DNA from: Candidatus Pacearchaeota archaeon
Lineage (GTDB): Archaea; Nanobdellota; Nanobdellia; Pacearchaeales; GW2011-AR1
NCBI GenBank assembly: GCA_019659125.1
Contig: JAIFVX010000003.1
Coordinates: 807-64,806, forward strand
Reading direction: 5' to 3'
Length of the DNA: 64,000 nucleotides
A program made the translations under genes and the position numbers. Under the pieces are notes generated by a model. That model had not been told where the DNA came from and did not search any database. It worked only from the letters and a program-made list of their open reading frames with translations. This document shows positions 1 to 64,000 of this stretch, one piece after another. The stretch's first letter is position 1, and each line of letters opens with the position of its first letter.

Positions 1-491
1 TTGAATGAGGATATAATTCCTAGATTTTTCACCACGCAGAATACGCTTGCAAAGCTCATGAAGATGAGAACTCCCAGAAGGCTTGCGGCGATAAGAAGGA
101 ACAATATAATGACTGAGAATTGTCCTAGAAAAGGTAGGGTGAGAAAGGCTATCAAAGAAGAAAGGCCATACTGAGGCATAAGAAGTGCTGATCCTACGAT
201 AAGCGTCAGGGCTATGATAACGAAATTCCTCAATGTGTATTTTGAGTATGATAATGGATTTTTCCCAAATGCATAAAGGCCCATCATAATGGAAAGAAAG
301 AATGATCCGGCGACAAGAACTAATACGGTGAATATAATGAACCAGACTGTTGCCGTCAGGGAATTCTGCAGATGTGGCACAACTTTGTATGAGATGAACT
401 GCAAGAGACTAAGAACTCCAAACAAAAGAAGAGATGGAAGAATAAGCCAGGGATTTTTTACAAGATCCTTAAGAGATGATAGAAGTTTCAC
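1..491 (-). CDS. Multi-pass membrane protein, partial (3' end leaves window)
   Basis: Absent from ORF track. My minus-strand translation from GTG at 491 (GTGA overlap with the stop of the 488..868 gene) stays open to base 3: MKLLSSLKDLVKNPWLILPSLLLFGVLSLLQF...VIILFLLIAASLLGVLIFMSF. Several hydrophobic helices. Confidence 0.5.
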   Translation of the reverse strand, partial: MKLLSSLKDLVKNPWLILPSLLLFGVLSLLQFISYKVVPHLQNSLTATVWFIIFTVLVLVAGSFFLSIMMGLYAFGKNPLSYSKYTLRNFVIIALTLIVGSALLMPQYGLSSLIAFLTLPFLGQFSVIILFLLIAASLLGVLIFMSFASVFCVVKNLGIISSF

Positions 492-868
492 GATGATAGG
501 GATGACAAATATTCAGTGATTGCATCTCCCTTCACGAGCACGAAGATAATGGCCCCTACAAGAATGAAGAGGATCAATAAGAGAAATACAATCAAGACCA
601 TATTCTTTTTTCTTGGTTGACTCTGGAGTGGCCGTGAGATAACTGGGGGAGGAATCGACTGCGAAGGAGGAAGAGGATATTTTGATTTTTGGGTAACAGG
701 TTCCTGAGGAGATATGATTGTTGACGTCGTATCTCCTGTCAATGCCTTTGCCGCCTCTCGCACTTCCATAGCATTATATCCTGCATTGATAAAACTATTA
801 ACTGCATCATCAACGGAAGAACCTCGTTCCATCGCGTTCTTAAGTCCTGCAAGGATCTCATCCCTCAT
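488..868 (-). CDS. Small tail-anchored membrane protein of unknown function
   Basis: ORF with ATGA overlap to the RNase J stop. Soluble N-terminal ~45 aa domain, Pro-rich linker, one C-terminal TM helix. N-domain is paralogous to 29845..30108. Confidence 0.5.
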   Translation of the reverse strand: MRDEILAGLKNAMERGSSVDDAVNSFINAGYNAMEVREAAKALTGDTTSTIISPQEPVTQKSKYPLPPSQSIPPPVISRPLQSQPRKKNMVLIVFLLLILFILVGAIIFVLVKGDAITEYLSSLSS

Positions 869-2196
869 ATCGTTATGACCTTTCCATTATGCATGAGATG
901 AACTGTCTTGTTGGCCACGTAGCCCATTTCCTCGGCAAGATGAAGCCCTGCCATGAGCTTCTTCAAATCACCATGAGAAGGAATAACATGTTCTGGCCGT
1001 GTTAATTTTATGAGGTCTCGAAGGTCTTCCCTTCCCCCATGCCCTGAAACGTGCACATTATCGAAAATCCTCACTTGATGCTTCTTCAACCGCTTTTCTA
1101 ATTGATCCTTATTTTCCTCGTTGATTGGTGTGGGAATTGTTTTTGAGGAGAATATGATATGATCATTCTTGTCGAGCCTTAAAGGCAGTTGATTTCTTGA
1201 AATCCTGTCGAGAATGGATCCTGGCTCTCCTTGATGACCTGTGCAAACAACAAGATATTTCTTTTTCTCTTTGTTGACTTTGTTCAATACTTTTTCAAGC
1301 TGTTTCCTATAGGTAAATAATCTCACGTTGTTGATGAATGGGGCCTGGCCCACTCTTTTTGCTGCTGTCACGTACTTGTTCAGGCTTCTTCCTAAAAATA
1401 TGATCTCTCTGTTCAGTCTTCTGCCAAATTCAACAATACTTTTCAATCGTGCGATGTGGGAAGAGAACGTTGTGATGACTATCCCAGAATTATGATTGTC
1501 TGTGGTAAACAAGACATCCTCAAGCAAACCACGTGCAATCTTTTCTGATGGAGTTTTCCGGTCATCAGGAGCATATAAACAGTCAACAATCAATGCCTTT
1601 ACACCGATAGCAGCAAGTTCCTTGAGACGCTTATAATTTGGCTTATCTCCAAAGACTGGGGAATTATCGAGCTTGTAATCATTCGCATAGAGAACAATTC
1701 CTTCAGGTGTATGCACGGCGATCAGGGCAGACTGAATGGTGGAGTGAGTCATGTTCACAAACTCTACCTTATAGTTTTTCTTTCCTCGGGCGGTGTAGAC
1801 TCCATTCGGGTGAACTGATACGATTCTATTTTTTATCTTCTGTTTCGAATCTTCCATAAGCACCTTAAGCACTTCCATAGTGAATGAAGTCCCCACTACA
1901 TCCGCATTATAACGGTAAGAATTATAGGGAACTCCACCTACATGATCAAGGTGTGCATGCGATACTAGCAATGCTCTCACCTTATTTCTTAAGCCGTGTT
2001 TCTCGACATAGAGATCGTCAGGCAGTGCTCCGAGGTCACGCATACCTTTCTCAGTTGGCTCTCTTTCTCTTTCCGTAACGCCCACAATTGCTGGCAGAAA
2101 AAGCCCTGAATCAAATAGAATGACATCCTCTCCAACCTCGAGGGCAGTCATATTCTTTCCCACTTCACTGTAACCGCCAATTGCGTGTATCTTCAT
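865..2196 (-). CDS. rnj: Ribonuclease J (metallo-beta-lactamase / beta-CASP)
   Basis: HAHLDHVGG (HxHxDH) motif and archaeal RNase J-like length. Start moved to MKIHAIGGYSEVGKN (ATG 2196), which sits ~25 nt from a TATA-like box. Confidence 0.85.
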   Translation of the reverse strand: MKIHAIGGYSEVGKNMTALEVGEDVILFDSGLFLPAIVGVTEREREPTEKGMRDLGALPDDLYVEKHGLRNKVRALLVSHAHLDHVGGVPYNSYRYNADVVGTSFTMEVLKVLMEDSKQKIKNRIVSVHPNGVYTARGKKNYKVEFVNMTHSTIQSALIAVHTPEGIVLYANDYKLDNSPVFGDKPNYKRLKELAAIGVKALIVDCLYAPDDRKTPSEKIARGLLEDVLFTTDNHNSGIVITTFSSHIARLKSIVEFGRRLNREIIFLGRSLNKYVTAAKRVGQAPFINNVRLFTYRKQLEKVLNKVNKEKKKYLVVCTGHQGEPGSILDRISRNQLPLRLDKNDHIIFSSKTIPTPINEENKDQLEKRLKKHQVRIFDNVHVSGHGGREDLRDLIKLTRPEHVIPSHGDLKKLMAGLHLAEEMGYVANKTVHLMHNGKVITI

Positions 2197-2217
2197 ACAC
2201 AATTGAATCCCTGGTGG

Positions 2218-2250
2218 TTTAAATAGGTTTTTAGACATAAGGTATAAATA
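2218..2250. promoter_or_regulatory. Divergent pair of TATA-like boxes (tttaaata 2218-2225; tataaata 2243-2250)
   Basis: Each box is centred ~25-26 nt from the start codon of its gene (2196 minus strand, 2272 plus strand), implying leaderless transcripts. Confidence 0.5.
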
Positions 2251-2271
2251 GAAAGTTTCACCACAAGAGGG

Positions 2272-3120
2272 ATGGAACATAGAAAGCATCGTAACATTAC
2301 CTATACGATAATCGTTATCGTATTGATTTTACAAGTTGTTTCGTTTGTGACGCTTTCCTTTAAAATATCGCGACTTGAAGGAGATATCAGCTCCACACGG
2401 AAGAATCTTACCCAATCATTCACGGGTGCCCTCACGAGTTACGACCTTCAGAATCAGAAGAATTTCAATGATCTTTCACGGGCAGTTACCAATCAACAGG
2501 CAAGCTTCGAACAGGAGATAAGCATGCTAAAAGCATCTCAAGAAGATTTTTCAGGCGTCATCGAGAACTCTGTTAAAGGAGTAGTGAGCGTGCTCACTGA
2601 CAAGGCAGTAGGAACGGGATTTATTATCCATTCGTCGCTTTTTGAAAGCGTCATTGTCACGAACGAGCATGTCATTAGAGACGCGACCGACATACACGTG
2701 GTGACCTATGATAAACGTGAACTTCCGGCGGTTCTCGTGGGAAGTGATGCCATCCGAGATGTTGCTGTGCTGCAGGTGAAGGGAGAATACCCTTCGATTG
2801 ATATTGCCGATTCTGACAAGCTCCAAGTTGGGAATAAGGTTGTTGCCATAGGTAATCCTCTTGGCCTTTCTTTCAGCGTCACTGAGGGCATTGTTTCAGC
2901 ATTGCATCGAAGGGGTCCTAATGGTCTTAATGAATACATACAAACGGATGTTTCACTGAATCCAGGCAATTCAGGAGGACCGTTGATTGACACGACAGGA
3001 AAAGTTGTAGGAGTTAATAATTTCAAGGTGGGGAATGCTGAAAGCCTTGGATTTGCCCTTGAAAGCAACAGCTTAAAGGAAGTCGTCAACGATATTATGA
3101 ATAACACGGTGATAGTATGA
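2272..3120 (+). CDS. Membrane-anchored trypsin-like serine protease (HtrA/DegP family, no PDZ)
   Basis: N-terminal TM helix. Triad context TNEHVI / IRDVAVLQV / GNSGGPL. Confidence 0.8.
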   Translation: MEHRKHRNITYTIIVIVLILQVVSFVTLSFKISRLEGDISSTRKNLTQSFTGALTSYDLQNQKNFNDLSRAVTNQQASFEQEISMLKASQEDFSGVIENSVKGVVSVLTDKAVGTGFIIHSSLFESVIVTNEHVIRDATDIHVVTYDKRELPAVLVGSDAIRDVAVLQVKGEYPSIDIADSDKLQVGNKVVAIGNPLGLSFSVTEGIVSALHRRGPNGLNEYIQTDVSLNPGNSGGPLIDTTGKVVGVNNFKVGNAESLGFALESNSLKEVVNDIMNNTVIV

Positions 3121-3383
3121 AACTAAAGGCAAGTGCACGAGGGAAAAAGAGATATATTCTTCTTTCGATTGCTGACAAGGAAAAGGCAGAAAAGATATTT
3201 TTAGAATCGCTTGGAACTCTTGGGTGGGCAAAGGCACACCCTTTATTCATGAATCTTGGGAATAAGGTCGTCATCGTTGTTGATTCTGCATGCGTGGATG
3301 ATATCCGGGCAGCATGTGAGCTCTCCTCTGAAGATATTTCCATCATTCGAGTCTCAGGAACACTCAAGGGACTGAAAAGATGA
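3117..3383 (+). CDS. rnp2: RNase P protein component 2 (Pop5-like), short form
   Basis: ARGKKRYILL..., LGTLGWAKAHP and C-terminal RVSGTLKGLKR match the archaeal Pop5 pattern (RxKxRYI ... LGxxG ... SGTIK). Confidence 0.7.
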   Translation: MKLKASARGKKRYILLSIADKEKAEKIFLESLGTLGWAKAHPLFMNLGNKVVIVVDSACVDDIRAACELSSEDISIIRVSGTLKGLKR

Positions 3384-3589
3384 AAAAGAGAATTAAATCA
3401 TTTTTATTTGTATGGATAGTGTGTTTTGTAATAATATACGTAATAGTATATTCCTTTCCTGAAACAAGAGCAAATGATTTTGGTTTGTTTAGTCCTCCTG
3501 CCTATAAGTATGTTACTTTTGTTTTGATAGCTATTGGTTCAGTTATTTTGAGTTTGATAATTACGCGAGTAAAAAAGATACTTTCATAG
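3380..3589 (+). CDS. Small membrane protein (2 TM)
   Basis: ATGA overlap with the Pop5 stop. Two hydrophobic helices. Confidence 0.45.
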   Translation: MKKRIKSFLFVWIVCFVIIYVIVYSFPETRANDFGLFSPPAYKYVTFVLIAIGSVILSLIITRVKKILS

Positions 3590-3640
3590 ATTGAGATAGA
3601 AGAGCGAAACCTTTAATTAGATATTTCCATTATTCGCACA

Positions 3641-4120
3641 ATGAAACGAGGTCAAATTCATCTTTCTTTCGCGATGATATTCTCTATCATCGTTATCATT
3701 GCTACGGTTGCTGTGGCGTTCTATGTCGTCAACTATTTCCTCAAGACAAGCACGGGCGTGTCATGCAAACTGTTCCATAGAGATCTGCAGGACAGGATAA
3801 CCACTGCATGGAATGGAGAGATTACTCAAGACACTTTCAGCGAAGCAGCTCCTTCTGGCGTTTCCGCCGTTTGTATAGGATCCCTGAATGAAGGACCTTT
3901 AAACTCTCAGGATCGAGACAAATATCAAGCTATAAAGGAATATTTTCATAAGGGAAACTTCTTTTTCTATCCTACTGACTCTGAATGCGATTCAGGAAAT
4001 ATCGTCTATAACCTTGATCATATTGCAGCAACGCGGTTTTTCTGCAAGGATGTAGAGCAAGGAAAGATATCAATAACACTGAACAAAGGCCTTTCAGATT
4101 CTTTGGTGACTCTCTCATGA
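3641..4120 (+). CDS. Type IV pilin-like protein (class III signal peptide)
   Basis: N-terminus MKRGQ|IHLSFAMIFSIIVIIATVAVAFYV, i.e. a short basic stretch, G, then a long hydrophobic helix. TATA-like tttaatta at 3612-3619, ~25 nt upstream. Confidence 0.6.
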   Translation: MKRGQIHLSFAMIFSIIVIIATVAVAFYVVNYFLKTSTGVSCKLFHRDLQDRITTAWNGEITQDTFSEAAPSGVSAVCIGSLNEGPLNSQDRDKYQAIKEYFHKGNFFFYPTDSECDSGNIVYNLDHIAATRFFCKDVEQGKISITLNKGLSDSLVTLS

Positions 4121-5031
4121 GGAAAAAAGGATTTGAGTTCAGCTTCGGCTGGATATTCGCAATCATGGTTGGAGCAGTCGTCATCTCCCTGGCATTGTAT
4201 GCAACTTCAAAATTGATAAAGACCGAGCAGCAAGGGCAGAATGCAGAGCTTACAGTGCAACTTGGAACACTCCTTAGTCCTGCAGAAGCAACGATTGAAG
4301 AAAGTACCGTTATGCCTCTTGAATTTCCTAAGGAAAGTACCATTACCAGTCAATGCTCAAGTGCTGGAAGCTTTGGCTCCCAGAGGATTGAGGTTGATGA
4401 GCAAGGAGAAGGGGGAGGAGGTATCAGTTTCCCAAACAAATATATCTTCTCTGAATCACCGCTTCGAGGCAAAAATATTAGTGTTCTTTCTGAGCCTGTA
4501 AACATGCCATTCAAGGTGGCTGATATTCTTATTCTCTGGTCGCAACAACAGTATTGTTTTATCCAGCCTCCAGGAGAGATACAGGATGAGATTGAATCGT
4601 TCAAGCGAGGCATTAGTGTTGTTACATCAAGCTCTGCATGCCCAAAGGCAAGCATTAGCATATGTTTTACGGGAACATGCGATATTATGGTATCTCCTTC
4701 CACGAAGAGTGTTAAGAAGGGAACGCAAACAGTGTTCTATGATGACAGGTTTGGCAATGCACTCTTGTATGCGGCAATCTTTTCTGATGCAAACACCTAT
4801 GAATGTCAGGTCAAACGGCTCATGAAGCGAGCAAGCCATCTTTCTTCTCTCTATAGTTCTAAGGCGGACTACCTAAGTGCTCAAGGATGCAGCTCGACAT
4901 TAAGGGATGACTTAACAGTGTATGCTGCGCAACTCTCCTCAGCTTCCGATTCAAGAGAATTAGCACGCCTGGGTGTACTGGCAGCAGATCTTGAACATAC
5001 TAATGACAATATTCCATGTAAGCTCTTCTAG
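4117..5031 (+). CDS. Type IV pilin-like protein (class III signal peptide), Cys-containing
   Basis: N-terminus MRKKG|FEFSFGWIFAIMVGAVVISLALYA. ATGA overlap with the upstream gene. Confidence 0.6.
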   Translation: MRKKGFEFSFGWIFAIMVGAVVISLALYATSKLIKTEQQGQNAELTVQLGTLLSPAEATIEESTVMPLEFPKESTITSQCSSAGSFGSQRIEVDEQGEGGGGISFPNKYIFSESPLRGKNISVLSEPVNMPFKVADILILWSQQQYCFIQPPGEIQDEIESFKRGISVVTSSSACPKASISICFTGTCDIMVSPSTKSVKKGTQTVFYDDRFGNALLYAAIFSDANTYECQVKRLMKRASHLSSLYSSKADYLSAQGCSSTLRDDLTVYAAQLSSASDSRELARLGVLAADLEHTNDNIPCKLF

Positions 5032-5038
5032 AGCGCAA

Positions 5039-5509
5039 ATGCAGATCCAGCAAATGGCATTCGTCCTCGTAGCATTGCTCATCTTCTTTTCTATGGTTGC
5101 ACTTATCTATGCATCCTTGAGGATTTCCCATCTTAAGGGTCAGGCAGGGACGCTTGCACAGGCACAAGCACAGGAGCTTGCGAGGACGCTTGCATCAGCA
5201 CCTGAACTGCAAGGAAAATGTGACTCGTGCATCGATACTGATAAGGCACTTATATTAAAGGAAAAGCTGAACAGTGAATATAAGGGATTATGGAAAGTCA
5301 GCTATCTACGAATTGAGCGACTCTACCCCAATGCCCAGAACAGGGAGTGCACGCGAATGAACTATCCTGATTGCTCAACACTTACCCTTATTAATGGTAG
5401 TTTGGGGACTGCACAAGGAGCGTTTGTTAACCTTTGCAGGTATGTTGCTGAGAAGAAGTATATTCAGTGCGATATAGGGAAAATCTATGTTTCTCTGGAG
5501 GCCCCGTGA
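5039..5509 (+). CDS. Pilin-like / N-terminally anchored secreted protein
   Basis: Start moved to MQIQQMAFVLVALLIFFSMVALIYASL (ATG 5039, 8 nt after the upstream stop). The track start at 4973 would overlap the upstream gene by 59 nt. Confidence 0.5.
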   Translation: MQIQQMAFVLVALLIFFSMVALIYASLRISHLKGQAGTLAQAQAQELARTLASAPELQGKCDSCIDTDKALILKEKLNSEYKGLWKVSYLRIERLYPNAQNRECTRMNYPDCSTLTLINGSLGTAQGAFVNLCRYVAEKKYIQCDIGKIYVSLEAP

Positions 5510-5985
5510 GAGGGCAGGAAGAGGTTGCAGGATTTGTTGTTATTGTAGTTATTGTCTTAGTGATATCAGTCATTGTTCTTGGGGTAATGGTGAGACAGAG
5601 GCCAGAGCCATTAACGAACAGCCAGGATATCTATAATTTCCTTGAAGCAAGCCTTTCATACACAACATCATGTGCTACCAGCTTTGAGCCCGCTTATCTT
5701 ACTCTTGGTGAATTATTTGAAAAGTGCAGGTCGGGAAGTATTTGCATTTCAGGGAAGTCTGCATGCAGTGTTGCCAATGAAACGCTCAGAGGTATCGTAG
5801 GAGCAAGCTGGAACATAAGTTCTGGAAGCAGTGTCAGAGGATATAGGTTTGTAGCGCGCTATAAGACTAACACGAGTGATAGTGTCATTGTATCTCTTTC
5901 GCAAGGAAACTGCACAGGAAATTTCAAGGAGTCGGAATATCCTTATCCATATCCTATCAAAAGCTCATTTAGATTATGTTCCTAG
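5506..5985 (+). CDS. Type IV pilin-like protein (class III signal peptide)
   Basis: GTG at 5506 forms a GTGA overlap with the upstream stop and follows GGAGG (5497-5501). N-terminus V/M-RGQ|EEVAGFVVIVVIVLVISVIVLGV. Confidence 0.55.
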   Translation: MRGQEEVAGFVVIVVIVLVISVIVLGVMVRQRPEPLTNSQDIYNFLEASLSYTTSCATSFEPAYLTLGELFEKCRSGSICISGKSACSVANETLRGIVGASWNISSGSSVRGYRFVARYKTNTSDSVIVSLSQGNCTGNFKESEYPYPYPIKSSFRLCS

Positions 5986-6006
5986 ATATCTTTAAATATT
6001 ATCAAA

Positions 6007-6255
6007 TTGTCTATTTTTATGGCACATCAAGGCGATACTCTGGTTGAGCATGCATATTTACTCAATCATGATCCTTATATGGCGCAGGTTCTTTATGACC
6101 ACGTAGAAAGGGAAGGAGATAAGGATACGCTTAGCTTACTACGATTAAGCAGACTTCTAAAAGAAGAACTAGGAGATTGGGATGGAAATGCAGGAGTACC
6201 ATCCAGAATTTCACCTAAACCATCACCGTTAGATTCTTCAGCTCATTATTTATAA
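6007..6255 (+). CDS. Hypothetical protein
   Basis: ORF only, no recognisable motif. Likely true start is the internal MAHQGD. Confidence 0.3.
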   Translation: MSIFMAHQGDTLVEHAYLLNHDPYMAQVLYDHVEREGDKDTLSLLRLSRLLKEELGDWDGNAGVPSRISPKPSPLDSSAHYL

Positions 6256-6257
6256 TT

Positions 6258-6617
6258 CTAGAACGTAATATGAATGTTTACTGAGTCAACAATGATGACT
6301 GGCTTGAGCCTGTGCCTTTTTCCAGTCTTTTCAGCGATCATATCAATAAATCCGAATTTTTCAAGTAGTTTTACATCATCAACAACTGACTTAAAATCAC
6401 GCTGAACGAGCTTTGCAAGGTGGTACAATGATTTTGGATGATCGACTTTGATGGCATGAAGTATTTTTGCCTTCTCATTACTGAGGAGTTTTCGCACAGC
6501 ACTGATTCCCTCAAAATCATACGCGTTTGAGTCACGTGTAAATCGCCTGAAGAAGGTCGTAAACGTTCCTCTGTCGTCGGCAATTGTGATTTCGTGAGTT
6601 TTTGATCGTGCTGCCAT
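6258..6617 (-). CDS. Winged-helix DNA-binding protein (COG4190 / HVO_A0114-like)
   Basis: KILHAIKVDHPKSLYHLAKLVQRDFKSVVDDVKLLEKFGFI...KPVIIVDSVNIHITF matches the typical layout of this wHTH family. Confidence 0.55.
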   Translation of the reverse strand: MAARSKTHEITIADDRGTFTTFFRRFTRDSNAYDFEGISAVRKLLSNEKAKILHAIKVDHPKSLYHLAKLVQRDFKSVVDDVKLLEKFGFIDMIAEKTGKRHRLKPVIIVDSVNIHITF

Positions 6618-6853
6618 AGTATGGGTAAATATAGTACGTTTATAGAGACATGATGTATATAGAGTATTTATATGTATCTTTCCTCTATATATTGGGTATT
6701 ATACCATATATATTGCCTCATAGTACATTTTACCATTAAATGAGATATGCAAAAAGAAAGTGTTACTGCAGGCAGTGGTACCGAAAGCTTTATAAAGGAA
6801 TCAACAGCTAGTGAAAACACCGCCTGAAGAGAGGTGAAAAAGCGGGGAAAGCT

Positions 6854-6863
6854 TTTTAAATGA
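6854..6863 (+). promoter_or_regulatory. Candidate TATA box for the S-layer gene (alternative: ctttataaag 6788-6797)
   Basis: tttttaaatg lies ~160 nt upstream of GTG 7023, implying a long 5' UTR. A G-rich SD-like aaagggggtt sits just before the start. Confidence 0.35.
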
Positions 6864-7022
6864 TATATGATTGATGGTAGTAACTCTACTAAGCTTAGAG
6901 TACACATACTGGCTCACAAGGCCAGTACATCCAACGAGCTGCCCATTAAAAAGCAGCTTCCTTTATGAGGGACCCTGAGGGGTTGTTGCTAGTACAAAAG
7001 CTGAAAGGGGGTTTTAAGAAAA

Positions 7023-9641
7023 GTGATAAATTTCAAGAAAATTGCGTCTGTAGTAACGAGCACTTTGATGTTGAGTTCTACGGTGGCTTTGGCCGCTGCA
7101 GCTAACTACCCAGCACCTTTCGTACAGAATGGAGCTGGCAACGTAGCTATAGTTTATGGTTCAAACTTACCAGCAGGATCAACTGACTTAGTAGCTGTTG
7201 CCGAGATCCAAGGATATTTGGCAACACAGCTTGCAAGACAGACAGCAACAGGAGGAACGAGTGTAACTGGTGTTTCAGTTACAGGAGAGGCAGCACCATT
7301 ATTTACAGGAACAAAACTCTATGTAAATGATTCATTGAACGCTGTCAAGACTGTAATGACAAAGACCGAACTGCCAACCGTTTTGGCTTCTGGAACTTTC
7401 TCAGGTAACGTGGATGCAACCTATACTCAAACTATTGATATAGGATCAAACCCACAAGTTACTTTTGCAAAGCAACCAACAAGCTCAGACGACCCACAGT
7501 TTGGACTTACACTGTCAACGAGCACTGCAAACTATCTTTACAACACATCGGTTACCTTCAACAAAGCAATAAACTTCACTCATGCCGACTCCAAGGGAGC
7601 AGATATGACCTTGTTCGGACAGAAGTTTACCGTGGCTTCTTCAACAGATACAACCAACCTAGTGTTGTTGAAAACTGCTGAAAAGATAAGCCTTACCAGC
7701 GATGCACCTTCACAGAAGGTCACCATCGGAGGAAAGGAATACACGATCGAATTAATCTCTGCATCTGACACTTCAGCTACTGTACGAGTTACAGCAAGCG
7801 ATGGAACTTCGGAAACGAAGGAGGTTAATGAGAACAGCTCAAAGAAGGTCAACGGAATCACAGTAGCCGTAACGAACGCTGACGAGACTAACTTAAAGTT
7901 GTCCGCATCAGTAATCGCAGGCGCTGAGAAAGTGACGCTAACAGATGGAAGCGCAGTAGCAATTGGAGAAGACTCCAAAGTAGTTGATGGAACGAAAGTT
8001 ACTCTAACAGGAGGCACTACGGCCACTACCAAAATAACGGTAAGTACCTATGCATCCGACTCAGACCATGACGCACTATTGCCGGGTCAAGAGTTTGTCA
8101 GCCCTACATTCGGAACCTTTAAGATAGACTTCGCTAGCCTTAATGAGCCGGAAAACAGCTCTGCTCGAGAGAACATTAAAATTGTCGCAAGTGGAGATGA
8201 TAAAATGATTGTTGACTTTATGCCAGGATACGCATCAAGCAACAAAGCAATCCAGTTCGCTATCAACAAGAGTACAGGTAGCAGTGGATTCCAACTTCAA
8301 TCCGACAGTGATGGACATAACATCACCGTACAGGAGAGAAGGAAGGCTTTCAAGAACGATTACATCGTTCTTGGAAATGAGGAAAGCGGACGCTTACTAA
8401 AAGTCCAGACCATCACAAACCAGACATCTGGTTACAACCAGGATAAAGTCAGCATGACTGATGTCTTCACAGGAGACACCTATGATGCTACATTAACTGG
8501 TGAAGGATCTGGAAGTATTGTTGTTGGAGGAAAGTCGTATAACCTCATCTATAACGGTACGCCGTCAGATGACTCAAACTTTGTACGATTGAACTATCCA
8601 GACAGTACAGGAAGCGGGGATGTAGTTTTGTTACCAACTTTGAGAACATCAAAGGGAGCAAAAGTTGCATTCTACAAGCCTATCAACAACTTATCGATTG
8701 ATGACTGGGATGGAGACGGAACTGATGCAGCAACGTTGAAATTCCCTAACGGGGATGGATACACGGATGTAGCAACAGTTGCAGGTCTTAACGCAGCAGG
8801 TATCGGAATGACTATTGGAGGCAGCGCGCTTAACGCGTCTCTTCCAGCAGTAACGGCAACTGTAGGTAGATTTACCTACAACTTTACGTATTCCGGTCCT
8901 AACCAAACAACTATTTACTTGCTTTCTCCTGACGGAGGAAACATTGTATCGCCAGCTATTCAGCTTATCGAGGAAAAAGATGACAACTCACAATTCCACG
9001 GAATGGTTGTCACCCTTGAGGGAGCAGGAAGCGGTGATCAAGGAGTAGGAGTTAACGACGTCTCAAGAACCTGGCAAAACGACGCTACCTGGGACCAAAT
9101 TACACTTGCTAGCAATAGCAAGATCAGTAAGGAGGCAGACCTTTACGGTACTATCGTAAGCATAGATTCTTCCGACTCAGACCAGAAATCTACAACCATC
9201 AGTTACCCTGATGAACAAGTTTACGCTAACATATACGCAGCTGAAAAGACTGCAGATATTTCAGGCGGAACAACTTCATCATCTGGAGGATCTGTACGAG
9301 AACTTGGCTCAGTCCTAGTGACTGACAGCGAGGCCTCATCAGTGTCTTCAAAGAATCTGATTGTTGTTGGTGGAAGTTGCGTTAACAAAGTTGCTGCTGA
9401 ATTGCTTGGAGGCTCTCTTTGCGGAGCAGACTTCGAGTCAAAGACAAGCGTTGGATCTGGTTCATTCCTGATTCAGTCGTTCAGTCGATCAAGCGGCGCT
9501 GTTGCAACACTCGTAGCAGGTTACAATGCAGCTGACACAGTCAATGCTGCACGATTCCTAGACACGCACACGGTAGATACTACTGTAGGCAAGAAGTACA
9601 AGGGATCATCTGCAACAAGTGCTGACCTAGTAACAACGTAA
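7023..9641 (+). CDS. S-layer protein (Methanococcales MJ0822-type)
   Basis: GTG start. Signal peptide ...STVALAAAANYPAPFVQNG, Thr/Ser/Gly-rich body, C-terminal LIVVGGSCVNKVAAELLGG ... LVAGYNAADTVNAARFL typical of this family. Confidence 0.7.
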   Translation: MINFKKIASVVTSTLMLSSTVALAAAANYPAPFVQNGAGNVAIVYGSNLPAGSTDLVAVAEIQGYLATQLARQTATGGTSVTGVSVTGEAAPLFTGTKLYVNDSLNAVKTVMTKTELPTVLASGTFSGNVDATYTQTIDIGSNPQVTFAKQPTSSDDPQFGLTLSTSTANYLYNTSVTFNKAINFTHADSKGADMTLFGQKFTVASSTDTTNLVLLKTAEKISLTSDAPSQKVTIGGKEYTIELISASDTSATVRVTASDGTSETKEVNENSSKKVNGITVAVTNADETNLKLSASVIAGAEKVTLTDGSAVAIGEDSKVVDGTKVTLTGGTTATTKITVSTYASDSDHDALLPGQEFVSPTFGTFKIDFASLNEPENSSARENIKIVASGDDKMIVDFMPGYASSNKAIQFAINKSTGSSGFQLQSDSDGHNITVQERRKAFKNDYIVLGNEESGRLLKVQTITNQTSGYNQDKVSMTDVFTGDTYDATLTGEGSGSIVVGGKSYNLIYNGTPSDDSNFVRLNYPDSTGSGDVVLLPTLRTSKGAKVAFYKPINNLSIDDWDGDGTDAATLKFPNGDGYTDVATVAGLNAAGIGMTIGGSALNASLPAVTATVGRFTYNFTYSGPNQTTIYLLSPDGGNIVSPAIQLIEEKDDNSQFHGMVVTLEGAGSGDQGVGVNDVSRTWQNDATWDQITLASNSKISKEADLYGTIVSIDSSDSDQKSTTISYPDEQVYANIYAAEKTADISGGTTSSSGGSVRELGSVLVTDSEASSVSSKNLIVVGGSCVNKVAAELLGGSLCGADFESKTSVGSGSFLIQSFSRSSGAVATLVAGYNAADTVNAARFLDTHTVDTTVGKKYKGSSATSADLVTT

Positions 9642-9648
9642 GCAAAAA

Positions 9649-9680
9649 TTTTATTTTTTTATTTTTCTTTCTTTCTATAT
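9649..9680 (+). terminator. Oligo-T tract after the S-layer gene
   Basis: ttttatttttttatttttctttctttct immediately after the TAA. Archaeal terminators are T-runs. Confidence 0.5.
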
Positions 9681-9710
9681 ATTTTTAAACACTAGATGTT
9701 TCACTGAAAT

Positions 9711-10241
9711 ATGAGATCAATAGAGACTACGGAATTGAAGGAAGAACGGCAGAAAAAGAAAGCCAGGCTTATCAGTGCATTGCTTCTTCTTATGCTTTTA
9801 GGAAGCGTTGCAGGATATGCCTTCCTCTCACAAGGCGATACGGCTGCGCCTGCTGCTCCTCCAGCCCAAAATGGACAATTTACTACTGACTATCAGGGGA
9901 CACAGCTTGCATTTACAAGCCCTCCTAGCTCTGTAACAGCCATTCAAGCTCCCTATGTAACCATAAATCAATATGCTGGAAAGCCGCTCTATATAGTGTC
10001 CGATAGTGAAGCAATCACCTATGAAATATCTTCAACATTGGGAAGGTATGTCGCCCGCTGGCAGCCTGCATGTTATGGAAACTGCACTGAAGACCTGCCA
10101 AGCAAGGACTGCACGGAAAATCTTATTGTGTGGAACCAGTCTGATGAAAACAAGATCTCTCAACAAGACTCATGCGTTTTCATTGATGGAGATATTAGAG
10201 CCGTCGACGCATTTTTGTATAAAGTCTTTGGAATCCAGTAG
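9711..10241 (+). CDS. N-terminally anchored secreted protein, unknown function
   Basis: Basic N-terminus plus one TM helix (ARLISALLLLMLLGSVAGYAFL). Cys-containing ectodomain. Confidence 0.5.
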   Translation: MRSIETTELKEERQKKKARLISALLLLMLLGSVAGYAFLSQGDTAAPAAPPAQNGQFTTDYQGTQLAFTSPPSSVTAIQAPYVTINQYAGKPLYIVSDSEAITYEISSTLGRYVARWQPACYGNCTEDLPSKDCTENLIVWNQSDENKISQQDSCVFIDGDIRAVDAFLYKVFGIQ

Positions 10242-10275
10242 AAACCTTTAAAATGCGCTGGACATTTTATTATCT

Positions 10276-10914
10276 ATGAAGAAAGTCGTTAAAAAAGAAA
10301 ATAGCTCAAGGAGAAGGTTATACTGGATTGTTGGAACAATTGTCGTCCTTGTTGCCGTTTATCTTGCCACATCATATATCATCAGGGGCATGACTCAGTT
10401 CACCTATGAAGGCTTGACCTTCACGAAAGAGACCCAGTATGGCGTTCCCTTTTTCCACCACTATTATTACTTTACAGACTCCCATGGGCAGCTGACAAAA
10501 TACAACCTTTACTTGAGGAATGATCCTCGTACCAATACTGTCCCAGTCAGTGGAAGAGTCCTTTTCAATTTCAATAGAAAAATCTATCTAGGGATTAATA
10601 TCTCGGATCTCGCAGCATGCAGTAACAGCTCGCTTGCGGTCGCCGAGCTCTCATCATTCCTTACCGATAATGAGTTTCAGGTAACAGCAGGAGTACCTGA
10701 CAAGCAACAGGCACAAGAACTGAACCAGACCTATGTATCATGCACTCAATTCTTGGGGAATACAGTCATTATGCTTGAGGGTGGGGAAAACAGTTCCATT
10801 GTAGGAAAGAATGGGTGCTATAAACTCACCGTTTCGCAATGTAAGATCCTTCCCGTCGTGGAAAAGTTCAAAATCCGCGCGTTGCTCGATTCGAGAAACA
10901 CTACTTCTTCCTAA
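10276..10914 (+). CDS. N-terminally anchored secreted protein, unknown function
   Basis: TM helix LYWIVGTIVVLVAVYLATSYII. TATA-like tttaaaat at 10248-10255, ~25 nt upstream. Confidence 0.5.
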   Translation: MKKVVKKENSSRRRLYWIVGTIVVLVAVYLATSYIIRGMTQFTYEGLTFTKETQYGVPFFHHYYYFTDSHGQLTKYNLYLRNDPRTNTVPVSGRVLFNFNRKIYLGINISDLAACSNSSLAVAELSSFLTDNEFQVTAGVPDKQQAQELNQTYVSCTQFLGNTVIMLEGGENSSIVGKNGCYKLTVSQCKILPVVEKFKIRALLDSRNTTSS

Positions 10915-11503
10915 GCAACTCTATAGCTGGAGGGATAAAAGAAAGGATAATAACGATAAGTGTAACAAGTGAGAGATGCCCCTTGATTATCGGGATTGTT
11001 CCAAAGAAATATCCTCCAAATAAGAAGAGGCCCACCCATGTTATTCCTCCGAAGACATTATATCTTAAGAATTTTTTGTATTCCATGCTTCCCAGACCTG
11101 CGACGAATGGTGCAAAGGTCCTTATAATGGGCACAAACCGTGCCAGGACAATTGTCTTGGCTCCATGCTTATGATAGAAGGCATTTGTTTTGTCGATGTA
11201 TTCCTTCTTAAGCTTTGCTATCACTTTCTTCCCGAACGTATTTCCAACCCAGTAATTGACGGTGTCGCCTCCTATAGCTGCAAGAGAAAGCAGCACAAAC
11301 GCTGCTAGCACGACTCCTGGTCGCGCCGCAAGGGTGGCGCCTGCAACAAAGATAATTGAATCTCCCGGAAGAAACGGGGCAAATACAAGGCCAGTCTCAC
11401 AGAAAATAACAAGGATAAGAACACCAAGAGCTACATAGAGCCCATGTCCTGCGATAAAAGAATTAAGATAGGTATCTGTGTGAATGAGAAAGTCGAGAAT
11501 CAT
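10901..11503 (-). CDS. DedA family (VTT domain) membrane protein
   Basis: FAPFLPGDSIIFVAGA ... NYWVG ... FVPIIRTFAPFVAG pattern. Confidence 0.75.
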   Translation of the reverse strand: MILDFLIHTDTYLNSFIAGHGLYVALGVLILVIFCETGLVFAPFLPGDSIIFVAGATLAARPGVVLAAFVLLSLAAIGGDTVNYWVGNTFGKKVIAKLKKEYIDKTNAFYHKHGAKTIVLARFVPIIRTFAPFVAGLGSMEYKKFLRYNVFGGITWVGLFLFGGYFFGTIPIIKGHLSLVTLIVIILSFIPPAIELLRKK

Positions 11504-12021
11504 GATCTCCTCGTTATATCTGTAACAATGTTCATGACGTCCGTATATATGGGGATTTCACGAATCCTGAAGAGGAAAACGTTGGCAAACCATATGAGGA
11601 TAAGAAGAATCGTGCTTCCAAAGTACCAGAAGAGCTCGTGAGCAGTATCAAAGTATTGTGATCCTTGACGAGCAAGATGTGTGAATATAATGATCCGCAA
11701 GACATTCAAGAATAGGAATGAAAGGATAATGAAAAGTAGGCTGTAGAACCTTTTACGTGACTTCATAGGGGTTGATAAGTTCAAAACAAAGAGAAGATAG
11801 TAGGCTGCGCCTGCAATACAGGCAGGGATAAGCTCGATATAGATGCCTTGAACGAATATCGTTGCAGTCCCTTTAATAAGAATTGCTGATGGTAATCCAA
11901 GGGTTACAAGATGAAGCGTTATGGGGGAGAAAACTGCATAAATGACAGCAAGATTAAAAAGCGCAAGAAGTACCAAGGTCATGTATCGAGTAAGAAGGTA
12001 GATCATTTCCTTATCTTTCAT
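11500..12021 (-). CDS. Short exosortase/archaeosortase-family membrane protein (candidate)
   Basis: Polytopic, 173 aa. Candidate catalytic residues in family order: IPACIAG (Cys), LNVLRI (Arg), DTAHELF (His). Transcribed immediately downstream of (3' to) a surface-protein gene with a C-terminal sorting-type tail. Confidence 0.55.
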   Translation of the reverse strand: MKDKEMIYLLTRYMTLVLLALFNLAVIYAVFSPITLHLVTLGLPSAILIKGTATIFVQGIYIELIPACIAGAAYYLLFVLNLSTPMKSRKRFYSLLFIILSFLFLNVLRIIIFTHLARQGSQYFDTAHELFWYFGSTILLILIWFANVFLFRIREIPIYTDVMNIVTDITRRS

Positions 12022-12051
12022 TCAAACAAGAAGCGAAGACTCTTTAATAAC

Positions 12052-13689
12052 TTAACTTCGCTGTGAGAGCCGTACTGCAACAACAATGATGAGGACGATA
12101 AGAACAACGTTAATTATTCCAATAACCCAGATTAATGGATTGCCTGAAAGTGATCCTAATGAGAACCCTTGTGCTCCTGCAATTGAAACAACAACATCCT
12201 TTGATTGTGTTGATGCCCCTGATTGTGCATCAATGGTGAATGTCTTGTCTCCTGAAGCTGCATTGTCTACCGTGAACTTAAGTGTAATATCCTTTGATTC
12301 TCCAGCAGAAAGCGTTACAACTCGGTCTGAGATTGAATCCAGACTTGCCCAAGCATCGTAACCCTTTACATTGACAATTTCAGTCTGAGAGCTTGTTCCC
12401 CTGTTTGTCAGGGTCACTTTGACAGTCATAGGCTGCCCTGCCTTCGCATCTGACTCAAGAGAAGCGCTGATAACAACAGGGTTTGTTCCAGATCCTGAAC
12501 CGGTTCCCGTTGTTGCGCATCCAGCTACTTTTAATGGAACTATTGTCGCCTCATCTGAAGATTCTCGATAGACCCCATTGTTGTAATCGTAGTCTGCTCG
12601 AAGCTCAATGTTGTAGGTCTTGTCCGAAGCTGATCGAGGGACATTGAAGGTGAATCTGATGTTTGAACGGTCTCCCTGGTCAAGATCCTGTCGTATTTCC
12701 CGTACAAGGTCAACGCCAAGTTCTCTGTTCACTGCAGTTACTCGTGTCTGGTCCTGGTCCTCATCGCCGACATTCACCGCATCAAAGCTTAAATCAACAG
12801 AGTCACCGCACGTTGCAGTGTTTGGATTAAGAGATACATCGGTGAATGCAATGAACTTGCCCTCATCGCTTTCCTGGTCTATTGAGATTGAATCGTAAAT
12901 CTGATTTGTGTCAAAATCCTCTGCACGGTCAACACACATGTTTGACTCTCCAAGCTTTGTGCTGTATGCCTTTACTGTAAGTTTGTAGTCGCCAGAGGAT
13001 ATGTCTGCAGGAACCGTGAACTCAAAGGTGGCTGTCTCTCGGTCTCCGTCATTGATTCTTCCCAAACTAATAGTTTCCTCATCAGTGTTTGAGAAGTCGA
13101 GGTCTCCAACCTGGTTTCGTCCTTCTGAATCAAACAATCCAAGCTTTACATCAACATCAGATATATCCTTGTCTCCCGTGTTCCTTACTCGAACTTCTAT
13201 GGTAATCTTGTCAAGAGGCTGCCAGTCCTGGTCGTCGCCCTCTCCCTCATTGCTAATATCTATTGAATCGAGCGTCAGGTTTCCACCTGCAGGCCCGCTT
13301 CGGCAGAAGGTGTTTTCCGTCGTTAAGCCAAGAACATTAGATTCTATTAGCGTTGAATTAGCGGCTGTGTCCGTTCCTTTTGCCTTGACCGTAGCAGTCT
13401 GAGAGCCAAATCGAGTGTCAGTTGAAAGTTTCGTTACACTAATTAATGTGGAACTGTTAGAAGAAAGAGATGCAATAGTAGTAGGTGAGATCTGCACCCC
13501 AGATACTTCGAAAGTTATGCCTGTCACAGTTCCATTTCCAGTGTTTGTTACATTAATGCTTGTAAGGCTCGTGCTGTTAGTTAGTGTTGAAGGTCCTACA
13601 AGCTGAAGCGATAGTGCTGCGCTTGAAAGACTAAGAGTAAGAACTGCTAAAACCGTGAATGCGAATAATGAAAGTAATGTGCGTTTCAT
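12052..13689 (-). CDS. Secreted CARDB-repeat surface protein with C-terminal TM plus basic tail
   Basis: Start moved to ATG (MKRTLLSLFAFTVLAVLTLSLSSA). CARDB-like repeats (ITIEVRVRNTGDKDISDVDVKLGLFD). Many NxS/T sequons. C-terminus ...SGNPLIWVIGIINVVLIVLIIVVAVRLSQRS. Confidence 0.65.
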   Translation of the reverse strand: MKRTLLSLFAFTVLAVLTLSLSSAALSLQLVGPSTLTNSTSLTSINVTNTGNGTVTGITFEVSGVQISPTTIASLSSNSSTLISVTKLSTDTRFGSQTATVKAKGTDTAANSTLIESNVLGLTTENTFCRSGPAGGNLTLDSIDISNEGEGDDQDWQPLDKITIEVRVRNTGDKDISDVDVKLGLFDSEGRNQVGDLDFSNTDEETISLGRINDGDRETATFEFTVPADISSGDYKLTVKAYSTKLGESNMCVDRAEDFDTNQIYDSISIDQESDEGKFIAFTDVSLNPNTATCGDSVDLSFDAVNVGDEDQDQTRVTAVNRELGVDLVREIRQDLDQGDRSNIRFTFNVPRSASDKTYNIELRADYDYNNGVYRESSDEATIVPLKVAGCATTGTGSGSGTNPVVISASLESDAKAGQPMTVKVTLTNRGTSSQTEIVNVKGYDAWASLDSISDRVVTLSAGESKDITLKFTVDNAASGDKTFTIDAQSGASTQSKDVVVSIAGAQGFSLGSLSGNPLIWVIGIINVVLIVLIIVVAVRLSQRS

Positions 13690-13773
13690 TTTATTGTTGT
13701 AACTGGTCAATTACACTACTTTATAAACTTTTCTGTTCTGGAGAACAAACATTATTTAAATGAAATACTCCTT

Positions 13774-14160
13774 ATGTATATGAGAATGATACGTTCACGA
13801 GAGAATCTTATTGGCGCCTGGGCATTTCTCGTTGGAGTATTATTGTCTGTTGGCGTCGGTCTTTTCTCTGTTTTTGCAGGCAAGACAGTCAACCAGGTCA
13901 TTCTTGGTATCCTTGCTATCCTCGGCATTGTCGCAGGCTATTTCGTATCTGAACGGGAAGCCAAAACATTCCTTATTGCCTCAGTCTCCCTTGTTATTGT
14001 CAGTTATGCAGGTATATCCGGTCTTGTGCTGAGTGCTGCAATAGCAGGCATAGACATAGGGAAGATCATATCCTCCACGCTTGGTGCATTATTAATGCTC
14101 TTCGTACCTGCAGCAGTCATTGTTGCATTAAAGACCGTATTTTCAATCTCAACGAGCTAA
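13774..14160 (+). CDS. Membrane protein (about 4 TM), unknown
   Basis: Hydrophobic ORF. The start may be ATG 13780 or 13786, given the TATA-like ttatttaaat at 13753-13762. Confidence 0.45.
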   Translation: MYMRMIRSRENLIGAWAFLVGVLLSVGVGLFSVFAGKTVNQVILGILAILGIVAGYFVSEREAKTFLIASVSLVIVSYAGISGLVLSAAIAGIDIGKIISSTLGALLMLFVPAAVIVALKTVFSISTS

Positions 14161-14200
14161 TTATATAAATCTTTATTAATATAAAAGAGAACATAAAGGC

Positions 14201-14542
14201 ATGAGAGAGCATACTCTAGGTAATTTAGTTACCCTGATAAATGATAATAGGCAATATGATGAAGCTACACTTTCTGCTAGAGCTAGCGCCTATACGAGCA
14301 ACTCTATTGATAGCACATTATTTACATACACAGGAAGCATGAGGTTACGAATCCCAGGGCCGGGCAAGGACAGCCAGTATGAAATGGTCTTTAAGACCGA
14401 TACAAACTCAGGCTCATTCCCGTTCAGAGTTAATGGAAAGATATATGATGAAGCGCGCGGCGACAGAAGAGCAATCATCATACCGACAATACCAAAAGGA
14501 TCGGTCTTTATACTTGAGAATATCGAAGATATTAAGTTCTAA
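14201..14542 (+). CDS. Hypothetical protein
   Basis: ORF only. Confidence 0.35.
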   Translation: MREHTLGNLVTLINDNRQYDEATLSARASAYTSNSIDSTLFTYTGSMRLRIPGPGKDSQYEMVFKTDTNSGSFPFRVNGKIYDEARGDRRAIIIPTIPKGSVFILENIEDIKF

Positions 14543-14556
14543 TTTTTAGAATAGAA

Positions 14557-14937
14557 TTATTCGTGGATAAAGTCCGTCTTCTCTTTGCCCTTTGCAAGAG
14601 GAGCCTTATGGATCTCAGCAAAGGATGGTGTTGCAATGATTGTGTTGTCTCCGAAGCCTGCAATTGAGCCCTCTAATGCATCAACTGTCTTCTTTATCTT
14701 TGCAATTGCTCGCTTCAATTCAATGATATCCTTGGTCTTCAGCGTCTTGATGTCAATAACTGCAATGGTATAGCCTTCCCTTAATGAATTGAGAATATCA
14801 TTTATGTCGTCAAACTGTCGTAGAACAAAAGGCTTTACAACAACCTTGCTTTCTTTTGGTACAGAAGTGTTAAGGTCTATCTCGACATAGTCTGCGCCTT
14901 CCTCTTTTCCAAATAACTTTCTTAAGTTAAATGCCAT
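14557..14937 (-). CDS. sepF: Cell division protein SepF (FtsZ membrane anchor)
   Basis: N-terminal amphipathic MAFNLRKLFGK, then a DUF552 core VVVKPFVLRQFDDINDILNSLREGYTIAVIDIKTL... Confidence 0.75.
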   Translation of the reverse strand: MAFNLRKLFGKEEGADYVEIDLNTSVPKESKVVVKPFVLRQFDDINDILNSLREGYTIAVIDIKTLKTKDIIELKRAIAKIKKTVDALEGSIAGFGDNTIIATPSFAEIHKAPLAKGKEKTDFIHE

Positions 14938-15008
14938 GGTACTTCTTGCATGAGTGGGTATATAAATATTGCTGTGTTTTGCACATCTATTTATCTTCCA
15001 GGTGAATT

Positions 15009-15344
15009 TTATCTTTTTTCCTTAGAATTCTTTTCCATTGAGGAGTTAATTTCCTTCCTCAGCGTCAAAGCTTGCGTATTCACAAGGTTTTCCTGCTTTT
15101 CTATCGACGTAACACGAAGATCAAGCACTTTTTTCTTCTCCTCAAGTTCAGACGTAAGTTTTTTCTTGTCAGATCGAAGCATAATGCCTCCAAGAACCCT
15201 ATACACCTCGTCATCAGCATGTTTTAATTCCTCTAAGGCGTTTAAAATCTCATTCAATTCCATCTGATGGGACTGTTTTTGCATTAATAATGCTTGTAAG
15301 TTCTGCTCAAGAAGCTGAAGCTCCTCTATCTTCTGCTGAATCAT
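15009..15344 (-). CDS. pfdB: Prefoldin beta subunit
   Basis: Coiled coil - beta hairpin - coiled coil layout: QQKIEELQLLEQNLQ...VYRVLGGIMLRSDKKKL... Confidence 0.75.
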   Translation of the reverse strand: MIQQKIEELQLLEQNLQALLMQKQSHQMELNEILNALEELKHADDEVYRVLGGIMLRSDKKKLTSELEEKKKVLDLRVTSIEKQENLVNTQALTLRKEINSSMEKNSKEKR

Positions 15345-15478
15345 AGTGCCTTCAACTTGACAATTTGGGTCCGAGGCTTATAGAATATCTTTGAACCGCA
15401 GTGAGGGCAGACGAACCGCTTCTCAAGAACTTTGCTGCTTATCGGCTTCTCGCATTTGAAACATTTGTATTGTGCCAT
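15341..15478 (-). CDS. rpoP: DNA-directed RNA polymerase subunit P (Rpo12)
   Basis: Not in ORF track (45 aa). My translation: MAQYKCFKCEKPISSKVLEKRFVCPHCGSKIFYKPRTQIVKLKAL. CxxC...CxxC zinc ribbon and a K-x-R-x(n)-VKA tail as in RpoP. ATGA overlap with the prefoldin start. Confidence 0.8.
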   Translation of the reverse strand: MAQYKCFKCEKPISSKVLEKRFVCPHCGSKIFYKPRTQIVKLKAL

Positions 15479-15559
15479 AGTAATATGTAAATTGTAGATT
15501 TTTAAATCTATTGCTTTGCAGCACCATAATTATTAAGAGCTGCACATGTATAAAAGAAT

Positions 15560-15844
15560 ATGGTTGCCTTAGTAGAGAAGAAAAGTGATGAGTACACAGC
15601 AGGTGAAATGGTCGGGTATAAAGAGGGAAACGCCCTGTGTAAAGTACAAATAGTAAAAAACAAGAGCGATAAAGATTACGAGAGATATGATCTACGGCTT
15701 GTTGAAATCTATAGAAAAGCACCTCTTTTTGAAGAGGGAGATATAGGAGATGAATGGGACTACCTTAGGAGCAAGATTGGTGGAGGAGCTCCTGGTATGG
15801 GTTATCTATTCCCATTATCAGATCTAGAATCAATGCTGAAATAA
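15560..15844 (+). CDS. Hypothetical protein
   Basis: ORF only. Confidence 0.35.
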   Translation: MVALVEKKSDEYTAGEMVGYKEGNALCKVQIVKNKSDKDYERYDLRLVEIYRKAPLFEEGDIGDEWDYLRSKIGGGAPGMGYLFPLSDLESMLK

Positions 15845-16072
15845 TTATTTCTTTGCATTAAGGAAGTACGCATCGCCTGCAAAGATCTTGCCCGTTTTGA
15901 CGCATCTCCATATGCCCATGGCAATCCTCTTTACCTTTCCCTTTGGATAGAATGGTGATGTCTGTCGTACTCTTTGTTGTTTCTCAATAGCATTATAGTT
16001 CTTTTTAACTCGTGTTCCATATCCTGCACCGTACTTGCCGAATGCCTGGGATTTCTTTGTTTTCGTTGCCAT
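15845..16072 (-). CDS. rpl37ae: Ribosomal protein L37Ae (eL43), zinc-ribbon cysteines mostly lost
   Basis: FGKYGAGYGTRVKK ... VKRIAMGIWRCVKTGKIFAGDAY matches the eL43 pattern. The CPxC position reads SPFYPKG and the CxxC position reads CVKTG. Confidence 0.75.
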   Translation of the reverse strand: MATKTKKSQAFGKYGAGYGTRVKKNYNAIEKQQRVRQTSPFYPKGKVKRIAMGIWRCVKTGKIFAGDAYFLNAKK

Positions 16073-16118
16073 AATTTAAGGTATAAAGAGGGCTTTTTAA
16101 AATGTTCTATTAATAAAA

Positions 16119-16193
16119 TGGGGATACCCAGATTTGAACTGGGATCGCCTGCTCCCAAAGCAGGAAGCTTAAACCAGGTTGGCCCATATCCCC
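16119..16193 (-). tRNA. tRNA-Pro (anticodon UGG)
   Basis: Hand-folded 75 nt: acceptor GGGGATA/TATCCCC, anticodon stem CCTGC/GCAGG with loop TTTGGGA, T arm CCCAG-TTCAAAT-CTGGG. No encoded CCA. Confidence 0.85.
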
Positions 16194-16217
16194 ATTCCAT
16201 GAAATGGCGAATGAGGG

Positions 16218-16225
16218 TATTTAAC
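16218..16225 (-). promoter_or_regulatory. TATA-like box for tRNA-Pro
   Basis: Minus-strand aaaggttaaata is centred ~28 nt upstream of the tRNA 5' end. Confidence 0.5.
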
Positions 16226-16231
16226 CTTTAC

Positions 16232-16591
16232 TTATAATTGGCTGAGAATACTAAATGCGGCAATCCAGCACGCACCATATAATATGGATACTATGGTTCC
16301 TAGTATCACAAACGCTTTTGCAAGCCGCAATTGACTTCTTTTCTTATAGACACCTGCAAGAACAAAATTAAGGATAATAAGAATTATAGGTCCTCCAAAG
16401 ATAAGAACGACTGCCATGATTGATAAAAATCCGTAAACAGATCGAAGAACGATAGACCCTGATGAATAAGCAAAACCTTGAATCAGAGTCGAAATAAACC
16501 ATAGTATCGCGACCCCAGCTACAACCGCGATATTGATGAGAAATGCTCTTCCTATACCTGGATCATCTTCTGATTGATATTTTCCATCCAT
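16232..16591 (-). CDS. Small membrane protein (paralog of 16591..16911)
   Basis: 3-4 TM. Shared C-terminal motif ...ILYGACWIAAFS. Confidence 0.5.
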   Translation of the reverse strand: MDGKYQSEDDPGIGRAFLINIAVVAGVAILWFISTLIQGFAYSSGSIVLRSVYGFLSIMAVVLIFGGPIILIILNFVLAGVYKKRSQLRLAKAFVILGTIVSILYGACWIAAFSILSQL

Positions 16592-16911
16592 TACCAGCTA
16601 CCCACAGTCGCCCAGCAGGCTCCGTAAATAATTAACACAATAGCGCCTATAATTGCAAGCATTTTAGCTGACCGAGTATTTCCTTTTTTACGCTCTCTGG
16701 CTGCCATGATAAAATTAGCAATTGCCGCAATGGGAAGAGGCGCTGCAACCATCAGAACAATGATAAGAATGCCCTGATCATTTCTTCCAAAGAACCCAAG
16801 CCAGGACGATATAAACATAAAGGCGTAAAGGATGAGAATGACTGCAAGGATAATAAGAACCGTAAATCCGAGAGCCTTACCAAAGGTACGTAACGATGTT
16901 TCTTCTTTCAT
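16591..16911 (-). CDS. Small membrane protein (paralog of 16232..16591)
   Basis: 3 TM. ...LIIYGACWATVGSW. Overlaps the radical SAM stop. Confidence 0.5.
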   Translation of the reverse strand: MKEETSLRTFGKALGFTVLIILAVILILYAFMFISSWLGFFGRNDQGILIIVLMVAAPLPIAAIANFIMAARERKKGNTRSAKMLAIIGAIVLIIYGACWATVGSW

Positions 16912-18368
16912 CTGAGTATAGGAAGAGCAACTCCTCTTTGTGGAGTTTCAGAAGGAACGATCTCTTCACGTAATTGACGTAACTTTTCTTCCATACCTTG
17001 TCTGTAGAATAAATTCATGGTTTCTATAGGGATGAGTTTCTCTCCTTTTGGGTCGACAATATGAACACATGACTTCTTGACTGCCCGGACACTGAAATCG
17101 TATGCATCCATAAATCGAATGCCTATGATCCTAAACAGATTCTCGTATTTAAAGCTTGGGGCAGATACTTGAGGAAGACAACACAAAAGCGTTTGAAGCG
17201 AGTCGCTGGCCGTCTCATGAGAGCTTCCTGTGCTAAATATCTTCATCATCAGACTTTTCCTCAATTGAGGATCATGTTCGAACACAATAGTGTTCCTCGC
17301 TCCTTCAATAAGTGTTTTTGGGTCAAGGTATCGTGTTAGGGGATGCACTTGTCCGTTGAAACGCAACGCATATCCCATGAAGATAGAGTCTGGATTACAA
17401 GGCACAGGAATGATATCATTAGGCTGGAAAATACTAGTTTGGTCAAGAATTGCCTGGCGGACTTCTGTCAACGTATATCTTTCAGTCACTGGATTGAAAT
17501 TGTCATTCCTTCCTGCGCGTTGCGTTGGTTGGAAGGTAACCCCTCGAACGGATCGCTGTTCCAATCCATATTTTATTATCTTTCCAATTTCATCAGTGTT
17601 CACTCCTCGCTGGAGTGTTGACACGAGAGTCGCTGGAAAATTCCTCTCATTGAGGTGTTCAATGGCCTTGTATCTAACATCGGTCAAATCTTCACCTCGT
17701 ATCTTTGTCAATGCTTCAGATTTGAAGGAATCAAACTGCAAATACATTTCAAGGCGAGGCATATACTGAGCGAGACGATCAGCAAAGCCAGGCTCTCGTG
17801 CGATTCTTACCCCATTGGTATTCACCATGAGGTTTTTTATCGGTCTTTTCTTTGCTTCATCGAGAATCTCAAAGAATTGGGGATGAACGGTAGGCTCTCC
17901 TCCTGAAATCTGGACAACATCGGGTTCTCCTTCGCTTCTTACGACAAGATCCATCATTTTTTTCACCTCATCCAATGATCTATGACTTCCAGACGAGGGC
18001 GATGAAAGGGTAAAGCATGTAGGGCATGAAAGATTGCATCTATCGGTAATCTCAATCAATGTCAGACATGAATGTTGTTCATGATCAGGACATAAACCGC
18101 AATCGTAAGGGCAGTTATATTTCATCTTTGTCTGGAAGAATCCGGGCATCTCGCTGTGCTTTAGAAACACTTCCCTTCCTTGACGGTAATAGTTTGCATC
18201 AGTTGACAAAAGGACTCTTTCATGCCCGTGTTCCCTGCAGTACTTGTCCATGAAAACTCGATTATCCTTAAGAATCACCTTTGCAGGGACTCTTCTCAAA
18301 CAGTCCGGATCTTTTGAGCACAGGCTTTCATCTTGGTCATAGTAGAGATAATTACGTGTTTTTTCCAT
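16908..18368 (-). CDS. Radical SAM enzyme, COG1964 / MJ0619 (tetraether lipid synthase Tes/GDGT-MAS)-like
   Basis: CNLSCPTC (CxxxCxxC), preceded by CPYDCGLCPDHEQHSC and an N-terminal Cys/His region (CREHGH). Family placement is from memory of the MJ0619-type layout. Confidence 0.6.
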   Translation of the reverse strand: MEKTRNYLYYDQDESLCSKDPDCLRRVPAKVILKDNRVFMDKYCREHGHERVLLSTDANYYRQGREVFLKHSEMPGFFQTKMKYNCPYDCGLCPDHEQHSCLTLIEITDRCNLSCPTCFTLSSPSSGSHRSLDEVKKMMDLVVRSEGEPDVVQISGGEPTVHPQFFEILDEAKKRPIKNLMVNTNGVRIAREPGFADRLAQYMPRLEMYLQFDSFKSEALTKIRGEDLTDVRYKAIEHLNERNFPATLVSTLQRGVNTDEIGKIIKYGLEQRSVRGVTFQPTQRAGRNDNFNPVTERYTLTEVRQAILDQTSIFQPNDIIPVPCNPDSIFMGYALRFNGQVHPLTRYLDPKTLIEGARNTIVFEHDPQLRKSLMMKIFSTGSSHETASDSLQTLLCCLPQVSAPSFKYENLFRIIGIRFMDAYDFSVRAVKKSCVHIVDPKGEKLIPIETMNLFYRQGMEEKLRQLREEIVPSETPQRGVALPILR

Positions 18369-18374
18369 TGCTAT

Positions 18375-19112
18375 TTACTCCGTGTTGTATAGAAACATGA
18401 TATAATATCCTGCCCCTATAAGGCTTGCAAGCTGAATTGCTGACAGGCCTAGAATAAGTGGATTAAGTGGCTTTATAAATTCTATTGCAATTCTGAATGT
18501 AAGGTATCCTATAACAAAGAGCTTGAACCTCACTCCAGGCTTTAATCTCCATTTTCTTTCAATCCCAAGAATAACAAGCCAGAGAATTCCAAGAAATACA
18601 ATTTCGTAAAGAGAAGTAGGATGACGTGGAAGACCATCTCCCTGGTCAAATGCCCAGGGGACTGAAGAGACAATGCCCACTGTTCTATCACTAACACCTG
18701 TGAGAAAACAACCAATCCTTCCAATAATCATTCCTAATATTAACGGATATGTGAACAAGTCTCCTGAAGGTCTTTTTTCTCCAATGATTTTCTTGGTTAT
18801 CTCTACTCCGATAATTGCTCCCAGAATGCCTCCAACGATCGTCTTTCCCTGGATGTAGTAGAGGAAAGAAGAAGGGTGGAAAAATGAAGCAGGATCTTCA
18901 AGGCTTGCGAGTAACCGTGAAAAAAGCAGTGCTCCAATAGCTCCTCCTAGAATGATGCTTTCCCGATTAGAAAAATGAAGCGGATCCCTCTGCTTCTTCT
19001 GAAGATGGAAATAAAAAACAAATGCGAAGAAAAATGCAAGAATTTCAAACACGGAATGAGAAGGAATAGCAACACTTCCTATATGGAAGTTAATAGGGAA
19101 CTTCATTTCCAT
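18375..19112 (-). CDS. lgt: Prolipoprotein diacylglyceryl transferase (Lgt)-like membrane protein
   Basis: GRIGCFLTG ... PWAFDQGDGLPRHPTSLYE resembles the Lgt signature (GR[IL]GNF ... HPxxLYE). Polytopic. Confidence 0.6.
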   Translation of the reverse strand: MEMKFPINFHIGSVAIPSHSVFEILAFFFAFVFYFHLQKKQRDPLHFSNRESIILGGAIGALLFSRLLASLEDPASFFHPSSFLYYIQGKTIVGGILGAIIGVEITKKIIGEKRPSGDLFTYPLILGMIIGRIGCFLTGVSDRTVGIVSSVPWAFDQGDGLPRHPTSLYEIVFLGILWLVILGIERKWRLKPGVRFKLFVIGYLTFRIAIEFIKPLNPLILGLSAIQLASLIGAGYYIMFLYNTE

Positions 19113-19137
19113 TATATGAAATGAGTGTTTAAATTAG

Positions 19138-19878
19138 TTACTTCTTTGCAGGTTTCTTTTCAGGAGCTTTAGCGGCTTCCTTCTTTTCAGCTGCTGGGGC
19201 TGCTGGAGTTGCTCCTGGGGCTGCTGGAGTTGCTCCTGGGGCTGCTGGAGTTGCTCCTGGCGTCGCTGCTGCGGCTGCTGCCTTAGCTGCTTCCTCAGCT
19301 GCTTTGGCTTCCTCAAGAGCTTTCTTAGCCTTCTCCTGTTCTGCTTTTCTGATTGCAAAGAACCGTGCAAGGTCTGCTTTCTTCTCGGCAGATGGCTCGG
19401 TCACAGCGTTCTTAATCTCGTGATCATATTTTCCTGAATCAATATCCTTCTCTATGTCTTTTGCTTCCTTATTATCAACAAGAACTCCAAGAGAGACACA
19501 CGTGCCTACAACGAGCTTGACTGCTGATTTCAAGTTCTTTGCAAGCAAGTTAGACATCTTTGTCTGTGCAATAGAGATTATTCTTTCAAGAGCGATATTA
19601 CCAACTTTTGTCGTTTTAGCCTCTCCTGAGCCTTTTTCTGCATTAATTTCCTTTTTGATAAGCTCTGCAACAGGTGGAGAAAATACTTTGATCTTATATG
19701 ACTTCGTCTTTGCGTCAACATCAATCTCGACAGGAGCCTTCATTCCTTTGAAACCATGAGTTGCTGTATTTACATCTGCAATAACCTTTCCTAGGTTGAT
19801 TCCCATAGGACCCAGCTGCTGAGCTACTGCTGGACCTGGCTTCATATCTCCTCCGTCAACGATTAATTTAACTTTCAT
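19138..19878 (-). CDS. rpl11: Ribosomal protein L11 with ~85-aa Ala/Pro/Lys/Glu-rich C-terminal extension
   Basis: MKVKLIVDGGDMKPGPAVAQQLGPMGINLGK... Start at ATG 19878, preceded by GGGAGGAAGAGG. The tail contains PGATPAA x3. Confidence 0.85.
   Translation of the reverse strand: MKVKLIVDGGDMKPGPAVAQQLGPMGINLGKVIADVNTATHGFKGMKAPVEIDVDAKTKSYKIKVFSPPVAELIKKEINAEKGSGEAKTTKVGNIALERIISIAQTKMSNLLAKNLKSAVKLVVGTCVSLGVLVDNKEAKDIEKDIDSGKYDHEIKNAVTEPSAEKKADLARFFAIRKAEQEKAKKALEEAKAAEEAAKAAAAAATPGATPAAPGATPAAPGATPAAPAAEKKEAAKAPEKKPAKK
19196..19258. repeat. Perfect 21-bp x 3 tandem repeat (ggggctgctggagttgctcct) inside the L11 tail
   Basis: Read directly from the sequence. Encodes PGATPAA x3 on the minus strand. 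Confidence 0.9.
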
Positions 19879-20329
19879 CCTCTTCCTCCCTATCTTCACG
19901 CCTTATAACCTTTACGTTATCCATCTTGACCGTTACAGGGATAGGGACAGATGCCCCAAGAAGTGAAACGACCACTTCCCCCTTTGCCTTGTCAACTCGA
20001 GTAACTTTAGCCTTTTCATTCTTGAATGGCTCTGCAATCATTTCCACGACGTCACCAATCTCAATCTTGAAGTCCTCAACCTTAGGCTCAAGCATATTCT
20101 TGATTTCCTCATACGTAAGGGTCTTGCCAATAATTCCTTTTACATACGGCAAATTGAATGCTGCCTCTTCTGCTGAATCTCGGTCAGCAGCCTCGAGAAT
20201 AATATATCCTTTCAACCCGTGAGGTCGAATGACAGAGTAAACATTGATGTTCTTTTTCTCAGCGCGGTCGCTAATCATCTCGACTGCCCTGTCTTCCTTG
20301 TTCGTTGTTACTTTGATAATAAATATCAT
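19868..20329 (-). CDS. spt5: Transcription elongation factor Spt5 (NusG)
   Basis: NGN domain followed by KOW (GDVVEMIAEPFKNEKAKVTRVDKAKGEVVVSL). Confidence 0.85.
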   Translation of the reverse strand: MIFIIKVTTNKEDRAVEMISDRAEKKNINVYSVIRPHGLKGYIILEAADRDSAEEAAFNLPYVKGIIGKTLTYEEIKNMLEPKVEDFKIEIGDVVEMIAEPFKNEKAKVTRVDKAKGEVVVSLLGASVPIPVTVKMDNVKVIRREDREEEDES

Positions 20330-20466
20330 GTAGGTTCCACTACTTCCAAAGTATTAGAAGTAGATATATTATTAGCAATATTGGGGTTTATAAAATTATC
20401 TTTTTTCAGTTGGAATGTTAAAGAGAAATTCCAAAGGTTAAAATAGAGAGATTTTTCTTAATAAAG

Positions 20467-21375
20467 ATGAGGTTTAGATTTCTAATAGTAATAATAATAC
20501 TAGTATTATTATTTCAACTCTCTTCCGTTGCCAGCAATGAGAATAATCTCCTCGAGCCACAATATCGCAACTACCATGAATTATTTAATAAAAATGGAAT
20601 TAAAAATACTCTTACTATTGTTGGAAGTCTTTACGAACAGGGCAATCTAACTAGTGATGAATGTCATTTTATCCTCCATGAACTAGGAGATTATGCATCG
20701 AAAAAAATTGGGATAAAAAAATCCCTCCAAGAAGCAACAGAGACATGCAGAGCAGGATTCATCCATGGACTTTTCTTGAATTCCAACTTGACCGAGGTGC
20801 ATGATACGTCCCTATGCACTGGGTTTTTTACTAAGAAGTTGCGTTTACAATGTTTACATGGGCTTGGACATGGGCTAACAGTCTTTTTTGATTACAATCT
20901 TTCAGAGGCACTAGGTGTATGCAAGAGTGGAAAGAACGATGGCTATCAGAGCGCATGTGCCTCCGGGGTCTTTATGGAAGAGTTTAGTCCTCGCGCCCAT
21001 CTGTCTAGAAATGCTACTAATGAAACTTTTGAAATATGCGAGAATAATGATTTCAAATCTGAATGCAATTGGTATATTGGAATACGCATAACTCAGTACA
21101 ATAAGTCATTAACTCAGGGGCTAAAAGAATGCAATAATGCTGGGCAAAATTATCACACAGATTGTGAAAGAGGTATTGGAGTGCTAGCAGCACGAAGGAC
21201 TAACTATGACAAAGAGAATGTATTTTCTATCTGTGGAATTTCTAAGGAATGCTTGTTTGGCGCTGCAAGCGAATTCAGTCTGTCTGAAGGAATTAAAAGG
21301 GGCTTGTTATTTTGCAGACAGTTTCCGATCGAGGACAAAAGAAGATGTTTATCGGAAGTGATGTTCTTATTCTGA
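20467..21375 (+). CDS. Secreted Cys-rich protein, unknown function
   Basis: Signal peptide MRFRFLIVIIILVLLFQLSSVASN. Recurring C...G..HG.. segments (CRAGFIHGLF, CLHGLGHGL, CASGVFME). TATA-like box at 20436-20445. Confidence 0.5.
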   Translation: MRFRFLIVIIILVLLFQLSSVASNENNLLEPQYRNYHELFNKNGIKNTLTIVGSLYEQGNLTSDECHFILHELGDYASKKIGIKKSLQEATETCRAGFIHGLFLNSNLTEVHDTSLCTGFFTKKLRLQCLHGLGHGLTVFFDYNLSEALGVCKSGKNDGYQSACASGVFMEEFSPRAHLSRNATNETFEICENNDFKSECNWYIGIRITQYNKSLTQGLKECNNAGQNYHTDCERGIGVLAARRTNYDKENVFSICGISKECLFGAASEFSLSEGIKRGLLFCRQFPIEDKRRCLSEVMFLF

Positions 21376-21409
21376 AAGCATTTATAAACTATATTTAATT
21401 GCAGATCTG

Positions 21410-21880
21410 ATGAAGGTAAGGTATTCATCCCCATTAGCTTTTCTTTCCTTGATTCCCTTTGCAAGTGCAGATATAGTTTCTCCTCGAGGACTTGATCTAC
21501 TGGCTAGACTATCTCCAGTCTATGTTATTCCCTCTTTTCTGATAATCAACTTTATAATAAATCTTGTAATTATTCAAATATTACTCTATGCCTTCAAAAA
21601 CTTCAAGAAGACGGGTGGAATCAAACAGATCTATCGCGTTATTTTTATAACAATTATTGGAATGATTATTGATTGGTTTGCTTTTGCCACGACAGGCTAT
21701 GTGTATGGGTACTATCAAGGAGCATTCATAGTTGGATCATTAGTACTGGTTGTCGCCGGAACGGCCTCTTACTTATTAATGTTCAAGAAGAGTTTAGAGA
21801 AAAAACAAGCAATTATTTCTTCAATAGTTTTCGGAATAATAAGCAATCCTATCTGGTTGTATTTATTATTACTGAGATAA
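21410..21880 (+). CDS. Membrane protein, unknown
   Basis: Hydrophobic ORF, 4-5 TM. Confidence 0.45.
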   Translation: MKVRYSSPLAFLSLIPFASADIVSPRGLDLLARLSPVYVIPSFLIINFIINLVIIQILLYAFKNFKKTGGIKQIYRVIFITIIGMIIDWFAFATTGYVYGYYQGAFIVGSLVLVVAGTASYLLMFKKSLEKKQAIISSIVFGIISNPIWLYLLLLR

Positions 21881-22330
21881 TCAAGTCTTTTCAAGCTTAG
21901 CTAAATATTCTTTAACCCTTTCTATCGTCTGGGGGATGAGGAAGCGCTCAATCTTATTTTCAAAGAGTTCGGAGATTGGCGCGAACTCTGAAATCCTGTA
22001 CTGATTCTCCTGTTTGTCGACAAGCATTGAATCCCGAAGTCTCTTTAATTGACGACGGATGTTGCTTTCAGCGAGTCCCTTGTTTTCAAGGGAATTATCT
22101 TTCCGTGTTTCTTCGACGAGGTCTTTTATACTGAATGAAGTGAGCCACTCCTTGTTTTTTCTCGCATCTTCCAAGACAAGAAGGATGTCGACGATAATAT
22201 CTCGGGAATCTCCTGGCTGAAGGAGCCCAAGAGACAGACATACTTTCCTGACAATCTCTCGTTTCGAGGAGTCGTAGGGCTTTTCATATTTTCTTAACGT
22301 TATTTCCCCGAGAGGGATATCTTTCACCAT
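21881..22330 (-). CDS. Winged-helix transcriptional regulator (family not resolved)
   Basis: SRDIIVDILLVL... and AESNIRRQLKRLRDSMLVDKQENQYRI are HTH/wing-like. Confidence 0.45.
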   Translation of the reverse strand: MVKDIPLGEITLRKYEKPYDSSKREIVRKVCLSLGLLQPGDSRDIIVDILLVLEDARKNKEWLTSFSIKDLVEETRKDNSLENKGLAESNIRRQLKRLRDSMLVDKQENQYRISEFAPISELFENKIERFLIPQTIERVKEYLAKLEKT

Positions 22331-22350
22331 CTTTTTTTCAGTATAATAAT

Positions 22351-22360
22351 CATTATAAAG
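22351..22360. promoter_or_regulatory. Single TATA-like element (cattataaag) equidistant from two divergent start codons
   Basis: Centre at ~22356, which is 26 nt from ATG 22330 (minus) and 22-25 nt from ATG 22378/22381 (plus). Confidence 0.4.
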
Positions 22361-22377
22361 CTACTGCTTTTTTGCTT

Positions 22378-22737
22378 ATGATGGAACTCGTTGCGTTTAT
22401 CGGAGAAGATAAAGAGCACTGGGGGCAGATATCTGCACTCGTGAAAAAAATGGATTCTGATAGAGTCATCCTTGTAAAAAATAGGAATGCTGGAGATTTC
22501 CCTGTTAGTGTTAATACGGAAATTGTTGAAATAGACTCTGAACGGCCGATGGGAGAGCTTAAGGAGTTCATTCTTGAGGCCATGAAGAAGAAACTGCATG
22601 GAGATTTTGAGGTCGCACTCTCTTTAGCGTCGGGAAATGGAAAGGAACACATGGCATTAATCTCTGCGCTCTTAAGTGTCCCTGTTGGAATACGTCTTGT
22701 AGTCTATACAAAAGAAGGCGTTGAGTTCATCAATTAG
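22378..22737 (+). CDS. Hypothetical protein
   Basis: The ORF track starts at TTG 22372. ATG 22378 fits the leaderless spacing. Confidence 0.4.
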   Translation: MMELVAFIGEDKEHWGQISALVKKMDSDRVILVKNRNAGDFPVSVNTEIVEIDSERPMGELKEFILEAMKKKLHGDFEVALSLASGNGKEHMALISALLSVPVGIRLVVYTKEGVEFIN

Positions 22738-24131
22738 ATAAATACGAAGACCCATTTCGCCATCAACACTACCACTAACGCAAGCATTATCCAGGTCGAG
22801 ATCTTGAATGCTACTCCCGCAACTTTCTTACTCCTTGTGATCCCAAGAATCGTGAGATAGAAGAATCTTCCCCCATCAAATATGCCTGCAGGAAGCATGT
22901 TCACCAACGCGACGCTAATGTTGATGATGAAAATCCACCATAACAAGTCATAGACAAATACCCCAAAGCTTCCCAGCGTGGACTTATAGTAAATCGTAGG
23001 ATCCTTAAGTCTTGTAATCCAGGCCGTTACTTTTCCTATCAGGCCTGATTGCTCATAGGGAATAAAACCTATACCTAGGAATGCTTTTCCCTCTCGGTCT
23101 TGCAAGGTAATGGTATAATCATGAATATTTTCCTGGGCATCTACGGTTGTTACTGCCACCGTATCCCCTGGATGATGGGATCTAATGGCGGACGTTAGAG
23201 AATCATAACTCGATACTTGCTTTTTATCAAAAGAAGTTATGGCTCCCTGCAGCTTTGCCCGGTACGCGGGAGAGTCCTCAAAGGCGACAAGAGAGGTCCT
23301 ATTGGTATCTATGGTTTGCTTTATGAGTGATCCTGGAACAAAATAGGTCTTATTGGAAGTATGTATGTCGATCGCTCCATCGGAAAGAGAGTGATAATTT
23401 GCAAGCGTTGTCCCATTGACAGAGATGATTGCATTCAATGGAATCTCGGCGCTGGCATATGTGTTGAAATAGACTCCTGCAGGAGTAAATGTCCCTAAGA
23501 AGAAGAGAGCCATAAGGATTCCAAATAGAATGGTCATAAGGACATTAGCAAATGTCCCTGCAGCAAGAATACTCAACTGAGGAAATATCTTTGCCTTCTC
23601 CATCTGCTTTTCATCAGGTTCAACGAAGGCAGCTAGGAAAGGGCCTAAAAATCCGAATCCTGTCGAATGTACCCTGATATTATTCAGGCGCGCGAAAATC
23701 CCATGGGCAAACTCATGAGGGATGGCAATGATTGCAATGATTATAATCCAATAGGTGAAATAGAAATGAGGCAAGAAATCGAGCTTGAAAAGCTCTGGAA
23801 GATAGGGGATCAAAGGTGTTAGCACTGGAACTTTTAACGCTTTTGCTGCATACGGAGAGGTAACATAGAAATATGAGAATCGCGCAAGAAGCCAGAGCAT
23901 CCCTATCATAAGAAGGTATCCTGAGATTACAATGAGATACTGCAAAGGTCTTAGTATCTTTCCATATTTTTTGGTAAACCTATCTATAAATTTGACTCCT
24001 ATTTGCGTAGGATAGAGATACAATATACCTTGGCGCTTGAGATTTCTCCTGTTTTTGTAGAGAAAGACACTTCCGCCTACTACAAATAAAACTAGGAATA
24101 CTATATCATATATGATGAACGTTGATAACAC
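22734..24131 (-). CDS. Site-2 protease (M50 family membrane metalloprotease)
   Basis: HEFAHGIF (HExxH) and NMLPAGIFDGG (NxxPxxxxDG). Polytopic, with a central soluble insert. GTG start. Confidence 0.8.
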   Translation of the reverse strand: MLSTFIIYDIVFLVLFVVGGSVFLYKNRRNLKRQGILYLYPTQIGVKFIDRFTKKYGKILRPLQYLIVISGYLLMIGMLWLLARFSYFYVTSPYAAKALKVPVLTPLIPYLPELFKLDFLPHFYFTYWIIIIAIIAIPHEFAHGIFARLNNIRVHSTGFGFLGPFLAAFVEPDEKQMEKAKIFPQLSILAAGTFANVLMTILFGILMALFFLGTFTPAGVYFNTYASAEIPLNAIISVNGTTLANYHSLSDGAIDIHTSNKTYFVPGSLIKQTIDTNRTSLVAFEDSPAYRAKLQGAITSFDKKQVSSYDSLTSAIRSHHPGDTVAVTTVDAQENIHDYTITLQDREGKAFLGIGFIPYEQSGLIGKVTAWITRLKDPTIYYKSTLGSFGVFVYDLLWWIFIINISVALVNMLPAGIFDGGRFFYLTILGITRSKKVAGVAFKISTWIMLALVVVLMAKWVFVFI

Positions 24132-24132
24132 C

Positions 24133-24297
24133 TTATTTCTTCCTTATGGGTCGGAATGAGTGGCCTCCGCAGCGAGGGCACTTAACCTTTCCTGAGATAA
24201 CTCTTACTGCTTGTGTCCGTATCTTCTTGCTGCAGTCTTTGCAGATGAAGACATTTGCAAAGAGCCTTTTTTGAGCGATTGGAATTTTTGTTGCCAT
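24133..24297 (-). CDS. rpl40e: Ribosomal protein L40e
   Basis: Not in ORF track (54 aa). My translation: MATKIPIAQKRLFANVFICKDCSKKIRTQAVRVISGKVKCPRCGGHSFRPIRKK, with CxxC...CxxC. The start overlaps the aIF5A stop (TAATG). Confidence 0.8.
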   Translation of the reverse strand: MATKIPIAQKRLFANVFICKDCSKKIRTQAVRVISGKVKCPRCGGHSFRPIRKK

Positions 24298-24686
24298 TAT
24301 AATACCCTCATGATTGCTTTTGTTCCTTCAATGTCCCAGAATTCAACCTGGACTTCGGGAGCAAGTTGATCCTTAAGATCGGGAAGATACGCTACATCGA
24401 GCGTCTCATAGCTTTCGAGGTCCATAACTGATGCCGTTGAGTCCCCAACGCTAAGAACCTGTGCCTTGTGCTTTTCAATCAATGGGACTTCAAATCGTTC
24501 GCTTCCGGGAACTGCGATGATCCTTTTCTTTCCTGTTAATATCTCAATTGCCTCAATTCGGCATTTACTTGCTCCATGCTTTCCTGTCTTGCTTGTGTCA
24601 TTCGATCGAACCGTGCATGCGTGGCCGTCGACAAGGATTGTTGTCCCGGGCTTTGCCTCGGTTGCATTAATGAGTTTTAAAACCAT
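24297..24686 (-). CDS. eif5a: Translation initiation factor 5A (aIF5A)
   Basis: Hypusine-loop context TSKTGKHGASK. OB-fold C-terminal half. Confidence 0.85.
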   Translation of the reverse strand: MVLKLINATEAKPGTTILVDGHACTVRSNDTSKTGKHGASKCRIEAIEILTGKKRIIAVPGSERFEVPLIEKHKAQVLSVGDSTASVMDLESYETLDVAYLPDLKDQLAPEVQVEFWDIEGTKAIMRVL

Positions 24687-24798
24687 ATCTCCTCATCACG
24701 GAGAACGTTTATAAATCTTTTGAGATACTTCCTCCAAGGCGTTCGAATATAAAAAACCTTGTAGAAGTATTTTTAAACACTCTTTTTATGATTGATTG

Positions 24799-25446
24799 AT
24801 GATAGCAAAGAAGGATTTTGTCGAATTGGAGTATGTAGGGATAACTCAGGGGCAGGTATTTGACTCAAATGTGCCTGAAGAGCTAAAGAAGCTTAACCCT
24901 GAGGCAGTAGCCAAGCCATTGATCATCGCTGTTGGCGAAGGGATGGTTGTCAAGGGATTTGACAGCGCATTAGAAGGCAAGGAAGTAGGAAAGAAGTATC
25001 ATGTCCATGTTGGATTCAAGGAGGCATTCGGAGAGAGGAGAAGAGAGTTAGTAAAAACAATCCCCTTGAAGGTATTTACTGAGAAGAATGTCAATCCATA
25101 TCCGGGCTTAGTGCTTGCGCTAGACGATACGATCGCAAAAATCATTGCTGTGTCTGGAGCGAGAGTCATCACTGATTTTAACAACCCTTTGGCTGGGAAA
25201 GACTTGGATTATACCTTTACCATCACGCGAAAAGTGACTGAAGACAAGGAAAAGGCACAGGCATTGTTTGAAATGATGTTTAAGTTTATCCCCGAATATG
25301 ACGTCAATGAGAAGGTTGTCGTTAAAGGCCCTAAATTCCTTGAGTTCTATATAAAGGCCTTCAATGACAAGTTCAAGGATCTTGTAGGAAAAGAGCTTGC
25401 TTTCGAGCTGAAAGAAACTAAAGAAGAGAAGCATAATCATCATTAA
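24799..25446 (+). CDS. FKBP-type peptidyl-prolyl isomerase (SlyD-like, His-rich tail)
   Basis: FVELEYVGITQGQVFDSN ... NPLAGKDLDYTFTI. Ends ...EEKHNHH. ATG 24799 fits TATA-like atttttaaac at 24769-24778. Confidence 0.75.
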   Translation: MIAKKDFVELEYVGITQGQVFDSNVPEELKKLNPEAVAKPLIIAVGEGMVVKGFDSALEGKEVGKKYHVHVGFKEAFGERRRELVKTIPLKVFTEKNVNPYPGLVLALDDTIAKIIAVSGARVITDFNNPLAGKDLDYTFTITRKVTEDKEKAQALFEMMFKFIPEYDVNEKVVVKGPKFLEFYIKAFNDKFKDLVGKELAFELKETKEEKHNHH

Positions 25447-25471
25447 TTCAGCTATCCTTATACAACAATAC

Positions 25472-25479
25472 TTATAAAT
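25472..25479 (+). promoter_or_regulatory. TATA-like box for ftsZ
   Basis: ttataaat is centred ~25 nt upstream of ATG 25500. Confidence 0.45.
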
Positions 25480-25499
25480 CACCTGCGCTTGCTGTAGCG

Positions 25500-26585
25500 A
25501 TGGCTGAAATATTTATAGAAAGAGATACCTCGTCCAATGAGATGGACCATGAACTTGAGACATTGCTCCAGAAACAATCGGCAAGAATCAAAGTTGTTGG
25601 ATGCGGCGGTGGAGGAGGAAATTCTGTTTCTAGAATGAAGGAGATTGGGATAAAGGGATGCGAAATCGTCGCAATCAATACCGACGCACAAGACCTTTTA
25701 TACAGCACTGCTGACGCTAAAATTCTTATCGGTCGAGAGTTAACACATGGACTCGGCGCGGGAAGCAATCCGAAAATAGGAGAGCAGGCTGCACGAGAAT
25801 CTGAACAAGAAATAAAAAAGAAATTGGGGGAGGTAGACATGGTGTTCATCACGTGCGGACTTGGCGGAGGAACTGGAACAGGGTCTGCTCCCGTTGTTGC
25901 AGAAATCGCAAAGAAAATGGGGGCACTTACCATTGGGGTTGTTACATTGCCTTTCACTGTTGAAGGCCAGAAAAGAATCGAGAATGCTCAATATGGACTA
26001 GAAAGAATGGCCTCAGTCACCGATACATTAATTGTCATTCCTAATGACAAATTACTTGAGATTGCCCCTGAGCTGCCTATTCACACTGCGTTCAAGGTTG
26101 CTGACGAGATCCTGACTAATTCGGTGAAGGGGATAACTGAACTTGTCACGAAGGCTGGACTTGTCAATTTGGATTTTGCTGATATAAAGGCCGTGATGGC
26201 AAATGGAGGTGTCTCCCTGATTGGTATCGGAGAATCTGACTCTAAGGACCGGGCAAAAGAGGCTGTTGAGCGAGCCATTAACAATCCGTTGCTTGATGTC
26301 GATATTACTAACGCCTCTGGTGCGTTGGTGAACATCATTGGAGGCCCTGACATGTCTTTGGATGAGTATAGGAAAGTCATGGAAGTTGTCGGAAGCAAAG
26401 TCGCTCCTGATGCAAAAATAATCTCTGGAGCGCAAATATCTGCCGATATGGAAAAGGCCATCAAGGTTTTGCTTATCGTAACTGGGGTAAAAAGCTCACA
26501 AATCCTTGGCTCTTCTACCGAGCTGACAGGAAAACAGCAGGAAGAGCTTGAAGAGGAACTCGGTATAGACTTTGTAGAGGAATAG
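25500..26585 (+). CDS. ftsZ: Cell division protein FtsZ
   Basis: [13 protein letters not shown] tubulin signature, NTDAQDL, acidic C-terminal tail. Confidence 0.95.
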
Positions 26586-26614
26586 TTTAAAAACTCGTTC
26601 TTATTATTTCAATC

Positions 26615-26803
26615 ATGGAAATCACAGGCAAGGCAAGGTCGTTCTTTGTTCAATGTGTGCGTGTCTGGCACCTGCTTAGAAAGCCAAGCGCATACGAATT
26701 CAAGAGTGTCGCAAAGATTTCTGCACTTGGAGTGCTTGCCATTGGTGCCCTGGGTTTCATAGTTTCTGATATCCTTAGGATTGCAGGCAAGATCGCCGCC
26801 TAG
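26615..26803 (+). CDS. secE: Protein translocase subunit SecE (Sec61 gamma)
   Basis: 62 aa with a single C-terminal TM. Positioned before the L1-L10-L12 genes. TATA-like box at 26586-26595. Confidence 0.7.
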   Translation: MEITGKARSFFVQCVRVWHLLRKPSAYEFKSVAKISALGVLAIGALGFIVSDILRIAGKIAA

Positions 26804-26838
26804 AAAAATTTATATTCTAGTGCTGATGATATCGAGCC

Positions 26839-27192
26839 ATGAATCACCTCGAATTACCTCGTCTTATGAATAATATGGCTAATTCTAATGATATTCTTAT
26901 CGAACATTTTCTGAAGCAAAAAGGCATTGTACCTAGTAAGATGTTGGGTGAAAAGATAAATCAGCTCGAAAAAGAGCTAAAGGTGATTAATCTTCCATTT
27001 GATGGCGAGCACCTTATACAAAGTCTAAGGCGACTCAACGATTATTGGATCATAGTCAAGCATGGTTTTGAGATACTAAATGTTCCCTTCGCATATGTAA
27101 AAGAAGGAGTGGTAACTAAATTTGACGAAGAATTAATAAATACATTAACTTCTGAATTTACAGAAAATCAAGGGAAACTTATGCAAATCTAA
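26839..27192 (+). CDS. Hypothetical protein
   Basis: ORF only. Own TATA-like box at 26806-26815. Confidence 0.35.
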   Translation: MNHLELPRLMNNMANSNDILIEHFLKQKGIVPSKMLGEKINQLEKELKVINLPFDGEHLIQSLRRLNDYWIIVKHGFEILNVPFAYVKEGVVTKFDEELINTLTSEFTENQGKLMQI

Positions 27193-27213
27193 CAATTTAT
27201 ATGATGCAGAAAG

Positions 27214-27223
27214 GTTTAAAAAC
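27214..27223 (+). promoter_or_regulatory. TATA-like box of the L1-L10-L12 operon
   Basis: aaaggtttaaaaac. Predicts a TSS near 27245 and a ~60-nt leader, unlike most genes here. Confidence 0.4.
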
Positions 27224-27307
27224 AGTTTTTCTATGAGGATATATCGCTAAAACTACATACTTTGAGCCTGATATTCTAGGGTTCGAGGTCATAAGGTAGG
27301 AGATACA

Positions 27308-27925
27308 ATGGAACTGAAAGAAGCACTACACGAGTTGAGAAAGGAAGAGAAGAGAAAGTTCGACCAAAGCGTTGACGTAATTGTAAATCTTAAGGGCATC
27401 GATCTAAAGCGAGACAATCTTTCAACTATCATCACCATCCCTCATATTGTAAAAGAAAAAAAAGTGTGCGCATTCCTGACAAAAAAGGCAACAGGGATAA
27501 CAACGGTAACGCAACCAGACTTCCAGAAATATAAAGATAAGAAGACTCTTAAGAATTTAGTGAAAAGCTATGACTTTTTTATTGCAGCTGCGCCACTCAT
27601 GCCGGCTGTCGCCACAACGTTCGGTAAAATCCTTGGGCCAGCAGGAAAAATGCCGTCACCACAACTTGGAATTATTACCCATGAAGATGAGGCAACTATC
27701 AAGGGAATTGTCGGAAAGATCTCTCAATCGGTCAAGATACGAGTGAAAGAGCCTAGCGTGAAGGTAAGTATTGGAAAGGAAAGTATGACTGATGAGAAGA
27801 TCATGGAGAATATTCGAGCAGTCTATCATGGATTGGTGGCCATTCTCCCAACGAAGAAAGAAAACGTTCGATCCGTCATGGTAAAGTTGACTATGAGCAA
27901 GCCGCTCAAGGTGGACATAAAATGA
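27308..27925 (+). CDS. rpl1: Ribosomal protein L1
   Basis: FDQSVDVIVNLKGIDLK ... GKILGPAGKMPSP, typical of uL1. Confidence 0.9.
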   Translation: MELKEALHELRKEEKRKFDQSVDVIVNLKGIDLKRDNLSTIITIPHIVKEKKVCAFLTKKATGITTVTQPDFQKYKDKKTLKNLVKSYDFFIAAAPLMPAVATTFGKILGPAGKMPSPQLGIITHEDEATIKGIVGKISQSVKIRVKEPSVKVSIGKESMTDEKIMENIRAVYHGLVAILPTKKENVRSVMVKLTMSKPLKVDIK

Positions 27926-28743
27926 AATTACAAATGAAGAAGACCATGCGAGAGAAGGAAATTCCTGAGTACAAGGTAAAATTGGTTTCTGATATTGCAC
28001 AGAAAATCAAGAACGCCAAGACAGTTCTTATTGCATCAACAAAAAATCTTCCCAGCTCACAGTTCCATGAGATCAAAAAGAACCTGAGAGGCAAGGCAGA
28101 GATCAGCGTTGCCAAGAAATCTATTGTTATTCGTGCTATCGAGAAGTCTGGAAAGGCTGCCCTTCAACCTCTTAAGGAAACCATCGGTGCTGACGTCGCA
28201 CTCTTCTTCTCAGATATGGATCCTTTCTCCCTCTCAGGATTGTTAACTGACAGCCAGAGCGCTGCAAAGGCAAAGGCCGGAGACATAGCTCCTGAAGACA
28301 TTCATGTAGAACCTCAGCCTACGGACCTTGTTCCTGGACCTGCTATTTCAGAGCTTGCAGGTGTTGGACTAAAAGTCGCTGTTGAAGGTGGAAAACTAGC
28401 CATCAAGCAGCCACATACGATTGCAAAAGCAGGAGATGTCATCAAGGAAAATGTCGCTAGCGTTATGGCTAAACTAGGAATCACCCCTATGAAGGTTGGA
28501 TTTGAGCCTATTGCAGCATATGATGCAGATGCCGATAAGGTGTATGTAGGAATCAAGATCGACAAGAAGGCAGCCTTGGATGAGCTGCGAGATTCTATCA
28601 AGAAAGCTCTTGGCTTTGCTATCAACATGAAGATAGTCATCAAGGAGACTCTCTCATATTTCCTTGCTAAGGCTGCTATGGAAGAGAAAGCGATGGAATC
28701 ATTAACTCACAAACATCATAGTCATCAGGAGGCATCCGCATGA
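27922..28743 (+). CDS. rpl10: Ribosomal stalk protein P0 (L10), short, without the conserved C-terminal tail
   Basis: IPEYKVKLVSDIAQKIKNAKTVLIAS...PSSQFHEIKKNLRG. Ends ...LTHKHHSHQEASA instead of an acidic ...GLxALFG tail. Confidence 0.85.
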   Translation: MKLQMKKTMREKEIPEYKVKLVSDIAQKIKNAKTVLIASTKNLPSSQFHEIKKNLRGKAEISVAKKSIVIRAIEKSGKAALQPLKETIGADVALFFSDMDPFSLSGLLTDSQSAAKAKAGDIAPEDIHVEPQPTDLVPGPAISELAGVGLKVAVEGGKLAIKQPHTIAKAGDVIKENVASVMAKLGITPMKVGFEPIAAYDADADKVYVGIKIDKKAALDELRDSIKKALGFAINMKIVIKETLSYFLAKAAMEEKAMESLTHKHHSHQEASA

Positions 28744-28952
28744 CTCTAATATTAGACGATAATGACTTACTAAGAGCTCATTTAGCAGGAGAGGAAGTAA
28801 CTTTTAGCTTGCCTATCTCACGTACTGCAGAAGGTAACTATACGTTCTCGGGAAGAGTCGGAAGAAGAGAGTACATATCTACTCTCAATGAAGAAACCTA
28901 TCAAAGACTATTCAGAGAATTGTCACATTTTAAATCACGGGAGGCTAAATAA
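28740..28952 (+). CDS. Hypothetical 70-aa protein embedded in the stalk operon
   Basis: ATGA overlap with the P0 stop and TAATG overlap with the P1 start. Confidence 0.45.
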   Translation: MTLILDDNDLLRAHLAGEEVTFSLPISRTAEGNYTFSGRVGRREYISTLNEETYQRLFRELSHFKSREAK

Positions 28953-29239
28953 TGGAATACATATACGGTGCCCTTTTATTGCACAAGCTTGGGCAACCTG
29001 TTGACGAGGCACACTTGCATAAAGTGATATCTGCTACAGGAGCACACGTTGATGAAGCAAAGATAAAGACGCTTATTGCAAGTTTGCACGGCGTTGATAT
29101 CGCAGCTGAGCTAGCAAACGCAAGCGCAGTCAGCTTATCAGCAGGCGCAGCACCAGCACACGCAGCTGAGAAGAAGGAAGAGAAGAAGGAAGAAAAACCA
29201 GTTGAATCTGCTGCAGGTCTTAGCGCACTCTTCGGATAA
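28952..29239 (+). CDS. rpl12: Ribosomal stalk protein P1 (L12)
   Basis: MEYIYGALLLH... EKKEEKKEEKPVESAAGLSALFG. Confidence 0.9.
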   Translation: MEYIYGALLLHKLGQPVDEAHLHKVISATGAHVDEAKIKTLIASLHGVDIAAELANASAVSLSAGAAPAHAAEKKEEKKEEKPVESAAGLSALFG

Positions 29240-29302
29240 TTCTATTATTTAGTTATCCGAAGGTAGCCAAGATAGTAGTGGTAGCTTAGAAAATTCTAAA
29301 GG

Positions 29303-29310
29303 TTTATAAG
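29303..29310 (+). promoter_or_regulatory. TATA-like box for tRNA-Ser
   Basis: aaaggtttataag is centred ~27 nt upstream of the tRNA 5' end. Confidence 0.5.
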
Positions 29311-29332
29311 TCATAATTCTAGATAGTCTTAT

Positions 29333-29414
29333 GCCCGGATGGCACAATGGTACTGCGCTGGTCTTGAGAACCAGTTTCCCTCGGGATATCCCGGTTCGAT
29401 TCCGGGTCCGGGCG
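29333..29414 (+). tRNA. tRNA-Ser (anticodon UGA), long variable arm
   Basis: Hand-folded 82 nt: acceptor GCCCGGA/TCCGGGC, anticodon stem CTGGT/ACCAG with loop CTTGAGA, 15-nt variable arm, T arm CCCGG-TTCGATT-CCGGG, G73. Followed by TTTT. Confidence 0.85.
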
Positions 29415-29457
29415 TTTTAGAAAGGTTTAAAGGCACTCTCCTATTATAAGGTAAAAG

Positions 29458-29859
29458 ATGGAAATCGGGGTAGTACCTGTTATCCGCACATTGTATCCTT
29501 ACTATAGAAAGTACTTTCCTTTTTCACATACGATTGATCTTAGCGGTTCGGCATACGCATTCAATAAGGAAAACCCCATCATTGAAGTACATGGAAAATT
29601 AGATCATAAGAATGTCTCTTTTTTTATGCGCGACCTTTCCGCTCGAATAACCTATCCACTCGTTCTCGTCAACCTTTCGGCTAAGAGCGAAGTCGACATG
29701 AGCTTTGTAGCTTCTATCATCGATTACCTGAGACATCGTCCGGATGTGGATGTAGGAATCTACGGGAAGACTGGAATTTTTCAGGTTGCAAAACTTACAG
29801 GAATGCGACCACGATTGCGCATCGGTGGAAGCTTAGAAGAGGTCTTAGCCGCCAAATAG
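29458..29859 (+). CDS. Hypothetical protein
   Basis: ORF with a TATA-like box at 29424-29433. Family not recognised. Confidence 0.4.
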   Translation: MEIGVVPVIRTLYPYYRKYFPFSHTIDLSGSAYAFNKENPIIEVHGKLDHKNVSFFMRDLSARITYPLVLVNLSAKSEVDMSFVASIIDYLRHRPDVDVGIYGKTGIFQVAKLTGMRPRLRIGGSLEEVLAAK

Positions 29860-30108
29860 GCGCTTCCAGAATGACACCTTTTCCACTTTAGGCTCGACAA
29901 GCTCATAATTGATGGTTGCCTTTGCCCGCAGGATAGGGGCTTCATTAGCAAGCTTCTCATCTGCTAACCTGAGTGCGTTCTCAACCTCAATCTTAGAATA
30001 GCCTTGGTTGATAAGTGCCCACTTGAGAGATTCTTTCGTGTATCCTTTCTTAAGATTTTTTCGAAGATACTCGACAAGCTCATCCATATAATTTTTCTTT
30101 TTATGCAT
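29845..30108 (-). CDS. Small protein sharing its N-terminal domain with 488..868
   Basis: ELVEYLRKNLKKGYTKESLKWALINQGYSKIEVENAL versus EILAGLKNAMERGSSVDDAVNSFINAGYNAMEVREAA. Confidence 0.45.
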   Translation of the reverse strand: MHKKKNYMDELVEYLRKNLKKGYTKESLKWALINQGYSKIEVENALRLADEKLANEAPILRAKATINYELVEPKVEKVSFWKRLFGG

Positions 30109-30139
30109 GCATTATTGAAAGAGTGAGGATATATAAAAA

Positions 30140-31609
30140 TTACGAAACGACAATTGGATTCACAAGATGATACAGCATGAACCCTTCCCTGAGCTTCTCG
30201 GCAGATGCAGAGTAGAGTGTGAGGAGGGGGGTGCCATGGGCAAACTTTTCATTTTTATGCTTATAGAGATAGATGCCAGAACCCTTGTCAACTGGGCATC
30301 CAAGGACTTTTGCAATGCTGTTGATGAGCTTGTTGTCGATGCTCTTTATCTTTCCTGGCTTGGGTGCATAGATCGTTTTTGCATACGGCGCAGGCTGTAG
30401 GTCCTTGATCGACCCACCTTGGGCTTCGATAATCTCCTTGAATTTTTCGAATGCCTGACCAGAACGTAAAATCTGTTGAGCCATAGATCTCCCTTGTCCT
30501 TTTTTTGCCTTACCAACCATCTCAAGCAGCCTGCCTGCAACAACAAGACTTTTGCTCTCCAAATCAGCAGGAGGATGGTCTTGCTTGAGGACTTTGAGGA
30601 CATCAATCATCTCGAGGATAGGGCCGATACCATTACCAATAGGCTGATCACCAAGCGTAAGAAGCACCTCCACTTTAACTCTGAAGTGCTTGCCAAGAGC
30701 AATAAACTTTTTCTTGAGCTTATTCCCTTCAGCTAGCGTTACCTTTGCGCCAAATCCGTAGGGGATATCGATAAGTACATACTTGCTTCCGACTGCAAGC
30801 TTCTTTGCAAAGATCGAGGCAAGAAGCTGAGATTCAGGATCGATGTTTAAAATTCTCTCTATCCTAATAATCTTGTCATCGGCAGGTGCCAGACCAAGAG
30901 AACCTCCCCATGCAAGGCATGCACCCACACTTTTGACAATCTTCTGCAACTCCGATGCAGGAAAATCTACTGGGGAGAGAGTTTCAATGACGTCGGCAGT
31001 TCCTGCCGCACTCGTGATTGCTCTGGACGATGTCTTAGGAATGATAAGTTCTGCCGCTGCACAGATAGGGACGACAATTGGCGTTGTCCTATTTCCCGGA
31101 ATCCCACCGATACAATGCTTGTCGGCAACTAATGATTGCTTCCATGAAAGAATAGTTCCTGTTTGATAGATTGCCTCTGTAAGGTGAAGGGTTTCTTGCC
31201 AGTTCATCCCATGCTCATACACTGCAGATATGAAATAGGCTATCTCGGTCTCTGTAAGGGAATTATCGATAATATCTCTAATTATTGAAAATATCTCATC
31301 ACGGTTCAATACCTTGCCTTGGACTTTCTTTGCGATGAAATGCGCACTCTTTGGCTCATGGGCAAGGCTCACATGGACAAAATCCCGAGCCTTTATTTTC
31401 AAAAGGTGAGTGATATCGTCAGAAAGAGAAATCTCATGGACTTTTATGAATCCCTTGACGACATCAACAATGGCAATGATCTTTCCCGAGTGATAGACTA
31501 TCTCTATCCTCTCGCCAGGGTGTACGTTCAATTCCTTTGCGTCGTCCTCGTGGAGGAATGCGACTGGCCTTCCTGCTCCGAGTGAGATATTTCTTAGTTG
31601 TAGCCTCAT
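30140..31609 (-). CDS. deoA: AMP phosphorylase (archaeal thymidine phosphorylase family)
   Basis: Extra N-terminal domain (MRLQLRNISLGAGRPVAFLHEDDAKEL) and DKHCIGGIPGNRTTPIV. Confidence 0.8.
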   Translation of the reverse strand: MRLQLRNISLGAGRPVAFLHEDDAKELNVHPGERIEIVYHSGKIIAIVDVVKGFIKVHEISLSDDITHLLKIKARDFVHVSLAHEPKSAHFIAKKVQGKVLNRDEIFSIIRDIIDNSLTETEIAYFISAVYEHGMNWQETLHLTEAIYQTGTILSWKQSLVADKHCIGGIPGNRTTPIVVPICAAAELIIPKTSSRAITSAAGTADVIETLSPVDFPASELQKIVKSVGACLAWGGSLGLAPADDKIIRIERILNIDPESQLLASIFAKKLAVGSKYVLIDIPYGFGAKVTLAEGNKLKKKFIALGKHFRVKVEVLLTLGDQPIGNGIGPILEMIDVLKVLKQDHPPADLESKSLVVAGRLLEMVGKAKKGQGRSMAQQILRSGQAFEKFKEIIEAQGGSIKDLQPAPYAKTIYAPKPGKIKSIDNKLINSIAKVLGCPVDKGSGIYLYKHKNEKFAHGTPLLTLYSASAEKLREGFMLYHLVNPIVVS

Positions 31610-31645
31610 TTTTTCATGGAAGACGGTCGGTATTTTTATAGTTTC

Positions 31646-32674
31646 TTATTCTGCAAAAAGACTTGCTAGTGTCTTCTCTTTATATGCCCTTAAGAATGTG
31701 GTGAAATATGCAAGAATCAAAGGCCCTATAATGAGACCTAAGGCTCCAAAAATGAACAGTCCTCCAATCATTCCAACCATGACGACTGCGGGAGAGATAT
31801 CGGCCTTCCTCGATACGATGTATGAGCGCAGGATGTTGTCCACGGTTGATACTATAATAAGGTTATATGCCAGATACAAAGCCCCGGCAGTATTATTGCC
31901 CGCCGCAAACATATAAACTGTGATAGGCAACCAGACAATTCCTGGCCCTACAAAGGGTATGATCGAGAAGACTATCGCAACTACAGTAAGGATGATAGCA
32001 TTCTGTACGCCAAAAATAAGGAATCCAAGACCTGCAAACATTCCTTGGACAAGTCCTACAATAACCTGGCCGTAAATGAGAGAGTCTGTAATGCCTTTGA
32101 ACTGAGCGATCATCACCTTTTCCTGGTTCTTATGAAGAGGAGATATTGCCGATACCATATCTCTCAGCTTATCTGAATCACGCAGCGTGAAGAAAAAGAC
32201 AAATGCCACGATGAAGAACTGCAAGGCTATGGTGGGGATATTAATGAGCCAGTCAGTCAGCGAGTTAAGCGTCGCTGATGTTGCTTTACCTATAATAGAT
32301 GATACTGTAATAGTAAGCTGGGCTATGAATGGCTCTGGTGCTGTTGAAAATAATGCCTGAACAAATTTCTGAACATCAAGCGTCTGCGTAAACTTAAAGA
32401 TCTCGAAAATCTGCTGGACCATGATAGGGACAAGGAACCACAACGGGATGACGATAAATGCTACAATAACAAGCGAAACAAGCGCTGCAGCTGTGTTTTT
32501 TTCTCGGACATAGCGCAATGTCCTCCTATAGAGTGGAAAAAAGACATATCCCAGGATAAGTCCCGCAATAACTGAAAGCAATACTGGCTTGACTACGATA
32601 AAGACGAGAATTCCCAGGAGCACTATCATCAGAATGACTAAAAGTCTTCGTATTTCCTTATCTCCAAAATCCAT
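31646..32674 (-). CDS. AI-2E family transporter (PerM/UPF0118)
   Basis: Polytopic, 342 aa. IPFVGPGIVWLP and DNILRSYIVSRK motifs. Confidence 0.7.
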   Translation of the reverse strand: MDFGDKEIRRLLVILMIVLLGILVFIVVKPVLLSVIAGLILGYVFFPLYRRTLRYVREKNTAAALVSLVIVAFIVIPLWFLVPIMVQQIFEIFKFTQTLDVQKFVQALFSTAPEPFIAQLTITVSSIIGKATSATLNSLTDWLINIPTIALQFFIVAFVFFFTLRDSDKLRDMVSAISPLHKNQEKVMIAQFKGITDSLIYGQVIVGLVQGMFAGLGFLIFGVQNAIILTVVAIVFSIIPFVGPGIVWLPITVYMFAAGNNTAGALYLAYNLIIVSTVDNILRSYIVSRKADISPAVVMVGMIGGLFIFGALGLIIGPLILAYFTTFLRAYKEKTLASLFAE

Positions 32675-32755
32675 GGGTAGAGAGAGAAAGATTACTATAT
32701 AAATTTTGATATATAAACCGAAAAAGTTTATAAAGAAATTTTTTCTATAGATAGA

Positions 32756-33409
32756 ATGGAAAACTTCATCAAAAAAGTATTAGAGGGCAAGGGAGATGAT
32801 GACAGTCATCGTTATTTCGTAAGGTTCGGTAAAGGAGATTATGCCCGAAGATTCCTCATAAGTATGACTAAAGGTTCAAAAATAAAAGTAAAAGCCAGCT
32901 TTGAGCTTGCTAATGATCTTGTCCGGTTTGTCCGAGATATTGGAAATGTAAAGTTTTCAGGAAAAGTTCTTTCCAAAGACAAGGTTGAGGGCATAGAGGG
33001 AAGGAAAAAGGCAGGTGTTTTTGTCTATGAAGTTTCTGACTCCTCACTTCATGAGTTTCATAGCGCTTATTATTACCTTGTTGATGCCAATAATGGCGAT
33101 ATAGTACTAAAGATTAAGAAGAGTCTTCCTAAACCTGGAAAGAATGAAGAGAAGATTGATGATAAATTCTGCTCTCTTGAGGTTCCAGAAAAGCATTGGC
33201 ATGATCTGAAGCAAGCGTTCTTCTGGGATGCTCCCGAAGGCAAAAAGATTTCCATTGCTCATGAATTAAAGATACGTGATATTGTCTTTCCACGAGACGA
33301 GAAGGATCCTGTCAAGATACGCGAGAAGGCAAAGAGGAAAGGAACACTCGTCAGGGCAATAACGGTCGACGGCAATGAAACCAAACGTGACTACCCTCTC
33401 GAAGGCTAG
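32756..33409 (+). CDS. Hypothetical protein
   Basis: ORF with TATA-like gtttataaag at 32727-32736. Soluble, Lys-rich. Confidence 0.4.
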   Translation: MENFIKKVLEGKGDDDSHRYFVRFGKGDYARRFLISMTKGSKIKVKASFELANDLVRFVRDIGNVKFSGKVLSKDKVEGIEGRKKAGVFVYEVSDSSLHEFHSAYYYLVDANNGDIVLKIKKSLPKPGKNEEKIDDKFCSLEVPEKHWHDLKQAFFWDAPEGKKISIAHELKIRDIVFPRDEKDPVKIREKAKRKGTLVRAITVDGNETKRDYPLEG

Positions 33410-33945
33410 TATTCAAGCCCCTTTCTCGCTAGAATTCCCTTATCATAGGGATGTTTTACTTTCTTTATCTCAGTAACGAGGTCAGCAAGCTCAAAGATGT
33501 TTGGAAAGGGCTTATGTGATCCTGTCAGAATGAGCTCTTTCCCTTTAGGCTTTTCCTTGATTAAGGTGAGAACATCTTCTTCCTGAAGGAGGCCAAGTTG
33601 TACCGCATAGAGAATTTCGTCAGCGATGATGATATCATTCTCCTTGTCAAAGCATGAACGAAGATAGTCATATGCCTCTTTTACCTTCTCTATATGCTCC
33701 TCACTTGGCTTGCCAATGATCCATGAGCCTGTTCCAAATCGCTTGAATGAGAAATTCGGGAATTTTTCCAATGCTCTCAGCTCTCCAGGGTAATCTATCT
33801 CGGGATCGCCGGTGCCGTTCTTCATGAACTGTACCATATGTACCGTATAACCATTACCACATGCTCGCACTGCAGTCCCTAAGGCTGAGGTTGTCTTGCC
33901 TTTCCCATTGCCCCAAAATACCTGCACCATACCTGGTTTGTCCAT
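33406..33945 (-). CDS. Cob(I)yrinic acid a,c-diamide adenosyltransferase (CobA/CobO/BtuR type)
   Basis: VFWGNGKGKTTSALG P-loop, ...IIADEILYAV..., ...VTEIKKVKHPYDKG. Confidence 0.75.
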   Translation of the reverse strand: MDKPGMVQVFWGNGKGKTTSALGTAVRACGNGYTVHMVQFMKNGTGDPEIDYPGELRALEKFPNFSFKRFGTGSWIIGKPSEEHIEKVKEAYDYLRSCFDKENDIIIADEILYAVQLGLLQEEDVLTLIKEKPKGKELILTGSHKPFPNIFELADLVTEIKKVKHPYDKGILARKGLEY

Positions 33946-34039
33946 GCTTTTCTAACGATTATAAGTTTAAAGTAATTTGGATAGTCCGAGATAAGCTTTA
34001 TATATAGTCATTTCTATGAACATCCGTTAGTATGTTGTT

Positions 34040-34225
34040 ATGAATATTCATAGTAAAAAGATAGTGCAATACATCTCCAAAGAAGAGGTAGTAACTAGTT
34101 CTGAAATAGCAAAACTTTTGAAGGTCTCATGGAATACTGCTGAGAAATATCTTCTTGAACTTCTTATCGAGGGAAAAGTCAGGCGTATAAAAAAAGAGGG
34201 GGTTAACATATGGCTCGGAAAATGA
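34040..34225 (+). CDS. Small winged-helix DNA-binding protein
   Basis: 61 aa. VTSSEIAKLLKVSWNTAEKYLLELLIEGKVRRI. Confidence 0.55.
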   Translation: MNIHSKKIVQYISKEEVVTSSEIAKLLKVSWNTAEKYLLELLIEGKVRRIKKEGVNIWLGK

Positions 34226-34971
34226 AACGGGGGCAGATGGCGATATGGATTATCCTCGCCATTGTGTTAGTGGGGACAATGATCTTGTTCTTCACCGTCG
34301 AAAGAAAGGTAAACACGACGCAACCAGAGATACTCAGCCCTGAACTTCAAGTCAGGCAATGCACCAAGGAGGCAGTGAATTCCGTTCTTGCACAAACGCT
34401 TCCGCATGGAGGATTTGTCGAGCCGAGAAATACAAAGCTCTACAAGGGAATCAATATATCTTACCTATGCGACAACATAGGATTCTACAAGCCTTGCATC
34501 AATCAGCATCCTCTTCTCATCAAGGAAATGAACGCTGAGATCAAGGAGAAGATCACCCCTGAACTTCAGACATGCTTCTCTATTATTGATGGAGATTATG
34601 CCTCTCGAAATGCGGAGTTGGAGACTGGTCCATTAAGCTTTGATGTGAGACTCGCTCCTGGAAGAGTGTATGTAGATATCAATAGAAGTATGACTATTAC
34701 ACAGAGAGGATCAAGCAGGACATTCTCATCATACCAGGTTGAAATCCCTAGCCCTGCATATGATCTTGGCTCTATCGCTTCAGAGATTGCAAGTCAGGAA
34801 GCAAAATACTGCTACTTTGAGTATGTTGGATACATGCTTCTTTACCCTTCATTCAGGATATCAAAGACAGCATTACCTGATTCCACTAAGATTTACACTA
34901 TCACTGACAAAAAATCAGGAGATGCTATGAATATCGCCATCAGGAGTTGTGCGATACCTCAAGGAATATGA
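34222..34971 (+). CDS. Type IV pilin-like protein (class III signal), paralog of 38780..39586
   Basis: ATG 34222 forms an ATGA overlap with the wHTH stop (alternative ATG 34210). MKRGQ|MAIWIILAIVLVGTMILFF. Conserved Cys pattern shared with its paralog. Confidence 0.6.
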   Translation: MKRGQMAIWIILAIVLVGTMILFFTVERKVNTTQPEILSPELQVRQCTKEAVNSVLAQTLPHGGFVEPRNTKLYKGINISYLCDNIGFYKPCINQHPLLIKEMNAEIKEKITPELQTCFSIIDGDYASRNAELETGPLSFDVRLAPGRVYVDINRSMTITQRGSSRTFSSYQVEIPSPAYDLGSIASEIASQEAKYCYFEYVGYMLLYPSFRISKTALPDSTKIYTITDKKSGDAMNIAIRSCAIPQGI

Positions 34972-37900
34972 GAACGAACATTATTGTAGGCATTGAAATC
35001 ATACTTCTTATCAGCATGAGCTTTGCAATCTCGTATACTCTTCATGCTGAAGATAGCGTTGCATATGATTACAACCAATCTCCTAAAGATTTAGCATTTA
35101 AGATTATAAATCACCTATTCGGAAAGGGGATAGTTTCGGCACTCGACTCCTCTGATTTGAAGAATGGAGTCTCAACCTGTCTGCTTTCAAAGAATAATAA
35201 GGTATGCCAAGAATATCCCTCCAGTGAATGCGGGGGCAAGTGTACAACTGCATGCATTCCTTCTTCAAAATCCCAAGTTTCTGCATGCAGTGTTGGAACG
35301 TGCGTCGATCCTGTTGAAGGTATATGTCAGCCTGGATCCCCTAAATCTGCATGTGAGAATGATGGGGGACAATGGTATAATGATCCCAACGGAAATATAG
35401 CCCAATGCAAGCTTGGATGTTGCCTCCTTGGAGACCAGGCAAGTTTCATCACTTCACAACAATGTTCGCGTAAATCTGTGCTTCTTGGTGTCACGAGCAA
35501 TTTCAAGCCCGAGATAGGAAGTGAGATCGAATGCCTTGCTCTTGCAAAGACGCAAGAAGAGGGGGCATGCGTCTATGAACAAGACTTTCAAAAAAGCTGC
35601 ACGTTTACTACAAAGGCTTCATGCCTGCAGAAGACAGGAAGAGCAGATTCATTTTATCCAGGATTGCTGTGCTCAAATCCAGCATTGAACACGACATGCA
35701 AGAAACAGGCACGGACTGCATGTGTCGAGGGCAAAGATGAGATCTATTGGTTTGACAGCTGTGGAAACAGGGAGAATATCTATGATGCTAATAAGGCTCA
35801 GAGCTGGAATGAAGGTAAAGTATTAGCAAAACAAGACAGCTGTACACTTGATGCTGGAAAAAATCTTCTTGCCCATCAAAGCAGTTGCGGAAACTGCAAT
35901 TATTTCCTCGGCAGTATATGTGGTCAAAAAGCAGGAAATCAGAAATTATCTGACTCTTCACAAAATGTTGTTTGCAAAGATCTATCCTGTACTGATGCCC
36001 AAGGGAAAAAGAGAAAAAATGGGGAGAGCTGGTGCGCCTATCAGGGTTCTATCGGCGTCGATGAGAAGAACAATCGGGCCACTGATACCCCTGGCAGCAG
36101 CCATTATAGGGAAGTATGTATCGATGGAGTAATACAAACAGAAGCCTGCGCTGATGCACGAAGAGAGGTATGCATCGAATCGCAGACGCAGACAAATTAT
36201 GGAAAAATATCTTCCGCTGCATGCAGGGCTAATCTCTGGACTCAATGCTCTGAGTACAACACCGAAGTCACGGGAGAAGGAAATGCACGAATAGCATCGG
36301 AAAAGCAGAGAGATAACAAATGCTCACAAAATCCTGATTGCTTTGTCAAAAAAGTAGATATTTCTGACAATTTCAAATTCAATCTCTGTGCTCCACGGTA
36401 TCCTCCCGGATTTGATCTTTCGGCCAACTCTGATAGTGCTGAAATGGTGTGCGGGCTTGCTAGCCAGACATGCACTGCCATCTATGTAAAGAAGCTCTTT
36501 TCCGGATGGAAGTGCGAAGCGAATTGTGAATGTGAAGATGCTATCTTCACGGAAAAGATGAATGATCTTTGTATTAGTTTAGGGGATTGTGGGGCAAAAG
36601 TCAATTATAACGGACAATACAGAAAAAATTACCAGGCCTATAACGCTGAAAAAGTTCCTGACTCTTATATTGAAGGATTGAAGAAATATTCTGCAACGGT
36701 AACTGGACAATTCGCGGATGCTGGTTCATATAAGCAATTTTACACAAGCCTAGGGATTCCAAGCGATCTAGGGGCTGCAGGAAAACTTAAGGATCAAAAC
36801 GAGGCTGCACTCAAGGCTGCACTCGTAACAAGTGGCTCGGCAGGCATCCTTGTGCTTGCAGCATATCATGCAGGAATCGCATCATCATTTGGTGCTGGAG
36901 GGGCTGCAATCATCTCAAAGATTCCTATCTTGTCAAGCCTTGTCGGAAAAAGCGCAGGAGTATCGTCTGCTGTAGCAGATCCTACAGGAGAATTTGGAGT
37001 AGCTGCCAATCCCTCTATCGCCGCCTATGGAGGTGCAGTTGCGGGAGCATCTCTAGGTCTTGCTGTCACTTCCCTTTTGATTAAGTTCACAGGCATAGGT
37101 CCAGGGCTTGACCCATACGTGACCAACTCCTTACTTGTTGCAGGGGCTTATTCAGGAGCAATCATTGGAGCAAATATTGGAAGTGGGGGTACAGGGATAT
37201 TCGGTGGACTAGGTGCAAGTGGATCTGCATCACTTGCTTTTGCATGGGTCATAGGAGTCGCAATTGTCCTAGCGATCGTCATATTCAAACTCTTGGGTAT
37301 CGGGAAGACAAAAGAGGTGAAGGTTGAATTCCAGTGCCAGCCCTGGCAGGCACCTACTGGAGGAAAAGCGTGCAAGCAATGTGGAAAAGATGGATTTCCA
37401 TGTACGCCGTATGCCTGCCATTCTCTTGGACAGACATGCGAGTTCGTGAATGAGGGATCGGGACAGGAAGCATGTATTGATAATAATCCTAATGATGCTT
37501 CTCCTCCAGTCATCCATCCACTCAAGAAAGTATTAGCTGAGGGATACAGTTATCAGGACGAAAATGAGAATGGTGTGAAACTTGTGGGACCTGAAGAGTG
37601 TATCAAAGCATATACTCCTGTAACCTTTGGAGTTGGCCTTGACGAACCCGGACAGTGTAAGTATGATGTAGAACATACGCAGTCCTATGATGATATGGAA
37701 TTTTATGTAGGGGATAGAAATCTCTACATCAGGAACCACAGCATGGCATTCACACTTCCTTCGCTTGAAAGTTTGGGGCTTCCAGGGTATGAACCAAGCA
37801 GGAAAGCAAACTATAACATGTACATCAGATGCGAGGATACGAATGGAAATAAGAACGAGAAAGAATATGCGATAAACTTCTGCGTGAAGCCTGGAGAAGA

Positions 37901-38783
37901 CCTCACACCTCCATCCATTTCCCCTGGGGATTACAACGAGTATGTTGCATATAACGCCACGTCAGTTGTTGCAAGCATCTACACAAGCGAGCCAGCTGAA
38001 TGCAAATGGGATACTAATGATAAGGAGTATGATGCTATGGCCTACTCATGGGTGTGCGATAGCGGGTTTGAAAACCAGACGTTTCTTGGATGGAAGTGCT
38101 CAGCAACACTTCCTATAAACAACGATTCTACCTTCTCTGTGCGATGTAGCGATCAGCCCTGGCTGAATGCAAGTACAAAGAGAAATGAAAATCATGAGAG
38201 CTATCCACTTACCTTCAAGAAATCGAAGATTCCTCTTACTATTACCTCCCTGACTCCTGACAACTCGACTATTATCGCCGGCACTGATGCTGTCTCAGTT
38301 GAGGTAGTTGCTAAAGTATCGGGAGGTGCTGATGGGACAGCGAAATGTAGTTACAAGATCGATAATTATTATGTTGATTTCCTGGACACCTTGAAGAGTG
38401 AGAGCAGGAATGTTTTCAACCAGTTCACTCCAGGAGCAAAAGTGCTTGCCGTAAAATGTGAGGATCGGGCAGGAAATAGAGCGGAAAGAACTGCAAGATT
38501 CAGCATTGAGCTTGACAGTGCAGCTCCTGAAGTCACGCGAGTCTACGAAAAGAGCGGTTCACTGGTTGTCATTACCAATGAGCCTGCACGTTGCTCATTT
38601 GTCCATTTCCTAAACAGAACTAGGGATACCTGCAGCTTCCAGTTCCCAGAAGGGGAAGTGTTGGAGGGGAGTGATTTGATCCATACGGCGCCTCTCGAGC
38701 AATTACCCTATTATATCAAGTGCAAGGATCGATTTGAGAATATAGCGGGAGCATGCAGCATGATCGTGCAGGCAAAGGTATGA
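34968..38783 (+). CDS. Giant (1271 aa) Cys-rich membrane/surface protein, fusion of 39583-type and 41836-type proteins
   Basis: ATGA overlap start. Layout: signal anchor IILLISMSFAISY, ~550-aa Cys-rich domain, ~170-aa Gly/Ala-rich hydrophobic region, then a ~480-aa C-terminal region with 4 repeats. Confidence 0.7.
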   Translation: MRTNIIVGIEIILLISMSFAISYTLHAEDSVAYDYNQSPKDLAFKIINHLFGKGIVSALDSSDLKNGVSTCLLSKNNKVCQEYPSSECGGKCTTACIPSSKSQVSACSVGTCVDPVEGICQPGSPKSACENDGGQWYNDPNGNIAQCKLGCCLLGDQASFITSQQCSRKSVLLGVTSNFKPEIGSEIECLALAKTQEEGACVYEQDFQKSCTFTTKASCLQKTGRADSFYPGLLCSNPALNTTCKKQARTACVEGKDEIYWFDSCGNRENIYDANKAQSWNEGKVLAKQDSCTLDAGKNLLAHQSSCGNCNYFLGSICGQKAGNQKLSDSSQNVVCKDLSCTDAQGKKRKNGESWCAYQGSIGVDEKNNRATDTPGSSHYREVCIDGVIQTEACADARREVCIESQTQTNYGKISSAACRANLWTQCSEYNTEVTGEGNARIASEKQRDNKCSQNPDCFVKKVDISDNFKFNLCAPRYPPGFDLSANSDSAEMVCGLASQTCTAIYVKKLFSGWKCEANCECEDAIFTEKMNDLCISLGDCGAKVNYNGQYRKNYQAYNAEKVPDSYIEGLKKYSATVTGQFADAGSYKQFYTSLGIPSDLGAAGKLKDQNEAALKAALVTSGSAGILVLAAYHAGIASSFGAGGAAIISKIPILSSLVGKSAGVSSAVADPTGEFGVAANPSIAAYGGAVAGASLGLAVTSLLIKFTGIGPGLDPYVTNSLLVAGAYSGAIIGANIGSGGTGIFGGLGASGSASLAFAWVIGVAIVLAIVIFKLLGIGKTKEVKVEFQCQPWQAPTGGKACKQCGKDGFPCTPYACHSLGQTCEFVNEGSGQEACIDNNPNDASPPVIHPLKKVLAEGYSYQDENENGVKLVGPEECIKAYTPVTFGVGLDEPGQCKYDVEHTQSYDDMEFYVGDRNLYIRNHSMAFTLPSLESLGLPGYEPSRKANYNMYIRCEDTNGNKNEKEYAINFCVKPGEDLTPPSISPGDYNEYVAYNATSVVASIYTSEPAECKWDTNDKEYDAMAYSWVCDSGFENQTFLGWKCSATLPINNDSTFSVRCSDQPWLNASTKRNENHESYPLTFKKSKIPLTITSLTPDNSTIIAGTDAVSVEVVAKVSGGADGTAKCSYKIDNYYVDFLDTLKSESRNVFNQFTPGAKVLAVKCEDRAGNRAERTARFSIELDSAAPEVTRVYEKSGSLVVITNEPARCSFVHFLNRTRDTCSFQFPEGEVLEGSDLIHTAPLEQLPYYIKCKDRFENIAGACSMIVQAKV

Positions 38784-39586
38784 GACGCAACAATTATAAA
38801 CAAAATTATTCTTTGACTGGCATGCAATTCGGCAAAAGAGGACAGCTTGCGATTATCATTATTATAGCCATTGTCATTATCGCTGCCGTTCTTATCTTTT
38901 TTTTCTATCCACGGATAGGGCCAAGCATATCAACTACCTTCTCTCCCACTAAATATCTGGAATCATGCATCGATCCAGTATTTTCCTCGACCTTGACAAC
39001 AGTAACGAAACAGGGAGGATATCGCGATCCTCAAGGGTTTGCATTATACCAGGGGGAGAAGATAAAATATCTCTGTTACACTTCTGAATATTATACAACC
39101 TGCTCTGTACAGCAACCTATGATCAAGAATCATGTTGAGGATGAACTTGCTCAAGCATTGCGGGAAAAGGCACAAGAGTGCATGCAGGGATTAAAGAGTG
39201 AATACCAATCACGAGGATACAGTGTCTCTTCAGGCCCTGTAAGTAGTGATGTCTCAATTATCCCTGGAAAAATACAGGTTCATTTTATAGCACCTCTAAC
39301 GGTAACAAAGAATGGCGCAACGCAAAGCTTCAAGGGGTTTGATGTCGAGAAAAGCAGCCAGTTATATGATCTCTTGTTCACTGCAAGCAGCATCATCGAT
39401 TACGAATCTTTCTATGGAGATTCTGAGACTACCTTATATCTCCAGTATTATCCTGACTTGAAGATTGAGAAAACAAAACTGAGCGATGGGACAAAGATTT
39501 ATACACTCTCAAATGTTGTGACTAAAGAAACATTTACCTTTGCCTCTAGGAGCCTTTCATGGCCCCCAGGGTATGGATTAGAATGA
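38780..39586 (+). CDS. Type IV pilin-like protein (class III signal), paralog of 34222..34971
   Basis: ATGA overlap start (alternative ATG 38822, MQFGKRGQ|LAIIIIIAIVIIAAVLIFFF). Aligns with its paralog, e.g. GGYRDPQGFALYQGEKIKYLC versus GGFVEPRNTKLYKGINISYLC. Confidence 0.6.
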   Translation: MRRNNYKQNYSLTGMQFGKRGQLAIIIIIAIVIIAAVLIFFFYPRIGPSISTTFSPTKYLESCIDPVFSSTLTTVTKQGGYRDPQGFALYQGEKIKYLCYTSEYYTTCSVQQPMIKNHVEDELAQALREKAQECMQGLKSEYQSRGYSVSSGPVSSDVSIIPGKIQVHFIAPLTVTKNGATQSFKGFDVEKSSQLYDLLFTASSIIDYESFYGDSETTLYLQYYPDLKIEKTKLSDGTKIYTLSNVVTKETFTFASRSLSWPPGYGLE

Positions 39587-41112
39587 TCACAAAAACTCAC
39601 ATGATTCGCCTCGGCATCTTTATTGCAGCATTTGCAGTACTACTCGCATCAGCGTCAGCCTTGAATGCCACTGTATGCTGTGAGAAGACTACCTCTGGAG
39701 AGTTTTGCCAAAACGTCCCTAGCAGCCAATGCGCTCCAGGTTCAAGACAGGTGCAAAGCTCATGTGATTCTGTTTCCTATTGCAAGCCAGGAGTATGCTA
39801 TGATTCTAAGGAAGGGACGTGCTCGAGCAAGACTTCGCAATTAGTATGCAACGCAAACAATGGGACATGGAGTGAGCAGTCGCCTCCTCAATGTGCCTTG
39901 GGATGTTGCACACTCGGGGACCAGGCAGCGTTTGTCTCTCTTGTTCGATGCAAGAAGCTCTCAGGATTTCTTGGTCTGCAAACAAATTATAACAGCGGTA
40001 TAAAAGATGAGACACAATGTATCCTCTCTGTACAAAACCAGGATAAGGGTGCATGTGTTTATACATTTGAATTCGAAAAAACATGTAAGTTCACGACGAG
40101 GGCTGAATGCTCTTCAGGCGTGAATGGAACTGGAAAAGGAGCATTCTTTAAAGGGAAACTATGCTCGGCTGAAGAGCTCGGCACTACGTGCGGACCGACA
40201 AAGCCAGCAAAGACGACATGTATTCCGGGAAAAGATGAGGTGTACTTTGTTGACACGTGTGGAAATGCGGCAAATATCTATGATGCCAGCAAAGTAAATG
40301 ATCCAGACTACTGGACCAATATAAAAGATAAGAGCGAATCCTGTAATCCGAGCGGTGCGAATGCAAACTCCGCCGGATGCGGGAATTGCAATTACTTGCA
40401 GGGAAGTGTATGTAGACCTTCCGAAACAGGAAAAAAAGCTACTTATGGAAGCACTATGTGCGCTAACTTGAACTGCGTGAACACGCAGAACGGTAAATCA
40501 TACAAACATGGAGAGAGCTGGTGCGTGTACAATGATGAGGGAACTACGGGAGAAGGAAAAGATGCTGTAGGAAGCAGATTCTATAAGCATATTTGCATCA
40601 ACGGCGAGGAAGTTCTTGAGCAATGTGCTGACTTCAGACAGGAGGAATGTATCGAAGACAAAATACAGGTACCGCAAGGAACGTTCTCACAGGCAGCATG
40701 CAGGGTCAACCGATGGCAGGATTGTGTTGCACAAACTGATCAGCTTGATTGCCAGAATAAGGACAAGCGTGACTGCTACTGGCAACCTGATGTGAAGCTT
40801 CCTCAATATGAGGCGAATGAGACTATCACGGGAACATGCCTTCCCATAAATCCTCCAGGGTTGAAATTCTGGGAGGGTGAAGAGGCAAAGACTATCTGTG
40901 CGCAGGGCAATGCAGCATGCGTCGTGACTTTTGAGAAAGGATTGTTTGGAGGAGAGAAATGCTCGAAGAATTGCGAGTGCCTTGATGGAACATGGCAGAA
41001 AGAGAGAAGCGATCTCTGCGTAAGCTTGGGAGACTGCGGACCAAATGTAAACTGGATCGGGCAACAAGGGTACAAGCCAGGGTATAATATCTCTATAACA
41101 AAAATAAAGTAG
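39583..41112 (+). CDS. Secreted Cys-rich protein (509 aa), homolog of the N-terminal half of 34968..38783
   Basis: ATGA overlap start. Signal peptide LGIFIAAFAVLLASASALNA. About 43 Cys by my count. Collinear conserved blocks (GCC.LGDQA.F, C.GKDE.Y..D.CGN..NIYDA, CGNCNY, GESWC, LC.SLGDCG). Confidence 0.7.
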   Translation: MITKTHMIRLGIFIAAFAVLLASASALNATVCCEKTTSGEFCQNVPSSQCAPGSRQVQSSCDSVSYCKPGVCYDSKEGTCSSKTSQLVCNANNGTWSEQSPPQCALGCCTLGDQAAFVSLVRCKKLSGFLGLQTNYNSGIKDETQCILSVQNQDKGACVYTFEFEKTCKFTTRAECSSGVNGTGKGAFFKGKLCSAEELGTTCGPTKPAKTTCIPGKDEVYFVDTCGNAANIYDASKVNDPDYWTNIKDKSESCNPSGANANSAGCGNCNYLQGSVCRPSETGKKATYGSTMCANLNCVNTQNGKSYKHGESWCVYNDEGTTGEGKDAVGSRFYKHICINGEEVLEQCADFRQEECIEDKIQVPQGTFSQAACRVNRWQDCVAQTDQLDCQNKDKRDCYWQPDVKLPQYEANETITGTCLPINPPGLKFWEGEEAKTICAQGNAACVVTFEKGLFGGEKCSKNCECLDGTWQKERSDLCVSLGDCGPNVNWIGQQGYKPGYNISITKIK

Positions 41113-41179
41113 ATTTTGTACTTTCTCAATAGTGATAACAAATAGTAAGATTTAAATATTCATCATTAGTATGATTTCT

Positions 41180-41794
41180 ATGAGAAATTCAATCAAAAAG
41201 AATCTTGCAATGATTGTCCTAGGTTCTACTATGGCTGCCGGACTATCAGGATGCGGTGCTGCAATGCAGATGGCTGCTCCTTTCTCTAAGACTGTAGAAG
41301 CTGGTATGGCTCTTAATGCGGCAGGTCAGGCAGTAACTGCCTATGAAGTTGCTGAAATGAATAAAACTGAGGTCAACGTTACGGTACAGCAGCCTCAACC
41401 TAATCATCCTGTATATCATAAATATCTTGGAGCACTCGAGATCTGCAACGACCCGGTAGGAGGGACCATTGTACTTACTACCTGCAAAGAATTCAAGGAT
41501 TATGATGGTGATGGGATTATAATGTTTCCCCATGAATATAGAGGGAAAAAAGAACGTTTTTCTAAAAACGAGAATATTTCTATCGCTGTTGGTGTAGAGA
41601 ATAAGGTAAGTGGCATTCATTATATTCTTAAGGATGGGGAAAATAAAACAATTAAGGACTTCTTGATAGAACAGGACTCGTATGGAACGCATGACGACTT
41701 TAAAGAGGGAGAGCTTGAAACAGGCACCTATACTGCTGAATTTTATCTCAAAAACAGGCCTCTTGGAAAGCTCAAATTTACTGTAGAGGACTAA
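41180..41794 (+). CDS. Putative lipoprotein (lipobox LSGC)
   Basis: MRNSIKKNLAMIVLGSTMAAGLSGC. ATG 41180 fits TATA-like tttaaata at 41151-41158 (track start is 41171). Confidence 0.5.
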   Translation: MRNSIKKNLAMIVLGSTMAAGLSGCGAAMQMAAPFSKTVEAGMALNAAGQAVTAYEVAEMNKTEVNVTVQQPQPNHPVYHKYLGALEICNDPVGGTIVLTTCKEFKDYDGDGIIMFPHEYRGKKERFSKNENISIAVGVENKVSGIHYILKDGENKTIKDFLIEQDSYGTHDDFKEGELETGTYTAEFYLKNRPLGKLKFTVED

Positions 41795-41806
41795 CTCTCG
41801 AGAATA

Positions 41807-41814
41807 TTTATAAA
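41807..41814 (+). promoter_or_regulatory. TATA-like box for the 708-aa gene
   Basis: atatttataaag is centred ~25 nt upstream of ATG 41836. Confidence 0.45.
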
Positions 41815-41835
41815 GAACTCTTTTCTTCATAGGGA

Positions 41836-43962
41836 ATGCAAAAGGTGCGCAGAAAAATAGGTGTTTTTCCAGTAGTTTTCATCCAACTATTCCTTCTTGT
41901 CAGCATGAGTTTTGCTGTTGCGTTCATCATTTCAAGCGAGAGTGTCTCTGCTGTCGATCCTGGAATTACTAACGTTCCTACAAAGTCTGCCCCACTCCCT
42001 AATAGGCCGTCTATCGGAGATGATACACCTAATTTGGGACAAGCGGCGCCGGCCGCTGCAGGAACGGGTGGTGGTACCTTGACAAAGGCAACAGGAGGAA
42101 ATGCATTCAAGAATATCTATGGTGGACATCTGTTTGGCATTGGCCCTGAGAGTTCTCTTGTTGCAGGATTAGCATGGGCAGCGACTGCATATTTTGCAGT
42201 AAAACTAGTGGCAGGATTGTTTGGAGCAAGTCCAGGCCTTACCAATGCGCTTGCAACATCGGTTGGAGTTGCTGCAGGGGTTGGTGGATTCCTTCAGTCT
42301 GCATGGGCTGGACAGGCAACTACCTTAGCGAATAATCCTATTCTTAGTATTTTTGTTGAGCATCCGTGGATTACTAGCATTGGGATTGGAGTGGTTATTT
42401 TTGTATTAACGTATAGATCTGAGAAAAAACAACTTGTTAGCTTCCAATGCCTGCCTTACGAGCCCCCATTAGGAGGAAGCCAATGCGAGCAGTGCAATAA
42501 AGATCCTTTTAGACCCTGCTCTGAATATCGATGCCAATCCCTGGGGCAGGCATGCAAGCTCTTGAATCCTGGAACGACAAATGAGAAGTGCACGTGGGTA
42601 AGCAAGTTTGATGTCAACTCTCCGGTGATTGAAGTCTGGAACCTGGCACTTTCTCCTCAAGGATTAAAATTCACACCCGATGATGCAATACGTCCTCCAA
42701 ACCGTGGAGTAAAAATACAGGCATCAAACGGTGGATGCTTGCCTGCATATACTCCATTGAAGTTTGGACTGCAGACGAATGAACCTGCACAGTGCAAGAT
42801 CGATTACAACAATAACGCATCGTTCAAAGACATGCAATATTATTTTGGAGAAAGCAATTATTATGAATACAATCATACGCAGACATTACGTCTTCCAGGA
42901 CCAGATACTGGAGTGCAAGGAACGCTATCACCGATCTTACAGAATGATGGGACGTTCAACCTCTATGTTCGATGCCAGGATGCAAATGGAAATGCTAATG
43001 TTGATTTGTTTGCTATAAACTTCTGCGTTGATAAGGGTCCTGACACAACCCCTCCTTTGATTGAAGCAACTTCAATTATTTCAGGAAGTCCTGTCCGGTA
43101 CAACGCTGATAATGTGCCGATGCAAGTGTTCGTGAATGAACCTGCACAATGTAAATGGAGCAGATCGGATAAGGATTACAAGGATATGGAGAACTCAATG
43201 CAGTGCGGCACTGAAAGCTATCAGGTCAATGCAAACTTGCAATACACCTGCTCGGGAAACCTTACAGGAATCAAGAACAGAGAGAGCAATACATTCTACT
43301 TCAGATGTGAAGACCAGCCAAACAAAGCTGAGAGCCAAAGGAATCCTATGCGGCAGAGTACTGCTCTTGTACTACGAGGAAGCCAGCCATTGAACATTGT
43401 GAGCGCACAGCCTAACGGAACAATCTATGGAAGCACTGAGACAATTCCTATGACTCTTTCAGTTCAAACGGATGATGGAAGCGATGAAGGGAAAGCAACC
43501 TGCTACTTCTCATCAACAGGAGCACAAAACAGTTACACCTCAATGATTAATACCAATGACTTCAAGCATAGTCAGCCTCTTGACCTGCCTTCAGGAACAT
43601 ACACTTATTTCTTCAGATGTATTGATGCTGGAGGAAATGCTGCAGATGCTAAGATCTCATTTAGTGTTATCGCTGATAGAGAAGCACCTAGTGTAACACG
43701 AGTATATCGGGATAGCACCGATAGTATGAAAGTCATAACCAATGAAGATGCTGAATGTGCGTACTCATTAAATAGCTGCGACTTCACTCTTAAAGAAGGA
43801 ACTGCGTTGCTTTCAACGCCAAGCAATAAAGTTGCCCATTTCGGACCTTGGAAACCAGGAGTGACGTACTACATAAAATGTAAGGACTTGCTAGGAAATG
43901 AACCAAGTCCTAACGAGTGCAGTCTTATTGCGAGTGCAACGCAGATTGCGAAGCAGCTCTAG
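41836..43962 (+). CDS. Membrane/surface protein (708 aa), homolog of the C-terminal half of 34968..38783
   Basis: Signal anchor LFLLVSMSFAVAF (compare LLISMSFAISY), Gly/Ala-rich hydrophobic region, then FQCLPYEPPLGGSQCEQC... and 4 repeats collinear with the fused protein. Confidence 0.7.
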   Translation: MQKVRRKIGVFPVVFIQLFLLVSMSFAVAFIISSESVSAVDPGITNVPTKSAPLPNRPSIGDDTPNLGQAAPAAAGTGGGTLTKATGGNAFKNIYGGHLFGIGPESSLVAGLAWAATAYFAVKLVAGLFGASPGLTNALATSVGVAAGVGGFLQSAWAGQATTLANNPILSIFVEHPWITSIGIGVVIFVLTYRSEKKQLVSFQCLPYEPPLGGSQCEQCNKDPFRPCSEYRCQSLGQACKLLNPGTTNEKCTWVSKFDVNSPVIEVWNLALSPQGLKFTPDDAIRPPNRGVKIQASNGGCLPAYTPLKFGLQTNEPAQCKIDYNNNASFKDMQYYFGESNYYEYNHTQTLRLPGPDTGVQGTLSPILQNDGTFNLYVRCQDANGNANVDLFAINFCVDKGPDTTPPLIEATSIISGSPVRYNADNVPMQVFVNEPAQCKWSRSDKDYKDMENSMQCGTESYQVNANLQYTCSGNLTGIKNRESNTFYFRCEDQPNKAESQRNPMRQSTALVLRGSQPLNIVSAQPNGTIYGSTETIPMTLSVQTDDGSDEGKATCYFSSTGAQNSYTSMINTNDFKHSQPLDLPSGTYTYFFRCIDAGGNAADAKISFSVIADREAPSVTRVYRDSTDSMKVITNEDAECAYSLNSCDFTLKEGTALLSTPSNKVAHFGPWKPGVTYYIKCKDLLGNEPSPNECSLIASATQIAKQL

Positions 43963-44314
43963 ATTCATAGACTAAAAATGCAACCAGCACTGCGCCCATC
44001 AATAAAGGTACATCTCTAAAGACAATAAACAGTTGATCAAGATTTGAAAGAATAATGAATGTGAAATTGAGTGCCGATAAAATCGCCCCATAGAATCTCG
44101 TCTTTGGGTAGAGAATAAGCAGTGCAATGGCAATATCAAGGAATGCGTGAAGATAGAGCACTGAGGATACAGAAATGAGAGAAGTTATCCACGCCGGAAC
44201 GAATATCTGCCATTGACTTGGATTGGTAAGCGTCCCGAGACCTGCATAAGCGTGAGCAAACGCTAAAGCAATGGATAGGGCAAGAATGATTGTCTTTTTT
44301 TCTATGCTATGCAT
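43925..44314 (-). CDS. Membrane protein (4 TM), unknown
   Basis: Hydrophobic ORF. Its 3' end overlaps the convergent 708-aa gene by 38 nt. Confidence 0.4.
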   Translation of the reverse strand: MHSIEKKTIILALSIALAFAHAYAGLGTLTNPSQWQIFVPAWITSLISVSSVLYLHAFLDIAIALLILYPKTRFYGAILSALNFTFIILSNLDQLFIVFRDVPLLMGAVLVAFLVYESRAASQSALHSQ

Positions 44315-44717
44315 CGTGTATCAGATAGTGATCAAAAAATTGGCTAAACCTCTTTCCTTTTTCGAGCGCTGTTTCCAGGGAAATGACCCAGTTCTTTCCT
44401 GAATCTACAAGGAAACTGGGATCTAGGAAAATCCAGCCTTGGCGATTGAAACGGACTGCAATTACCGGTGTTAAGCCGATGTTATGAGAGAAAAGCATGA
44501 AATCCTGGATCTGCTGCCTTGTTATGTATATACGGGCGCTTTTGCTTGATTTGGCCTCTATGGTGTATCCGTGTCTGCCAGATTTTGCTGCAATAATATC
44601 ACACGGAGAGTCATCATTAACTCCTGAGCCAGCTACACGTACTGCCCGCCAGCCCTGCTCGGTGAACAGGCGGACAAGCTCCCGTTCGGCATTCGCCCCT
44701 TTTGCCTTATTCGACAT
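44307..44717 (-). CDS. hjc: Holliday junction resolvase Hjc
   Basis: KGANAERELVRLF ... SPCDIIAAK ... TIEAKSSK (E...D...ExK nuclease motif). Confidence 0.8.
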   Translation of the reverse strand: MSNKAKGANAERELVRLFTEQGWRAVRVAGSGVNDDSPCDIIAAKSGRHGYTIEAKSSKSARIYITRQQIQDFMLFSHNIGLTPVIAVRFNRQGWIFLDPSFLVDSGKNWVISLETALEKGKRFSQFFDHYLIHDA

Positions 44718-44749
44718 GGAGATAAAACGGCAGCGCTGTATAAATAGTT

Positions 44750-44917
44750 TTACAAATCTTTTGCCTGCAGCGTGCGTCTGCCATTCAGCTTTGCCCGCTT
44801 CGCCGCTTCATCGAGCAGTTCAAGCAGCTTCTTGTTCAGCGCGTCAGGAACGTCACCTGCTACATTCATGTCAGGCACGGCTGACTTTATCTTACTTTTT
44901 ATGATGAGGTCTACCAT
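44750..44917 (-). CDS. DUF1931-like histone-fold small protein
   Basis: Not in ORF track (55 aa). My translation: MVDLIIKSKIKSAVPDMNVAGDVPDALNKKLLELLDEAAKRAKLNGRRTLQAKDL. The start lies inside the last 26 nt of lysS. Confidence 0.55.
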   Translation of the reverse strand: MVDLIIKSKIKSAVPDMNVAGDVPDALNKKLLELLDEAAKRAKLNGRRTLQAKDL

Positions 44918-46424
44918 GGTCCTCCTTTTTCTCCTGTGGCTTCATGAACGGAAAGAGAACAACATCTCGAATGGAATCCTGGCCGGTAAGCAACATAGTA
45001 AGTCTATCAATGCCCATCCCATACCCTGCTGTTGGAGGCATTCCATATTTCAATGCAGTGATAAAATCATCATCATATGGCATTGCCTCTCCTGCTCCTG
45101 ACTGAAGCAATTTTTGCTGCTCTTTCAGTCGGTCTTCCTGGTCTATGGGATCGTTCAGTTCGTCATAGGCCTTCAGTATCTCCGCACCATCAATAATAAG
45201 CTGGACTGAATTTATTTTTGTCTTATCTTTCTCATTCCTTTTTGCAAGCGCAATCATTTCAACAGGATAGTGAGTAAGGAAAGTTGGTTGAATAATGCTT
45301 GGCCGTGCAATTCTCTTATAGAGTTCATCAAGCAGCGAACCATAATGGGTGGCTTCTTTCAGATTGATATTTGCAATCTTCTTTTTCACTATTTCTGATT
45401 TTAATTTATCAAATGTATTTGCCTTGTCTATGTCAATGCCTGCCTTGTCCATAATAAGATCCCGAAACGTTATCTTCTTGAAAGGAGGCTCAAGAGATAT
45501 CTGCTTACCACGATATCCTATCATTGCAGTCATGTTGAGTTCTTTTAATAGTCTTTTAAACAGCTCTTCTGTAAATTCTATGTGGAACTCATAATTATCA
45601 TAGGCAGAATAATATTCCATCATGGTAAACTCGGGATTGTGCTGGAAATCTATTCCTTCATTCCTAAAGTTCTTGCATATCGTGAAGACTCTATCAAAAC
45701 CTCCAACAATAAGTCTTTTTAGATAAAGCTCGGGAGATATTGAAAGGAAGAGGTCTATATCGAGGGCGTTAAGATGGGTAGTAAAGGGTGTTGCTGAGGC
45801 CCCCCCATAGACTGCCTGCAAGAGCGGCGTCTCTACCTCTACAAATTCTTTTTCTTTCAACAATCCACGCACCACGTCAATGATCTTTTCTCTTTTCAAG
45901 AACACCTCTTTTACCTTAGGATCCATAACAAGATCGAGGTATCTTTTCCTGTATCTTTCTTCCTTATCTTCAAGTCCATGCCATTTATCAGGAAGAGGAA
46001 GTATTGATTTTGAAAGTAGTGTTATATCTTTGACAACAACGGAGAGCTCGCCTCTCTGCGTCCTAAAAATCGGACCTTCCACTCCTATAAAGTCTCCAAC
46101 ATCCACATATTTCTTGGCAAAGTCCTTGATTTTTTCAGGAGTTTCCTTTTCTTCTATAACCACCTGTATTTTTCCAGTCGCATCTTGAACAACTCCAAAG
46201 GCGATTTTCCCTAGGTCCCTGAAACTCATCAATCTTCCTGCAATGGTCGCCTTATATTTGTCTTTGCCTTCATTCTTCAGTTTTTTATATTTAGATTGTA
46301 AATCTGCAGCGGTGTCTTTCCTTTCAAATTTCTGGGGATAAGGATCTATCCCTTTATCACGGAGTTCTTTTAATTTCTTCAGCCGTTCGGCAGTAATTTC
46401 GTCTTGACGTCCCATAAAGGACAC
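44892..46424 (-). CDS. lysS: Lysyl-tRNA synthetase, class II
   Basis: OB anticodon-binding N-domain. Class II core with CKNFRNEGIDFQHNPEFTMMEYY. GTG 46424 or ATG 46415 start. Confidence 0.9.
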   Translation of the reverse strand: MSFMGRQDEITAERLKKLKELRDKGIDPYPQKFERKDTAADLQSKYKKLKNEGKDKYKATIAGRLMSFRDLGKIAFGVVQDATGKIQVVIEEKETPEKIKDFAKKYVDVGDFIGVEGPIFRTQRGELSVVVKDITLLSKSILPLPDKWHGLEDKEERYRKRYLDLVMDPKVKEVFLKREKIIDVVRGLLKEKEFVEVETPLLQAVYGGASATPFTTHLNALDIDLFLSISPELYLKRLIVGGFDRVFTICKNFRNEGIDFQHNPEFTMMEYYSAYDNYEFHIEFTEELFKRLLKELNMTAMIGYRGKQISLEPPFKKITFRDLIMDKAGIDIDKANTFDKLKSEIVKKKIANINLKEATHYGSLLDELYKRIARPSIIQPTFLTHYPVEMIALAKRNEKDKTKINSVQLIIDGAEILKAYDELNDPIDQEDRLKEQQKLLQSGAGEAMPYDDDFITALKYGMPPTAGYGMGIDRLTMLLTGQDSIRDVVLFPFMKPQEKKEDHGRPHHKK

Positions 46425-46447
46425 TAGAAAAATGTATTTATATAGTT

Positions 46448-46723
46448 TTAGAAGTTTATGATCTTGAAATCCTTGAAATCCTGCAACCGTTCCTCTTTCT
46501 CCTCGATCTTTCTCATGACGGCATGTTTCGGTCCGGCGCGGCAGACTGCGAGAAATGCATCGACATTCAAGGAATCCCCTTCGGCGAATATCTCCATACG
46601 TAGATCTTCTAATTTTCTCACAAAACCTCGAACATTCCCTTTATCGGCATGGTCTTTGATGAACTGCCTAAAAAACATACCTTGCACGCTTCCCGTGATA
46701 TACATTCGAACTGCTTTTTTCAT
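46448..46723 (-). CDS. acyP: Acylphosphatase
   Basis: YITGSVQGMFFRQF ... VRGFVRKLEDLRMEIFAEG pattern. Confidence 0.75.
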   Translation of the reverse strand: MKKAVRMYITGSVQGMFFRQFIKDHADKGNVRGFVRKLEDLRMEIFAEGDSLNVDAFLAVCRAGPKHAVMRKIEEKEERLQDFKDFKIINF

Positions 46724-46754
46724 AGTATGAAAGAATATTGGAGATTAATATAGT

Positions 46755-47528
46755 TTACCCTTCTTTTGCTGTATTCTTGACGCTCTTGGCAAGCATTTCA
46801 GCGGCAAAGCTCTCGTCAACCAACCGTATGTAGCCTACACCCTTCCAGTCTTTTCCAAGCGCCTTCGCTGCCTGCTTATCTATCTCAAGAGGCTGGCCTG
46901 CAAGAATCATTCCCTGCTCTGAAGCATCTATGACTCCAAGAGAAGGCATCTTGCATCGAAGAACATCATGAATCGCAAACTTCAAAGGCCATTTTCGTAT
47001 CTTGTTTTTTGTGCTTGAGAAGAATCCTCGGTAGTAGGAAAGAGGGAATGCGCCAAGCATGTTTGACAAACTTGCTTGTATATCTGTCTCTTCATCCTCT
47101 GCAAGCTTTGGAAGGGATATGATAAAGCTTTCAAGAAGAATCTTTGGGTACATGACCGTTCCAAACTTCATGAATTCCCCATCCTGTATCTCTTCAACCT
47201 CTGCATTGTTAAGATCGATCAATCCTACAGAATAGGTCTCTGCAAGTTTCTTGTACTGTTTCTGCTCAAACAGGTCCATAGTGATGTTTCTGTCCGATCC
47301 TTCTGCTATGAACACTTCGGCTGCAGGATTCTTATGCCTCATACAGTATTTCAGGACTTCCTCCACAAACTCTACCGGTGTATGATGGGACTCCTCATCC
47401 TTCAATGAAGGTTTCAGGACTATCTTACTGTGCTTTTTCAGCTCGCCTTCCAATTTAATGACATCGAGAAGTTTTGGAACTGTCTCGGCGTAAGACTTGA
47501 ATTTTATTGACACTCCTTTTACCATCAC
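46755..47528 (-). CDS. DUF362 domain protein
   Basis: KIVLKPSLKDEESHHTPVEFVEEVLKY...VFIAEGSD layout. Family recalled from the pattern only. Confidence 0.45.
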   Translation of the reverse strand: MMVKGVSIKFKSYAETVPKLLDVIKLEGELKKHSKIVLKPSLKDEESHHTPVEFVEEVLKYCMRHKNPAAEVFIAEGSDRNITMDLFEQKQYKKLAETYSVGLIDLNNAEVEEIQDGEFMKFGTVMYPKILLESFIISLPKLAEDEETDIQASLSNMLGAFPLSYYRGFFSSTKNKIRKWPLKFAIHDVLRCKMPSLGVIDASEQGMILAGQPLEIDKQAAKALGKDWKGVGYIRLVDESFAAEMLAKSVKNTAKEG

Positions 47529-47559
47529 GGATTAGGAATCTCTGGGCTTTTAAAGATTG

Positions 47560-48168
47560 TTATACTGAACTATCGATTCTTCTATCGATCTCATTATTCA
47601 CAATGGCGACGGTTTGTGATGCAAAGTACGTCCGTTTTCCTATGGAGACAGAGGTGCATATCTTTTTCAGGCGCTTCAGCTCTTTTGCAGGCAATCCTAG
47701 ATGATCCCCAAGGATAAAAACAGGGTTCTCGGCTATGTTTGCTGTCCGGATATCCTCTCCATCTGCATCCAAGATATATAATGATCGCCCGCTATCATTC
47801 AATTCGTTTGCTAGCTCGAGAAATCCTTTTTTCTCAATCCAATATCCTGGAAAGACTTCATGCTTCTCCCCTTTTCTATACTTATAGAGCATTTTCTTGA
47901 TGATGGACCCTACATCTTTCTTGTTCAGGTAGATCTTATCCACTCCTGTCTCACCTTCCAACACGGGTTTCATCTCAAGGTGCTTTGGGGGATCAGGCAT
48001 CCCTGCAAAAATCAAATGAAGGGTCGTATCGGTCCTGATCTTGTGGCTTAGGAAGAATGCTGCAATGACTGTGTGGATTGCAATATCTATCCTTCCAGCC
48101 TTCATAAGATCATCGCCAAAGTTTCCGGATGTTGGCGCAGACCTTGAATAGTAAATGAATTCTCTCAT
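47560..48168 (-). CDS. trmY: tRNA (pseudouridine54-N1)-methyltransferase TrmY
   Basis: MREFIYYSRSAPTSGNF..DLMKAGRIDIAIHTVIAAFFLSHKIRTDT, typical of SPOUT DUF358/TrmY. Confidence 0.75.
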   Translation of the reverse strand: MREFIYYSRSAPTSGNFGDDLMKAGRIDIAIHTVIAAFFLSHKIRTDTTLHLIFAGMPDPPKHLEMKPVLEGETGVDKIYLNKKDVGSIIKKMLYKYRKGEKHEVFPGYWIEKKGFLELANELNDSGRSLYILDADGEDIRTANIAENPVFILGDHLGLPAKELKRLKKICTSVSIGKRTYFASQTVAIVNNEIDRRIDSSV

Positions 48169-48233
48169 ATGAGTAGAAAGACTCGCTCTTTTTAAATCTC
48201 ATTATTTAAAAAGTCGATTTCCTTTGGGTACTG

Positions 48234-48821
48234 ATGATGCTTATTGATAGCTTGGTGGATAATGTGCAGAGCCATTCCCACCTTGTCCTCCTTATTGCCT
48301 CTCTATTCATTGGGGAGGAAGCCATGGTGTTCTTCGCTTTCATCGCAGGTGAAGGATTCCTATCATTCTGGCAGGTCTTCATTTATAGCATCATCGGCAT
48401 CATCATTGCAGATAGCATCATATTCTGGCTTGGGAGCGCTCATGTCGTTGACTTTCTGAAGAAGAGAGTGAATGTGGGGAGATATAAGAAGGCCATCAAT
48501 TTCATCCATAGAACTGCCGGAAAAAGCCAGATCCTCTCCCTTACACTGAGCAAATTTGTGTATGGATCGAGGATAGTGACTATATTCTACTTCAGTTCCC
48601 GAACCACTTTTAAAAAATTCTTACTTTCAGATATCATTGCAATATTCATATGGTCTGCAATCATGCTCCCTCTTGCATGGCTCGCTGGAAAGGGCTTAAG
48701 CTTATCATTCCATGCGGTAAGGCATTTTGAAAAGGTGATGAGCGTCATATTGCTCTTCGTCGTCATCATGTATGTGATCAATAAATTCGTACGGCTCTGG
48801 CTTGTGAGGAAGTCCACGTAG
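48234..48821 (+). CDS. DedA-like membrane protein
   Basis: Polytopic. FIGEEAMVFFAFIAG... TATA-like box at 48203-48212. Confidence 0.5.
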   Translation: MMLIDSLVDNVQSHSHLVLLIASLFIGEEAMVFFAFIAGEGFLSFWQVFIYSIIGIIIADSIIFWLGSAHVVDFLKKRVNVGRYKKAINFIHRTAGKSQILSLTLSKFVYGSRIVTIFYFSSRTTFKKFLLSDIIAIFIWSAIMLPLAWLAGKGLSLSFHAVRHFEKVMSVILLFVVIMYVINKFVRLWLVRKST

Positions 48822-48860
48822 GCCATCTCAATTTAAAAAGTTAGGAATACCTACTGTTTC

Positions 48861-50072
48861 ATGAAGGGGGCTGCGATCGTCATAATTCTCGTACTATCTT
48901 TAAGCATAGTTTCGAGTTTTGTTTTTTTCCTTTCAACATCACATAAACAGCAAGAATACTCGCCAGGTGACTCTCGGGCGAAAAAAGATTGTTCAGGAAA
49001 TGGAACGGTGGACCTTATTTCACCTATGAACTTAGAGGATATTGGAATTATAATTCCTATGGGTGCTGTCATTGGGGGCCACGTGACACCTATCGATCAT
49101 ATGTATTTTCAGCCAGTAGTTTTCAATTCCAGGCCTGATACGTATGATGTCTATGCAGATGCAGATGGGGTTATAGATGGCATTGGCAGCGAGCCTCTTG
49201 GAAATGGGAACAGGTATCCCAAATATAGATTGACAATTCTTCATACATGCGATTTCTATAGCATCTATAACCTTCTTACCAGTCTTTCACCGCAACTATC
49301 GAATATCACGGGTCCTATTGATCCTGGCAGCTACTACTTCAAGCCTATTGCAGTGAAGAAGGGAGATCTCCTTGGAAAAATCGGAGGGCAGACTCTCGAC
49401 CTGAGTGTCAATTATGACAAGTCAGTATTGAAAGGTTTCATTGTTCCAGAACATTATGAAGCAGAATCATGGAAAATTCATACAGTTGATCCCTTCGATT
49501 ATTTTATCGAGCCCATACGCACTCAGCTCTTGGGAAAAAATGTCAGGCAGGCAGAACCCCGTGGAGGAAAGATAGATTATGATGTAGATGGGAGGTTGGT
49601 GGGAAATTGGTTCATTGAAGGCACGGGTGGATATGCTGGAGGGGCAAAGGATCCGCAGGGATATTGGAAAACACATGCAGCATTTGTCTATGACCACATA
49701 GATCCAACCCATATCATAGTGTCCTTGGGAAACTACAGTGATATCGCAGAGCGCTTCACGGGAGAAAATCCTAATTCTATCCATCTTCAATATGGTGTCA
49801 AAGGAAACTCCCCTGATCCAAAGAATGTTGGTGTCAGCACCGGGTTGACAAAATATGAGCTTGTTGACACTGCCTATGTTCTCTCTGATAGCGGTCAGAT
49901 GTGGAATCGGATGAGCTATGCGAACAACATACGGGCTGTAAGCGGAAACTACACCCACGGTGTCGTACTGGTGCAACTCATTTCTGAAAGAAAAATGAAG
50001 CTAGAAATTTTTCCTGGAAAAAATAGCTCCGAGGTTTTAGGTTTTGTAAATCCCACAGTCTATGAGCGATAG
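48861..50072 (+). CDS. N-terminally anchored secreted protein with a possible degenerate M23/LytM-like core
   Basis: TM helix, then GGHVTPIDHMYF ... VYADADGVIDGIG ... LTILHTCDFYSIY ... VKKGDLLGKIGG, which resembles M23 strand order. No terminal HxH seen. Confidence 0.35.
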   Translation: MKGAAIVIILVLSLSIVSSFVFFLSTSHKQQEYSPGDSRAKKDCSGNGTVDLISPMNLEDIGIIIPMGAVIGGHVTPIDHMYFQPVVFNSRPDTYDVYADADGVIDGIGSEPLGNGNRYPKYRLTILHTCDFYSIYNLLTSLSPQLSNITGPIDPGSYYFKPIAVKKGDLLGKIGGQTLDLSVNYDKSVLKGFIVPEHYEAESWKIHTVDPFDYFIEPIRTQLLGKNVRQAEPRGGKIDYDVDGRLVGNWFIEGTGGYAGGAKDPQGYWKTHAAFVYDHIDPTHIIVSLGNYSDIAERFTGENPNSIHLQYGVKGNSPDPKNVGVSTGLTKYELVDTAYVLSDSGQMWNRMSYANNIRAVSGNYTHGVVLVQLISERKMKLEIFPGKNSSEVLGFVNPTVYER

Positions 50073-50073
50073 A

Positions 50074-50931
50074 TTAGTTAAAAACAAATTCAGGGACTGC
50101 AATCACTTCACCTTCATTCACAACTCGATAGCAGCCGATAAACCTGCTCTTAAGGAATACTGCAATCTTTTCATCCTTTTTATAGGATGCTTTCTTTTCG
50201 ATAAATAGTTCAAACAATGGAGAGCCAGTAAGGCATTTTTTAAGCGCTTCTTCCTTGATGAATGCTAGGGGAATGATGGTGGAGATTATTTCTGCAGGAA
50301 CGATCATTTCACGCAGCTTCTTGTCATCTCCTTTCTTGTACTCTTCCACAGCCTTCTCAAACTCATAGAGATTGTATATCTTATCTTCACCAAACATGCC
50401 TGCTTTCGTCCTTCGCAGCTCAAGCATATGTGCACCCCCTATTGTTTCGCCAAGATCATGAATAAGTTTTCGGATATAGGTTCCTGCCTGTACGAGTGTT
50501 GAAAAGAGAACATCTTTTCCATCTCTCTCAAGAATATTAAATTCCTTGACTTCACGAACTCTTTCTTCGCGCTTTACTCGTGATCTTACAGGAGGAAGCT
50601 GCGTTATCTTTCCCACAAAATTTTTTAATTCCTTTTCAAGGACTTTCTCATCGACATCCTCATGCAGCCTCATGATCCCTACATACTCCTTATCTCTATG
50701 CATAAAATAATCACTGAGCCTGCATGCTCTTCCGAGCAATACTGGAAGGACTCCTGTTACCATGGGATCAAGGGTCCCGAGATGTGATGTCTTATTCAGA
50801 TCCAAGGAATTCTTGATAAATTCAGATACGGTAAAGCTTGTAGGCCCTGAAGGCTTGTCTATATTGATGATTCCAAATTTTAACAAATCAGAAGTCGATT
50901 TCTTTCTTTTCAGATCGTCCAGATCAAGCAT
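50074..50931 (-). CDS. cbf5: H/ACA RNP pseudouridine synthase Cbf5 (TruB family) with PUA domain
   Basis: INIDKPSGPTS ... HLGTLDPMVTGVLPVLLG. Confidence 0.85.
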   Translation of the reverse strand: MLDLDDLKRKKSTSDLLKFGIINIDKPSGPTSFTVSEFIKNSLDLNKTSHLGTLDPMVTGVLPVLLGRACRLSDYFMHRDKEYVGIMRLHEDVDEKVLEKELKNFVGKITQLPPVRSRVKREERVREVKEFNILERDGKDVLFSTLVQAGTYIRKLIHDLGETIGGAHMLELRRTKAGMFGEDKIYNLYEFEKAVEEYKKGDDKKLREMIVPAEIISTIIPLAFIKEEALKKCLTGSPLFELFIEKKASYKKDEKIAVFLKSRFIGCYRVVNEGEVIAVPEFVFN

Positions 50932-50933
50932 AA

Positions 50934-51452
50934 TTACTTCTGCAATGCCATTCGCTGAGGCCTTTGAGCTTTCTCAGGCTTCGTTGAATGCTTTTCTGCT
51001 TTTGACTCTGCCTTGAATTCCTTGATGTTCGCTTCAGCAACTGACTTTTCCTTTTCCTTCTCTTCAACTCTCTTTTCCACTTCTTCCGGAGTAGGAGCTT
51101 CTTTCTCTTCCTTCTTTTCTGGTTTCACATGCATCTTTCCATGCTTTGCCTTTAGGAATTTTACATGCTCTGGCGTCTCTACGAATTCAACTTTAACAAT
51201 ATCTCCATCTTTCCTTGCCCTTACCTTTACTTTCGCTGGTGGATGGCGTCTGCCTCTGAACCACAATTCATTGTTGAAATAAACATCAAGCTTTACTTTA
51301 GATACGTCCCGATCTACCACTTTCATATGCTTAGCTATGAATTTCTTGATCGTCTTGATTGCCTTGCCCGTCCTTTCGTAATGAGGTACGTTAATCCAGG
51401 CTCGCCTCAATGGAATGATATATTCTCGCTCAAGTATTTTTGTCTCTGCCAT
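50934..51452 (-). CDS. rpl31e: Ribosomal protein L31e with ~75-aa Lys/Glu-rich C-terminal extension
   Basis: EREYIIPLRRAW...AIKTIKKFIAKHMK...LDVYFNNELWFRGRRHPPAKVKV, then a KE-rich tail. Confidence 0.8.
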   Translation of the reverse strand: MAETKILEREYIIPLRRAWINVPHYERTGKAIKTIKKFIAKHMKVVDRDVSKVKLDVYFNNELWFRGRRHPPAKVKVRARKDGDIVKVEFVETPEHVKFLKAKHGKMHVKPEKKEEKEAPTPEEVEKRVEEKEKEKSVAEANIKEFKAESKAEKHSTKPEKAQRPQRMALQK

Positions 51453-51453
51453 G

Positions 51454-51654
51454 TTATCCTAGATGTTGTTTTGGAGTGCTTCGTGGCTTAACTCTCAGCT
51501 TTGTACGCCTCCAGTGTCGCCTATGCTTAGTCATCTGTGAAGGATGCACTCGCTTCTTTACTCCATATTTTCTTACGACTGCCCAAAATGGAGCCCACTT
51601 TGTCCTTTTGTTATGCACTCCTAGTTTAACTTTTTTCTGGTATGATAATGTCAT
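51454..51654 (-). CDS. rpl39e: Ribosomal protein L39e (slightly extended C-terminus)
   Basis: KKVKLGVHNKRTKWAPFWAVV...HRRHWRRTKL. Confidence 0.75.
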   Translation of the reverse strand: MTLSYQKKVKLGVHNKRTKWAPFWAVVRKYGVKKRVHPSQMTKHRRHWRRTKLRVKPRSTPKQHLG

Positions 51655-52226
51655 TTTTGCATCTGTAACTTACGTTTAATCTCTTGTAAATATGAAATAT
51701 CTCCGTTCGTTAGTGGAGCATATTTTCTTTGAACCAGATATTCTTCCAGATTAAAAGAAGGGTCCCTTTTAGCAAATCTTGAATCAACGAAAAAATAATT
51801 TCTTGGAGCTACGACTGCCAAAGCCACTTCATTCTGTTTCACCTTCCTCGAAAGATTTTCTACAAAAATCGGTGGATGACCTTCTACTCCAAAATAGATC
51901 ATGTTGTTTTTTTGCATATACAGTCGGACAAAAGAAGTGTCTGGATTTTTAGAGAATGCGTTATCAGTCGACCATGATAAGTAGGCTGTTGCTTGAGTAT
52001 CTACTTTAAGGATCGAGCGAAAGTCTGATGGATTACCTCTGTTTGGGATAGTACTCATTTTATGAAGCTCGAATGGGGCTATTCCAGGTATGGAAACTCG
52101 TACACTTCTTCCAGGCATAATTTCGAATTCATTACCTAAAGTGAGACCAAGATAGTAGGGAGTCTTGATGGGCGATCCTGCATTCCCCAAATAAGCACGT
52201 CGTGCTTCTCTCATTTCAGGCATCAT
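51651..52226 (-). CDS. Hypothetical 191-aa protein embedded in the S19e-L39e-L31e operon
   Basis: Overlaps both neighbours (ATGA-type junctions). No family recognised. Confidence 0.45.
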   Translation of the reverse strand: MMPEMREARRAYLGNAGSPIKTPYYLGLTLGNEFEIMPGRSVRVSIPGIAPFELHKMSTIPNRGNPSDFRSILKVDTQATAYLSWSTDNAFSKNPDTSFVRLYMQKNNMIYFGVEGHPPIFVENLSRKVKQNEVALAVVAPRNYFFVDSRFAKRDPSFNLEEYLVQRKYAPLTNGDISYLQEIKRKLQMQK

Positions 52227-52630
52227 TTCAAGCTCTCCAGGAATTCTCTCCCTTTCTTCGTCATGATTCTTCCAGCTTTCTTTCCTTTAGCCTTTTCAAG
52301 AAGGCCTGCGGCCTCTGCCTGTTGCAAGATTGTCCTGATGATTTTTCCCCCTGATTTAACAAATCGTGGAGGCTGCATTCCTCTATCCTTTCTTCCACCA
52401 TATCGTGTTCGTAGACGCTCAACACCTACAGTGCCTCGGATGTAAATCTGTCTTAGAATACTTGCTGATCGATTGTGCCAGAAATCCGCATCGATGGTTG
52501 GTCGCATCTTGTGAGCACTTGTCTTCACGAGGTCGACCCATACTGGCTTCTCAAAGTCTCCAGACTTCTTGAGTGCCTCTGCAAGCATTTTATTATATTT
52601 TCCTGATTCAATAGTACGTATATCTGCCAT
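52223..52630 (-). CDS. rps19e: Ribosomal protein S19e
   Basis: PVWVDLVKTSAHKMRPT..DFWHNRSASILRQIY..G.VGVERLRTRYGG. Confidence 0.85.
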   Translation of the reverse strand: MADIRTIESGKYNKMLAEALKKSGDFEKPVWVDLVKTSAHKMRPTIDADFWHNRSASILRQIYIRGTVGVERLRTRYGGRKDRGMQPPRFVKSGGKIIRTILQQAEAAGLLEKAKGKKAGRIMTKKGREFLESLK

Positions 52631-52661
52631 TCCAGTAGTTAAAAAACACCCCTTATAAACC

Positions 52662-52916
52662 TTACTTCTTCAAACCGGCTTTTTTAAGGATGATAGTGAA
52701 TCCTATGATCTTGGTGAAATAAGCGCCTGTATACTTCTCTGAGAGCCGCCTCTTAATATCTTCGGCAAGTGCTTCCATGCTATTCCTATCCCTTCCTGAT
52801 GACTTGAGGGTTGAAATTCTCACCTGGTGATGGTTCTTAAGGGATGAAAACAATGAATCTATGACTCCGTCAGTAACTCCTGATTTTCCTACCTGGAATC
52901 GGGCGACAAGGCTCAT
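52662..52916 (-). CDS. YhbY/CRM-domain RNA-binding protein
   Basis: FQVGKSGVTDGVIDSLFSSLKNHHQVRISTLKS. Confidence 0.65.
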   Translation of the reverse strand: MSLVARFQVGKSGVTDGVIDSLFSSLKNHHQVRISTLKSSGRDRNSMEALAEDIKRRLSEKYTGAYFTKIIGFTIILKKAGLKK

Positions 52917-53491
52917 CGGAGAATCCTAAATCCTCCAGCTGGCAATGCTGATAGCACTTCTTCTTGCGGATAGGGGGTATCAAGCTCCAATTCTATCTTG
53001 GCAGGCATGTCCTGCTTATTAATCCTTCCCGGAGAAAGCGCCAGCAGCTTACCTTTTTTCACGGTTGCTTCAGGAACTGCCCGTAGAACTCCCTTCTGTT
53101 TTATGAGTGCCAATTTTAAGGGAACTGAAACTTTTTTTACCGGTCCAAGGACTCCCCAGGTCCCTGACTTCATTGATGAATCTTTTGAAAGCTGGGAAAG
53201 GCGGAAGATGTGGATAATTGCTTCGTTCTTTCCTGCTCTCCAGGCCCTGCTAAAGCATCCTGTAAAAACCGCGCATTCCTCATACTCTTCCTGCTTTAAA
53301 GAGTCGACAGGTGCAACTATGGCACAAAAAGGGCTGCCTGGCTCTTTCGTATGCATGATGACATAATCCTTCTTTGTCGTTCGCAATCGTGAAAGAAGCT
53401 CATCATTCTGCGCTCCACTCTTTCCTCCAACGACAAGACTTCCTTGGGAGGTGAAGAACCAGCGATATTTCTGATAGTCCTTGAATTCCAT
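52913..53491 (-). CDS. NFACT-R/DUF814 domain protein (ribosome quality control-related family)
   Basis: GSLVVGGKSGAQNDELLSRL...DYVIMHTKEPGSPFCAIV resembles the DUF814 core. Confidence 0.55.
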   Translation of the reverse strand: MEFKDYQKYRWFFTSQGSLVVGGKSGAQNDELLSRLRTTKKDYVIMHTKEPGSPFCAIVAPVDSLKQEEYEECAVFTGCFSRAWRAGKNEAIIHIFRLSQLSKDSSMKSGTWGVLGPVKKVSVPLKLALIKQKGVLRAVPEATVKKGKLLALSPGRINKQDMPAKIELELDTPYPQEEVLSALPAGGFRILR

Positions 53492-53545
53492 AAATATGTA
53501 GATAAAGACAGGTTTTTAAGCGTTTGTAGGAAGGTTTCTTAGGTG

Positions 53546-54139
53546 CTAGAACAAGCCACCCTTAAGGATCTCTAACTTGAATGAGGTTGCCCCGATGATA
53601 TCTCCCGAAGCCTTATCCTGGACATCGACAAATACTTTCTGTGTACAACTGGCCGTGCCTTTAGGAACATTCACGTCTATGTTCGCAAGTGCAACAGAAA
53701 AGTCCTTGAGTGCATCAAACTGTAAGAATTGATCAAGACGGGTTTCAAACAATGCTTTTGTCTTGGCCACTCCCAGCTTGTTGGCGCTGATGCAGTTGCT
53801 TCCAGTAGCTTCCTCAAGCGAGAGCTTGTATTGCAATTGATCTCGTGCATTGATTCTGGCTCCATCAGGATTCCTCGCTCCTAGGCCAATCGTCAAACTG
53901 CTGTCAGGTCGCACCGTTGCAGTCCTATCCTTGCCTAGGTTGACAATGACATCATCACTATCATCAGTAAATAAGGAGGCAATTGCATTCTGGACCTTGC
54001 TTTGCAATACATCGACTGTTGCCGTCGTTCCTGTAAATATATTCTTAATGAGCACAAGACCGAGGATAAGCATTGACATTGCCAAGACAACAATAACGAT
54101 CGTACTTACAGAAAGCTCAATCGCTGCCTTTCTTCTCAT
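53546..54139 (-). CDS. Pilin-like protein (class III signal-like N-terminus)
   Basis: MRRKA|AIELSVSTIVIVVLAMSMLILGLVLI. Confidence 0.5.
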   Translation of the reverse strand: MRRKAAIELSVSTIVIVVLAMSMLILGLVLIKNIFTGTTATVDVLQSKVQNAIASLFTDDSDDVIVNLGKDRTATVRPDSSLTIGLGARNPDGARINARDQLQYKLSLEEATGSNCISANKLGVAKTKALFETRLDQFLQFDALKDFSVALANIDVNVPKGTASCTQKVFVDVQDKASGDIIGATSFKLEILKGGLF

Positions 54140-54414
54140 GGGCTATATCCTGCCTGAGAGAGAAAGTCTGGATGCTGTGCAAGATAATAGATACTTGCAA
54201 TGGCCAGCAAAGCGCTTAATACAATACCTATAATAGCAAGCACTCTTCCCGACTTTGACCATTGGTTGGAGGCATATTTCCTCTGCTTATTGGAGAATAC
54301 TAATGCAGTAATACCAAGCGCGAGACCTGCAAGGGGAGAACCCATGAACACGATGCTCATAATGCTGAGGACGACGCCTGCAACACCAAAACTATTGTCA
54401 GCCTCTTTCTTCAT
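54136..54414 (-). CDS. Small membrane protein (DUF4190-like)
   Basis: Two TM helices with a basic loop (SNKQRKYASNQWSKSGR). Confidence 0.4.
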   Translation of the reverse strand: MKKEADNSFGVAGVVLSIMSIVFMGSPLAGLALGITALVFSNKQRKYASNQWSKSGRVLAIIGIVLSALLAIASIYYLAQHPDFLSQAGYSP

Positions 54415-54463
54415 TGCCTATGCAGACAATCATATTTTATAAAGGTTATGCAATGATACACTC

Positions 54464-54712
54464 TTACTTTATCTTATTTTTCAATCGCTCTTCTTTGCCG
54501 ATCCTTCTCATCTCTTTTGCAAGCATGACTTCTGCGGGGAGCATGACGAGGATTCCCACAATCATAATTATCAGACCTATCATTCTTCCCAGATTGAAGT
54601 GTACTGCGAGAACGATGCCAAGGCCGACTCCAAAAACTATTTTAGAAAGAATATAATTCACCCCTAGACGCGGCGGAAGCTTCTTGACTGCCCGCCAGTA
54701 ATGTGCTAGCAT
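54464..54712 (-). CDS. Small membrane protein
   Basis: Two TM helices. ORF only. Confidence 0.35.
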   Translation of the reverse strand: MLAHYWRAVKKLPPRLGVNYILSKIVFGVGLGIVLAVHFNLGRMIGLIIMIVGILVMLPAEVMLAKEMRRIGKEERLKNKIK

Positions 54713-54744
54713 TGTTCATCTTGGTAACGAATGCTTAAAAATCT

Positions 54745-55581
54745 TTAGTGAGGCGCCCATGCGTACAATGCGCGTATCTCTGTCTCATTCAACGCTTTCC
54801 TAAAGATCATGACATCATCCATTGATCCTTTGAAGTAACTGTCTCCATCTGACGTTCCTAGATTAAGAGAGGCATTTCCTTTCTGCAGGTGAATTCCATA
54901 GTCGGTAAGCGGAGCAGAGTGCTTAAGAATCCCATTCTTCCATATTTCAACTGACGTGCCATTATACACTCCAGTAAGAAACATCCATTCATGGGGGGTG
55001 ATAGGCTCATCAAGGTCTCCACTTACGCCAAGCCCTCCTGAACGGTTAAATAAATAGAATGCAATCCTATTGTTCTTTCCCTCGGCATTTGAGCTATTGT
55101 ACTGCCTGAACATATATTCATAGTCATCGCCATTGCCTCCCTTTCCAAGGAAATGGACATAATTATTGCCACTTCCCTCACCGACAAAATTTGTCCTGTC
55201 AAATTTTATCCATAGTGCTACCGTGAATCCAGAGGCGGTTGCAGGGCTTAGAAGTTTAGAGTCGCGGATAGTAATCCGGTCATTCTTTCCATCGAACTCA
55301 AATGCCCCATCATGAAAGGGCCCTCCTGTTTCATTCCATAGTGCACTGATGACGGTGCCAGAATTCTTCTTTCCTGAAAAATCATAGGTCTTTGTAGGAT
55401 TGTAGAGTGTTTCGTTCTCAAACGGCATGAAGAGCACAAGAGCCTTGCTCAACCTTGGAGGGAAGGTAAGAGAATTTCCCGTGTTTGCAGAGAAAGGAAA
55501 ATAGTAGTAGAAAAGTATGTTTGCCATGATAAGCATTGCTACGCCAAGCGATGTGAACAAGAATAGCCTCTTAGATGCCAT
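54745..55581 (-). CDS. Membrane-anchored LamG (concanavalin A-like lectin) domain protein
   Basis: FDGKNDRITI ... FTVALWIKF ... WMFLTGVYNG..VEIWKNG ... FKGSMDDVMIFRKALNETEI. Confidence 0.65.
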   Translation of the reverse strand: MASKRLFLFTSLGVAMLIMANILFYYYFPFSANTGNSLTFPPRLSKALVLFMPFENETLYNPTKTYDFSGKKNSGTVISALWNETGGPFHDGAFEFDGKNDRITIRDSKLLSPATASGFTVALWIKFDRTNFVGEGSGNNYVHFLGKGGNGDDYEYMFRQYNSSNAEGKNNRIAFYLFNRSGGLGVSGDLDEPITPHEWMFLTGVYNGTSVEIWKNGILKHSAPLTDYGIHLQKGNASLNLGTSDGDSYFKGSMDDVMIFRKALNETEIRALYAWAPH

Positions 55582-55622
55582 AGAATACGCTTTTCATAAG
55601 ACAAGCGATTATTTATAACTTA

Positions 55623-55694
55623 TGGGAGCGGAGGGAGTCGAACCCCCGACACCACGAGCTTCAATCGTGTGCTCTCCCGCTGAGCTACGCTCCC
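55623..55694 (-). tRNA. tRNA-Phe (anticodon GAA)
   Basis: Hand-folded 72 nt: acceptor GGGAGCG/CGCTCCC, D arm GCTC-AGCGGGA-GAGC, anticodon stem CACGA/TCGTG with loop TTGAAGC, T arm GGGGG-TTCGACT-CCCTC. Confidence 0.85.
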
Positions 55695-55717
55695 GTATTG
55701 AAGCTACAAGTAGATGA

Positions 55718-55725
55718 CTTTTAAA
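55718..55725 (-). promoter_or_regulatory. TATA-like box for tRNA-Phe
   Basis: Minus-strand catttaaaag is centred ~27 nt upstream of the tRNA 5' end. Confidence 0.45.
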
Positions 55726-55730
55726 TGTTT

Positions 55731-56018
55731 TTAGAAGCAATTCCTGTCGTAAATGCAGTCGCCAAGAAATGACTCTGGATGGTCATCCCGAGGCCATTGA
55801 AGTATGTCATAGTACTCGTGAGTTTCTCGAGCAAGCCGAATATCGAGCTCAGTTATTTTTTTGGACAACATATGATTGAATTTTCCATCTACCATAATGT
55901 AAAACGCTGGTGTGCCTTCTTCAGGACAGCATCCACTATATACTCGCATTATTTCAGGGTTTTCCTCTGCAAATGTCCTCAATCTGTCTTCAAGATATAA
56001 CGAAGAAATTCCAGCCAT
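55731..56018 (-). CDS. Hypothetical protein
   Basis: ORF only. Confidence 0.35.
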   Translation of the reverse strand: MAGISSLYLEDRLRTFAEENPEIMRVYSGCCPEEGTPAFYIMVDGKFNHMLSKKITELDIRLARETHEYYDILQWPRDDHPESFLGDCIYDRNCF

Positions 56019-56039
56019 GTATGCTATAGTATATAATTC

Positions 56040-56420
56040 TTAATAAATGTTTTCAGAACGGGTATTTACCTTCGCGTGCCTTCTGGCTCGTGATTTGGAA
56101 TAATTAGATGAAAATGAATCTATAATGTTGCTTGCTTCCCTGCTAGGAGAGGTATAGTCTATAAACGTGTTCTCTTCTTGAGGTAGCTCAATGCCGCTCG
56201 CATATTTCCATGAACCTCTCAAGGACGTCAGAACCCTCTCAAGACTCAACTCAAGGTCATCACAATTCATTACCGTGAATATAAGTTCCCTATCCGGCGA
56301 TTGAAATCCTCCCTCTAGAAAATCATGTTCATATTCATTCCAAATATTCTGCGCTTTTCGAGGATTATCATACGACTGGAATTCATGAAAGTCCCAATCC
56401 TCTCGCAATTGTGATGACAT
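56040..56420 (-). CDS. Hypothetical protein
   Basis: ORF only. Confidence 0.35.
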   Translation of the reverse strand: MSSQLREDWDFHEFQSYDNPRKAQNIWNEYEHDFLEGGFQSPDRELIFTVMNCDDLELSLERVLTSLRGSWKYASGIELPQEENTFIDYTSPSREASNIIDSFSSNYSKSRARRHAKVNTRSENIY

Positions 56421-56458
56421 AGTAAGAATTGGATTTTACGATATTTAAAGCTTTTTGA

Positions 56459-56722
56459 TTAGATATCTGAAAGAATCAGGCGCTCAATGGTTACTTCTGG
56501 CACTTCTGGAATAAGGTTCAACCTTTTACCATCCGGATCTACAGAAACTAATCGAGTAGGATGATTGACATGCTTAACGGTATAGGTTGCATGATCCGCA
56601 GGGCTATTTATGGTATAGCTATCTCCTACTCTTGGAAGCTCTCCTTTTTTATCATCTATTTCTGCTCTTTGGCTATGGACTCCTGACTTGTTATTAATAA
56701 TAAATAGATCATATCTAACCAT
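56459..56722 (-). CDS. Hypothetical protein
   Basis: ORF only. Confidence 0.35.
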   Translation of the reverse strand: MVRYDLFIINNKSGVHSQRAEIDDKKGELPRVGDSYTINSPADHATYTVKHVNHPTRLVSVDPDGKRLNLIPEVPEVTIERLILSDI

Positions 56723-56735
56723 AAATGCATAGAAG

Positions 56736-57014
56736 TCATTTAATATTTAAGCATTTATATGATGATGTGAGTCGGGCGTAGGCCAGATTCTGTCGGATGT
56801 CGTAATCGAACCATCCGTGCTGACATCGGTCTATGCGAGCGGCGAGGGCTCTTGCATCAGCGAAGTCGCCCGTGTCAAGATCAGAGATCTTGAGCACCCC
56901 AAGATCGCCCTGAAGCGATCTTGACGTTTCATCATATCCTTCATCTCGTTGCTTCCTGCAAAGTTCATCGCTCAATGAAGGCTGTGTCGTTTCTGTTGCG
57001 GAGCTCTGCCTCAC
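56736..57014 (-). pseudogene. High-GC ORF fragment, possible remnant of a foreign gene
   Basis: 92-aa ORF with a GTG start inside a patch counting 57% GC (56761-56860). Upstream 57015-57150 has only short broken ORFs in other frames. Confidence 0.3.
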
Positions 57015-57332
57015 GACAGCCCATTTTCATGGGTCGCTACTTCCTGTTTCCAGGGATGTCCGGACCTTCCTCAGACGTAGAAATCATTACATTTCTCTCC
57101 AATTTAATGGAAACGCCCGTGATCAGCTGCCCGACTCATAAATGTAGATAGAATATGGCTTTTAAACTTATCCTATTTCTTAAAAAGTATATTTTATATA
57201 TTTAAACGACGTGATAGGTATATGTATTTTCTTTGTTGTCCAGAACACTGTATAGCGTTAGTAATGGTGTCAGTACCCATGGCAATCGCTTTCTATCAGG
57301 TTGTACAGATTCTCATGGAAAAGAGATAGATT

Positions 57333-57707
57333 TTATTCTACAATAATTTTTCCTTTAGTCATCCCCATGCTGCAGGTAAAGACATATGTCCCTGCTTTTT
57401 CAGGGGTAAACGTTAGAGTGTCTTCAGGAGTAGGAAGGTCTTTTGTGATTCCGAAGTCATTGATGATTATACCTCTACGACATCCGTTCACGCTTGAATC
57501 CAACGAAATGCTGACAGGTTGACCTGCTTTTACATGTATCTCTTTAGGAGCATAATTGTAATTTTTCTGACTCAACACAATCTTTTGTACATCTGCCGTG
57601 TTGGTTTTTACATTTTCTATAGGAGCCTTAGCGTGGGAAAACATGAGGAACCCTATAACAACAACGACTGCGGTGATTATTCCCATGACGAAGAACTTGT
57701 TTTCCAT
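57333..57707 (-). CDS. Membrane-anchored cupredoxin-like protein (Cys/Met variant), copy A
   Basis: N-terminal TM. KEIHVKAGQPVSISLDSSVNGC ... TFTPEKAGTYVFTCSMGMTKGKIIVE. Confidence 0.6.
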   Translation of the reverse strand: MENKFFVMGIITAVVVVIGFLMFSHAKAPIENVKTNTADVQKIVLSQKNYNYAPKEIHVKAGQPVSISLDSSVNGCRRGIIINDFGITKDLPTPEDTLTFTPEKAGTYVFTCSMGMTKGKIIVE

Positions 57708-57776
57708 TATGCCAAGGCCCCCGTTCGAGGACCATCCGTCATACCCATAATAAGACGATAATAAATATAAATGTTA

Positions 57777-58226
57777 CTATCTTCGATTTAACATCCACAA
57801 ACTTATCACGAGGATAACAATTGAGCCTACCTGTACTTCTATTCCATGAAAAGGCAAACTTGCAAAAGAAAATGAAACTCCCAATAGACCTAAAATAAGA
57901 GGTAGGAGACCGGTAACACATAATGGGCAAACACCTGCTGCTAAACCACCCAGAGTTCCAATGGTTGCAACAGTTCCTGCTTCTTTGCATTGTCTTCTTT
58001 GCTTATACTTGATATAGAGTAGTACTGCATTAGAAGAAACGAGCAATCCTATGATCAGCGATAGAATAAGAGAGACTATTAACTTAGACCAGAAAACAGA
58101 TTGTGCATTTGCTATAATGAGGGGAATCGTATTATAAAATCCACTAAAGAGGACTACAAGAATAAGATAAGCAAAAAAGATTAGGATGGTACTGAAGAGA
58201 TAAGGCTTTCTGAATAGAATCTTCAT
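57777..58226 (-). CDS. Membrane protein with an intramembrane CPLC motif
   Basis: 4 TM. TLGGLAAGVCPLCVTGLLPLILG. Confidence 0.45.
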   Translation of the reverse strand: MKILFRKPYLFSTILIFFAYLILVVLFSGFYNTIPLIIANAQSVFWSKLIVSLILSLIIGLLVSSNAVLLYIKYKQRRQCKEAGTVATIGTLGGLAAGVCPLCVTGLLPLILGLLGVSFSFASLPFHGIEVQVGSIVILVISLWMLNRR

Positions 58227-58609
58227 TCTACTACTATCGTTCCGTAACCCATGCCCATGCTACAAGCAAAACTGAAAGTACCTGCCTTTGTTGGTGTGAA
58301 GGTGATCTTATCGCTTGCAGTTTTAGCAAACTTTGAGACGCCAAGATCTTTTATCACAAATGATCGTAAACAACCTTGAACACTGCTATCCAAGGTAATT
58401 TCCACAGGCTGATTTGCTTTAACGGTTATTCGAGAGGGATAGTAATTCAGATTACGCTCACTCAGCGTTACTTGTTGCTTTTGACCCTGTAAAGAATTTG
58501 CATTATCAGTGATCACGTTTCCCGTAGGCGATTCCCCATTGATAAAAAATAACGCCCCCAGTATAACAACTGCAATAACAACCAACGCTAAAATGGTAGT
58601 GTTTTTCAT
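58223..58609 (-). CDS. Membrane-anchored cupredoxin-like protein (Cys/Met variant), copy B
   Basis: Paralog of copy A: SRITVKANQPVEITLDSSVQGC ... TFTPTKAGTFSFACSMGMGYGTIVVE. Confidence 0.6.
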   Translation of the reverse strand: MKNTTILALVVIAVVILGALFFINGESPTGNVITDNANSLQGQKQQVTLSERNLNYYPSRITVKANQPVEITLDSSVQGCLRSFVIKDLGVSKFAKTASDKITFTPTKAGTFSFACSMGMGYGTIVVE

Positions 58610-58638
58610 ATTTTCTTAATGTGCATTTCCTATTTAAA

Positions 58639-59325
58639 TTAACCGAAGACTCCGCTTCGTGGTCCAAAGACCATAAGGCATGTGGTGATTATGATTAAGA
58701 TAAATGTTAGGATGATTGAAAATAGGTGATTTTCATGTCTCTTCCGTTCCTCTCGCTTCATCTCTCCATAGATCATGTAATTTAAGGCAAAAAGGATACT
58801 AGCAGAGATACAGAAAACTATGACTGTGGCAATCTTGAGATGATCATTTAATAACATAAACGCAGTCATTGCACCCATAAGCCCTCCCATAAATCCGGCC
58901 ATGATTCCTTCCATAACTCCCATGACTCCACAGCACTTTCCATTCCAGACTCCTAGAATAATTCCAACAGCCATACCAAAGACAGATCCTACAAACATTC
59001 CATTAGTTGAAGCAACAAAAAAGCCTGGTAAGAAGCCTGCCACCATTCCAGTTGTCATACCAACCATCATACCACTCATGCAGGGCATTTCCATATATGC
59101 TCTTACTTGTCTAATAGTAGGAGCGATCAATCCATAACTTAAAGCTGCGAAAAATAGAAAGAATCCTTGTTTAGACATGAATCCTTCAATATATCTAAAT
59201 CGTGCAAAATAAAGAATACCCAGGACAATGAATGAAGTAAGAACGGAATAGATAAGCGTCTTTATCAATTCTCCTTCAACTCGTTCTTTTCTATTCAATT
59301 CCTTAACAAACTCTTTAACAGCCAT
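58639..59325 (-). CDS. Met/Gly-rich polytopic membrane protein
   Basis: MEMPCMSGMMVGMTTGMVAG ... GKCCGVMGVMEGIMAGFMGGLMGAM. Confidence 0.45.
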   Translation of the reverse strand: MAVKEFVKELNRKERVEGELIKTLIYSVLTSFIVLGILYFARFRYIEGFMSKQGFFLFFAALSYGLIAPTIRQVRAYMEMPCMSGMMVGMTTGMVAGFLPGFFVASTNGMFVGSVFGMAVGIILGVWNGKCCGVMGVMEGIMAGFMGGLMGAMTAFMLLNDHLKIATVIVFCISASILFALNYMIYGEMKREERKRHENHLFSIILTFILIIITTCLMVFGPRSGVFG

Positions 59326-59349
59326 AGTATAACAATCTTAAAATACTTT

Positions 59350-61317
59350 TTAAATCCTTATCCTCCTTAGTAAGTTAGCATTCGTTATTACACTGATAGA
59401 AGATAGAGCCATAGCCACCTCTGCGAAAATAGGATTAAGAATGCCTGCAATAGCGAGTGGAATCATAACAACATTGTATCCGAAGGCCCAAAACAAATTC
59501 TGCTTTATCTTTTTGAACGTGGCCTGACTTAAATTGAGCGCAGCTATTACACCTCTCAAAGACCCTCTCACCAACACTATGTCTCCTGCTTCGATAGCAA
59601 TGTCTGTTCCTGAACCCATGGCAATTCCTACATTACTCTGTTTCAATGCAGGTGCATCATTGATTCCATCTCCTACAAATGCAACCATTCCATATTTCTG
59701 AAGCTCCTCTACCTTCTTTGCCTTATCTTCTGGAAGGACATTTGCAATGACATTTTTGATTCCTACTTGGAAGGCTATTGCCCTGGCCGTTAGCTCATTA
59801 TCACCAGTGAGTATCACCGTCTTATACTTACGTTGATTCAATATATTAATGGCCTGAGCAGAATCCTCTTTGATTGCATCGGCGACTGCAATTATGCCTA
59901 GAGCCTTTTTGTTTTCGGCAACAATCATAACCGTCTTTCCTTGCGATTCAAATTCCTTAATGTTTTTATCGAAATCTTCATATTTTATGTTTTTGTCAGT
60001 CATTAGAGACCTATTTCCAATCACGACATCGTTGCTTCCTATTTTTCCTATAACTCCTTTTCCTCTCACAATGCTAAAATTAGTAACTTTCCCGTATTTC
60101 TTCACGTTTGCTTTAGAAACTATAGCATGAGCAATAGGATGCTCGCTTAATGTTTCAAGAGAAGCAGCAATATCCAAGAGGTAGTTTTCCTTGACTTTAG
60201 AATAAATATTGGTTACTTCAGGCTTTCCTTTAGTTATAGTTCCAGTTTTATCAAAAACGAATATCTTTACCTCCTTCATCGTTTGGATGGCCTCTCCCTT
60301 TCTTATGAGAATCCCGCGCTTAGATCCCATTCCAGATCCAACCATCAGTGCTATGGGAACTGCAAGACCAAGAGCACAAGGACAAGCAATCACTAATACA
60401 GATATCCCGATACCTAACGATCTATTTATGTCTCCCGTAAAATAAAACCATGCAATAAATGTTAGTACTGCAATAATAAGGATAGTAGGAACAAATATAC
60501 TTGTTACTTTATCAGCAAGTCTTTGTATTGGAATCTTAGTTCCTTGTGCTTCCTCAACAAGGTTGATAATGTGAGCTAGAAATGTATCGCTTCCTATTTT
60601 GGTTGCTTTTACATACAAAATCCCATCCTGGTTTAATGTTGCACCTATGACTGTGTTTCCTTTTCCTTTTTCCACAGGAAGAGACTCACCACTGATCATA
60701 GATTCATCAACAGCGCTTTCTCCACGAACAACAATTCCATCGGTAGGTATCTTTTCTCCAGGCTTAATGATCATGATATCACCAATCTTCAATTCAGAAA
60801 TATCAACCTCAGCTTCTTCTTTTCCTCGGAGAATGCGTGCTTTCTTAGCCCCTAATTCAAGAAGTTTCTTTATTTCCTGCGTTGCCTGACCTCGTGCTTT
60901 TGTCTCAATATATTTTCCTGTGACGAAAATAGCCATAATCATTGCAGAAACCCCAGAATAATCTCCATTCTTGAAAAAAATATGCGATAATCCGCTAAAA
61001 TAGGCAATAAGTGTTCCCAATGCAATCAAGGAGTCCATATTGAAGTAGAATGTAAAGAGTCCACGTAATCCTCCCTTGATGGTTTGCCAACCGGTAATAA
61101 AAATAACGGGAAATGCAAGAATGAGGATAATAATATGCATAACTATATCTGGAAATGGCTCAAAACCTAATAATCGTTCACCAAGCATAAGAAGTGCAAT
61201 AGGAATAGTAAATATCCAGGCCCACATCATCTTTCTCTTCCACCCTCGAATTTCCATTTCTTCGATGCTTGGCTCTTGCATCTTAGCATGGTCGTGTTCG
61301 CTCATCTTATGATCCAT
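59350..61317 (-). CDS. copA: Copper-translocating P1B-type ATPase (no fused HMA domain)
   Basis: ACPCALGLA (CPC), [15 protein letters not shown]. His/Met-rich N-terminus [15 protein letters not shown]. Confidence 0.9.
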
Positions 61318-61318
61318 A

Positions 61319-61534
61319 TTATTTTTCTATGCTTACAACGTGGTATCCTGCTCGTGCAACTGCTTTTTTTAAGTCATCTTCCTTGACATTATCCTCACAT
61401 TCAATAATGCTTTTACGTGTCATCAAGCTGACTGAGCAACTTTTGACTCCAGAAACTTTTCCAACACTTCTTTCAACGTTTGAAGCACAGCTTGCACAAT
61501 GCATTCCCTGGATAAGCACTTTAACTTTCTTCAT
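61319..61534 (-). CDS. copZ: Copper chaperone (HMA domain, CopZ-like)
   Basis: [12 protein letters not shown] (GMxCxxC). Stop lies 1 nt before the copA ATG. Confidence 0.85.
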
Positions 61535-61895
61535 GTTTTCCTTTCATTCCTCTAAGAATGTGAATACAATGATCTTCCATATGTTTCTCTATAATTTCCA
61601 TCATGGGCCTTATGGTGACAGTATTAAGCCGATAGTAGACAAACTTGCCCTCTCGTTCAGCTATGACAAATCCACAATCCTTCAGTCTTCTCAAGTCATG
61701 GCTGACTGCTGTCTGATCTCCTTTTAGTTCCCCTATAAGCTCTGATACATTCTTCTTGCCCTTTCTTAATACATTAATTATCTTCAATCGGGATTCAGAA
61801 ACAAGTGTGCCAAAGAAAATCCTATAGGCTCCATATAATTCTTCTACATTAAACCCTTCCTTATGACATTCATGTAATATGTCTTTGCTTATCAT
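61521..61895 (-). CDS. ArsR/SmtB family metalloregulator
   Basis: RLKIINVLRKGKKNVSELIGELKGDQTAVSHDLRRLKDCGFV. Start moved to MISKDIL (ATG 61895), ~30 nt downstream of minus-strand aaatatttatatag. Confidence 0.75.
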   Translation of the reverse strand: MISKDILHECHKEGFNVEELYGAYRIFFGTLVSESRLKIINVLRKGKKNVSELIGELKGDQTAVSHDLRRLKDCGFVIAEREGKFVYYRLNTVTIRPMMEIIEKHMEDHCIHILRGMKGKHEES

Positions 61896-61983
61896 ATGAT
61901 ATACTGATACATATATTCTATATAAATATTTCCTACAAGGTATACAAAGTCGCAGGTTTCCACCTGGCAACATTTAAATAGCC

Positions 61984-62388
61984 ATGTGGTCTGATGAAGG
62001 AATGAATTTGAGGAGTCGAAAGGTTGTGAGGACGGTTCAGATTGTTTTTGGACTTTTCCTTGTTTTTCTTGTTGTTAGCGGCTATTTCCAGCTTCTACCT
62101 CCTCCAACATTCAATGAAGCAGGAATGTCTTTCTTAGGCTCTTTGATGAATACAGGCTATCTGCTTCATGTCATGAATATTGTCTTTTTGCTAGCAGGAT
62201 TAATGTTCATATTTAATATGTGGTCTCCATTGGGTGCACTTTTACTAGCACCTATAACTTTGAACATTGCACTATTCCATATCTTCCTTGACTCTACTGG
62301 TTGGTGGATGGCACTCATCGAAGTCGTGTTGAACATCTATCTTCTGGTAATCCACTGGCACCGATACAAGCCAATTTTTCAGAAGTAA
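61984..62388 (+). CDS. Membrane protein (4 TM), unknown
   Basis: Hydrophobic ORF. Confidence 0.4.
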   Translation: MWSDEGMNLRSRKVVRTVQIVFGLFLVFLVVSGYFQLLPPPTFNEAGMSFLGSLMNTGYLLHVMNIVFLLAGLMFIFNMWSPLGALLLAPITLNIALFHIFLDSTGWWMALIEVVLNIYLLVIHWHRYKPIFQK

Positions 62389-62391
62389 GAA

Positions 62392-62745
62392 TTATTTTTT
62401 TGCGTCGTTATACTTAACTCGGGATTTAACCAGCTTTTTTATAAGTGAAATAGGAAGCTTCTTGTTCAGAGGAAAACGAACGGTTGCCTTGGCAGTCTCG
62501 TATTTTTTCAGTTCTTTCTTGTGGTCCTGGATGATTGGAGGAGGCACATACAGTCCGATATGATTCTTTGCATACGCAAAATACGCAAGCCTTCCCTTGT
62601 AGCCATAATATGGCATCCCATAACTCATCTTTTCTAAGGCCTTTGGAGCAGTTGTCTTTATGGCAGAACGCATTTGTTTAAGCTTTCCTTGTATATCTTT
62701 TGGGGCAGAAGCAATATAGGCATTCACACTTTTTGCTTTTTTCAT
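62392..62745 (-). CDS. DUF1801 (YdhG-like) protein
   Basis: Start moved to MKKAKSVNAYIASAPKDIQGKL (ATGA overlap with the upstream stop). ...YGMPYYGYKGRLAYFAYAKNHIGLY. Confidence 0.6.
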   Translation of the reverse strand: MKKAKSVNAYIASAPKDIQGKLKQMRSAIKTTAPKALEKMSYGMPYYGYKGRLAYFAYAKNHIGLYVPPPIIQDHKKELKKYETAKATVRFPLNKKLPISLIKKLVKSRVKYNDAKK

Positions 62746-63119
62746 TTCACTCTTAGTTTTCCGCCAAGCCACGTGCATGGCAAAGTAATCACTATCAACA
62801 GAATTGGATACCATGCTGCTGACTTGTCCCAATTTGCTAGAGTACCAAGAATAGTTACCACGACTCCGATGATACCAAGAATGAATGCATGACGCATTGG
62901 TTTATTGGGTGCTAGTGCTGCAGTGACGTACCCCGACGCTATTGTGTAAACCCCTCGATAGGTAAGCGCGACCAGCAACATCCATGGTGCTAAAACCCCT
63001 TGACTGATAGGTGGAAAAATACCTGTTGACTCTAGCAGGAAATCTGTGCCTATAGACAAAAGAGCTCCTGTAGCTGCTCCTAGAAGTATTGCCCCAATGC
63101 TCTTGAAAATCTTTTTCAT
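62742..63119 (-). CDS. Membrane protein (4 TM), unknown
   Basis: Hydrophobic ORF with ATGA overlaps on both sides. Confidence 0.4.
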   Translation of the reverse strand: MKKIFKSIGAILLGAATGALLSIGTDFLLESTGIFPPISQGVLAPWMLLVALTYRGVYTIASGYVTAALAPNKPMRHAFILGIIGVVVTILGTLANWDKSAAWYPILLIVITLPCTWLGGKLRVK

Positions 63120-63997
63120 CTGCCCTCGTAAGCTTTCTTTAATTGAGCAATATCAAACTTCTTCATCTTAAGGAACGCTTGAGTTACTCTCTCTTCCTGC
63201 TCTTTGGTGCCCTTGGATAGCATATCATTCAGGACAGAAGGAATAATCTGCCATGACACTCCATATTTATCCTTCAGCCAGCCGCATTGCTCTGCCTTCG
63301 GATCAGCGGAAAGCTTTGCCCAACAATGATCTATTTCCTTCTGGTCTTTGCAGTGCACCATGTACGATATTGCCTCGTTGAACGAGAAATTATGTTTCAT
63401 GGCAGAGTCCATGATCCCAAACTCCATTCCTGAGAGATTAAAGTGAGCATATCGTACTGTTCCTTTCTTATCTGGCCCTTTGTCTCCTTCATAGCGATCA
63501 ATAAAATCTATTTTTGAATCGGGGAATAGTGATGTGTAAAACTTAACTGCCTCTTCTGCTTTGCCACATACATTTCCCACGAACATAAGGACGGGAGTAA
63601 TCCCCTTACTCATTTTCTCACCCACATAAATAACTTGCCATGAAAGACCGTACTTATCTTGCGCCCAGCCATAGCGTTCGCTGAAGGGATACTTTCCAAG
63701 TTCCATCAACACTTTTCCTCCTTTTGAGATTTTTGCCCAGATTGCATCTACCTCCTCTTTTGTTTTACATTTGATGTGGAAGGAGATGGAAGGATTGAAC
63801 TTGAATAGGGGGCCTGCGCTGATAGCCTGAAATGGTTGACCTGAAAGCTCAAAGGAAACAATATCACAATCCCCTGTCGGCGTGCCGTGAATTGTCTTTA
63901 TGCTATGTATCTTAGAATTCGGAATTATTGATGTATAGAGCTTCGCCGCTTCCTTAGCTTCCTTGTCATACCATAGATGCGTTGAAATCTTGTTCAT
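63116..63997 (-). CDS. Tandem VOC/PhnB-like (3-demethylubiquinone-9 3-methyltransferase domain) protein
   Basis: Two repeats, each ending in ...GWAQDKYGLSWQVI / ...CGWLKDKYGVSWQIIP. Confidence 0.7.
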   Translation of the reverse strand: MNKISTHLWYDKEAKEAAKLYTSIIPNSKIHSIKTIHGTPTGDCDIVSFELSGQPFQAISAGPLFKFNPSISFHIKCKTKEEVDAIWAKISKGGKVLMELGKYPFSERYGWAQDKYGLSWQVIYVGEKMSKGITPVLMFVGNVCGKAEEAVKFYTSLFPDSKIDFIDRYEGDKGPDKKGTVRYAHFNLSGMEFGIMDSAMKHNFSFNEAISYMVHCKDQKEIDHCWAKLSADPKAEQCGWLKDKYGVSWQIIPSVLNDMLSKGTKEQEERVTQAFLKMKKFDIAQLKKAYEGR

Positions 63998-64000
63998 AGT

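What the first reader, a model, noticed from the sequence alone, without database searches (positions are those of the whole stretch)
34040..43962. 10-kb one-direction locus: pilin-like proteins coupled to giant Cys-rich membrane/surface proteins with no recognisable family
There are seven same-strand genes. The first five are chained by ATGA start/stop overlaps at 34222, 34968, 38780 and 39583:
- a small wHTH protein;
- a class-III-signal protein (MKRGQ|MAIWIILAIVLVG);
- a 1271-aa protein;
- a second class-III-signal protein (..FGKRGQ|LAIIIIIAIVIIAAV);
- a 509-aa secreted protein with about 43 Cys by my count.

A lipobox protein and a 708-aa membrane protein follow, each behind its own TATA-like box.

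The large proteins combine a signal anchor, a disulfide-type Cys-rich ectodomain, a Gly/Ala-rich multi-helix membrane segment and four repeated C-terminal modules. I cannot assign them to any characterised family. No pilus ATPase, platform protein or prepilin peptidase is present in the window.

For a small-genome (possibly episymbiotic) archaeon, this fits a dedicated envelope, adhesion or cell-cell contact apparatus. That functional reading is inference.
Basis: partly seen in the sequence, partly recalled or inferred. Interest (0 to 1): 0.9.

Follow-up and report, generated by a model that had tools for sequence, protein, structure and literature searches.

The report
Conserved unknown surface-protein locus in Pacearchaeota
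This 10-kb stretch of a tiny-genome Pacearchaeota archaeon encodes a two-module set of disulfide-rich membrane and surface proteins that recurs in the same gene order in related genomes, matches no known protein family or solved fold, and is probably a cell-surface complex whose function is still unknown.

Summary
Seven same-strand genes lie at 34040-43962, and all four ATGA overlaps, the protein lengths and the 43 Cys of the 509-aa protein check out.

- Module 1 is G2 plus G3.
- Module 2 is G4, G5 and G7, with the lipoprotein G6 in between.
- G3 is a fusion of a G5-like head and a G7-like membrane/Ig part. In some relatives G5 and G7 are themselves fused.

The contig is from a Candidatus Pacearchaeota archaeon. 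G2-G3-G4-G5 are colinear, often behind a G1-like gene, in nearly every one of 84 related loci with enough flank. G7 usually lies 0.2-7 kb downstream.

The secreted head G5 is as conserved as lysyl-tRNA synthetase (about 60% vs 53% median identity).

No Pfam, NCBIfam, PHROGs, PADLOC or PDB sequence match explains the large proteins. Confident AlphaFold models of G5 and G2 (pLDDT 91) have no Foldseek neighbour, including class II fusogens and pilins. Only the C-terminal modules are recognisable, as Big_13-type Ig-like domains.

Pilin-likeness rests solely on a conserved [KR]G|Q class-III signal motif.

Best reading: a vertically inherited, Pacearchaeota-lineage surface complex of a new kind. Its function in contact or the envelope is inferred, not shown.

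The parts
33997..34004 (+). TATA-like box (TTTATATA) 36-43 nt upstream of G1; candidate promoter of the G1-G5 operon
   Evidence: Sequence reading. Archaeal promoter consensus is from general knowledge; not tested.
34040..34225 (+). G1: 61-aa winged helix-turn-helix protein, candidate local regulator
   Evidence: Pfam FaeA 3.3e-5 and HTH_24 1.9e-4. A G1-like gene lies directly upstream of G2 in 26 related loci, median 67% identity.
34222..34971 (+). G2: 249-aa class-III-signal protein of module 1 (MKRG|QMAIWIILAIVLVG...); alternative start 34210 as in GenBank
   Evidence: 33% identical to G4, E 2e-40. Motif conserved in 98/109 sequences of the G2-family alignment. AlphaFold pLDDT 91.4 shows a TM helix followed by three helix-plus-sheet units. 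No Foldseek PDB hit at E<=0.001. 337 homologues, all unannotated.
34968..38783 (+). G3: 1271-aa fused protein of module 1. Signal/anchor 34968-35048; disulfide-rich head 35145-36602; Gly-zipper hydrophobic region 36801-37301; Lys-rich patch plus 7-Cys knot 37302-37493; four Ig-like modules 37494-38780
   Evidence: N-half is 36% identical to G5 (E 1e-90). C-half is 33% identical to G7 (E 5e-85). 699 homologues of 1200-1400 aa. Hydrophobicity and charge profile over 115 homologues. Exactly 21 Cys in the C-half in 115/115 homologues.
38780..39586 (+). G4: 268-aa class-III-signal protein of module 2 (..FGKRG|QLAIIIIIAIVIIAAV); alternative start 38753
   Evidence: Paralogue of G2. Orthologues at median 48% identity sit immediately before G5 in related loci. 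Motif present in 64/79 orthologues.
39583..41112 (+). G5: 509-aa secreted disulfide-rich head of module 2 (Sec-type signal, 43 Cys, no membrane anchor)
   Evidence: All 43 Cys are invariant or conserved in at least 90% of 67 orthologues. AlphaFold pLDDT 91.0, pTM 0.75. No structural neighbour in PDB or BFVD. 1491 homologues. Median identity about 60% versus 53% for LysRS.
41151..41158 (+). TATA-like box (TTTAAATA) upstream of G6
   Evidence: Sequence reading.
41171..41794 (+). G6: 207-aa lipobox protein (..AAGLSG|C), a fast-evolving accessory component
   Evidence: Lipobox read. A homologous lipobox family lies between G5 and G7 in 23 of 47 loci. An Lgt homologue is in the window at 18375-19112.
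41807..41814 (+). TATA-like box (TTTATAAA) 22-29 nt upstream of G7
   Evidence: Sequence reading.
41836..43962 (+). G7: 708-aa membrane/Ig subunit of module 2. Signal 41836-41949; low-complexity linker 41950-42135; Gly-zipper hydrophobic region 42136-42414; Lys-rich patch plus 7-Cys knot 42415-42618; four Ig-like modules 42619-43959
   Evidence: Paralogue of the G3 C-half. Orthologues at 40-58% identity lie downstream of G5 in most loci. 21 invariant Cys. Pfam hits among 43 family members: Big_13 in 41 (best 1.9e-8), DUF4625 in 32, Y_Y_Y in 21. The two module motifs recur four times.

Best explanation
The locus encodes a vertically inherited, Pacearchaeota-lineage cell-surface complex built from two ancient paralogous modules.

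**Composition of each module**
1. A small protein with an archaeal class-III (prepilin-type) signal: G2 or G4.
2. A disulfide-knotted head of about 480 aa with a new fold: the G3 N-half or G5.
3. A membrane part with two glycine-zipper segments and one strongly hydrophobic helix, then a Lys-rich patch and a 7-Cys knot.
4. Four Ig-like modules: the G3 C-half or G7.

**Proposed assembly (inferred)**
- Heads and Ig arrays are exported by Sec and oxidised outside the cell.
- G5 docks on G7 to rebuild a G3-like unit. One inter-subunit disulfide probably joins the single unpaired Cys of the head to the single unpaired Cys of the C-half.
- G2 and G4, made in fixed ratio by translational coupling, are trimmed by a prepilin peptidase encoded elsewhere. 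They stay anchored by their hydrophobic N-terminal helix next to their partners.
- The glycine zippers pack the units into a hetero-oligomer in the membrane.
- G1 regulates the operon. G6 is a variable lipoprotein accessory.

**Proposed function (inferred, least certain)**
A constitutive surface spike used for contact with other cells or surfaces. The more variable Ig arrays would be the outward binding part, and the highly conserved, glycan-free head plus membrane bundle would be the mechanical core.
For: **Shown**
- Gene structure and coupling.
- Two-module paralogy.
- Module 2 is a single ORF in L076 and L078 and matches as one G3-like stretch in L076 and L080. This is a Rosetta-stone link between G5 and G7.
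- G2-G3-G4-G5 are colinear in essentially every related locus with enough flank, and G7 lies downstream in most.
- At least 562 matching stretches occur in species-representative genomes, and all 80 listed carry Pacearchaeota, Woesearchaeota, Nanoarchaeota or other DPANN/archaeon labels.
- The locus keeps a stable chromosomal setting next to a CobO-like gene, Hjc and LysRS.
- It is absent from viral, phage and plasmid collections.
- G5 is conserved as well as LysRS.
- The class-III motif is conserved. It is of the +1 Gln type known from EppA substrates (PMC3875500).
- Head Cys are invariant.
- Head Cys counts change only in steps of two (43, 41, 39) and stay odd in 111/115 G3 and 114/119 G5 homologues. 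The C-half has exactly 21 Cys in 115/115 G3 and 42/43 G7 homologues.
- GxxxGxxxG segments are conserved.
- The C-terminal modules are Ig-like.
- The C-half composition groups with the extracellular proteins of the window.
- N-glycosylation sequons are depleted in the head, with observed/expected 0.22-0.52.

**Inferred**
All protein-protein contacts, the inter-subunit disulfide, prepilin-peptidase processing, oligomerisation and the contact function.
Against: - No experiment or expression data exist for any of these genes.
- The topology of the C-half is unresolved. The homologous hydrophobic segments number three, and the last is followed by a conserved Lys-rich patch (YKKEKKK). Plain positive-inside and parity reasoning therefore puts the Ig array in the cytoplasm. 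That conflicts with the Cys, Ig and composition evidence.
- G2 has no structural similarity to any solved pilin, and no pilus ATPase, platform protein or peptidase is nearby.
- Strong conservation of the head fits a housekeeping envelope role as well as a contact role.
- The window also encodes a separate S-layer-like protein and other Ig-like surface proteins. This locus is therefore not the only envelope candidate.
Confidence: 0.45

Rival explanations
1. Housekeeping envelope scaffold. The complex is a structural part of the cell envelope, such as an anchor or spacer for the S-layer or a membrane-stabilising lattice, with no role in contacting other cells.
For: - It appears widespread in the lineage, is vertically inherited and sits among housekeeping genes.
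- The head is as conserved as LysRS.
- Sequon depletion fits a tightly packed lattice.
- Ig-like arrays are common in archaeal envelope proteins (general knowledge).
Against: - No S-layer Pfam signal in any of the seven proteins.
- A separate S_layer_C protein is encoded at 7023-9641.
- A dedicated wHTH regulator and a variable lipoprotein partner are unusual for a bulk scaffold.
Confidence: 0.2
2. Membrane-bridging machine. The glycine-zipper bundle and head form a pore or fusion-type device that opens a conduit to a host cell for uptake of lipids, nucleotides or ATP. A head subunit disulfide-linked to a membrane subunit would then be loosely analogous to viral surface/transmembrane spike pairs.
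For: - Conserved GxxxGxxxG segments of moderate hydrophobicity lie next to one strong anchor.
- The locus has both split and fused head/membrane forms.
- Cys parity is odd in both halves.
- Pacearchaeales lack autonomous energy metabolism and have median 739-kb genomes (bioRxiv 10.64898/2026.05.13.725050).
Against: - The head model has no structural similarity to any solved fusogen, class II or otherwise, or to any viral protein model.
- No heptad-repeat ectodomain lies between the Gly-rich segments and the anchor.
- No channel family matches.
- The viral analogy is from memory, not a test.
Confidence: 0.15
3. Pilus-dependent adhesin set. G2 and G4 are minor pilins that prime a type IV pilus built by machinery encoded elsewhere, and they present G3, G5 and G7 as tip or base adhesins, as PilY1 is presented by bacterial minor pilins.
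For: - The class-III signal motif is conserved.
- A second cluster of four class-III-like genes lies at 3641-5985. It suggests the cell does run a type IV filament system.
Against: - G2 has no pilin-like fold neighbour. Its TM helix is separated from the globular part by a low-confidence linker (residues 29-33 below pLDDT 50) rather than continuing as one long helix.
- G3 and G7 carry their own membrane segments, so they cannot ride a filament tip.
- No ATPase, platform or peptidase gene lies within 10 kb in L001 or L003 or in the window.
Confidence: 0.1

Closest known systems
Archaeal class-III-signal (prepilin-type) proteins: EppA-processed pilins of Methanococcus maripaludis and the class-III-signal sugar-binding proteins of the Sulfolobus bindosome
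   Same: G2 and G4 share the short basic leader ending in Gly, Gln at +1 and about 22 uncharged residues after the cut. Gln at +1 is described for EppA substrates in PMC3875500.
   Different: - No Glu at +5.
- No Pfam class-III or DUF361 hit.
- The 220-aa globular part has a fold with no pilin neighbour.
- No assembly ATPase or platform gene nearby.
- Each is coupled to a giant Cys-rich partner, which is not described for those systems.
Bacterial Ig-like surface repeats (Pfam Big_13, DUF4625, Y_Y_Y)
   Same: The four C-terminal modules of G3 and G7 give recurrent weak-to-moderate matches. Big_13 hits 41/43 family members, best E 1.9e-8.
   Different: - The window's own G7 scores below the Pfam cut-off (21.3 vs 27 bits).
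- Each module carries family-specific invariant Cys and the motifs E-P-A-x-C and R-C-x-D-x-x-G-N.
- The context (Gly-zipper membrane domain, 7-Cys knot, head) is not that of known Big_13 adhesins.
Class II fusogens / archaeal fusexins (Fsx1, HAP2, EFF-1)
   Same: Only general traits are shared: a beta-rich, Cys-containing archaeal surface protein with a possible link to cell-cell contact.
   Different: A Foldseek search of the confident G5 model against the whole PDB found nothing at E<=0.001 (best E 0.4, TM-score at most 0.13). The locus is chromosomal and vertically inherited, not in the mobile-element setting that I recall for fusexins (from memory, not checked here).
Viral surface/transmembrane glycoprotein pairs (analogy from general knowledge only)
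   Same: - A Cys-rich head subunit plus a membrane-anchored subunit.
- Fused and split forms both occur.
- Gly/Ala-rich hydrophobic segments.
- A predicted single inter-subunit disulfide.
   Different: - No sequence or structural similarity.
- No coiled-coil ectodomain.
- A large Ig array follows the anchor.
- The weak Pfam CoV_NSP4_N signal is a 32-residue Cys motif below cut-off.
Pacearchaeota-specific protein-family modules without annotation (Castelle et al. 2021, PMC8204110)
   Same: That paper reports Pacearchaeota-specific family modules that wholly lack functional prediction, and notes that many DPANN lineage-specific families are predicted membrane-bound or extracellular. These families plausibly belong there.
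   Different: I could not check membership because the relevant supplementary table is not held. That paper, as read, does not describe this locus, its paralogy or its structure.

Membership tests
Archaeal type IV pilins / class-III-signal proteins (G2, G4) | N-terminal basic leader ending in Gly/Ala followed by about 20 hydrophobic residues (FlaFind-type pattern) | tested here: met
   Pattern present in 98/109 sequences of the G2-family alignment and 64/79 G4 orthologues; median uncharged run 22 residues.
Archaeal type IV pilins / class-III-signal proteins (G2, G4) | Pilin fold: a long N-terminal helix continuous with a beta-rich globular domain, similar to solved pilins or archaellins | tested here: not met
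   The G2 model (pLDDT 91.4) has TM helix 3-26, a low-confidence linker, then three helix-plus-sheet units. The best Foldseek PDB hit has E 0.0095 and TM-score 0.13, and no pilin appears among the 50 listed hits.
Archaeal type IV pilins / class-III-signal proteins (G2, G4) | Profile match to Pfam class-III signal or archaeal pilin families | tested here: not met
   No such family at E<=1 for G2 or G4. Nothing relevant in NCBIfam.
Archaeal type IV pilins / class-III-signal proteins (G2, G4) | Genomic association with a type IV filament ATPase, platform protein or prepilin peptidase | tested here: not met
   None among the window ORFs scanned, which include every ORF of 400 aa or more. None among the precomputed Pfam labels within 10 kb in L001 and L003. 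The rest of the genome could not be examined.
Archaeal type IV pilins / class-III-signal proteins (G2, G4) | Cleavage by a prepilin peptidase and incorporation into a filament | not testable with these tools
   Needs N-terminal proteomics or an in vitro peptidase assay.
Class II fusogens / fusexins | Three-domain beta-rich ectodomain structurally superposable on HAP2, EFF-1, Fsx1 or viral class II proteins | tested here: not met
   Foldseek of the G5 model against 350,542 PDB chains found 0 hits at E<=0.001. BFVD also gave 0 hits.
Bacterial Ig-like domain Big_13 (C-terminal modules of G3/G7) | Pfam PF19077 match at or above the gathering score | tested here: inconclusive
   Window G7 scores 21.3 bits against a cut-off of 27. 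41 of 43 family members match at E<=0.1, best 1.9e-8. An Ig-like fold is likely, but strict membership is not established.
Archaeal S-layer proteins | S-layer Pfam domains (S_layer_N / S_layer_C) or equivalent | tested here: not met
   No hit for G2-G7. A different window gene (7023-9641) does match S_layer_C, 35.1 bits against a cut-off of 23.9.
Bacterial-type lipoproteins (G6) | Lipobox [LVI][ASTVI][GAS]C at the end of a signal peptide, and Lgt in the genome | tested here: met
   G6 has ..AAGLSGC. Lipobox relatives occur in other loci. Lgt (PF01790, E 9.3e-26) lies at 18375-19112. Actual lipidation was not tested.
Phage / mobile-element / defence cargo | Matches to PHROGs or PADLOC families, or presence on viral, phage or plasmid records | tested here: not met
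   No hits for G2-G7. None in IMG/VR, INPHARED or PLSDB.

The most novel reading that the evidence does not exclude
The locus encodes a new class of prokaryotic cell-cell interaction machine. It would be a disulfide-linked head/anchor spike whose glycine-zipper membrane bundle bridges or opens the membrane of a partner cell. That would make it the conserved device by which Pacearchaeota obtain lipids, nucleotides and energy from hosts.
Probability: 0.15. Interest if true: 0.92.

Novelty: categorically new. Interest (0 to 1): 0.72.

Why it matters
Pacearchaeales have median genomes of about 740 kb and no autonomous energy metabolism, and how they attach to or feed on partners is unknown. I know of no cultured member, though I did not check this.

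This locus takes up about 1.3% of such a genome. It recurs in the same order across the related genomes sampled and is under selection as strong as on a tRNA synthetase, so it is likely central to their cell biology.

It also supplies a confident model of a roughly 480-residue disulfide-rich fold with no known neighbour, from a family of more than 4,000 sequence clusters with no annotation.

It therefore gives a concrete, testable target for work on the DPANN envelope and on how these cells contact partners.

Tried and rejected
- **Class II fusogen / fusexin, adhesin and pilus-tip comparison.** Foldseek of G5 and G2 against the PDB found nothing significant.
- **Viral glycoprotein relation.** BFVD search found nothing.
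- **TNF-receptor-type Cys-rich domains.** These appear among the top G5 hits, but only at probability 0.07 or less. Rejected.
- **Pfam CoV_NSP4_N.** It hits 32/67 G5 orthologues. The match is one 32-residue Cys motif at 12-20 bits against a cut-off of 25, and the coronavirus polyprotein hits in BFVD have E 0.5-0.7. Rejected as a local motif resemblance.
- **S-layer identity.** Not supported.
- **Defence or phage cargo.** Not supported.
- **Extra domains in the longest family members (about 1500 aa).** None found.
- **Thiol-disulfide genes in the window.** The candidates turned out to be a cupredoxin / P-type ATPase / ArsR set.
- **Exact-sequence contig look-up of the window's G3.** Not on record.
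- **Castelle et al. family table.** Not held.
- **Makarova 2014 and 2016 papers.** They do not describe this locus.
- **Topology from hydrophobicity, charge, sequons and composition.** The signals conflict.


Full report
**1.

The + strand carries G1 (34040-34225, 61 aa), G2 (34222-34971, 249 aa), G3 (34968-38783, 1271 aa), G4 (38780-39586, 268 aa), G5 (39583-41112, 509 aa), G6 (41171-41794, 207 aa) and G7 (41836-43962, 708 aa).

- ATGA overlaps sit at 34222, 34968, 38780 and 39583.
- Cys counts are 64 (G3), 43 (G5) and 21 (G7).
- TATA-like octamers precede G1, G6 and G7.
- Minor corrections:
  - The class-III cut is G|Q.
  - GenBank starts G2 at 34210.
  - Only G3 combines all four features attributed to 'the large proteins'.

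**2. The locus is two paralogous modules**

- G2 and G4 are 33% identical (E 2e-40).
- G3 residues 49-555 match G5 at 36% (E 1e-90).
- G3 residues 676-1269 match G7 at 33% (E 5e-85).
- The G3 and G7 signal segments are also similar.

G3 is therefore a fusion of a G5-like head and a G7-like membrane/Ig part. In related genomes module 2 can also be fused. It is a single ORF of 1330 aa in L076 and 1382 aa in L078. It matches as one G3-like stretch in L076 and L080. This is a Rosetta-stone argument that G5 and G7 work together.

**3. Origin and conservation**

The window's proteins are identical to hypothetical proteins KW805_04815, KW805_04820 and KW805_04830 of a Candidatus Pacearchaeota archaeon on a 70,662-bp contig. 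NCBI places that clade under Archaea, Nanobdellati.

Homologue searches gave 699 (G3), 1491 (G5) and 337 (G2) proteins. All are unannotated and have no Pfam domains. A full HMMER scan with the G5/G3 family profile (alignment A1) found 4,252 clusters at 50% identity with E<=0.001, and 2,099 with E<=1e-30.

A scan of species-representative genomes found at least 562 encoding stretches. All 80 listed carry Pacearchaeota, Woesearchaeota, Nanoarchaeota or other DPANN/archaeon labels.

Synteny across 84 loci:
- G2-G3-G4-G5 are colinear wherever the flank allows, often behind a G1-like gene.
- A G7 orthologue (40-58% identity) lies 0.2-7 kb downstream in most loci.
- A fast-evolving lipobox family like G6 lies between G5 and G7 in 23 of 47 loci.

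The locus keeps a stable chromosomal setting:
- A CobO-like gene lies divergently upstream in 25 of 65 loci.
- Hjc and LysRS lie downstream in about 20 loci.

G5, the gene tested, has no relative in IMG/VR, phage or plasmid collections.

Median identities to the window are G5 about 60%, LysRS 53%, G4 48%, G7 45%, G3 40% and G2 40%. The secreted head is thus under purifying selection at least as strong as that on an aminoacyl-tRNA synthetase.

**4. What the parts are**

*G1* is a wHTH protein.

*G2 and G4*
- They carry a conserved [KR][KR]G|Q leader followed by about 22 uncharged residues.
- This is the +1 Gln type described for EppA-processed pilins (PMC3875500). They lack the +5 Glu.
- The G2 model is confident (pLDDT 91.4). 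It shows a TM helix, a low-confidence linker and three helix-plus-sheet units.
- It has no significant PDB neighbour and no pilin among its listed hits. 'Pilin-like' therefore applies only to the signal.

*G5*
- It has a Sec-type signal, and all 43 Cys are conserved.
- The model is confident (pLDDT 91.0, pTM 0.75).
- It has no neighbour in the PDB (best E 0.4, TM-score at most 0.13) or in BFVD. It is not a class II fusogen.

*C-halves of G3 and G7*
- Each has a 7-Cys knot with fixed spacing, 11-2-6-4-6-11 in 74 homologues.
- Four related modules follow. They match Ig-like families across the family: Big_13 in 41/43 members, best E 1.9e-8.

*Membrane region*
- Two conserved GxxxGxxxG segments, one very hydrophobic helix and a conserved Lys-rich patch.

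*What matches nothing*
- No Pfam, NCBIfam, PHROGs, PADLOC or PDB sequence hit explains G2-G7.

**5. Cysteine parity**

| Region | Cys count | How constant |
|---|---|---|
| Head | 43, 41 or 39 | odd in 111/115 G3 and 114/119 G5 homologues |
| C-half | exactly 21 | 115/115 G3 and 42/43 G7 homologues |
| G2 family | 6 | 107 of 109 sequences |

Head Cys are lost in pairs, which points to disulfides. One Cys is left over in each half. The simplest reading is a single head-to-C-half disulfide, which would be inter-subunit between G5 and G7. This is inference.

**6. Topology is unresolved**

Because G3 and G7 are homologous, the shared hydrophobic segments number three. The last is followed by YKKEKKK. 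Parity and positive-inside reasoning therefore put the Ig array inside the cell.

Four observations point the other way:
- the 21 invariant Cys;
- the Ig-like families matched, which are all extracytoplasmic;
- an amino-acid composition that groups with the window's extracellular proteins (K+R 8-9%, S+T+N 21-24%);
- the parity argument above.

I favour an outside location at about 70%. Sequons are strongly depleted in the head (observed/expected 0.22-0.52) but not in the C-half.

**7. Window context**

- There is no pilus ATPase, platform protein or prepilin peptidase among the window ORFs scanned, which include all of 400 aa or more.
- A second cluster of four class-III-like genes lies at 3641-5985.
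- An S-layer-like protein lies at 7023-9641.
- A bacterial-type Lgt lies at 18375-19112.

**8. Interpretation**

Best reading (0.45): a constitutive, vertically inherited hetero-oligomeric surface complex of a new kind. It would be assembled as described in the explanation section and most likely used for contact with other cells or surfaces.

Rivals:
- housekeeping envelope scaffold (0.2);
- membrane-bridging or conduit device (0.15);
- pilus-presented adhesin set (0.1).

None of these is tested by experiment.

**9. Literature**

Castelle et al. 2021 report Pacearchaeota-specific family modules lacking any functional prediction, and note that many DPANN lineage-specific families are predicted membrane-bound or extracellular (PMC8204110). 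I found no paper describing this locus.

Noticed in passing
window 3641-5985 (+): A second cluster of four small same-strand genes with class-III-signal-like N-termini (MKRGQIHLSFAMIF..., MRKKGFEFSFGWIF..., and two more). Each has 4-8 Cys and none has a Pfam hit. The cluster suggests the cell runs a type IV filament system whose machinery is encoded elsewhere.
   Followed up: partly
window 7023-9641 (+): An 872-aa protein with a signal peptide matches Pfam S_layer_C (E 1.3e-8, 35.1 bits, above the cut-off). It is a separate S-layer candidate.
   Followed up: partly
window 18375-19112 (-): A bacterial-type prolipoprotein diacylglyceryl transferase (Lgt, PF01790, E 9.3e-26) is encoded in this archaeon. 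It fits the lipobox of G6 and of its relatives in other loci.
   Followed up: partly
L076 9956-13948; L078 9908-14056; L080 237-3776: In these related genomes the module-2 head and membrane/Ig genes (G5 and G7) appear fused. L076 (1330 aa) and L078 (1382 aa) are single ORFs; L080 is one continuous G3-like match that runs to the contig end.
   Followed up: partly
L058 171-4293 and L082 403-4670: An extra tandem copy of the G2-G3 module lies upstream of the standard locus.
   Followed up: no
window 33406-33945 (-): A CobA/CobO/BtuR-type P-loop protein lies divergently upstream of G1. It is 74% identical (median) in 27 related loci and adjacent to the locus in 25 of 65. Whether it is functionally linked or merely syntenic is unknown.
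   Followed up: partly
window 35145-36602 and 39583-41112 (heads of G3 and G5): N-glycosylation sequons (N-x-S/T) are strongly depleted in the head across the family (observed/expected 0.22 and 0.52), but not in the C-terminal Ig region (0.9-1.3). This suggests selection to keep the head free of glycans.
   Followed up: partly
window 57333-61973 (-): A copper-handling-like set: two cupredoxin-domain membrane proteins, a P-type ATPase (655 aa) and an ArsR-type regulator.
   Followed up: no
window 20467-21375 (+): A 302-aa protein with a signal peptide and 14 Cys has no Pfam hit. It is another Cys-rich secreted protein of unknown family.
   Followed up: no
window 10901-11503 (-) and 48234-48821 (+): Two DedA/VTT-domain membrane proteins are encoded in one 64-kb window of a very small genome.
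   Followed up: no

What the first reader, a model, noticed from the sequence alone, without database searches (positions are those of the whole stretch)
34968..43962. Fusion/fission pair: one 1271-aa protein equals the 509-aa plus 708-aa proteins of the adjacent paralogous module
The N-terminal half of 34968..38783 aligns collinearly with 39583..41112. Shared blocks include:
- QCKLGCCLLGDQASF / QCALGCCTLGDQAAF;
- CVEGKDEIYWFDSCGNRENIYDA / CIPGKDEVYFVDTCGNAANIYDA;
- CGNCNYFLGSIC / CGNCNYLQGSVC;
- NGESWCAY / HGESWCVY;
- LCISLGDCGAKVNY / LCVSLGDCGPNVNW.

Its C-terminal half aligns with 41836..43962:
- FQCQPWQAPTGGKACKQCGKDGFPCTPYACHSLGQTCEF / FQCLPYEPPLGGSQCEQCNKDPFRPCSEYRCQSLGQACKL;
- YAINFCVKPGEDLTPP / FAINFCVDKGPDTTPP;
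- APEVTRVYEKSGSLVVITNEPARC / APSVTRVYRDSTDSMKVITNEDAEC.

The fused protein's signal anchor (LLISMSFAISY) resembles that of the 708-aa protein (LLVSMSFAVAF), not that of the 509-aa protein. By Rosetta-stone logic, the 509-aa and 708-aa proteins should interact physically.
Basis: seen in the sequence. Interest (0 to 1): 0.75.

Follow-up and report, generated by a model that had tools for sequence, protein, structure and literature searches.

The report
Split and fused archaeal surface-protein paralogs
A tiny symbiotic-type archaeon (Pacearchaeota) encodes the same uncharacterised surface protein twice in one operon, once as a single 1271-aa chain and once as a secreted cysteine-rich "head" plus a membrane-anchored "stalk"; related genomes switch the second copy between one and two chains, so head and stalk almost certainly work together.

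Summary
The 1271-aa protein aligns collinearly with the 509-aa protein (36% identity, E=1e-90) and with the 708-aa protein (33%, E=5e-85). Its N-terminal helix matches that of the 708-aa protein.

The region is a conserved six-gene operon of a Pacearchaeota (DPANN) archaeon with two paralogous modules:
- module 1: a pilin-like protein plus the fused chain;
- module 2: a pilin-like protein, the 509-aa head, a lipoprotein and the 708-aa stalk.

All three families are widespread and have no Pfam, NCBIfam or PDB sequence match. The 509-aa head gives a confident AlphaFold model with no Foldseek match, so its fold is apparently new. It has 43 cysteines, a Sec-type signal peptide and no anchor. The 708-aa protein has four hydrophobic helices and a string of Ig-like domains.

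The key new result is that true orthologues of module 2 exist as one chain on at least nine other contigs. One of them is 72–75% identical to a split pair. This supports the Rosetta-stone inference far better than the paralog does.

The direction of change is unresolved; I lean slightly towards fission. The state changed at least three times, and not by a simple stop codon, because the N-terminal helix motif travels with the stalk. Function is inferred, not shown: a cell-surface complex.

The parts
34210..34971 (+). P1: 253-aa pilin-like protein of module 1. N-terminus MARKMKRGQ|MAIWIILAIVLVGTMILFF looks like an archaeal class III signal peptide.
   Evidence: ORF. Paralog of P2 (33% identity, E=2e-40). 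A P1-type gene precedes the fused gene in nearly all related loci. No Pfam or NCBIfam hit.
34968..38783 (+). Fused (F-type) protein, 1271 aa: N-terminal helix motif, cysteine-rich head, Gly/Ala-rich helices, Ig-like stalk.
   Evidence: Identical to the NCBI hypothetical protein KW805_04820. At least 120 full-length homologues of about 1250-1350 aa. The 150 best cluster representatives listed are nearly all of fused size.
34980..35048 (+). N-terminal hydrophobic helix with the family motif (aa 5-27, IIVGIEIILLISMSFAISY).
   Evidence: Hydropathy. Motif (E/Q)I.LL.SMSFA.(S/A)(F/Y) is shared with the 708 family.
35112..36635 (+). Cysteine-rich head domain of the fused protein (aa 49-556), homologous to the 509-aa protein.
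   Evidence: Invariant cysteines in alignment A1.
36807..37292 (+). Gly/Ala-rich hydrophobic helices (aa 614-775): one extra helix (TM0) plus three helices homologous to those of the 708-aa protein.
   Evidence: Hydropathy. Alignment of aa 676-790 with aa 100-205 of the 708-aa protein.
37326..38780 (+). C-terminal tandem Ig-like region of the fused protein (aa 787-1271), homologous to aa 203-708 of the 708-aa protein.
   Evidence: Fold assignment by homology to the 708 model.
38753..39586 (+). P2: pilin-like protein of module 2 (277 aa as listed). The likely true start is the ATG at 38822, giving MQFGKRGQ|LAIIIIIAIVIIAAVLIFFF.
   Evidence: A P2-type gene precedes the 509-type gene in nearly all loci.
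39583..41112 (+). 509-aa secreted head protein (S-type): Sec-type signal peptide (aa 1-27, ..ASA|LNATVCCEKT), 43 cysteines, no anchor.
   Evidence: Family is 60-82% identical to it across 120 homologues. AlphaFold2 pLDDT 88.7, pTM 0.71. No Foldseek match in PDB (best E=0.32) or BFVD (best E=0.28).
41171..41794 (+). D: 207-aa putative lipoprotein (..AAGLSGC..), present only in split loci.
   Evidence: Lipobox ORF at this position in at least 30 of 60 split loci and after none of the single-chain orthologues. No similarity to the fused protein.
41836..43962 (+). 708-aa membrane-anchored stalk protein (S-type). N-terminal motif helix aa 10-35; disordered linker aa 36-103; three helices aa 104-192; cysteine-containing tandem Ig-like domains aa 203-708.
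   Evidence: AlphaFold2 pLDDT 85.1. Foldseek matches tandem Ig/FN3 ectodomains (4yfd E=2e-12, GhpA 9fly E=2e-10). Conserved N-x-T sequons at N346 (93%) and N527 (89%).

Best explanation
The region 34210-43962 is a six-gene, same-strand cluster with overlapping or closely spaced genes, read here as an operon. It belongs to a Pacearchaeota (DPANN) archaeon and holds two paralogous modules of one uncharacterised cell-surface assembly.

Each module supplies four parts:
- a pilin-like protein (P1 or P2);
- a disulfide-rich head domain of about 480 aa;
- a set of Gly/Ala-rich membrane helices;
- a stalk of tandem Ig-like domains.

Module 1 puts head, helices and stalk on one 1271-aa chain. Module 2 puts the head on a secreted, anchorless 509-aa protein and the helices plus stalk on a 708-aa protein, with a small lipoprotein encoded between them.

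Most likely mechanism (inferred): the 509-aa head is exported by Sec, its signal peptide is cleaved and it folds with many disulfides. It then docks non-covalently on the extracellular part of the 708-aa anchor, possibly helped by the lipoprotein. The result is the same structure that module 1, and the single-chain orthologues of module 2, build covalently. The assembly probably serves adhesion, host contact or envelope structure, together with the pilin-like proteins and the S-layer.

Evolution: the two modules come from an old tandem duplication. Module 2 has switched between one chain and two chains at least three times among relatives. The direction is not settled; I lean slightly towards fission from a fused ancestor.

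Shown: homology, architecture, conservation, synteny, the existence of fused orthologues, and the fold predictions. Inferred: physical contact, localisation and function.
For: Homology and collinearity.

Organism and annotation: identical NCBI proteins are named hypothetical proteins of Candidatus Pacearchaeota archaeon. Archaeal markers occur in the window.

Operon conservation: the order P1, fused, P2, 509-type, (lipoprotein), 708-type recurs in related loci. In species-representative genomes, 46 loci have the 708-type gene near the 509-type gene, and 57 of 60 testable loci have the fused gene upstream.

Single-chain orthologues of module 2: L076 (1330 aa) and L078 (1382 aa). Also L085, L086, L087, L088, L089, L090, L095, L145 and L161.

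Phylogeny: the module-2 clade has 100% bootstrap support in a concatenated tree of 148 taxa. Fused and split members mix inside subclades supported at 99-100%. L085 (fused) and L066 (split) are 72%/75% identical.

Split point: the 509-type tails stop (..AGV*) exactly where the fused orthologues continue (..AG(I/V)..TG(K/R)V..).

Anchorless head: Sec-type signal peptide, mature start TVCCEKT, basic C-terminal tail.

Extracellular location: 43 and 21 cysteines respectively, mostly invariant, conserved sequons, and an Ig-like fold matching cell-adhesion ectodomains.

Envelope context: the window's pilin-like genes at 3641-5985 and the S-layer-like gene at 7023-9641 lie next to this cluster in 41-51 of 160 related loci.
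Against: - No direct test of contact between the 509-aa and 708-aa proteins was possible. No multimer prediction was available and the tool returns no PAE.
- In 12 of 58 determinable split loci, no 708-type gene lies within 5 kb of the 509-type gene, so tight linkage is not universal.
- Membrane topology is unresolved. The 708-aa protein has four hydrophobic helices and the fused protein five. The basic cluster after the last helix would, by the positive-inside rule, put the Ig-like region in the cytoplasm, which conflicts with its cysteines and sequons.
- No homologue has a known function, and no paper describing the family was found.
- The trees are neighbour-joining with a simple distance correction, and deep nodes are weakly supported.
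Confidence: 0.7

Rival explanations
1. Polarity rival. The split state (509-type + 708-type) is ancestral for module 2, and perhaps for the whole family. All single-chain forms, including the 1271-aa protein, would then arise by fusion, with their N-termini later homogenised by gene conversion between the two modules.
For: - 708-type N-termini from different split clades share the same features (basic KRG(K) leader plus motif helix), which suggests one origin.
- Fused module-2 proteins are nested inside split clades at 99-100% bootstrap.
- Where both modules are fused, their N-terminal helices are unusually alike within a genome (0.49 against a background of 0.28; L078 0.71, L085 0.64).
- Gene fusion is generally commoner than fission (general knowledge).
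Against: - The outgroup paralog (module 1) was a single chain in all 81 complete examples.
- The earliest-branching module-2 lineage (L078/L087) is fused, though support is only 50-61%.
- A read-through fusion should leave the motif helix in the middle of the chain. No internal motif was found in any fused protein of the first 84 loci or in the 10 module-2 single chains checked from the metagenome contigs.
- It would need at least five independent fusions to the same architecture.
Confidence: 0.4
2. After the split the two products diverged in function. The 509-aa protein is released as a soluble secreted factor and does not bind the 708-aa protein, which works alone or with other partners.
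For: - The 509-aa protein has no anchor.
- Its family is more conserved (60-82% identity to it) than the head half of the fused family.
- In 12 of 58 determinable loci the 708-type gene is not nearby.
Against: - Orthologues at 72-75% identity carry both parts on one chain, so the two parts function side by side in close relatives.
- In 15 loci the two ORFs are less than 250 nt apart; measured gaps are 2-77 nt in five loci.
- Co-location is the rule: 46 loci.
Confidence: 0.15
3. The 509-aa and 708-aa proteins do not pair with each other but each joins the 1271-aa protein of module 1, or the pilin-like proteins or the lipoprotein, in a larger mixed complex.
For: - Both modules are kept together in 57 of 60 testable loci.
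- Each head-bearing gene is always preceded by its own pilin-like gene.
- The motif helix is shared by the fused and 708 families.
Against: This does not exclude 509-708 contact. The fused orthologues of module 2 show that these two particular parts belong together. Within-genome similarity of the motif helices is at background level for split genomes (0.286).
Confidence: 0.15
4. The split is an artefact or a decaying gene: a frameshift or stop in a once-fused gene of this assembly.
For: None beyond the formal possibility.
Against: - 120 listed homologues of each of the 509 and 708 families have matching lengths.
- Each product has its own start and its own N-terminal signal.
- An extra conserved gene lies between them.
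- The arrangement recurs in dozens of independent assemblies.
Confidence: 0.01

Closest known systems
Rosetta-stone (composite/component) protein pairs used to infer interaction (general knowledge: Marcotte et al. 1999; Enright et al. 1999)
   Same: One composite protein aligns collinearly and without overlap with two separate proteins. Composite forms also exist that are orthologous to the two components.
   Different: The composite in this window is a paralog in the same operon. The rearrangement is not a plain end-to-end join: the N-terminal helix motif precedes the head in the composite but heads the stalk protein in the split form. The state has toggled several times among close relatives.
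Large Ig-fold adhesin-like proteins encoded beside archaeal type-IV-filament loci, and the Aureispira grappling-hook protein GhpA (bioRxiv 10.64898/2026.04.22.720090, read; PDB 9fly, 9flw)
   Same: Tandem Ig-like beta-sandwich domains. Foldseek gives E=2e-10 to GhpA fragments. The genes are also neighbours of pilin-like genes.
   Different: The match is generic for tandem Ig/FN3 arrays; the best hit is a vertebrate receptor ectodomain, 4yfd. No filament ATPase or platform gene was identified among the window ORFs scanned against Pfam. The protein carries its own membrane helices and a head domain with no known fold. Pfam Big_13 scores only 21.3 bits against a cut-off of 27.
Two-component archaeal S-layers with a membrane-anchored beta-sandwich stalk and a separate outer protein (Sulfolobales SlaB/SlaA; from memory, not tested)
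   Same: A membrane-anchored stalk of beta-sandwich domains plus a separately secreted, anchorless outer protein. The cluster lies next to an S-layer-like gene in many relatives.
   Different: No sequence or fold comparison with SlaA or SlaB was made. The anchor here is an N-terminal multi-helix region, not a C-terminal helix. The genome has a separate S_layer_C protein (7023-9641).
Archaeal type IV pilin-like proteins with class III signal peptides
   Same: P1 and P2 start with a short basic leader ending KRGQ, followed by about 20 hydrophobic residues. Four more such genes are in the window.
   Different: No Pfam or NCBIfam pilin model matches them. The motif helix of the fused and 708 families lacks a fixed [KR][GA] cleavage spacing, so those proteins are not shown to be pilin-like.

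Membership tests
Fusion/fission (Rosetta-stone) pair | The composite aligns significantly, collinearly and without overlap with two separate proteins. | tested here: met
   E=1e-90 (aa 49-555) and E=5e-85 (aa 676-1269), one HSP each.
Fusion/fission (Rosetta-stone) pair | The components are real, separately maintained genes, not fragments of a broken gene. | tested here: met
   120 listed homologues of each component family have matching lengths and their own N-terminal signals. The arrangement recurs in dozens of assemblies.
Fusion/fission (Rosetta-stone) pair | A composite orthologous (not only paralogous) to the two components exists in another genome. | tested here: met
   Single ORFs of 1227-1405 aa fall in the module-2 clade (100% bootstrap). 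L085 is 72%/75% identical to the split pair of L066.
Fusion/fission (Rosetta-stone) pair | The two components physically interact. | not testable with these tools
   No multimer prediction is offered, and the structure tool returns no inter-residue error map. The interaction is inferred only.
Tandem Ig-like surface adhesin | Repeated Ig/FN3-like beta-sandwich domains. | tested here: met
   AlphaFold2 model, pLDDT 85.1. Foldseek gives 598 PDB matches with E<=0.001; the top hits are tandem Ig/FN3 ectodomains.
Tandem Ig-like surface adhesin | Membership of a curated Ig-like family (Pfam Big_13 or similar). | tested here: not met
   Big_13 scores 21.3 bits, below the cut-off of 27. The fused protein has no hit above threshold.
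Type IV pilin-like protein (class III signal peptide), for the N-terminal motif of the fused and 708 families | Basic leader ending in [KR][GA] at a fixed distance before the hydrophobic helix. | tested here: not met
   The distance from [KR][GA] to the conserved E/Q ranges from 3 to 13 residues. Only about a third to a half of members have such a dipeptide.
Type IV pilin-like protein, for P1 and P2 | Short basic leader, KRGQ-type cleavage motif, then about 20 hydrophobic residues. | tested here: inconclusive
   The motif is visible in the sequence, but no pilin model matches.
Class II fusogen / fusexin-like or other known disulfide-rich ectodomain, for the 509-aa head | Fold similarity to a solved or predicted structure. 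| tested here: not met
   Best Foldseek E=0.32 in PDB and E=0.28 in BFVD, with TM-scores of at most about 0.1. The PDB profile search found nothing.
Lipoprotein, for the 207-aa protein | N-terminal signal with a lipobox cysteine, and a modifying enzyme in the genome. | tested here: met
   A lipobox-like ..[AS]GC.. occurs in the window protein and in most homologues at this position. An Lgt homologue lies at 18375-19112 (PF01790, E=9e-26). Lipidation itself was not tested.

The most novel reading that the evidence does not exclude
The six genes, together with the pilin-like and S-layer-like genes that flank them in many relatives, encode a so far undescribed surface machine. It would be common to Pacearchaeota and allied DPANN archaea. 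It consists of a disulfide-rich head of a new fold, held on an Ig-like stalk and Gly-zipper membrane helices. It would serve as the organ of attachment to, or membrane contact with, a host cell. The repeated switching between one chain and two chains would mark a detachable head-stalk interface.
Probability: 0.25. Interest if true: 0.8.

Novelty: new variant of a known kind. Interest (0 to 1): 0.58.

Why it matters
How DPANN archaea such as Pacearchaeota build their envelope and contact other cells is largely unknown, and almost none are cultured.

This cluster is one of their most conserved unannotated loci. It gives at least 553 confirmed stretches in species-representative genomes and 4690 cluster representatives in the protein library.

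The fused and split orthologues give a ready-made, testable prediction of which proteins form a complex. The 509-aa head also offers an apparently new disulfide-rich fold for structural study.

As an evolutionary case, it shows a domain architecture flipping between one and two genes at 72–75% identity, by a rearrangement that moves the signal helix.

Tried and rejected
- **Family libraries.** Pfam, NCBIfam, PHROGs and PADLOC gave nothing above threshold for the six proteins.
- **PDB sequence profiles.** Nothing meaningful.
- **Foldseek of the head model.** No match in PDB or in viral structures. A fusogen-like or viral-glycoprotein reading therefore has no support.
- **Class III (prepilin) signal for the motif helix.** Rejected because the spacing is variable.
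- **The 207-aa protein as a remnant of the fused protein's middle part.** Rejected: no similarity.
- **Simple in-place fission or read-through fusion.**
  - No motif helix was found inside any fused protein of the first 84 loci or in the 10 module-2 single chains checked from the metagenome contigs.
  - There is no DNA homology between the post-head segment of L085 and the intergenic region plus 5' end of the 708-type gene of L066, in any frame.
- **Profile search of the representative library.** The profile took in the fused columns, so the 150 proteins listed were almost all fused-size. It gave family size but no outgroup.
- **Literature searches.** No paper on this family was found.
- **Membrane topology.** It could not be settled from hydropathy, charge and the model.
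Full report
**Observation**

The 1271-aa protein (34968-38783) aligns with the 509-aa protein (39583-41112) in one collinear stretch: aa 49-555 to aa 6-501, 36% identity, E=1e-90. It aligns with the 708-aa protein (41836-43962) in another: aa 676-1269 to aa 100-701, 33% identity, E=5e-85. A separate N-terminal match covers aa 6-34 to aa 13-41 (E=2e-4).

The genes just upstream of the two head-bearing genes are also paralogs (253 and 277 aa, 33% identity, E=2e-40). So the unit that was duplicated is a module, not a single gene. A 207-aa ORF between the 509-aa and 708-aa genes has no counterpart in the fused chain.

**Organism and context**

The three proteins are identical to NCBI hypothetical proteins KW805_04820, _04830 and _04840 of a Candidatus Pacearchaeota archaeon. 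The window carries archaeal markers: L10P with its insertion domain, a Cbf5-type pseudouridine synthase, Hjc and an S_layer_C protein.

The six genes lie on one strand with overlapping or closely spaced ends. In this genome they sit between a CobA-type gene and Hjc/AspRS. The same placement is seen in L003, and L001 shows the same neighbours with extra genes between.

**The three families**

Each query finds hundreds of relatives, none with a name or a Pfam domain above threshold.
- The fused family is about 1250-1350 aa long.
- The 708 family is about 685-990 aa long. The length variation lies in a low-complexity linker.
- The 509 family is about 500-560 aa long and is 60-82% identical to the query.

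A profile search of the representative library gave 4690 cluster representatives at E<=0.001. A scan of one genome per species gave at least 553 confirmed stretches, in MAGs mostly labelled Pacearchaeota, Woesearchaeota or Nanoarchaeota.

**Anatomy**

*The 509 family.* It has an ordinary Sec-type signal peptide. The mature N-terminus is TVCCE(K/Q)T, the C-terminal tail is short and basic, and there is no anchor. The window protein has 43 cysteines, most of them invariant. Its AlphaFold2 model is confident (pLDDT 88.7, pTM 0.71). The model matches nothing in the PDB (best E=0.32) or in BFVD (best E=0.28), so the fold appears to be new.

*The 708-aa protein.* It models at pLDDT 85.1, with this layout:
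- an N-terminal helix (aa 10-35);
- a disordered linker (aa 36-93);
- three helices (aa 104-192);
- a beta-rich region that Foldseek matches to tandem Ig/FN3 ectodomains: PTP-delta 4yfd at E=2e-12, GhpA 9fly, and cadherins.

Twenty-one cysteines in pairs, and two N-x-T sequons conserved in about 90% of members, argue for an extracellular location.

*The N-terminal helix motif.* The fused and 708 families share a motif in the N-terminal helix: (E/Q)I.LL.SMSFA.(S/A)(F/Y), often followed by VSA. Reciprocal profile searches hit 97 of 115 and 110 of 119 members at the N-terminus, and 0 of 120 members of the 509 family. The motif does not behave like a class III signal, because the spacing to a [KR][GA] dipeptide is variable.

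**Orthologous single chains**

A census of 80 species-level loci shows the order P1, fused, P2, 509-type, (lipoprotein), 708-type as the rule. In L076 and L078, however, module 2 is one ORF of 1330 or 1382 aa. Its halves are about 52% and 50% identical to the window's 509-aa and 708-aa proteins, against about 35% to the 1271-aa protein.

A metagenome scan seeded with these two found more single chains: L085, L086, L087, L088, L089, L090, L095, L145 and L161.

In a concatenated neighbour-joining tree (148 taxa, 941 columns, 100 bootstraps):
- module 2 forms a clade with 100% support;
- fused members are scattered within it;
- L078/L087 branch first (61%);
- L086/L076/L094 form their own group (100%);
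- L085 and L089 sit inside an otherwise split group (99-100%);
- L088/L161 group with the split L139 (100%).

L085 (fused) and L066 (split) are each other's closest relatives, at 72% and 75% identity in the two halves. The 509-type tails in that group end at ..AGV*, exactly where the fused chains continue with ..TG(K/R)V...

These orthologues are the strongest evidence that the 509-aa and 708-aa products act as one unit.

**How the change happened**

It was not a plain stop-codon gain or loss.
- In fused chains the motif helix precedes the head domain. In split loci the head has a plain signal peptide and the motif helix heads the stalk protein.
- No motif helix was found in the middle of any fused chain, neither among the first 84 loci nor among the 10 module-2 single chains checked from the metagenome contigs.
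- Between L085 and L066, DNA homology stops at the end of the head domain and resumes only at the first of the three shared helices. There is no match in any frame in between.
- Where both modules are fused, their N-terminal helices are unusually alike within a genome (0.49 against 0.28 identity; L078 0.71). This fits gene conversion at the 5' ends.

*Direction.* The outgroup (module 1) was fused in all 81 complete examples, and the first-branching module-2 lineage is fused. These points favour a fused ancestor and fission. Against that, the nesting of fused forms in split clades and the uniform 708-type N-termini favour secondary fusion. I put fission at about 55-60% and regard the direction as open. 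Whichever it is, the state changed at least three times.

**The lipoprotein**

A lipobox ORF lies between the two genes in at least 30 of 60 split loci, and my pattern missed some obvious cases. In 15 loci the two genes are less than 250 nt apart, leaving no room for it. None follows a single-chain orthologue. An Lgt homologue is present in the window. The lipoprotein may tether or bridge the free head, but this is a guess.

**Wider neighbourhood**

The window's pilin-like genes at 3641-5985 and its S-layer-like gene at 7023-9641 lie directly beside this cluster in 41-51 of 160 related loci. This places the cluster in a cell-envelope gene island.

**Function**

No homologue has a known role, and no paper on the family was found. 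The best-supported reading is a membrane-anchored, disulfide-stabilised surface assembly with two paralogous versions. It probably serves adhesion, host contact or envelope structure.

**Open problem**

Helix counts (four in the 708-aa protein, five in the fused protein) and the basic cluster after the last helix do not fit a simple topology with both the head and the Ig-like region outside the cell. This needs a proper topology predictor or an experiment.

**Verdict**

The fusion/fission phenomenon itself is ordinary. Its form here is unusual in two ways: the signal helix relocates, and close relatives toggle repeatedly between one and two genes. The protein system is uncharacterised, very widespread in these archaea, and includes an apparently new fold.

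Noticed in passing
window 18375-19112 (-): A homologue of bacterial prolipoprotein diacylglyceryl transferase (Lgt, PF01790, E=9e-26) in an archaeal genome. It fits the lipobox protein encoded at 41171-41794.
   Followed up: partly
window 3641-5985 (+) and 7023-9641 (+): Four consecutive genes have class III-like N-termini (MKRGQ|IHLSF.., MRKKG|FEFSF.., ..SRAQ|MQIQQMAF.., ..VRGQ|EEVAGF..), followed by an 872-aa S_layer_C protein. Their homologues lie right next to the fused/split cluster in 41-51 of 160 related loci, so in this genome the island has been broken in two.
   Followed up: partly
L031, L043, L054, L061 (between the 509-type and 708-type genes): A 336-337-aa multi-pass membrane ORF is inserted there in all four loci. 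The L054 copy matches glycosyltransferase family 4 (PF00953, E=1e-30), the family of the first enzyme of N-glycan assembly. This fits the conserved sequons in the stalk.
   Followed up: partly
L078 9057-9921: A nucleotidyltransferase/HepT-like (MNT-HEPN) toxin-antitoxin pair is inserted between the pilin-like gene and the single-chain module-2 gene.
   Followed up: partly
L059 and L082: These loci carry three modules: two pilin-like + fused pairs, followed by the split module. The module has therefore been duplicated again in some lineages.
   Followed up: no
L078 and L085, 5' ends of the two fused genes: Within one genome the first ~28-36 codons of the two fused paralogs are much more alike than the rest of the proteins: 64-71% against about 40% identity at protein level over 28 residues, and 76% DNA identity over 111 nt in L085. 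This suggests gene conversion or co-adaptation of the N-terminal helices.
   Followed up: partly
window 41836-43962 and 34968-38783, helix regions: Topology puzzle. The 708-aa protein has four hydrophobic helices and the fused protein five. A conserved basic cluster (YKKEKKK-like) follows the last helix. A simple reading would put the cysteine- and sequon-bearing Ig-like region inside the cell.
   Followed up: partly
window 53546-54139 (-): Another pilin-like ORF (MRRKA|AIELSVSTIVIVVLAM..), with a glutamate near the start of the helix. No homologue was found in the flanks of the related loci.
   Followed up: no
L056 and L065: The module-1 fused gene appears as two ORFs (585 + 367 aa and 875 + 383 aa). 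These may be assembly errors or pseudogenes rather than true fissions, but that was not examined.
   Followed up: no

Follow-up and report, generated by a model that had tools for sequence, protein, structure and literature searches.

A four-fold repeat of a Cys-pair, Big_13-type domain as the probable stalk of an envelope protein of DPANN archaea

The genes considered here lie on the plus strand of the window, that is, of the 64,000 nucleotides of a Candidatus Pacearchaeota contig that were analysed, and the locus is flanked by housekeeping genes. Protein A is encoded by an ORF at 34947–38783 (1278 aa from a TTG codon); its start is probably the ATG at 34968, which gives 1271 aa. It consists, in order, of a signal peptide, an N-terminal domain with 43 Cys, a Gly/Ala-rich membrane region, a 7-Cys knot and four Ig-like modules. 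Both halves of A recur as split-form paralogs. The N-terminal half is 36% identical (E 4e-104) to protein C (39559–41112, 517 aa, probably starting at 39583), a secreted or N-anchored 43-Cys domain. The C-terminal half is 33% identical (E 1e-88) to protein B (41836–43962, 708 aa), in which a signal peptide or anchor is followed by a disordered linker, approximately three membrane helices, the 7-Cys knot and four Ig-like modules. The 43-Cys domain is thus either fused in cis with the modules (A) or encoded separately from them (C plus B). Two pilin-like proteins accompany these genes. The first (34210–34971, 253 aa) carries at its N-terminus a class-III-signal-like motif, in which a hydrophobic helix comes after KRGQ; the second, an ORF of 277 aa at 38753–39586, is 33% identical to it (E 2e-40) and likely starts at the methionine of MQFGKRGQ near 38822. 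Between C and B, an ORF at 41171–41794 encodes a 207-aa protein with a lipobox (LSGC) that is homologous to the 288-aa genes preceding B homologs in L001 and L003.

Profile–profile comparison showed that A and B both end in four collinear modules of ∼85–145 aa each, which bears out the four-fold repeat proposed by an earlier, sequence-only reading of the locus. All eight motif strings quoted in that reading are present in the translations of the two ORFs. The ranges it gave correspond to residues 795–1278 of A and 203–708 of B; they start ahead of module 1 and therefore also take in the knot. In A, the knot lies between the last membrane helix and module 1 (37314–37496, Cys positions 797–843). 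It is followed by module 1 (37497–37901, core 37560–37901; DEPGQCKY ... YIRCEDTNGN), module 2 (37902–38237; SEPAECKW ... SVRCSDQP), module 3 (38238–38516; GTAKCSY ... AVKCEDRAGN) and module 4 (38517–38762; NEPARCSF ... YIKCKDRFEN), with module HMM i-E values of 2.4e-23, 2.2e-16, 2.3e-4 and 4.6e-8, respectively. The corresponding features of B are the knot (42433–42606, residues 200–257), module 1 (42607–43044, residues 258–403, core from 300; NEPAQCKI ... YVRCQDANGN), module 2 (43045–43383, residues 404–516; NEPAQCKW ... YFRCEDQP), module 3 (43384–43680, residues 517–615; GKATCYF ... FFRCIDAGGN) and module 4 (43681–43935, residues 616–700; NEDAECAY ... YIKCKDLLGN). The B knot contains exactly 7 Cys in 121/121 homologs and is modelled with a pLDDT of 92–95, and the knot HMM has matches in all family members.

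When A and B were each compared with themselves by BLASTP, no internal repeat was matched at E ≤ 10. The repeat therefore lies below pairwise detection, and profile methods were needed. Using hhalign with per-module family profiles built from 121 sequences, we found all six module pairs to be related (E 2e-9 to 1e-4, probability 56–96%). Reversed profiles yielded E 0.01–0.45 with probabilities of at most 4.2%, and the knot, which is unrelated to the modules, gave at most 1.1%; taken together, the controls gave E 0.01–0.68. Both signature Cys and the Asp were invariant across 19 aligned modules. The signature, written as a regular expression, had five matches, all of them in A and B, among the 493,328 residues of six-frame ORFs from the 809-kb genome, and shuffled ectodomains gave a mean of 0.001 matches. 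A search with the module HMM did not find a third carrier of the module in this genome. The four-fold repeat is real.

The Ig-like beta-sandwich suggested in the earlier reading gained support from structure prediction. The AF2 model of B (pLDDT 85.1) has an all-beta ectodomain with 6–7 strands per module and a pLDDT mostly between 90 and 98. A Foldseek comparison of this ectodomain with the PDB gave, as top matches, ectodomains made of tandem Ig, FN3 or cadherin domains, with E 5e-12 to 3e-8 (probability 1.00 for the best match, E 5e-12); the Deinococcus S-layer protein 8cka was also among the matches (E 1.6e-8). One Cys pair per module, as had been stated, proved correct for module 3, which has two invariant Cys, but modules 1, 2 and 4 have four each. 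Since each module has an even number of Cys (4, 4, 2, 4), every one of them invariant, it is plausible that the signature pair forms a disulfide staple in each. In the DSSP strand order, strand C, which comes next after the B-strand/NEPA turn, contains the first Cys, and strand F contains the second. The NEPAxC motif would accordingly comprise the B–C turn and the start of strand C, and [FY]x[RK]CxDxxGN would comprise strand F and the F–G turn. The two signature Cys may then be joined by an intra-sheet disulfide, with each domain clamped at its BC/FG-loop end; the classical immunoglobulin (V/C-set) disulfide, in contrast, is an inter-sheet pin between strands B and F. A VKOR homolog is encoded in the 809-kb genome. 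The co-occurrence of VKOR with the family, examined as a possible sign of disulfide formation, was weak and not significant (16/28 genomes versus 68/173, p = 0.098).

We interpret the modules as a rigid extracellular stalk. A position outside the cell is suggested by the N-terminal signal sequences, the invariant and even Cys counts, the conserved sequons, the VKOR homolog and the pilin-like and lipobox neighbours; the Lys-rich stretch behind the last membrane helix points the other way. The four domains follow the 7-Cys knot, itself placed right behind that helix. The modules are most likely a stiff, disulfide-braced arm, about four Ig domains long, that projects from the cell membrane. The arm is probably N-glycosylated: an NHT sequon is conserved in 118/121 sequences and N527 in 111/121. 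Against this, the overall sequon density equals that expected from composition (1.17 versus 1.24 per 100 residues).

The host protein family is uncharacterised and limited to Pacearchaeota/Woesearchaeota-type DPANN archaea. Protein B has at least 888 homologs, all unnamed, in Nanoarchaeota/Pacearchaeota-type records, and protein C has at least 1437, with identities of 60–82%. A match to the family occurs in about one-third of the genomes sampled from the class (≈28/201 have a strong one), and many genomes carry two or three tandem paralogs. We did not find the family described in the literature searched; what has been noted, in general terms, is that Woese- and Pacearchaeota have unannotated membrane or extracellular families in common (PMC8204110). 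The 43-Cys domain (AF2 model of C, pLDDT 88.8) had no structural match in the PDB (best E 0.3) or in BFVD (best E 0.26). Kinship with viral fusion or attachment glycoproteins was considered and rejected, the weak matches being at noise level.

The arm probably works together with the 43-Cys domain and the pilin-like partner protein, homologs of which adjoin fused genes in distant genera, and such an assembly could serve as a surface scaffold or in contact with a partner cell. We tentatively propose, as one possibility, that an envelope machine specific to Pacearchaeota/Woesearchaeota-type archaea has the modules as its stalk, that a single disulfide between the domains links a 43-Cys head of unmatched fold covalently to this stalk, and that the machine, with the pilin-like subunit, mediates contact with a host or partner cell. 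One head–stalk disulfide would be allowed by the Cys parity, 43 + 21 = 64, in both the fused and the split form.

It is rather unlikely that the arm, together with the 43-Cys domain and the pilin-like partner, instead makes up one end (tip or base) of a type-IV-pilus-like filament, with the Ig modules as the adhesin shaft. The partner's KRGQ-plus-hydrophobic-helix N-terminus is conserved across genera, and its gene is co-located with the large genes. The type IVa minor-pilin/PilY1 tip likewise combines a pilin-like protein bearing a class-III-signal-like motif with a very large surface protein, and, as in that system, the prepilin peptidase (here an A24 enzyme) and the ATPases (here three of the T2SSE type) have their genes elsewhere in the genome. 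Such a complex would resemble minor pilins with PilY1. However, A and B have their own multi-helix membrane region and are thus membrane-embedded, unlike PilY1; there is no ATPase or platform gene in or beside the locus, where housekeeping genes follow on either side; and the 43-Cys domain matches neither a PilY1-like beta-propeller nor any other solved structure.

Still less probable is that A and B, with or without C, are an S-layer or S-layer anchor in which the Ig modules serve as stalk or lattice domains. Other archaeal S-layer proteins are built from Ig-like domains. The tandem Ig-like domains, the membrane anchor, the conserved sequons, the tandem paralogs and the Foldseek match to 8cka would all suit such a role, but the family is matched in only about one-third of the sampled genomes, and the 50–80% identity within it is high conservation for an S-layer protein.

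The sequence-only reading had not recognised the module as a named domain. This stands insofar as neither Pfam nor NCBIfam has a model that passed its cut-off when A, B and the module consensus sequences were scanned, and PDB sequences searched with profiles of the whole family and of the module yielded nothing significant. It fails insofar as the same Cys-pair module has members in Big_13 (PF19077), a bacterial Ig-like domain family of the E-set clan CL0159. The best module of the window on Big_13 was module 3 of B (residues 562–611; 21.3 bits against a cut-off of 27, E 3.9e-4). The consensus of the module 3 family scored 21.2 bits and that of all modules 18 bits, and a precomputed PF19077 match is present in about one-quarter of the listed B homologs. 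DUF4625 (E 3.5e-4) and Y_Y_Y (E 2.7e-3) were the other sub-threshold Pfam matches. The fn3 model (PF00041) had no match on the window modules; weak FN3-like matches (E 0.003–1.4), the only kind that relatives gave, did not reach significance. The HYR domain (PF02494, cut-off 21.7 bits) was likewise absent from the window modules, and relatives scored 12.6–13.7 bits.

A profile built from modules of the window family alone retrieved 5,295 proteins (representatives) at E ≤ 1e-3, and giant archaeal surface proteins with 7–31 module copies were among its top matches. With a 19-module profile, copies in P0242, P0244 and P0248 were matched at E 1e-14 to 1e-20. The module matches in giant proteins overlap the best Big_13 stretches, and both signature motifs are present. 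Three isolated copies scored 31.0, 38.3 and 40.3 bits on Big_13, above the cut-off and over profile positions 20–102 of 102, and share the two Cys and the DxxGN turn of the window modules. By way of these giant-protein copies, the repeat HMM effectively matches an existing Pfam domain. Since no window module attains the Big_13 gathering score, membership is by transitive homology: the profile reaches giant-protein copies that pass Big_13, and the repeat is therefore read as an ancient quadruplication of a Cys-pair Big_13-type domain. That the modules are a new, unnamed family, Ig-like in fold only and without homology to Pfam, is very unlikely; the unmet cut-offs and empty PDB searches would fit it, but not the strongly matched copies that individually pass Big_13 over the full model, and the direct sub-threshold matches of the window modules point to Big_13 too.

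The age of the duplication is visible in the divergence of the modules. Those in the same position are 44–46% identical across proteins, and those in different positions are 17–20% identical. A repeat is absent at the DNA level, save for a 21-nt match encoding NEPAQCK between modules 1 and 2 of B; a recent duplication was rejected because DNA-level repeats are lacking. The four-module set is retained in distant genera. We suggest that one Ig-like (E-set) domain of Big_13 type with a Cys pair gave rise to the set by an ancient four-fold tandem duplication.

It is extremely improbable that the knot and modules are cytoplasmic and that their conserved Cys bind metal instead of forming disulfides. 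In favour of this reading, the last membrane helix precedes a Lys-rich stretch (consensus YKKEKKK), which by the positive-inside rule would place them in the cytoplasm; in B, three hydrophobic helices were counted, by simple means, behind a linker that faces outside; and the Cys of the knot are odd in number, with CxxC-like spacing. Against it, Big_13-type domains are extracellular wherever characterised (PMC9704523), there is one Cys pair per sandwich with no grouping into sites, the sequons are conserved, the other Cys-rich domain of the fused protein comes after a signal peptide, and the Cys parity fits a shared oxidising compartment. Taken as a whole, the account of a four-fold duplicated, Cys-pair Big_13-type domain that forms the stalk of a DPANN envelope protein appears to us to be probably correct.

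On this account, the seemingly new motif is a strongly diverged, Cys-stapled Big_13 subtype, missed in this family at current Pfam thresholds; with a model of its own, several thousand archaeal proteins (the 5,295 representatives above) would be annotated. The host family would be a conserved, multi-paralog envelope protein, without functional annotation, of ultrasmall and presumably symbiotic archaea. A four-domain Ig stalk as its C-terminal half sets domain boundaries for expression and structure work, and the 43-Cys domain is likely the functional head.

Big_13 is an E-set domain of stalk arrays, exemplified by the BIg repeats of Salmonella SiiE (PDB 2yn3, as cited in PMC9704523). Like Big_13, the window modules are beta-sandwiches of ∼90–100 aa in tandem arrays on surface proteins, with an F–G hairpin of the Y-x-Y-x-V-x-x-x-D-x-x-G-N type. 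They differ in scoring under the Big_13 cut-off and in their low mutual identity, as opposed to the near-identical repeats of Big_13 arrays; an invariant Cys pair, with a second pair in three modules, was read on the window side. They also lie C-terminal to a multi-helix membrane anchor, whereas Big_13 occurs in a secreted giant adhesin. FN3-like domains (PF00041; PF16656, Pur_ac_phosph_N; the FN3 domain of chitinase A1, 1k85) have the strand order of the window modules and share the E–F–G pattern H...L..L..G..Y.Y.V....D..GN, but lack the conserved Cys pair. That pair is also present in the giant multi-copy surface proteins from Woesearchaeota and Altiarchaeota (P0246, 6033 aa; P0248, named 'Ig-like domain-containing protein'; P0241, with 31 copies), in which nearly every copy carries the signatures TNE.A.C and YYVRC.D..GN. 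The giant proteins are long arrays of similar copies without a knot, Gly/Ala membrane region or 43-Cys domain, unlike the window family with its fixed set of four position-specific modules. The arm would have its analogues in bacterial surface proteins, where Big_13 and other Ig-like domains are arrayed as stalks.

The repeat is encoded in a locus of six genes, all on the forward strand, which housekeeping genes flank on either side in a small archaeal genome of 809 kb (5 contigs). Going by the names that homologs carry, the genome is of Pacearchaeota/Nanoarchaeota type. The genes encode, in order, a pilin-like protein (34210–34971), protein A (1278 aa; 34947–38783), a second pilin-like protein (38753–39586), the Cys-rich protein C (39559–41112), a lipobox protein (41171–41794) and protein B (708 aa; 41836–43962). 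By BLASTP, the N-terminal half of A matched C (36% identity, E 4e-104) and its C-terminal half matched B (33% identity, E 1e-88). A is thus a fused form of C and B. The lipobox protein (207 aa, lipobox LSGC, 41171–41794) has 288-aa homologs, with the lipoboxes LSSC and ICGC, at two related loci of other genomes, L001 (9075–9953) and L003 (9061–9927), where they directly precede the B homologs.

The sequence-only reading had described a four-fold repeat in ranges that correspond to residues 795–1278 of A and 203–708 of B, and all motif strings that it quoted were found in the translations. BLASTP self-comparison revealed no internal repeat in A or B at E ≤ 10, so the pairwise similarity between modules lies under the detection level of this method. 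We gathered and aligned 120 homologs of B and split the alignment at the four module boundaries (B numbering: M1, 258–403; M2, 404–516; M3, 517–615; M4, 616–700). Using hhalign, all six pairs of module profiles aligned with each other (E 2e-9 to 1e-4, probability 56–96%). In control comparisons, the module profiles gave probabilities of ≤ 1.1% against the 7-Cys segment just before M1 (the knot) and of ≤ 4.2% (E 0.01–0.45) against reversed module profiles. The Asp and both Cys residues of the signature (NEPAxC ... [FY]x[RK]CxDxxGN) were invariant in a collinear alignment of 19 modules, taken from the window and from two related loci. As a regular expression, the signature had five matches in A and B and no other in the 493,328 residues of the genome's six-frame ORFs; shuffled ectodomains yielded a mean of 0.001 matches. 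Module–module alignment, collinearity and the specificity of the motif within the genome therefore bear out the four-fold repeat.

From one protein to another, modules of equivalent position share 44–46% identity; modules of different position share 17–20%. No repeat across the modules was found at the DNA level, and the four-module layout is retained by fused paralogs in distant genera. Together, these observations indicate that the quadruplication is ancient and older than the split between A and B. The NEPAQCK motifs of M1 and M2 of B are encoded by 21-nt strings (42777–42797 and 43134–43154) that are the same at 19 of 21 bases; outside this string, the two modules share only about 20% protein identity.

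More interesting than the repeat, whose own interest is modest, is the protein family that carries it, foremost the unmatched 43-Cys domain, which lies on the forward strand at 39559–41112 (C) and 35050–36700 (N-terminal half of A). This domain is 60–82% identical over > 100 homologs. The confident structural model of C (pLDDT 88.8, pTM 0.75) had no significant structural match, the best E values being 0.3 in PDB and 0.26 in BFVD, and the domain may represent a new fold.

The modules had been proposed to contain one Cys pair each. This did not hold, as the numbers of invariant Cys residues in M1 to M4 are 4, 4, 2 and 4. The knot (forward strand; 37314–37496 in A, 42433–42606 in B) has exactly 7 Cys in all 121 sequences, which brings the B ectodomain to 21. 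The C family has 43 Cys in 105 of 120 sequences, and the fused A has 43 + 21 = 64. The two odd halves add up to an even total, which would fit one inter-domain or inter-subunit disulfide joining them.

Within the 201-genome sample of the phylum, the full-architecture family was found only in the window's class, with matches in 67 genomes at E ≤ 1e-5, about 28 of them strong. The strong matches are mostly frames of 1000–1440 aa, which represent the fused form, and they often come as two or three paralogs in tandem. The window's own family shows the split form (C plus B), of which the lipobox protein is a conserved third partner. The pilin-like partner, with a conserved N-terminal [KR][KR]GQ followed by a hydrophobic helix, occurs alongside the large genes in distant genera. 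A third, longer relative lies outside the window in a 620-aa frame (contig C1:415748–417607, minus strand) and shares the DKRGQLAIIIIIA N-terminus with the pilin-like partners (phmmer E 1e-10). Encoded elsewhere in the genome are an A24 prepilin peptidase, three T2SSE ATPases and a VKOR homolog (contig C1:275129–275491, outside the window; 61.9 bits, above cut-off). Of the 201 genomes sampled from the class, 84 have a VKOR homolog, and its association with the A/B family was weak and not significant (16/28 versus 68/173, p = 0.098).

Three or four N-x-S/T sequons have a conserved position in the 121-sequence alignment, and total sequon density equals the expectation from composition. Two of them are candidate N-glycosylation sites: the N-H-T sequon in M1 (B N346; 42871–42879), which 118 of 121 homologs retain and whose equivalent in A is NHS, and a second sequon (B N527), which 111 of 121 retain. 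A Lys-rich stretch with the consensus YKKEKKK immediately follows the last membrane helix and precedes the knot (B residues 193–200; window about 42410–42440), with an equivalent juxtamembrane stretch in A. By the positive-inside rule, this position and a simple count of helices would place the modules inside the cell. We consider this reading outweighed by the other evidence and conclude that M1–M4 most likely form the extracellular arm, braced by putative disulfides, of an uncharacterised envelope assembly. This assembly may serve as an envelope scaffold, a filament anchor or a partner-cell contact.

The proposed Ig-like β-sandwich is supported by structure prediction. An AlphaFold2 model of B, built on the 121-sequence alignment, had a mean pLDDT of 85.1 (mostly 90–98 for residues 210–700) and six or seven strands per module. 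Foldseek searches of PDB with this model gave 498 matches at E ≤ 1e-3 and returned tandem Ig/FN3/cadherin ectodomains, the best being PTP-delta Ig1-Fn2 (E 5.4e-12), followed by contactin, desmoglein and the GhpA grappling-hook protein. In the strand order of the model, the first signature Cys opens strand C, the strand after the B-strand/'NEPA' turn, and the second is close to the end of strand F. In an FN3-like topology, strands C and F are adjacent within one sheet. We infer that the signature pair would act as an intra-sheet clamp beside the BC and FG loops and not as the classical B–F pin.

On A, B and the module consensus sequences, all Pfam and NCBIfam models stayed below their cut-offs. 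The leading sub-threshold matches were Big_13 (PF19077, a bacterial Ig-like domain) on M3 (21.3 bits, E 4e-4), DUF4625 (E 3.5e-4) and Y_Y_Y (E 2.7e-3), three Ig-like families that each match the F–G hairpin. A search of 1.84 billion representative proteins with the 19-module profile retrieved 5295 proteins at E ≤ 1e-3, of which 966 reached E ≤ 1e-30. The module also occurs singly or paired in further large proteins of the window's class. Two adjoining proteins of ≈ 700 aa at locus L011 of genome G065 (691–2778 and 2782–4902), with dockerin-like DVNGDGVVN repeats, combine two large repeated domains with one canonical Cys-pair module (TNENATCKYS ... YYVRCEDTSGN). Among the top profile hits was P0245 (1822 aa; NCBI record, 171,598-bp contig), with eight module copies plus Laminin_G_3 and PSCyt3/PSD4/PSD2. 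Laminin_G_3 and PSCyt3/PSD domains are characteristic of bacteria of the Planctomycetes type, so the module may occur outside archaea as well.

The top of the profile list contained the four-module family and giant proteins with 7–31 copies, among them one of 6033 aa from Woesearchaeota and one from Altiarchaeota that bears the name 'Ig-like domain-containing protein'. Almost every copy in the giant proteins carries both signature motifs, and their best Big_13 stretches coincide with the module-hit positions. Scanned singly against Big_13, which has a cut-off of 27 bits, three of these copies scored 31.0, 38.3 and 40.3 bits and covered profile positions 20–102 of 102. The claim of a new, unnamed domain is therefore not supported; its novelty is refuted in substance, albeit without a direct above-threshold match. 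Retrieval of copies that pass the Big_13 cut-off by the window's own profile argues that the repeat represents a divergent subtype, with a Cys pair, of Big_13, an E-set domain that forms stalk arrays on bacterial surface proteins (PMC9704523).
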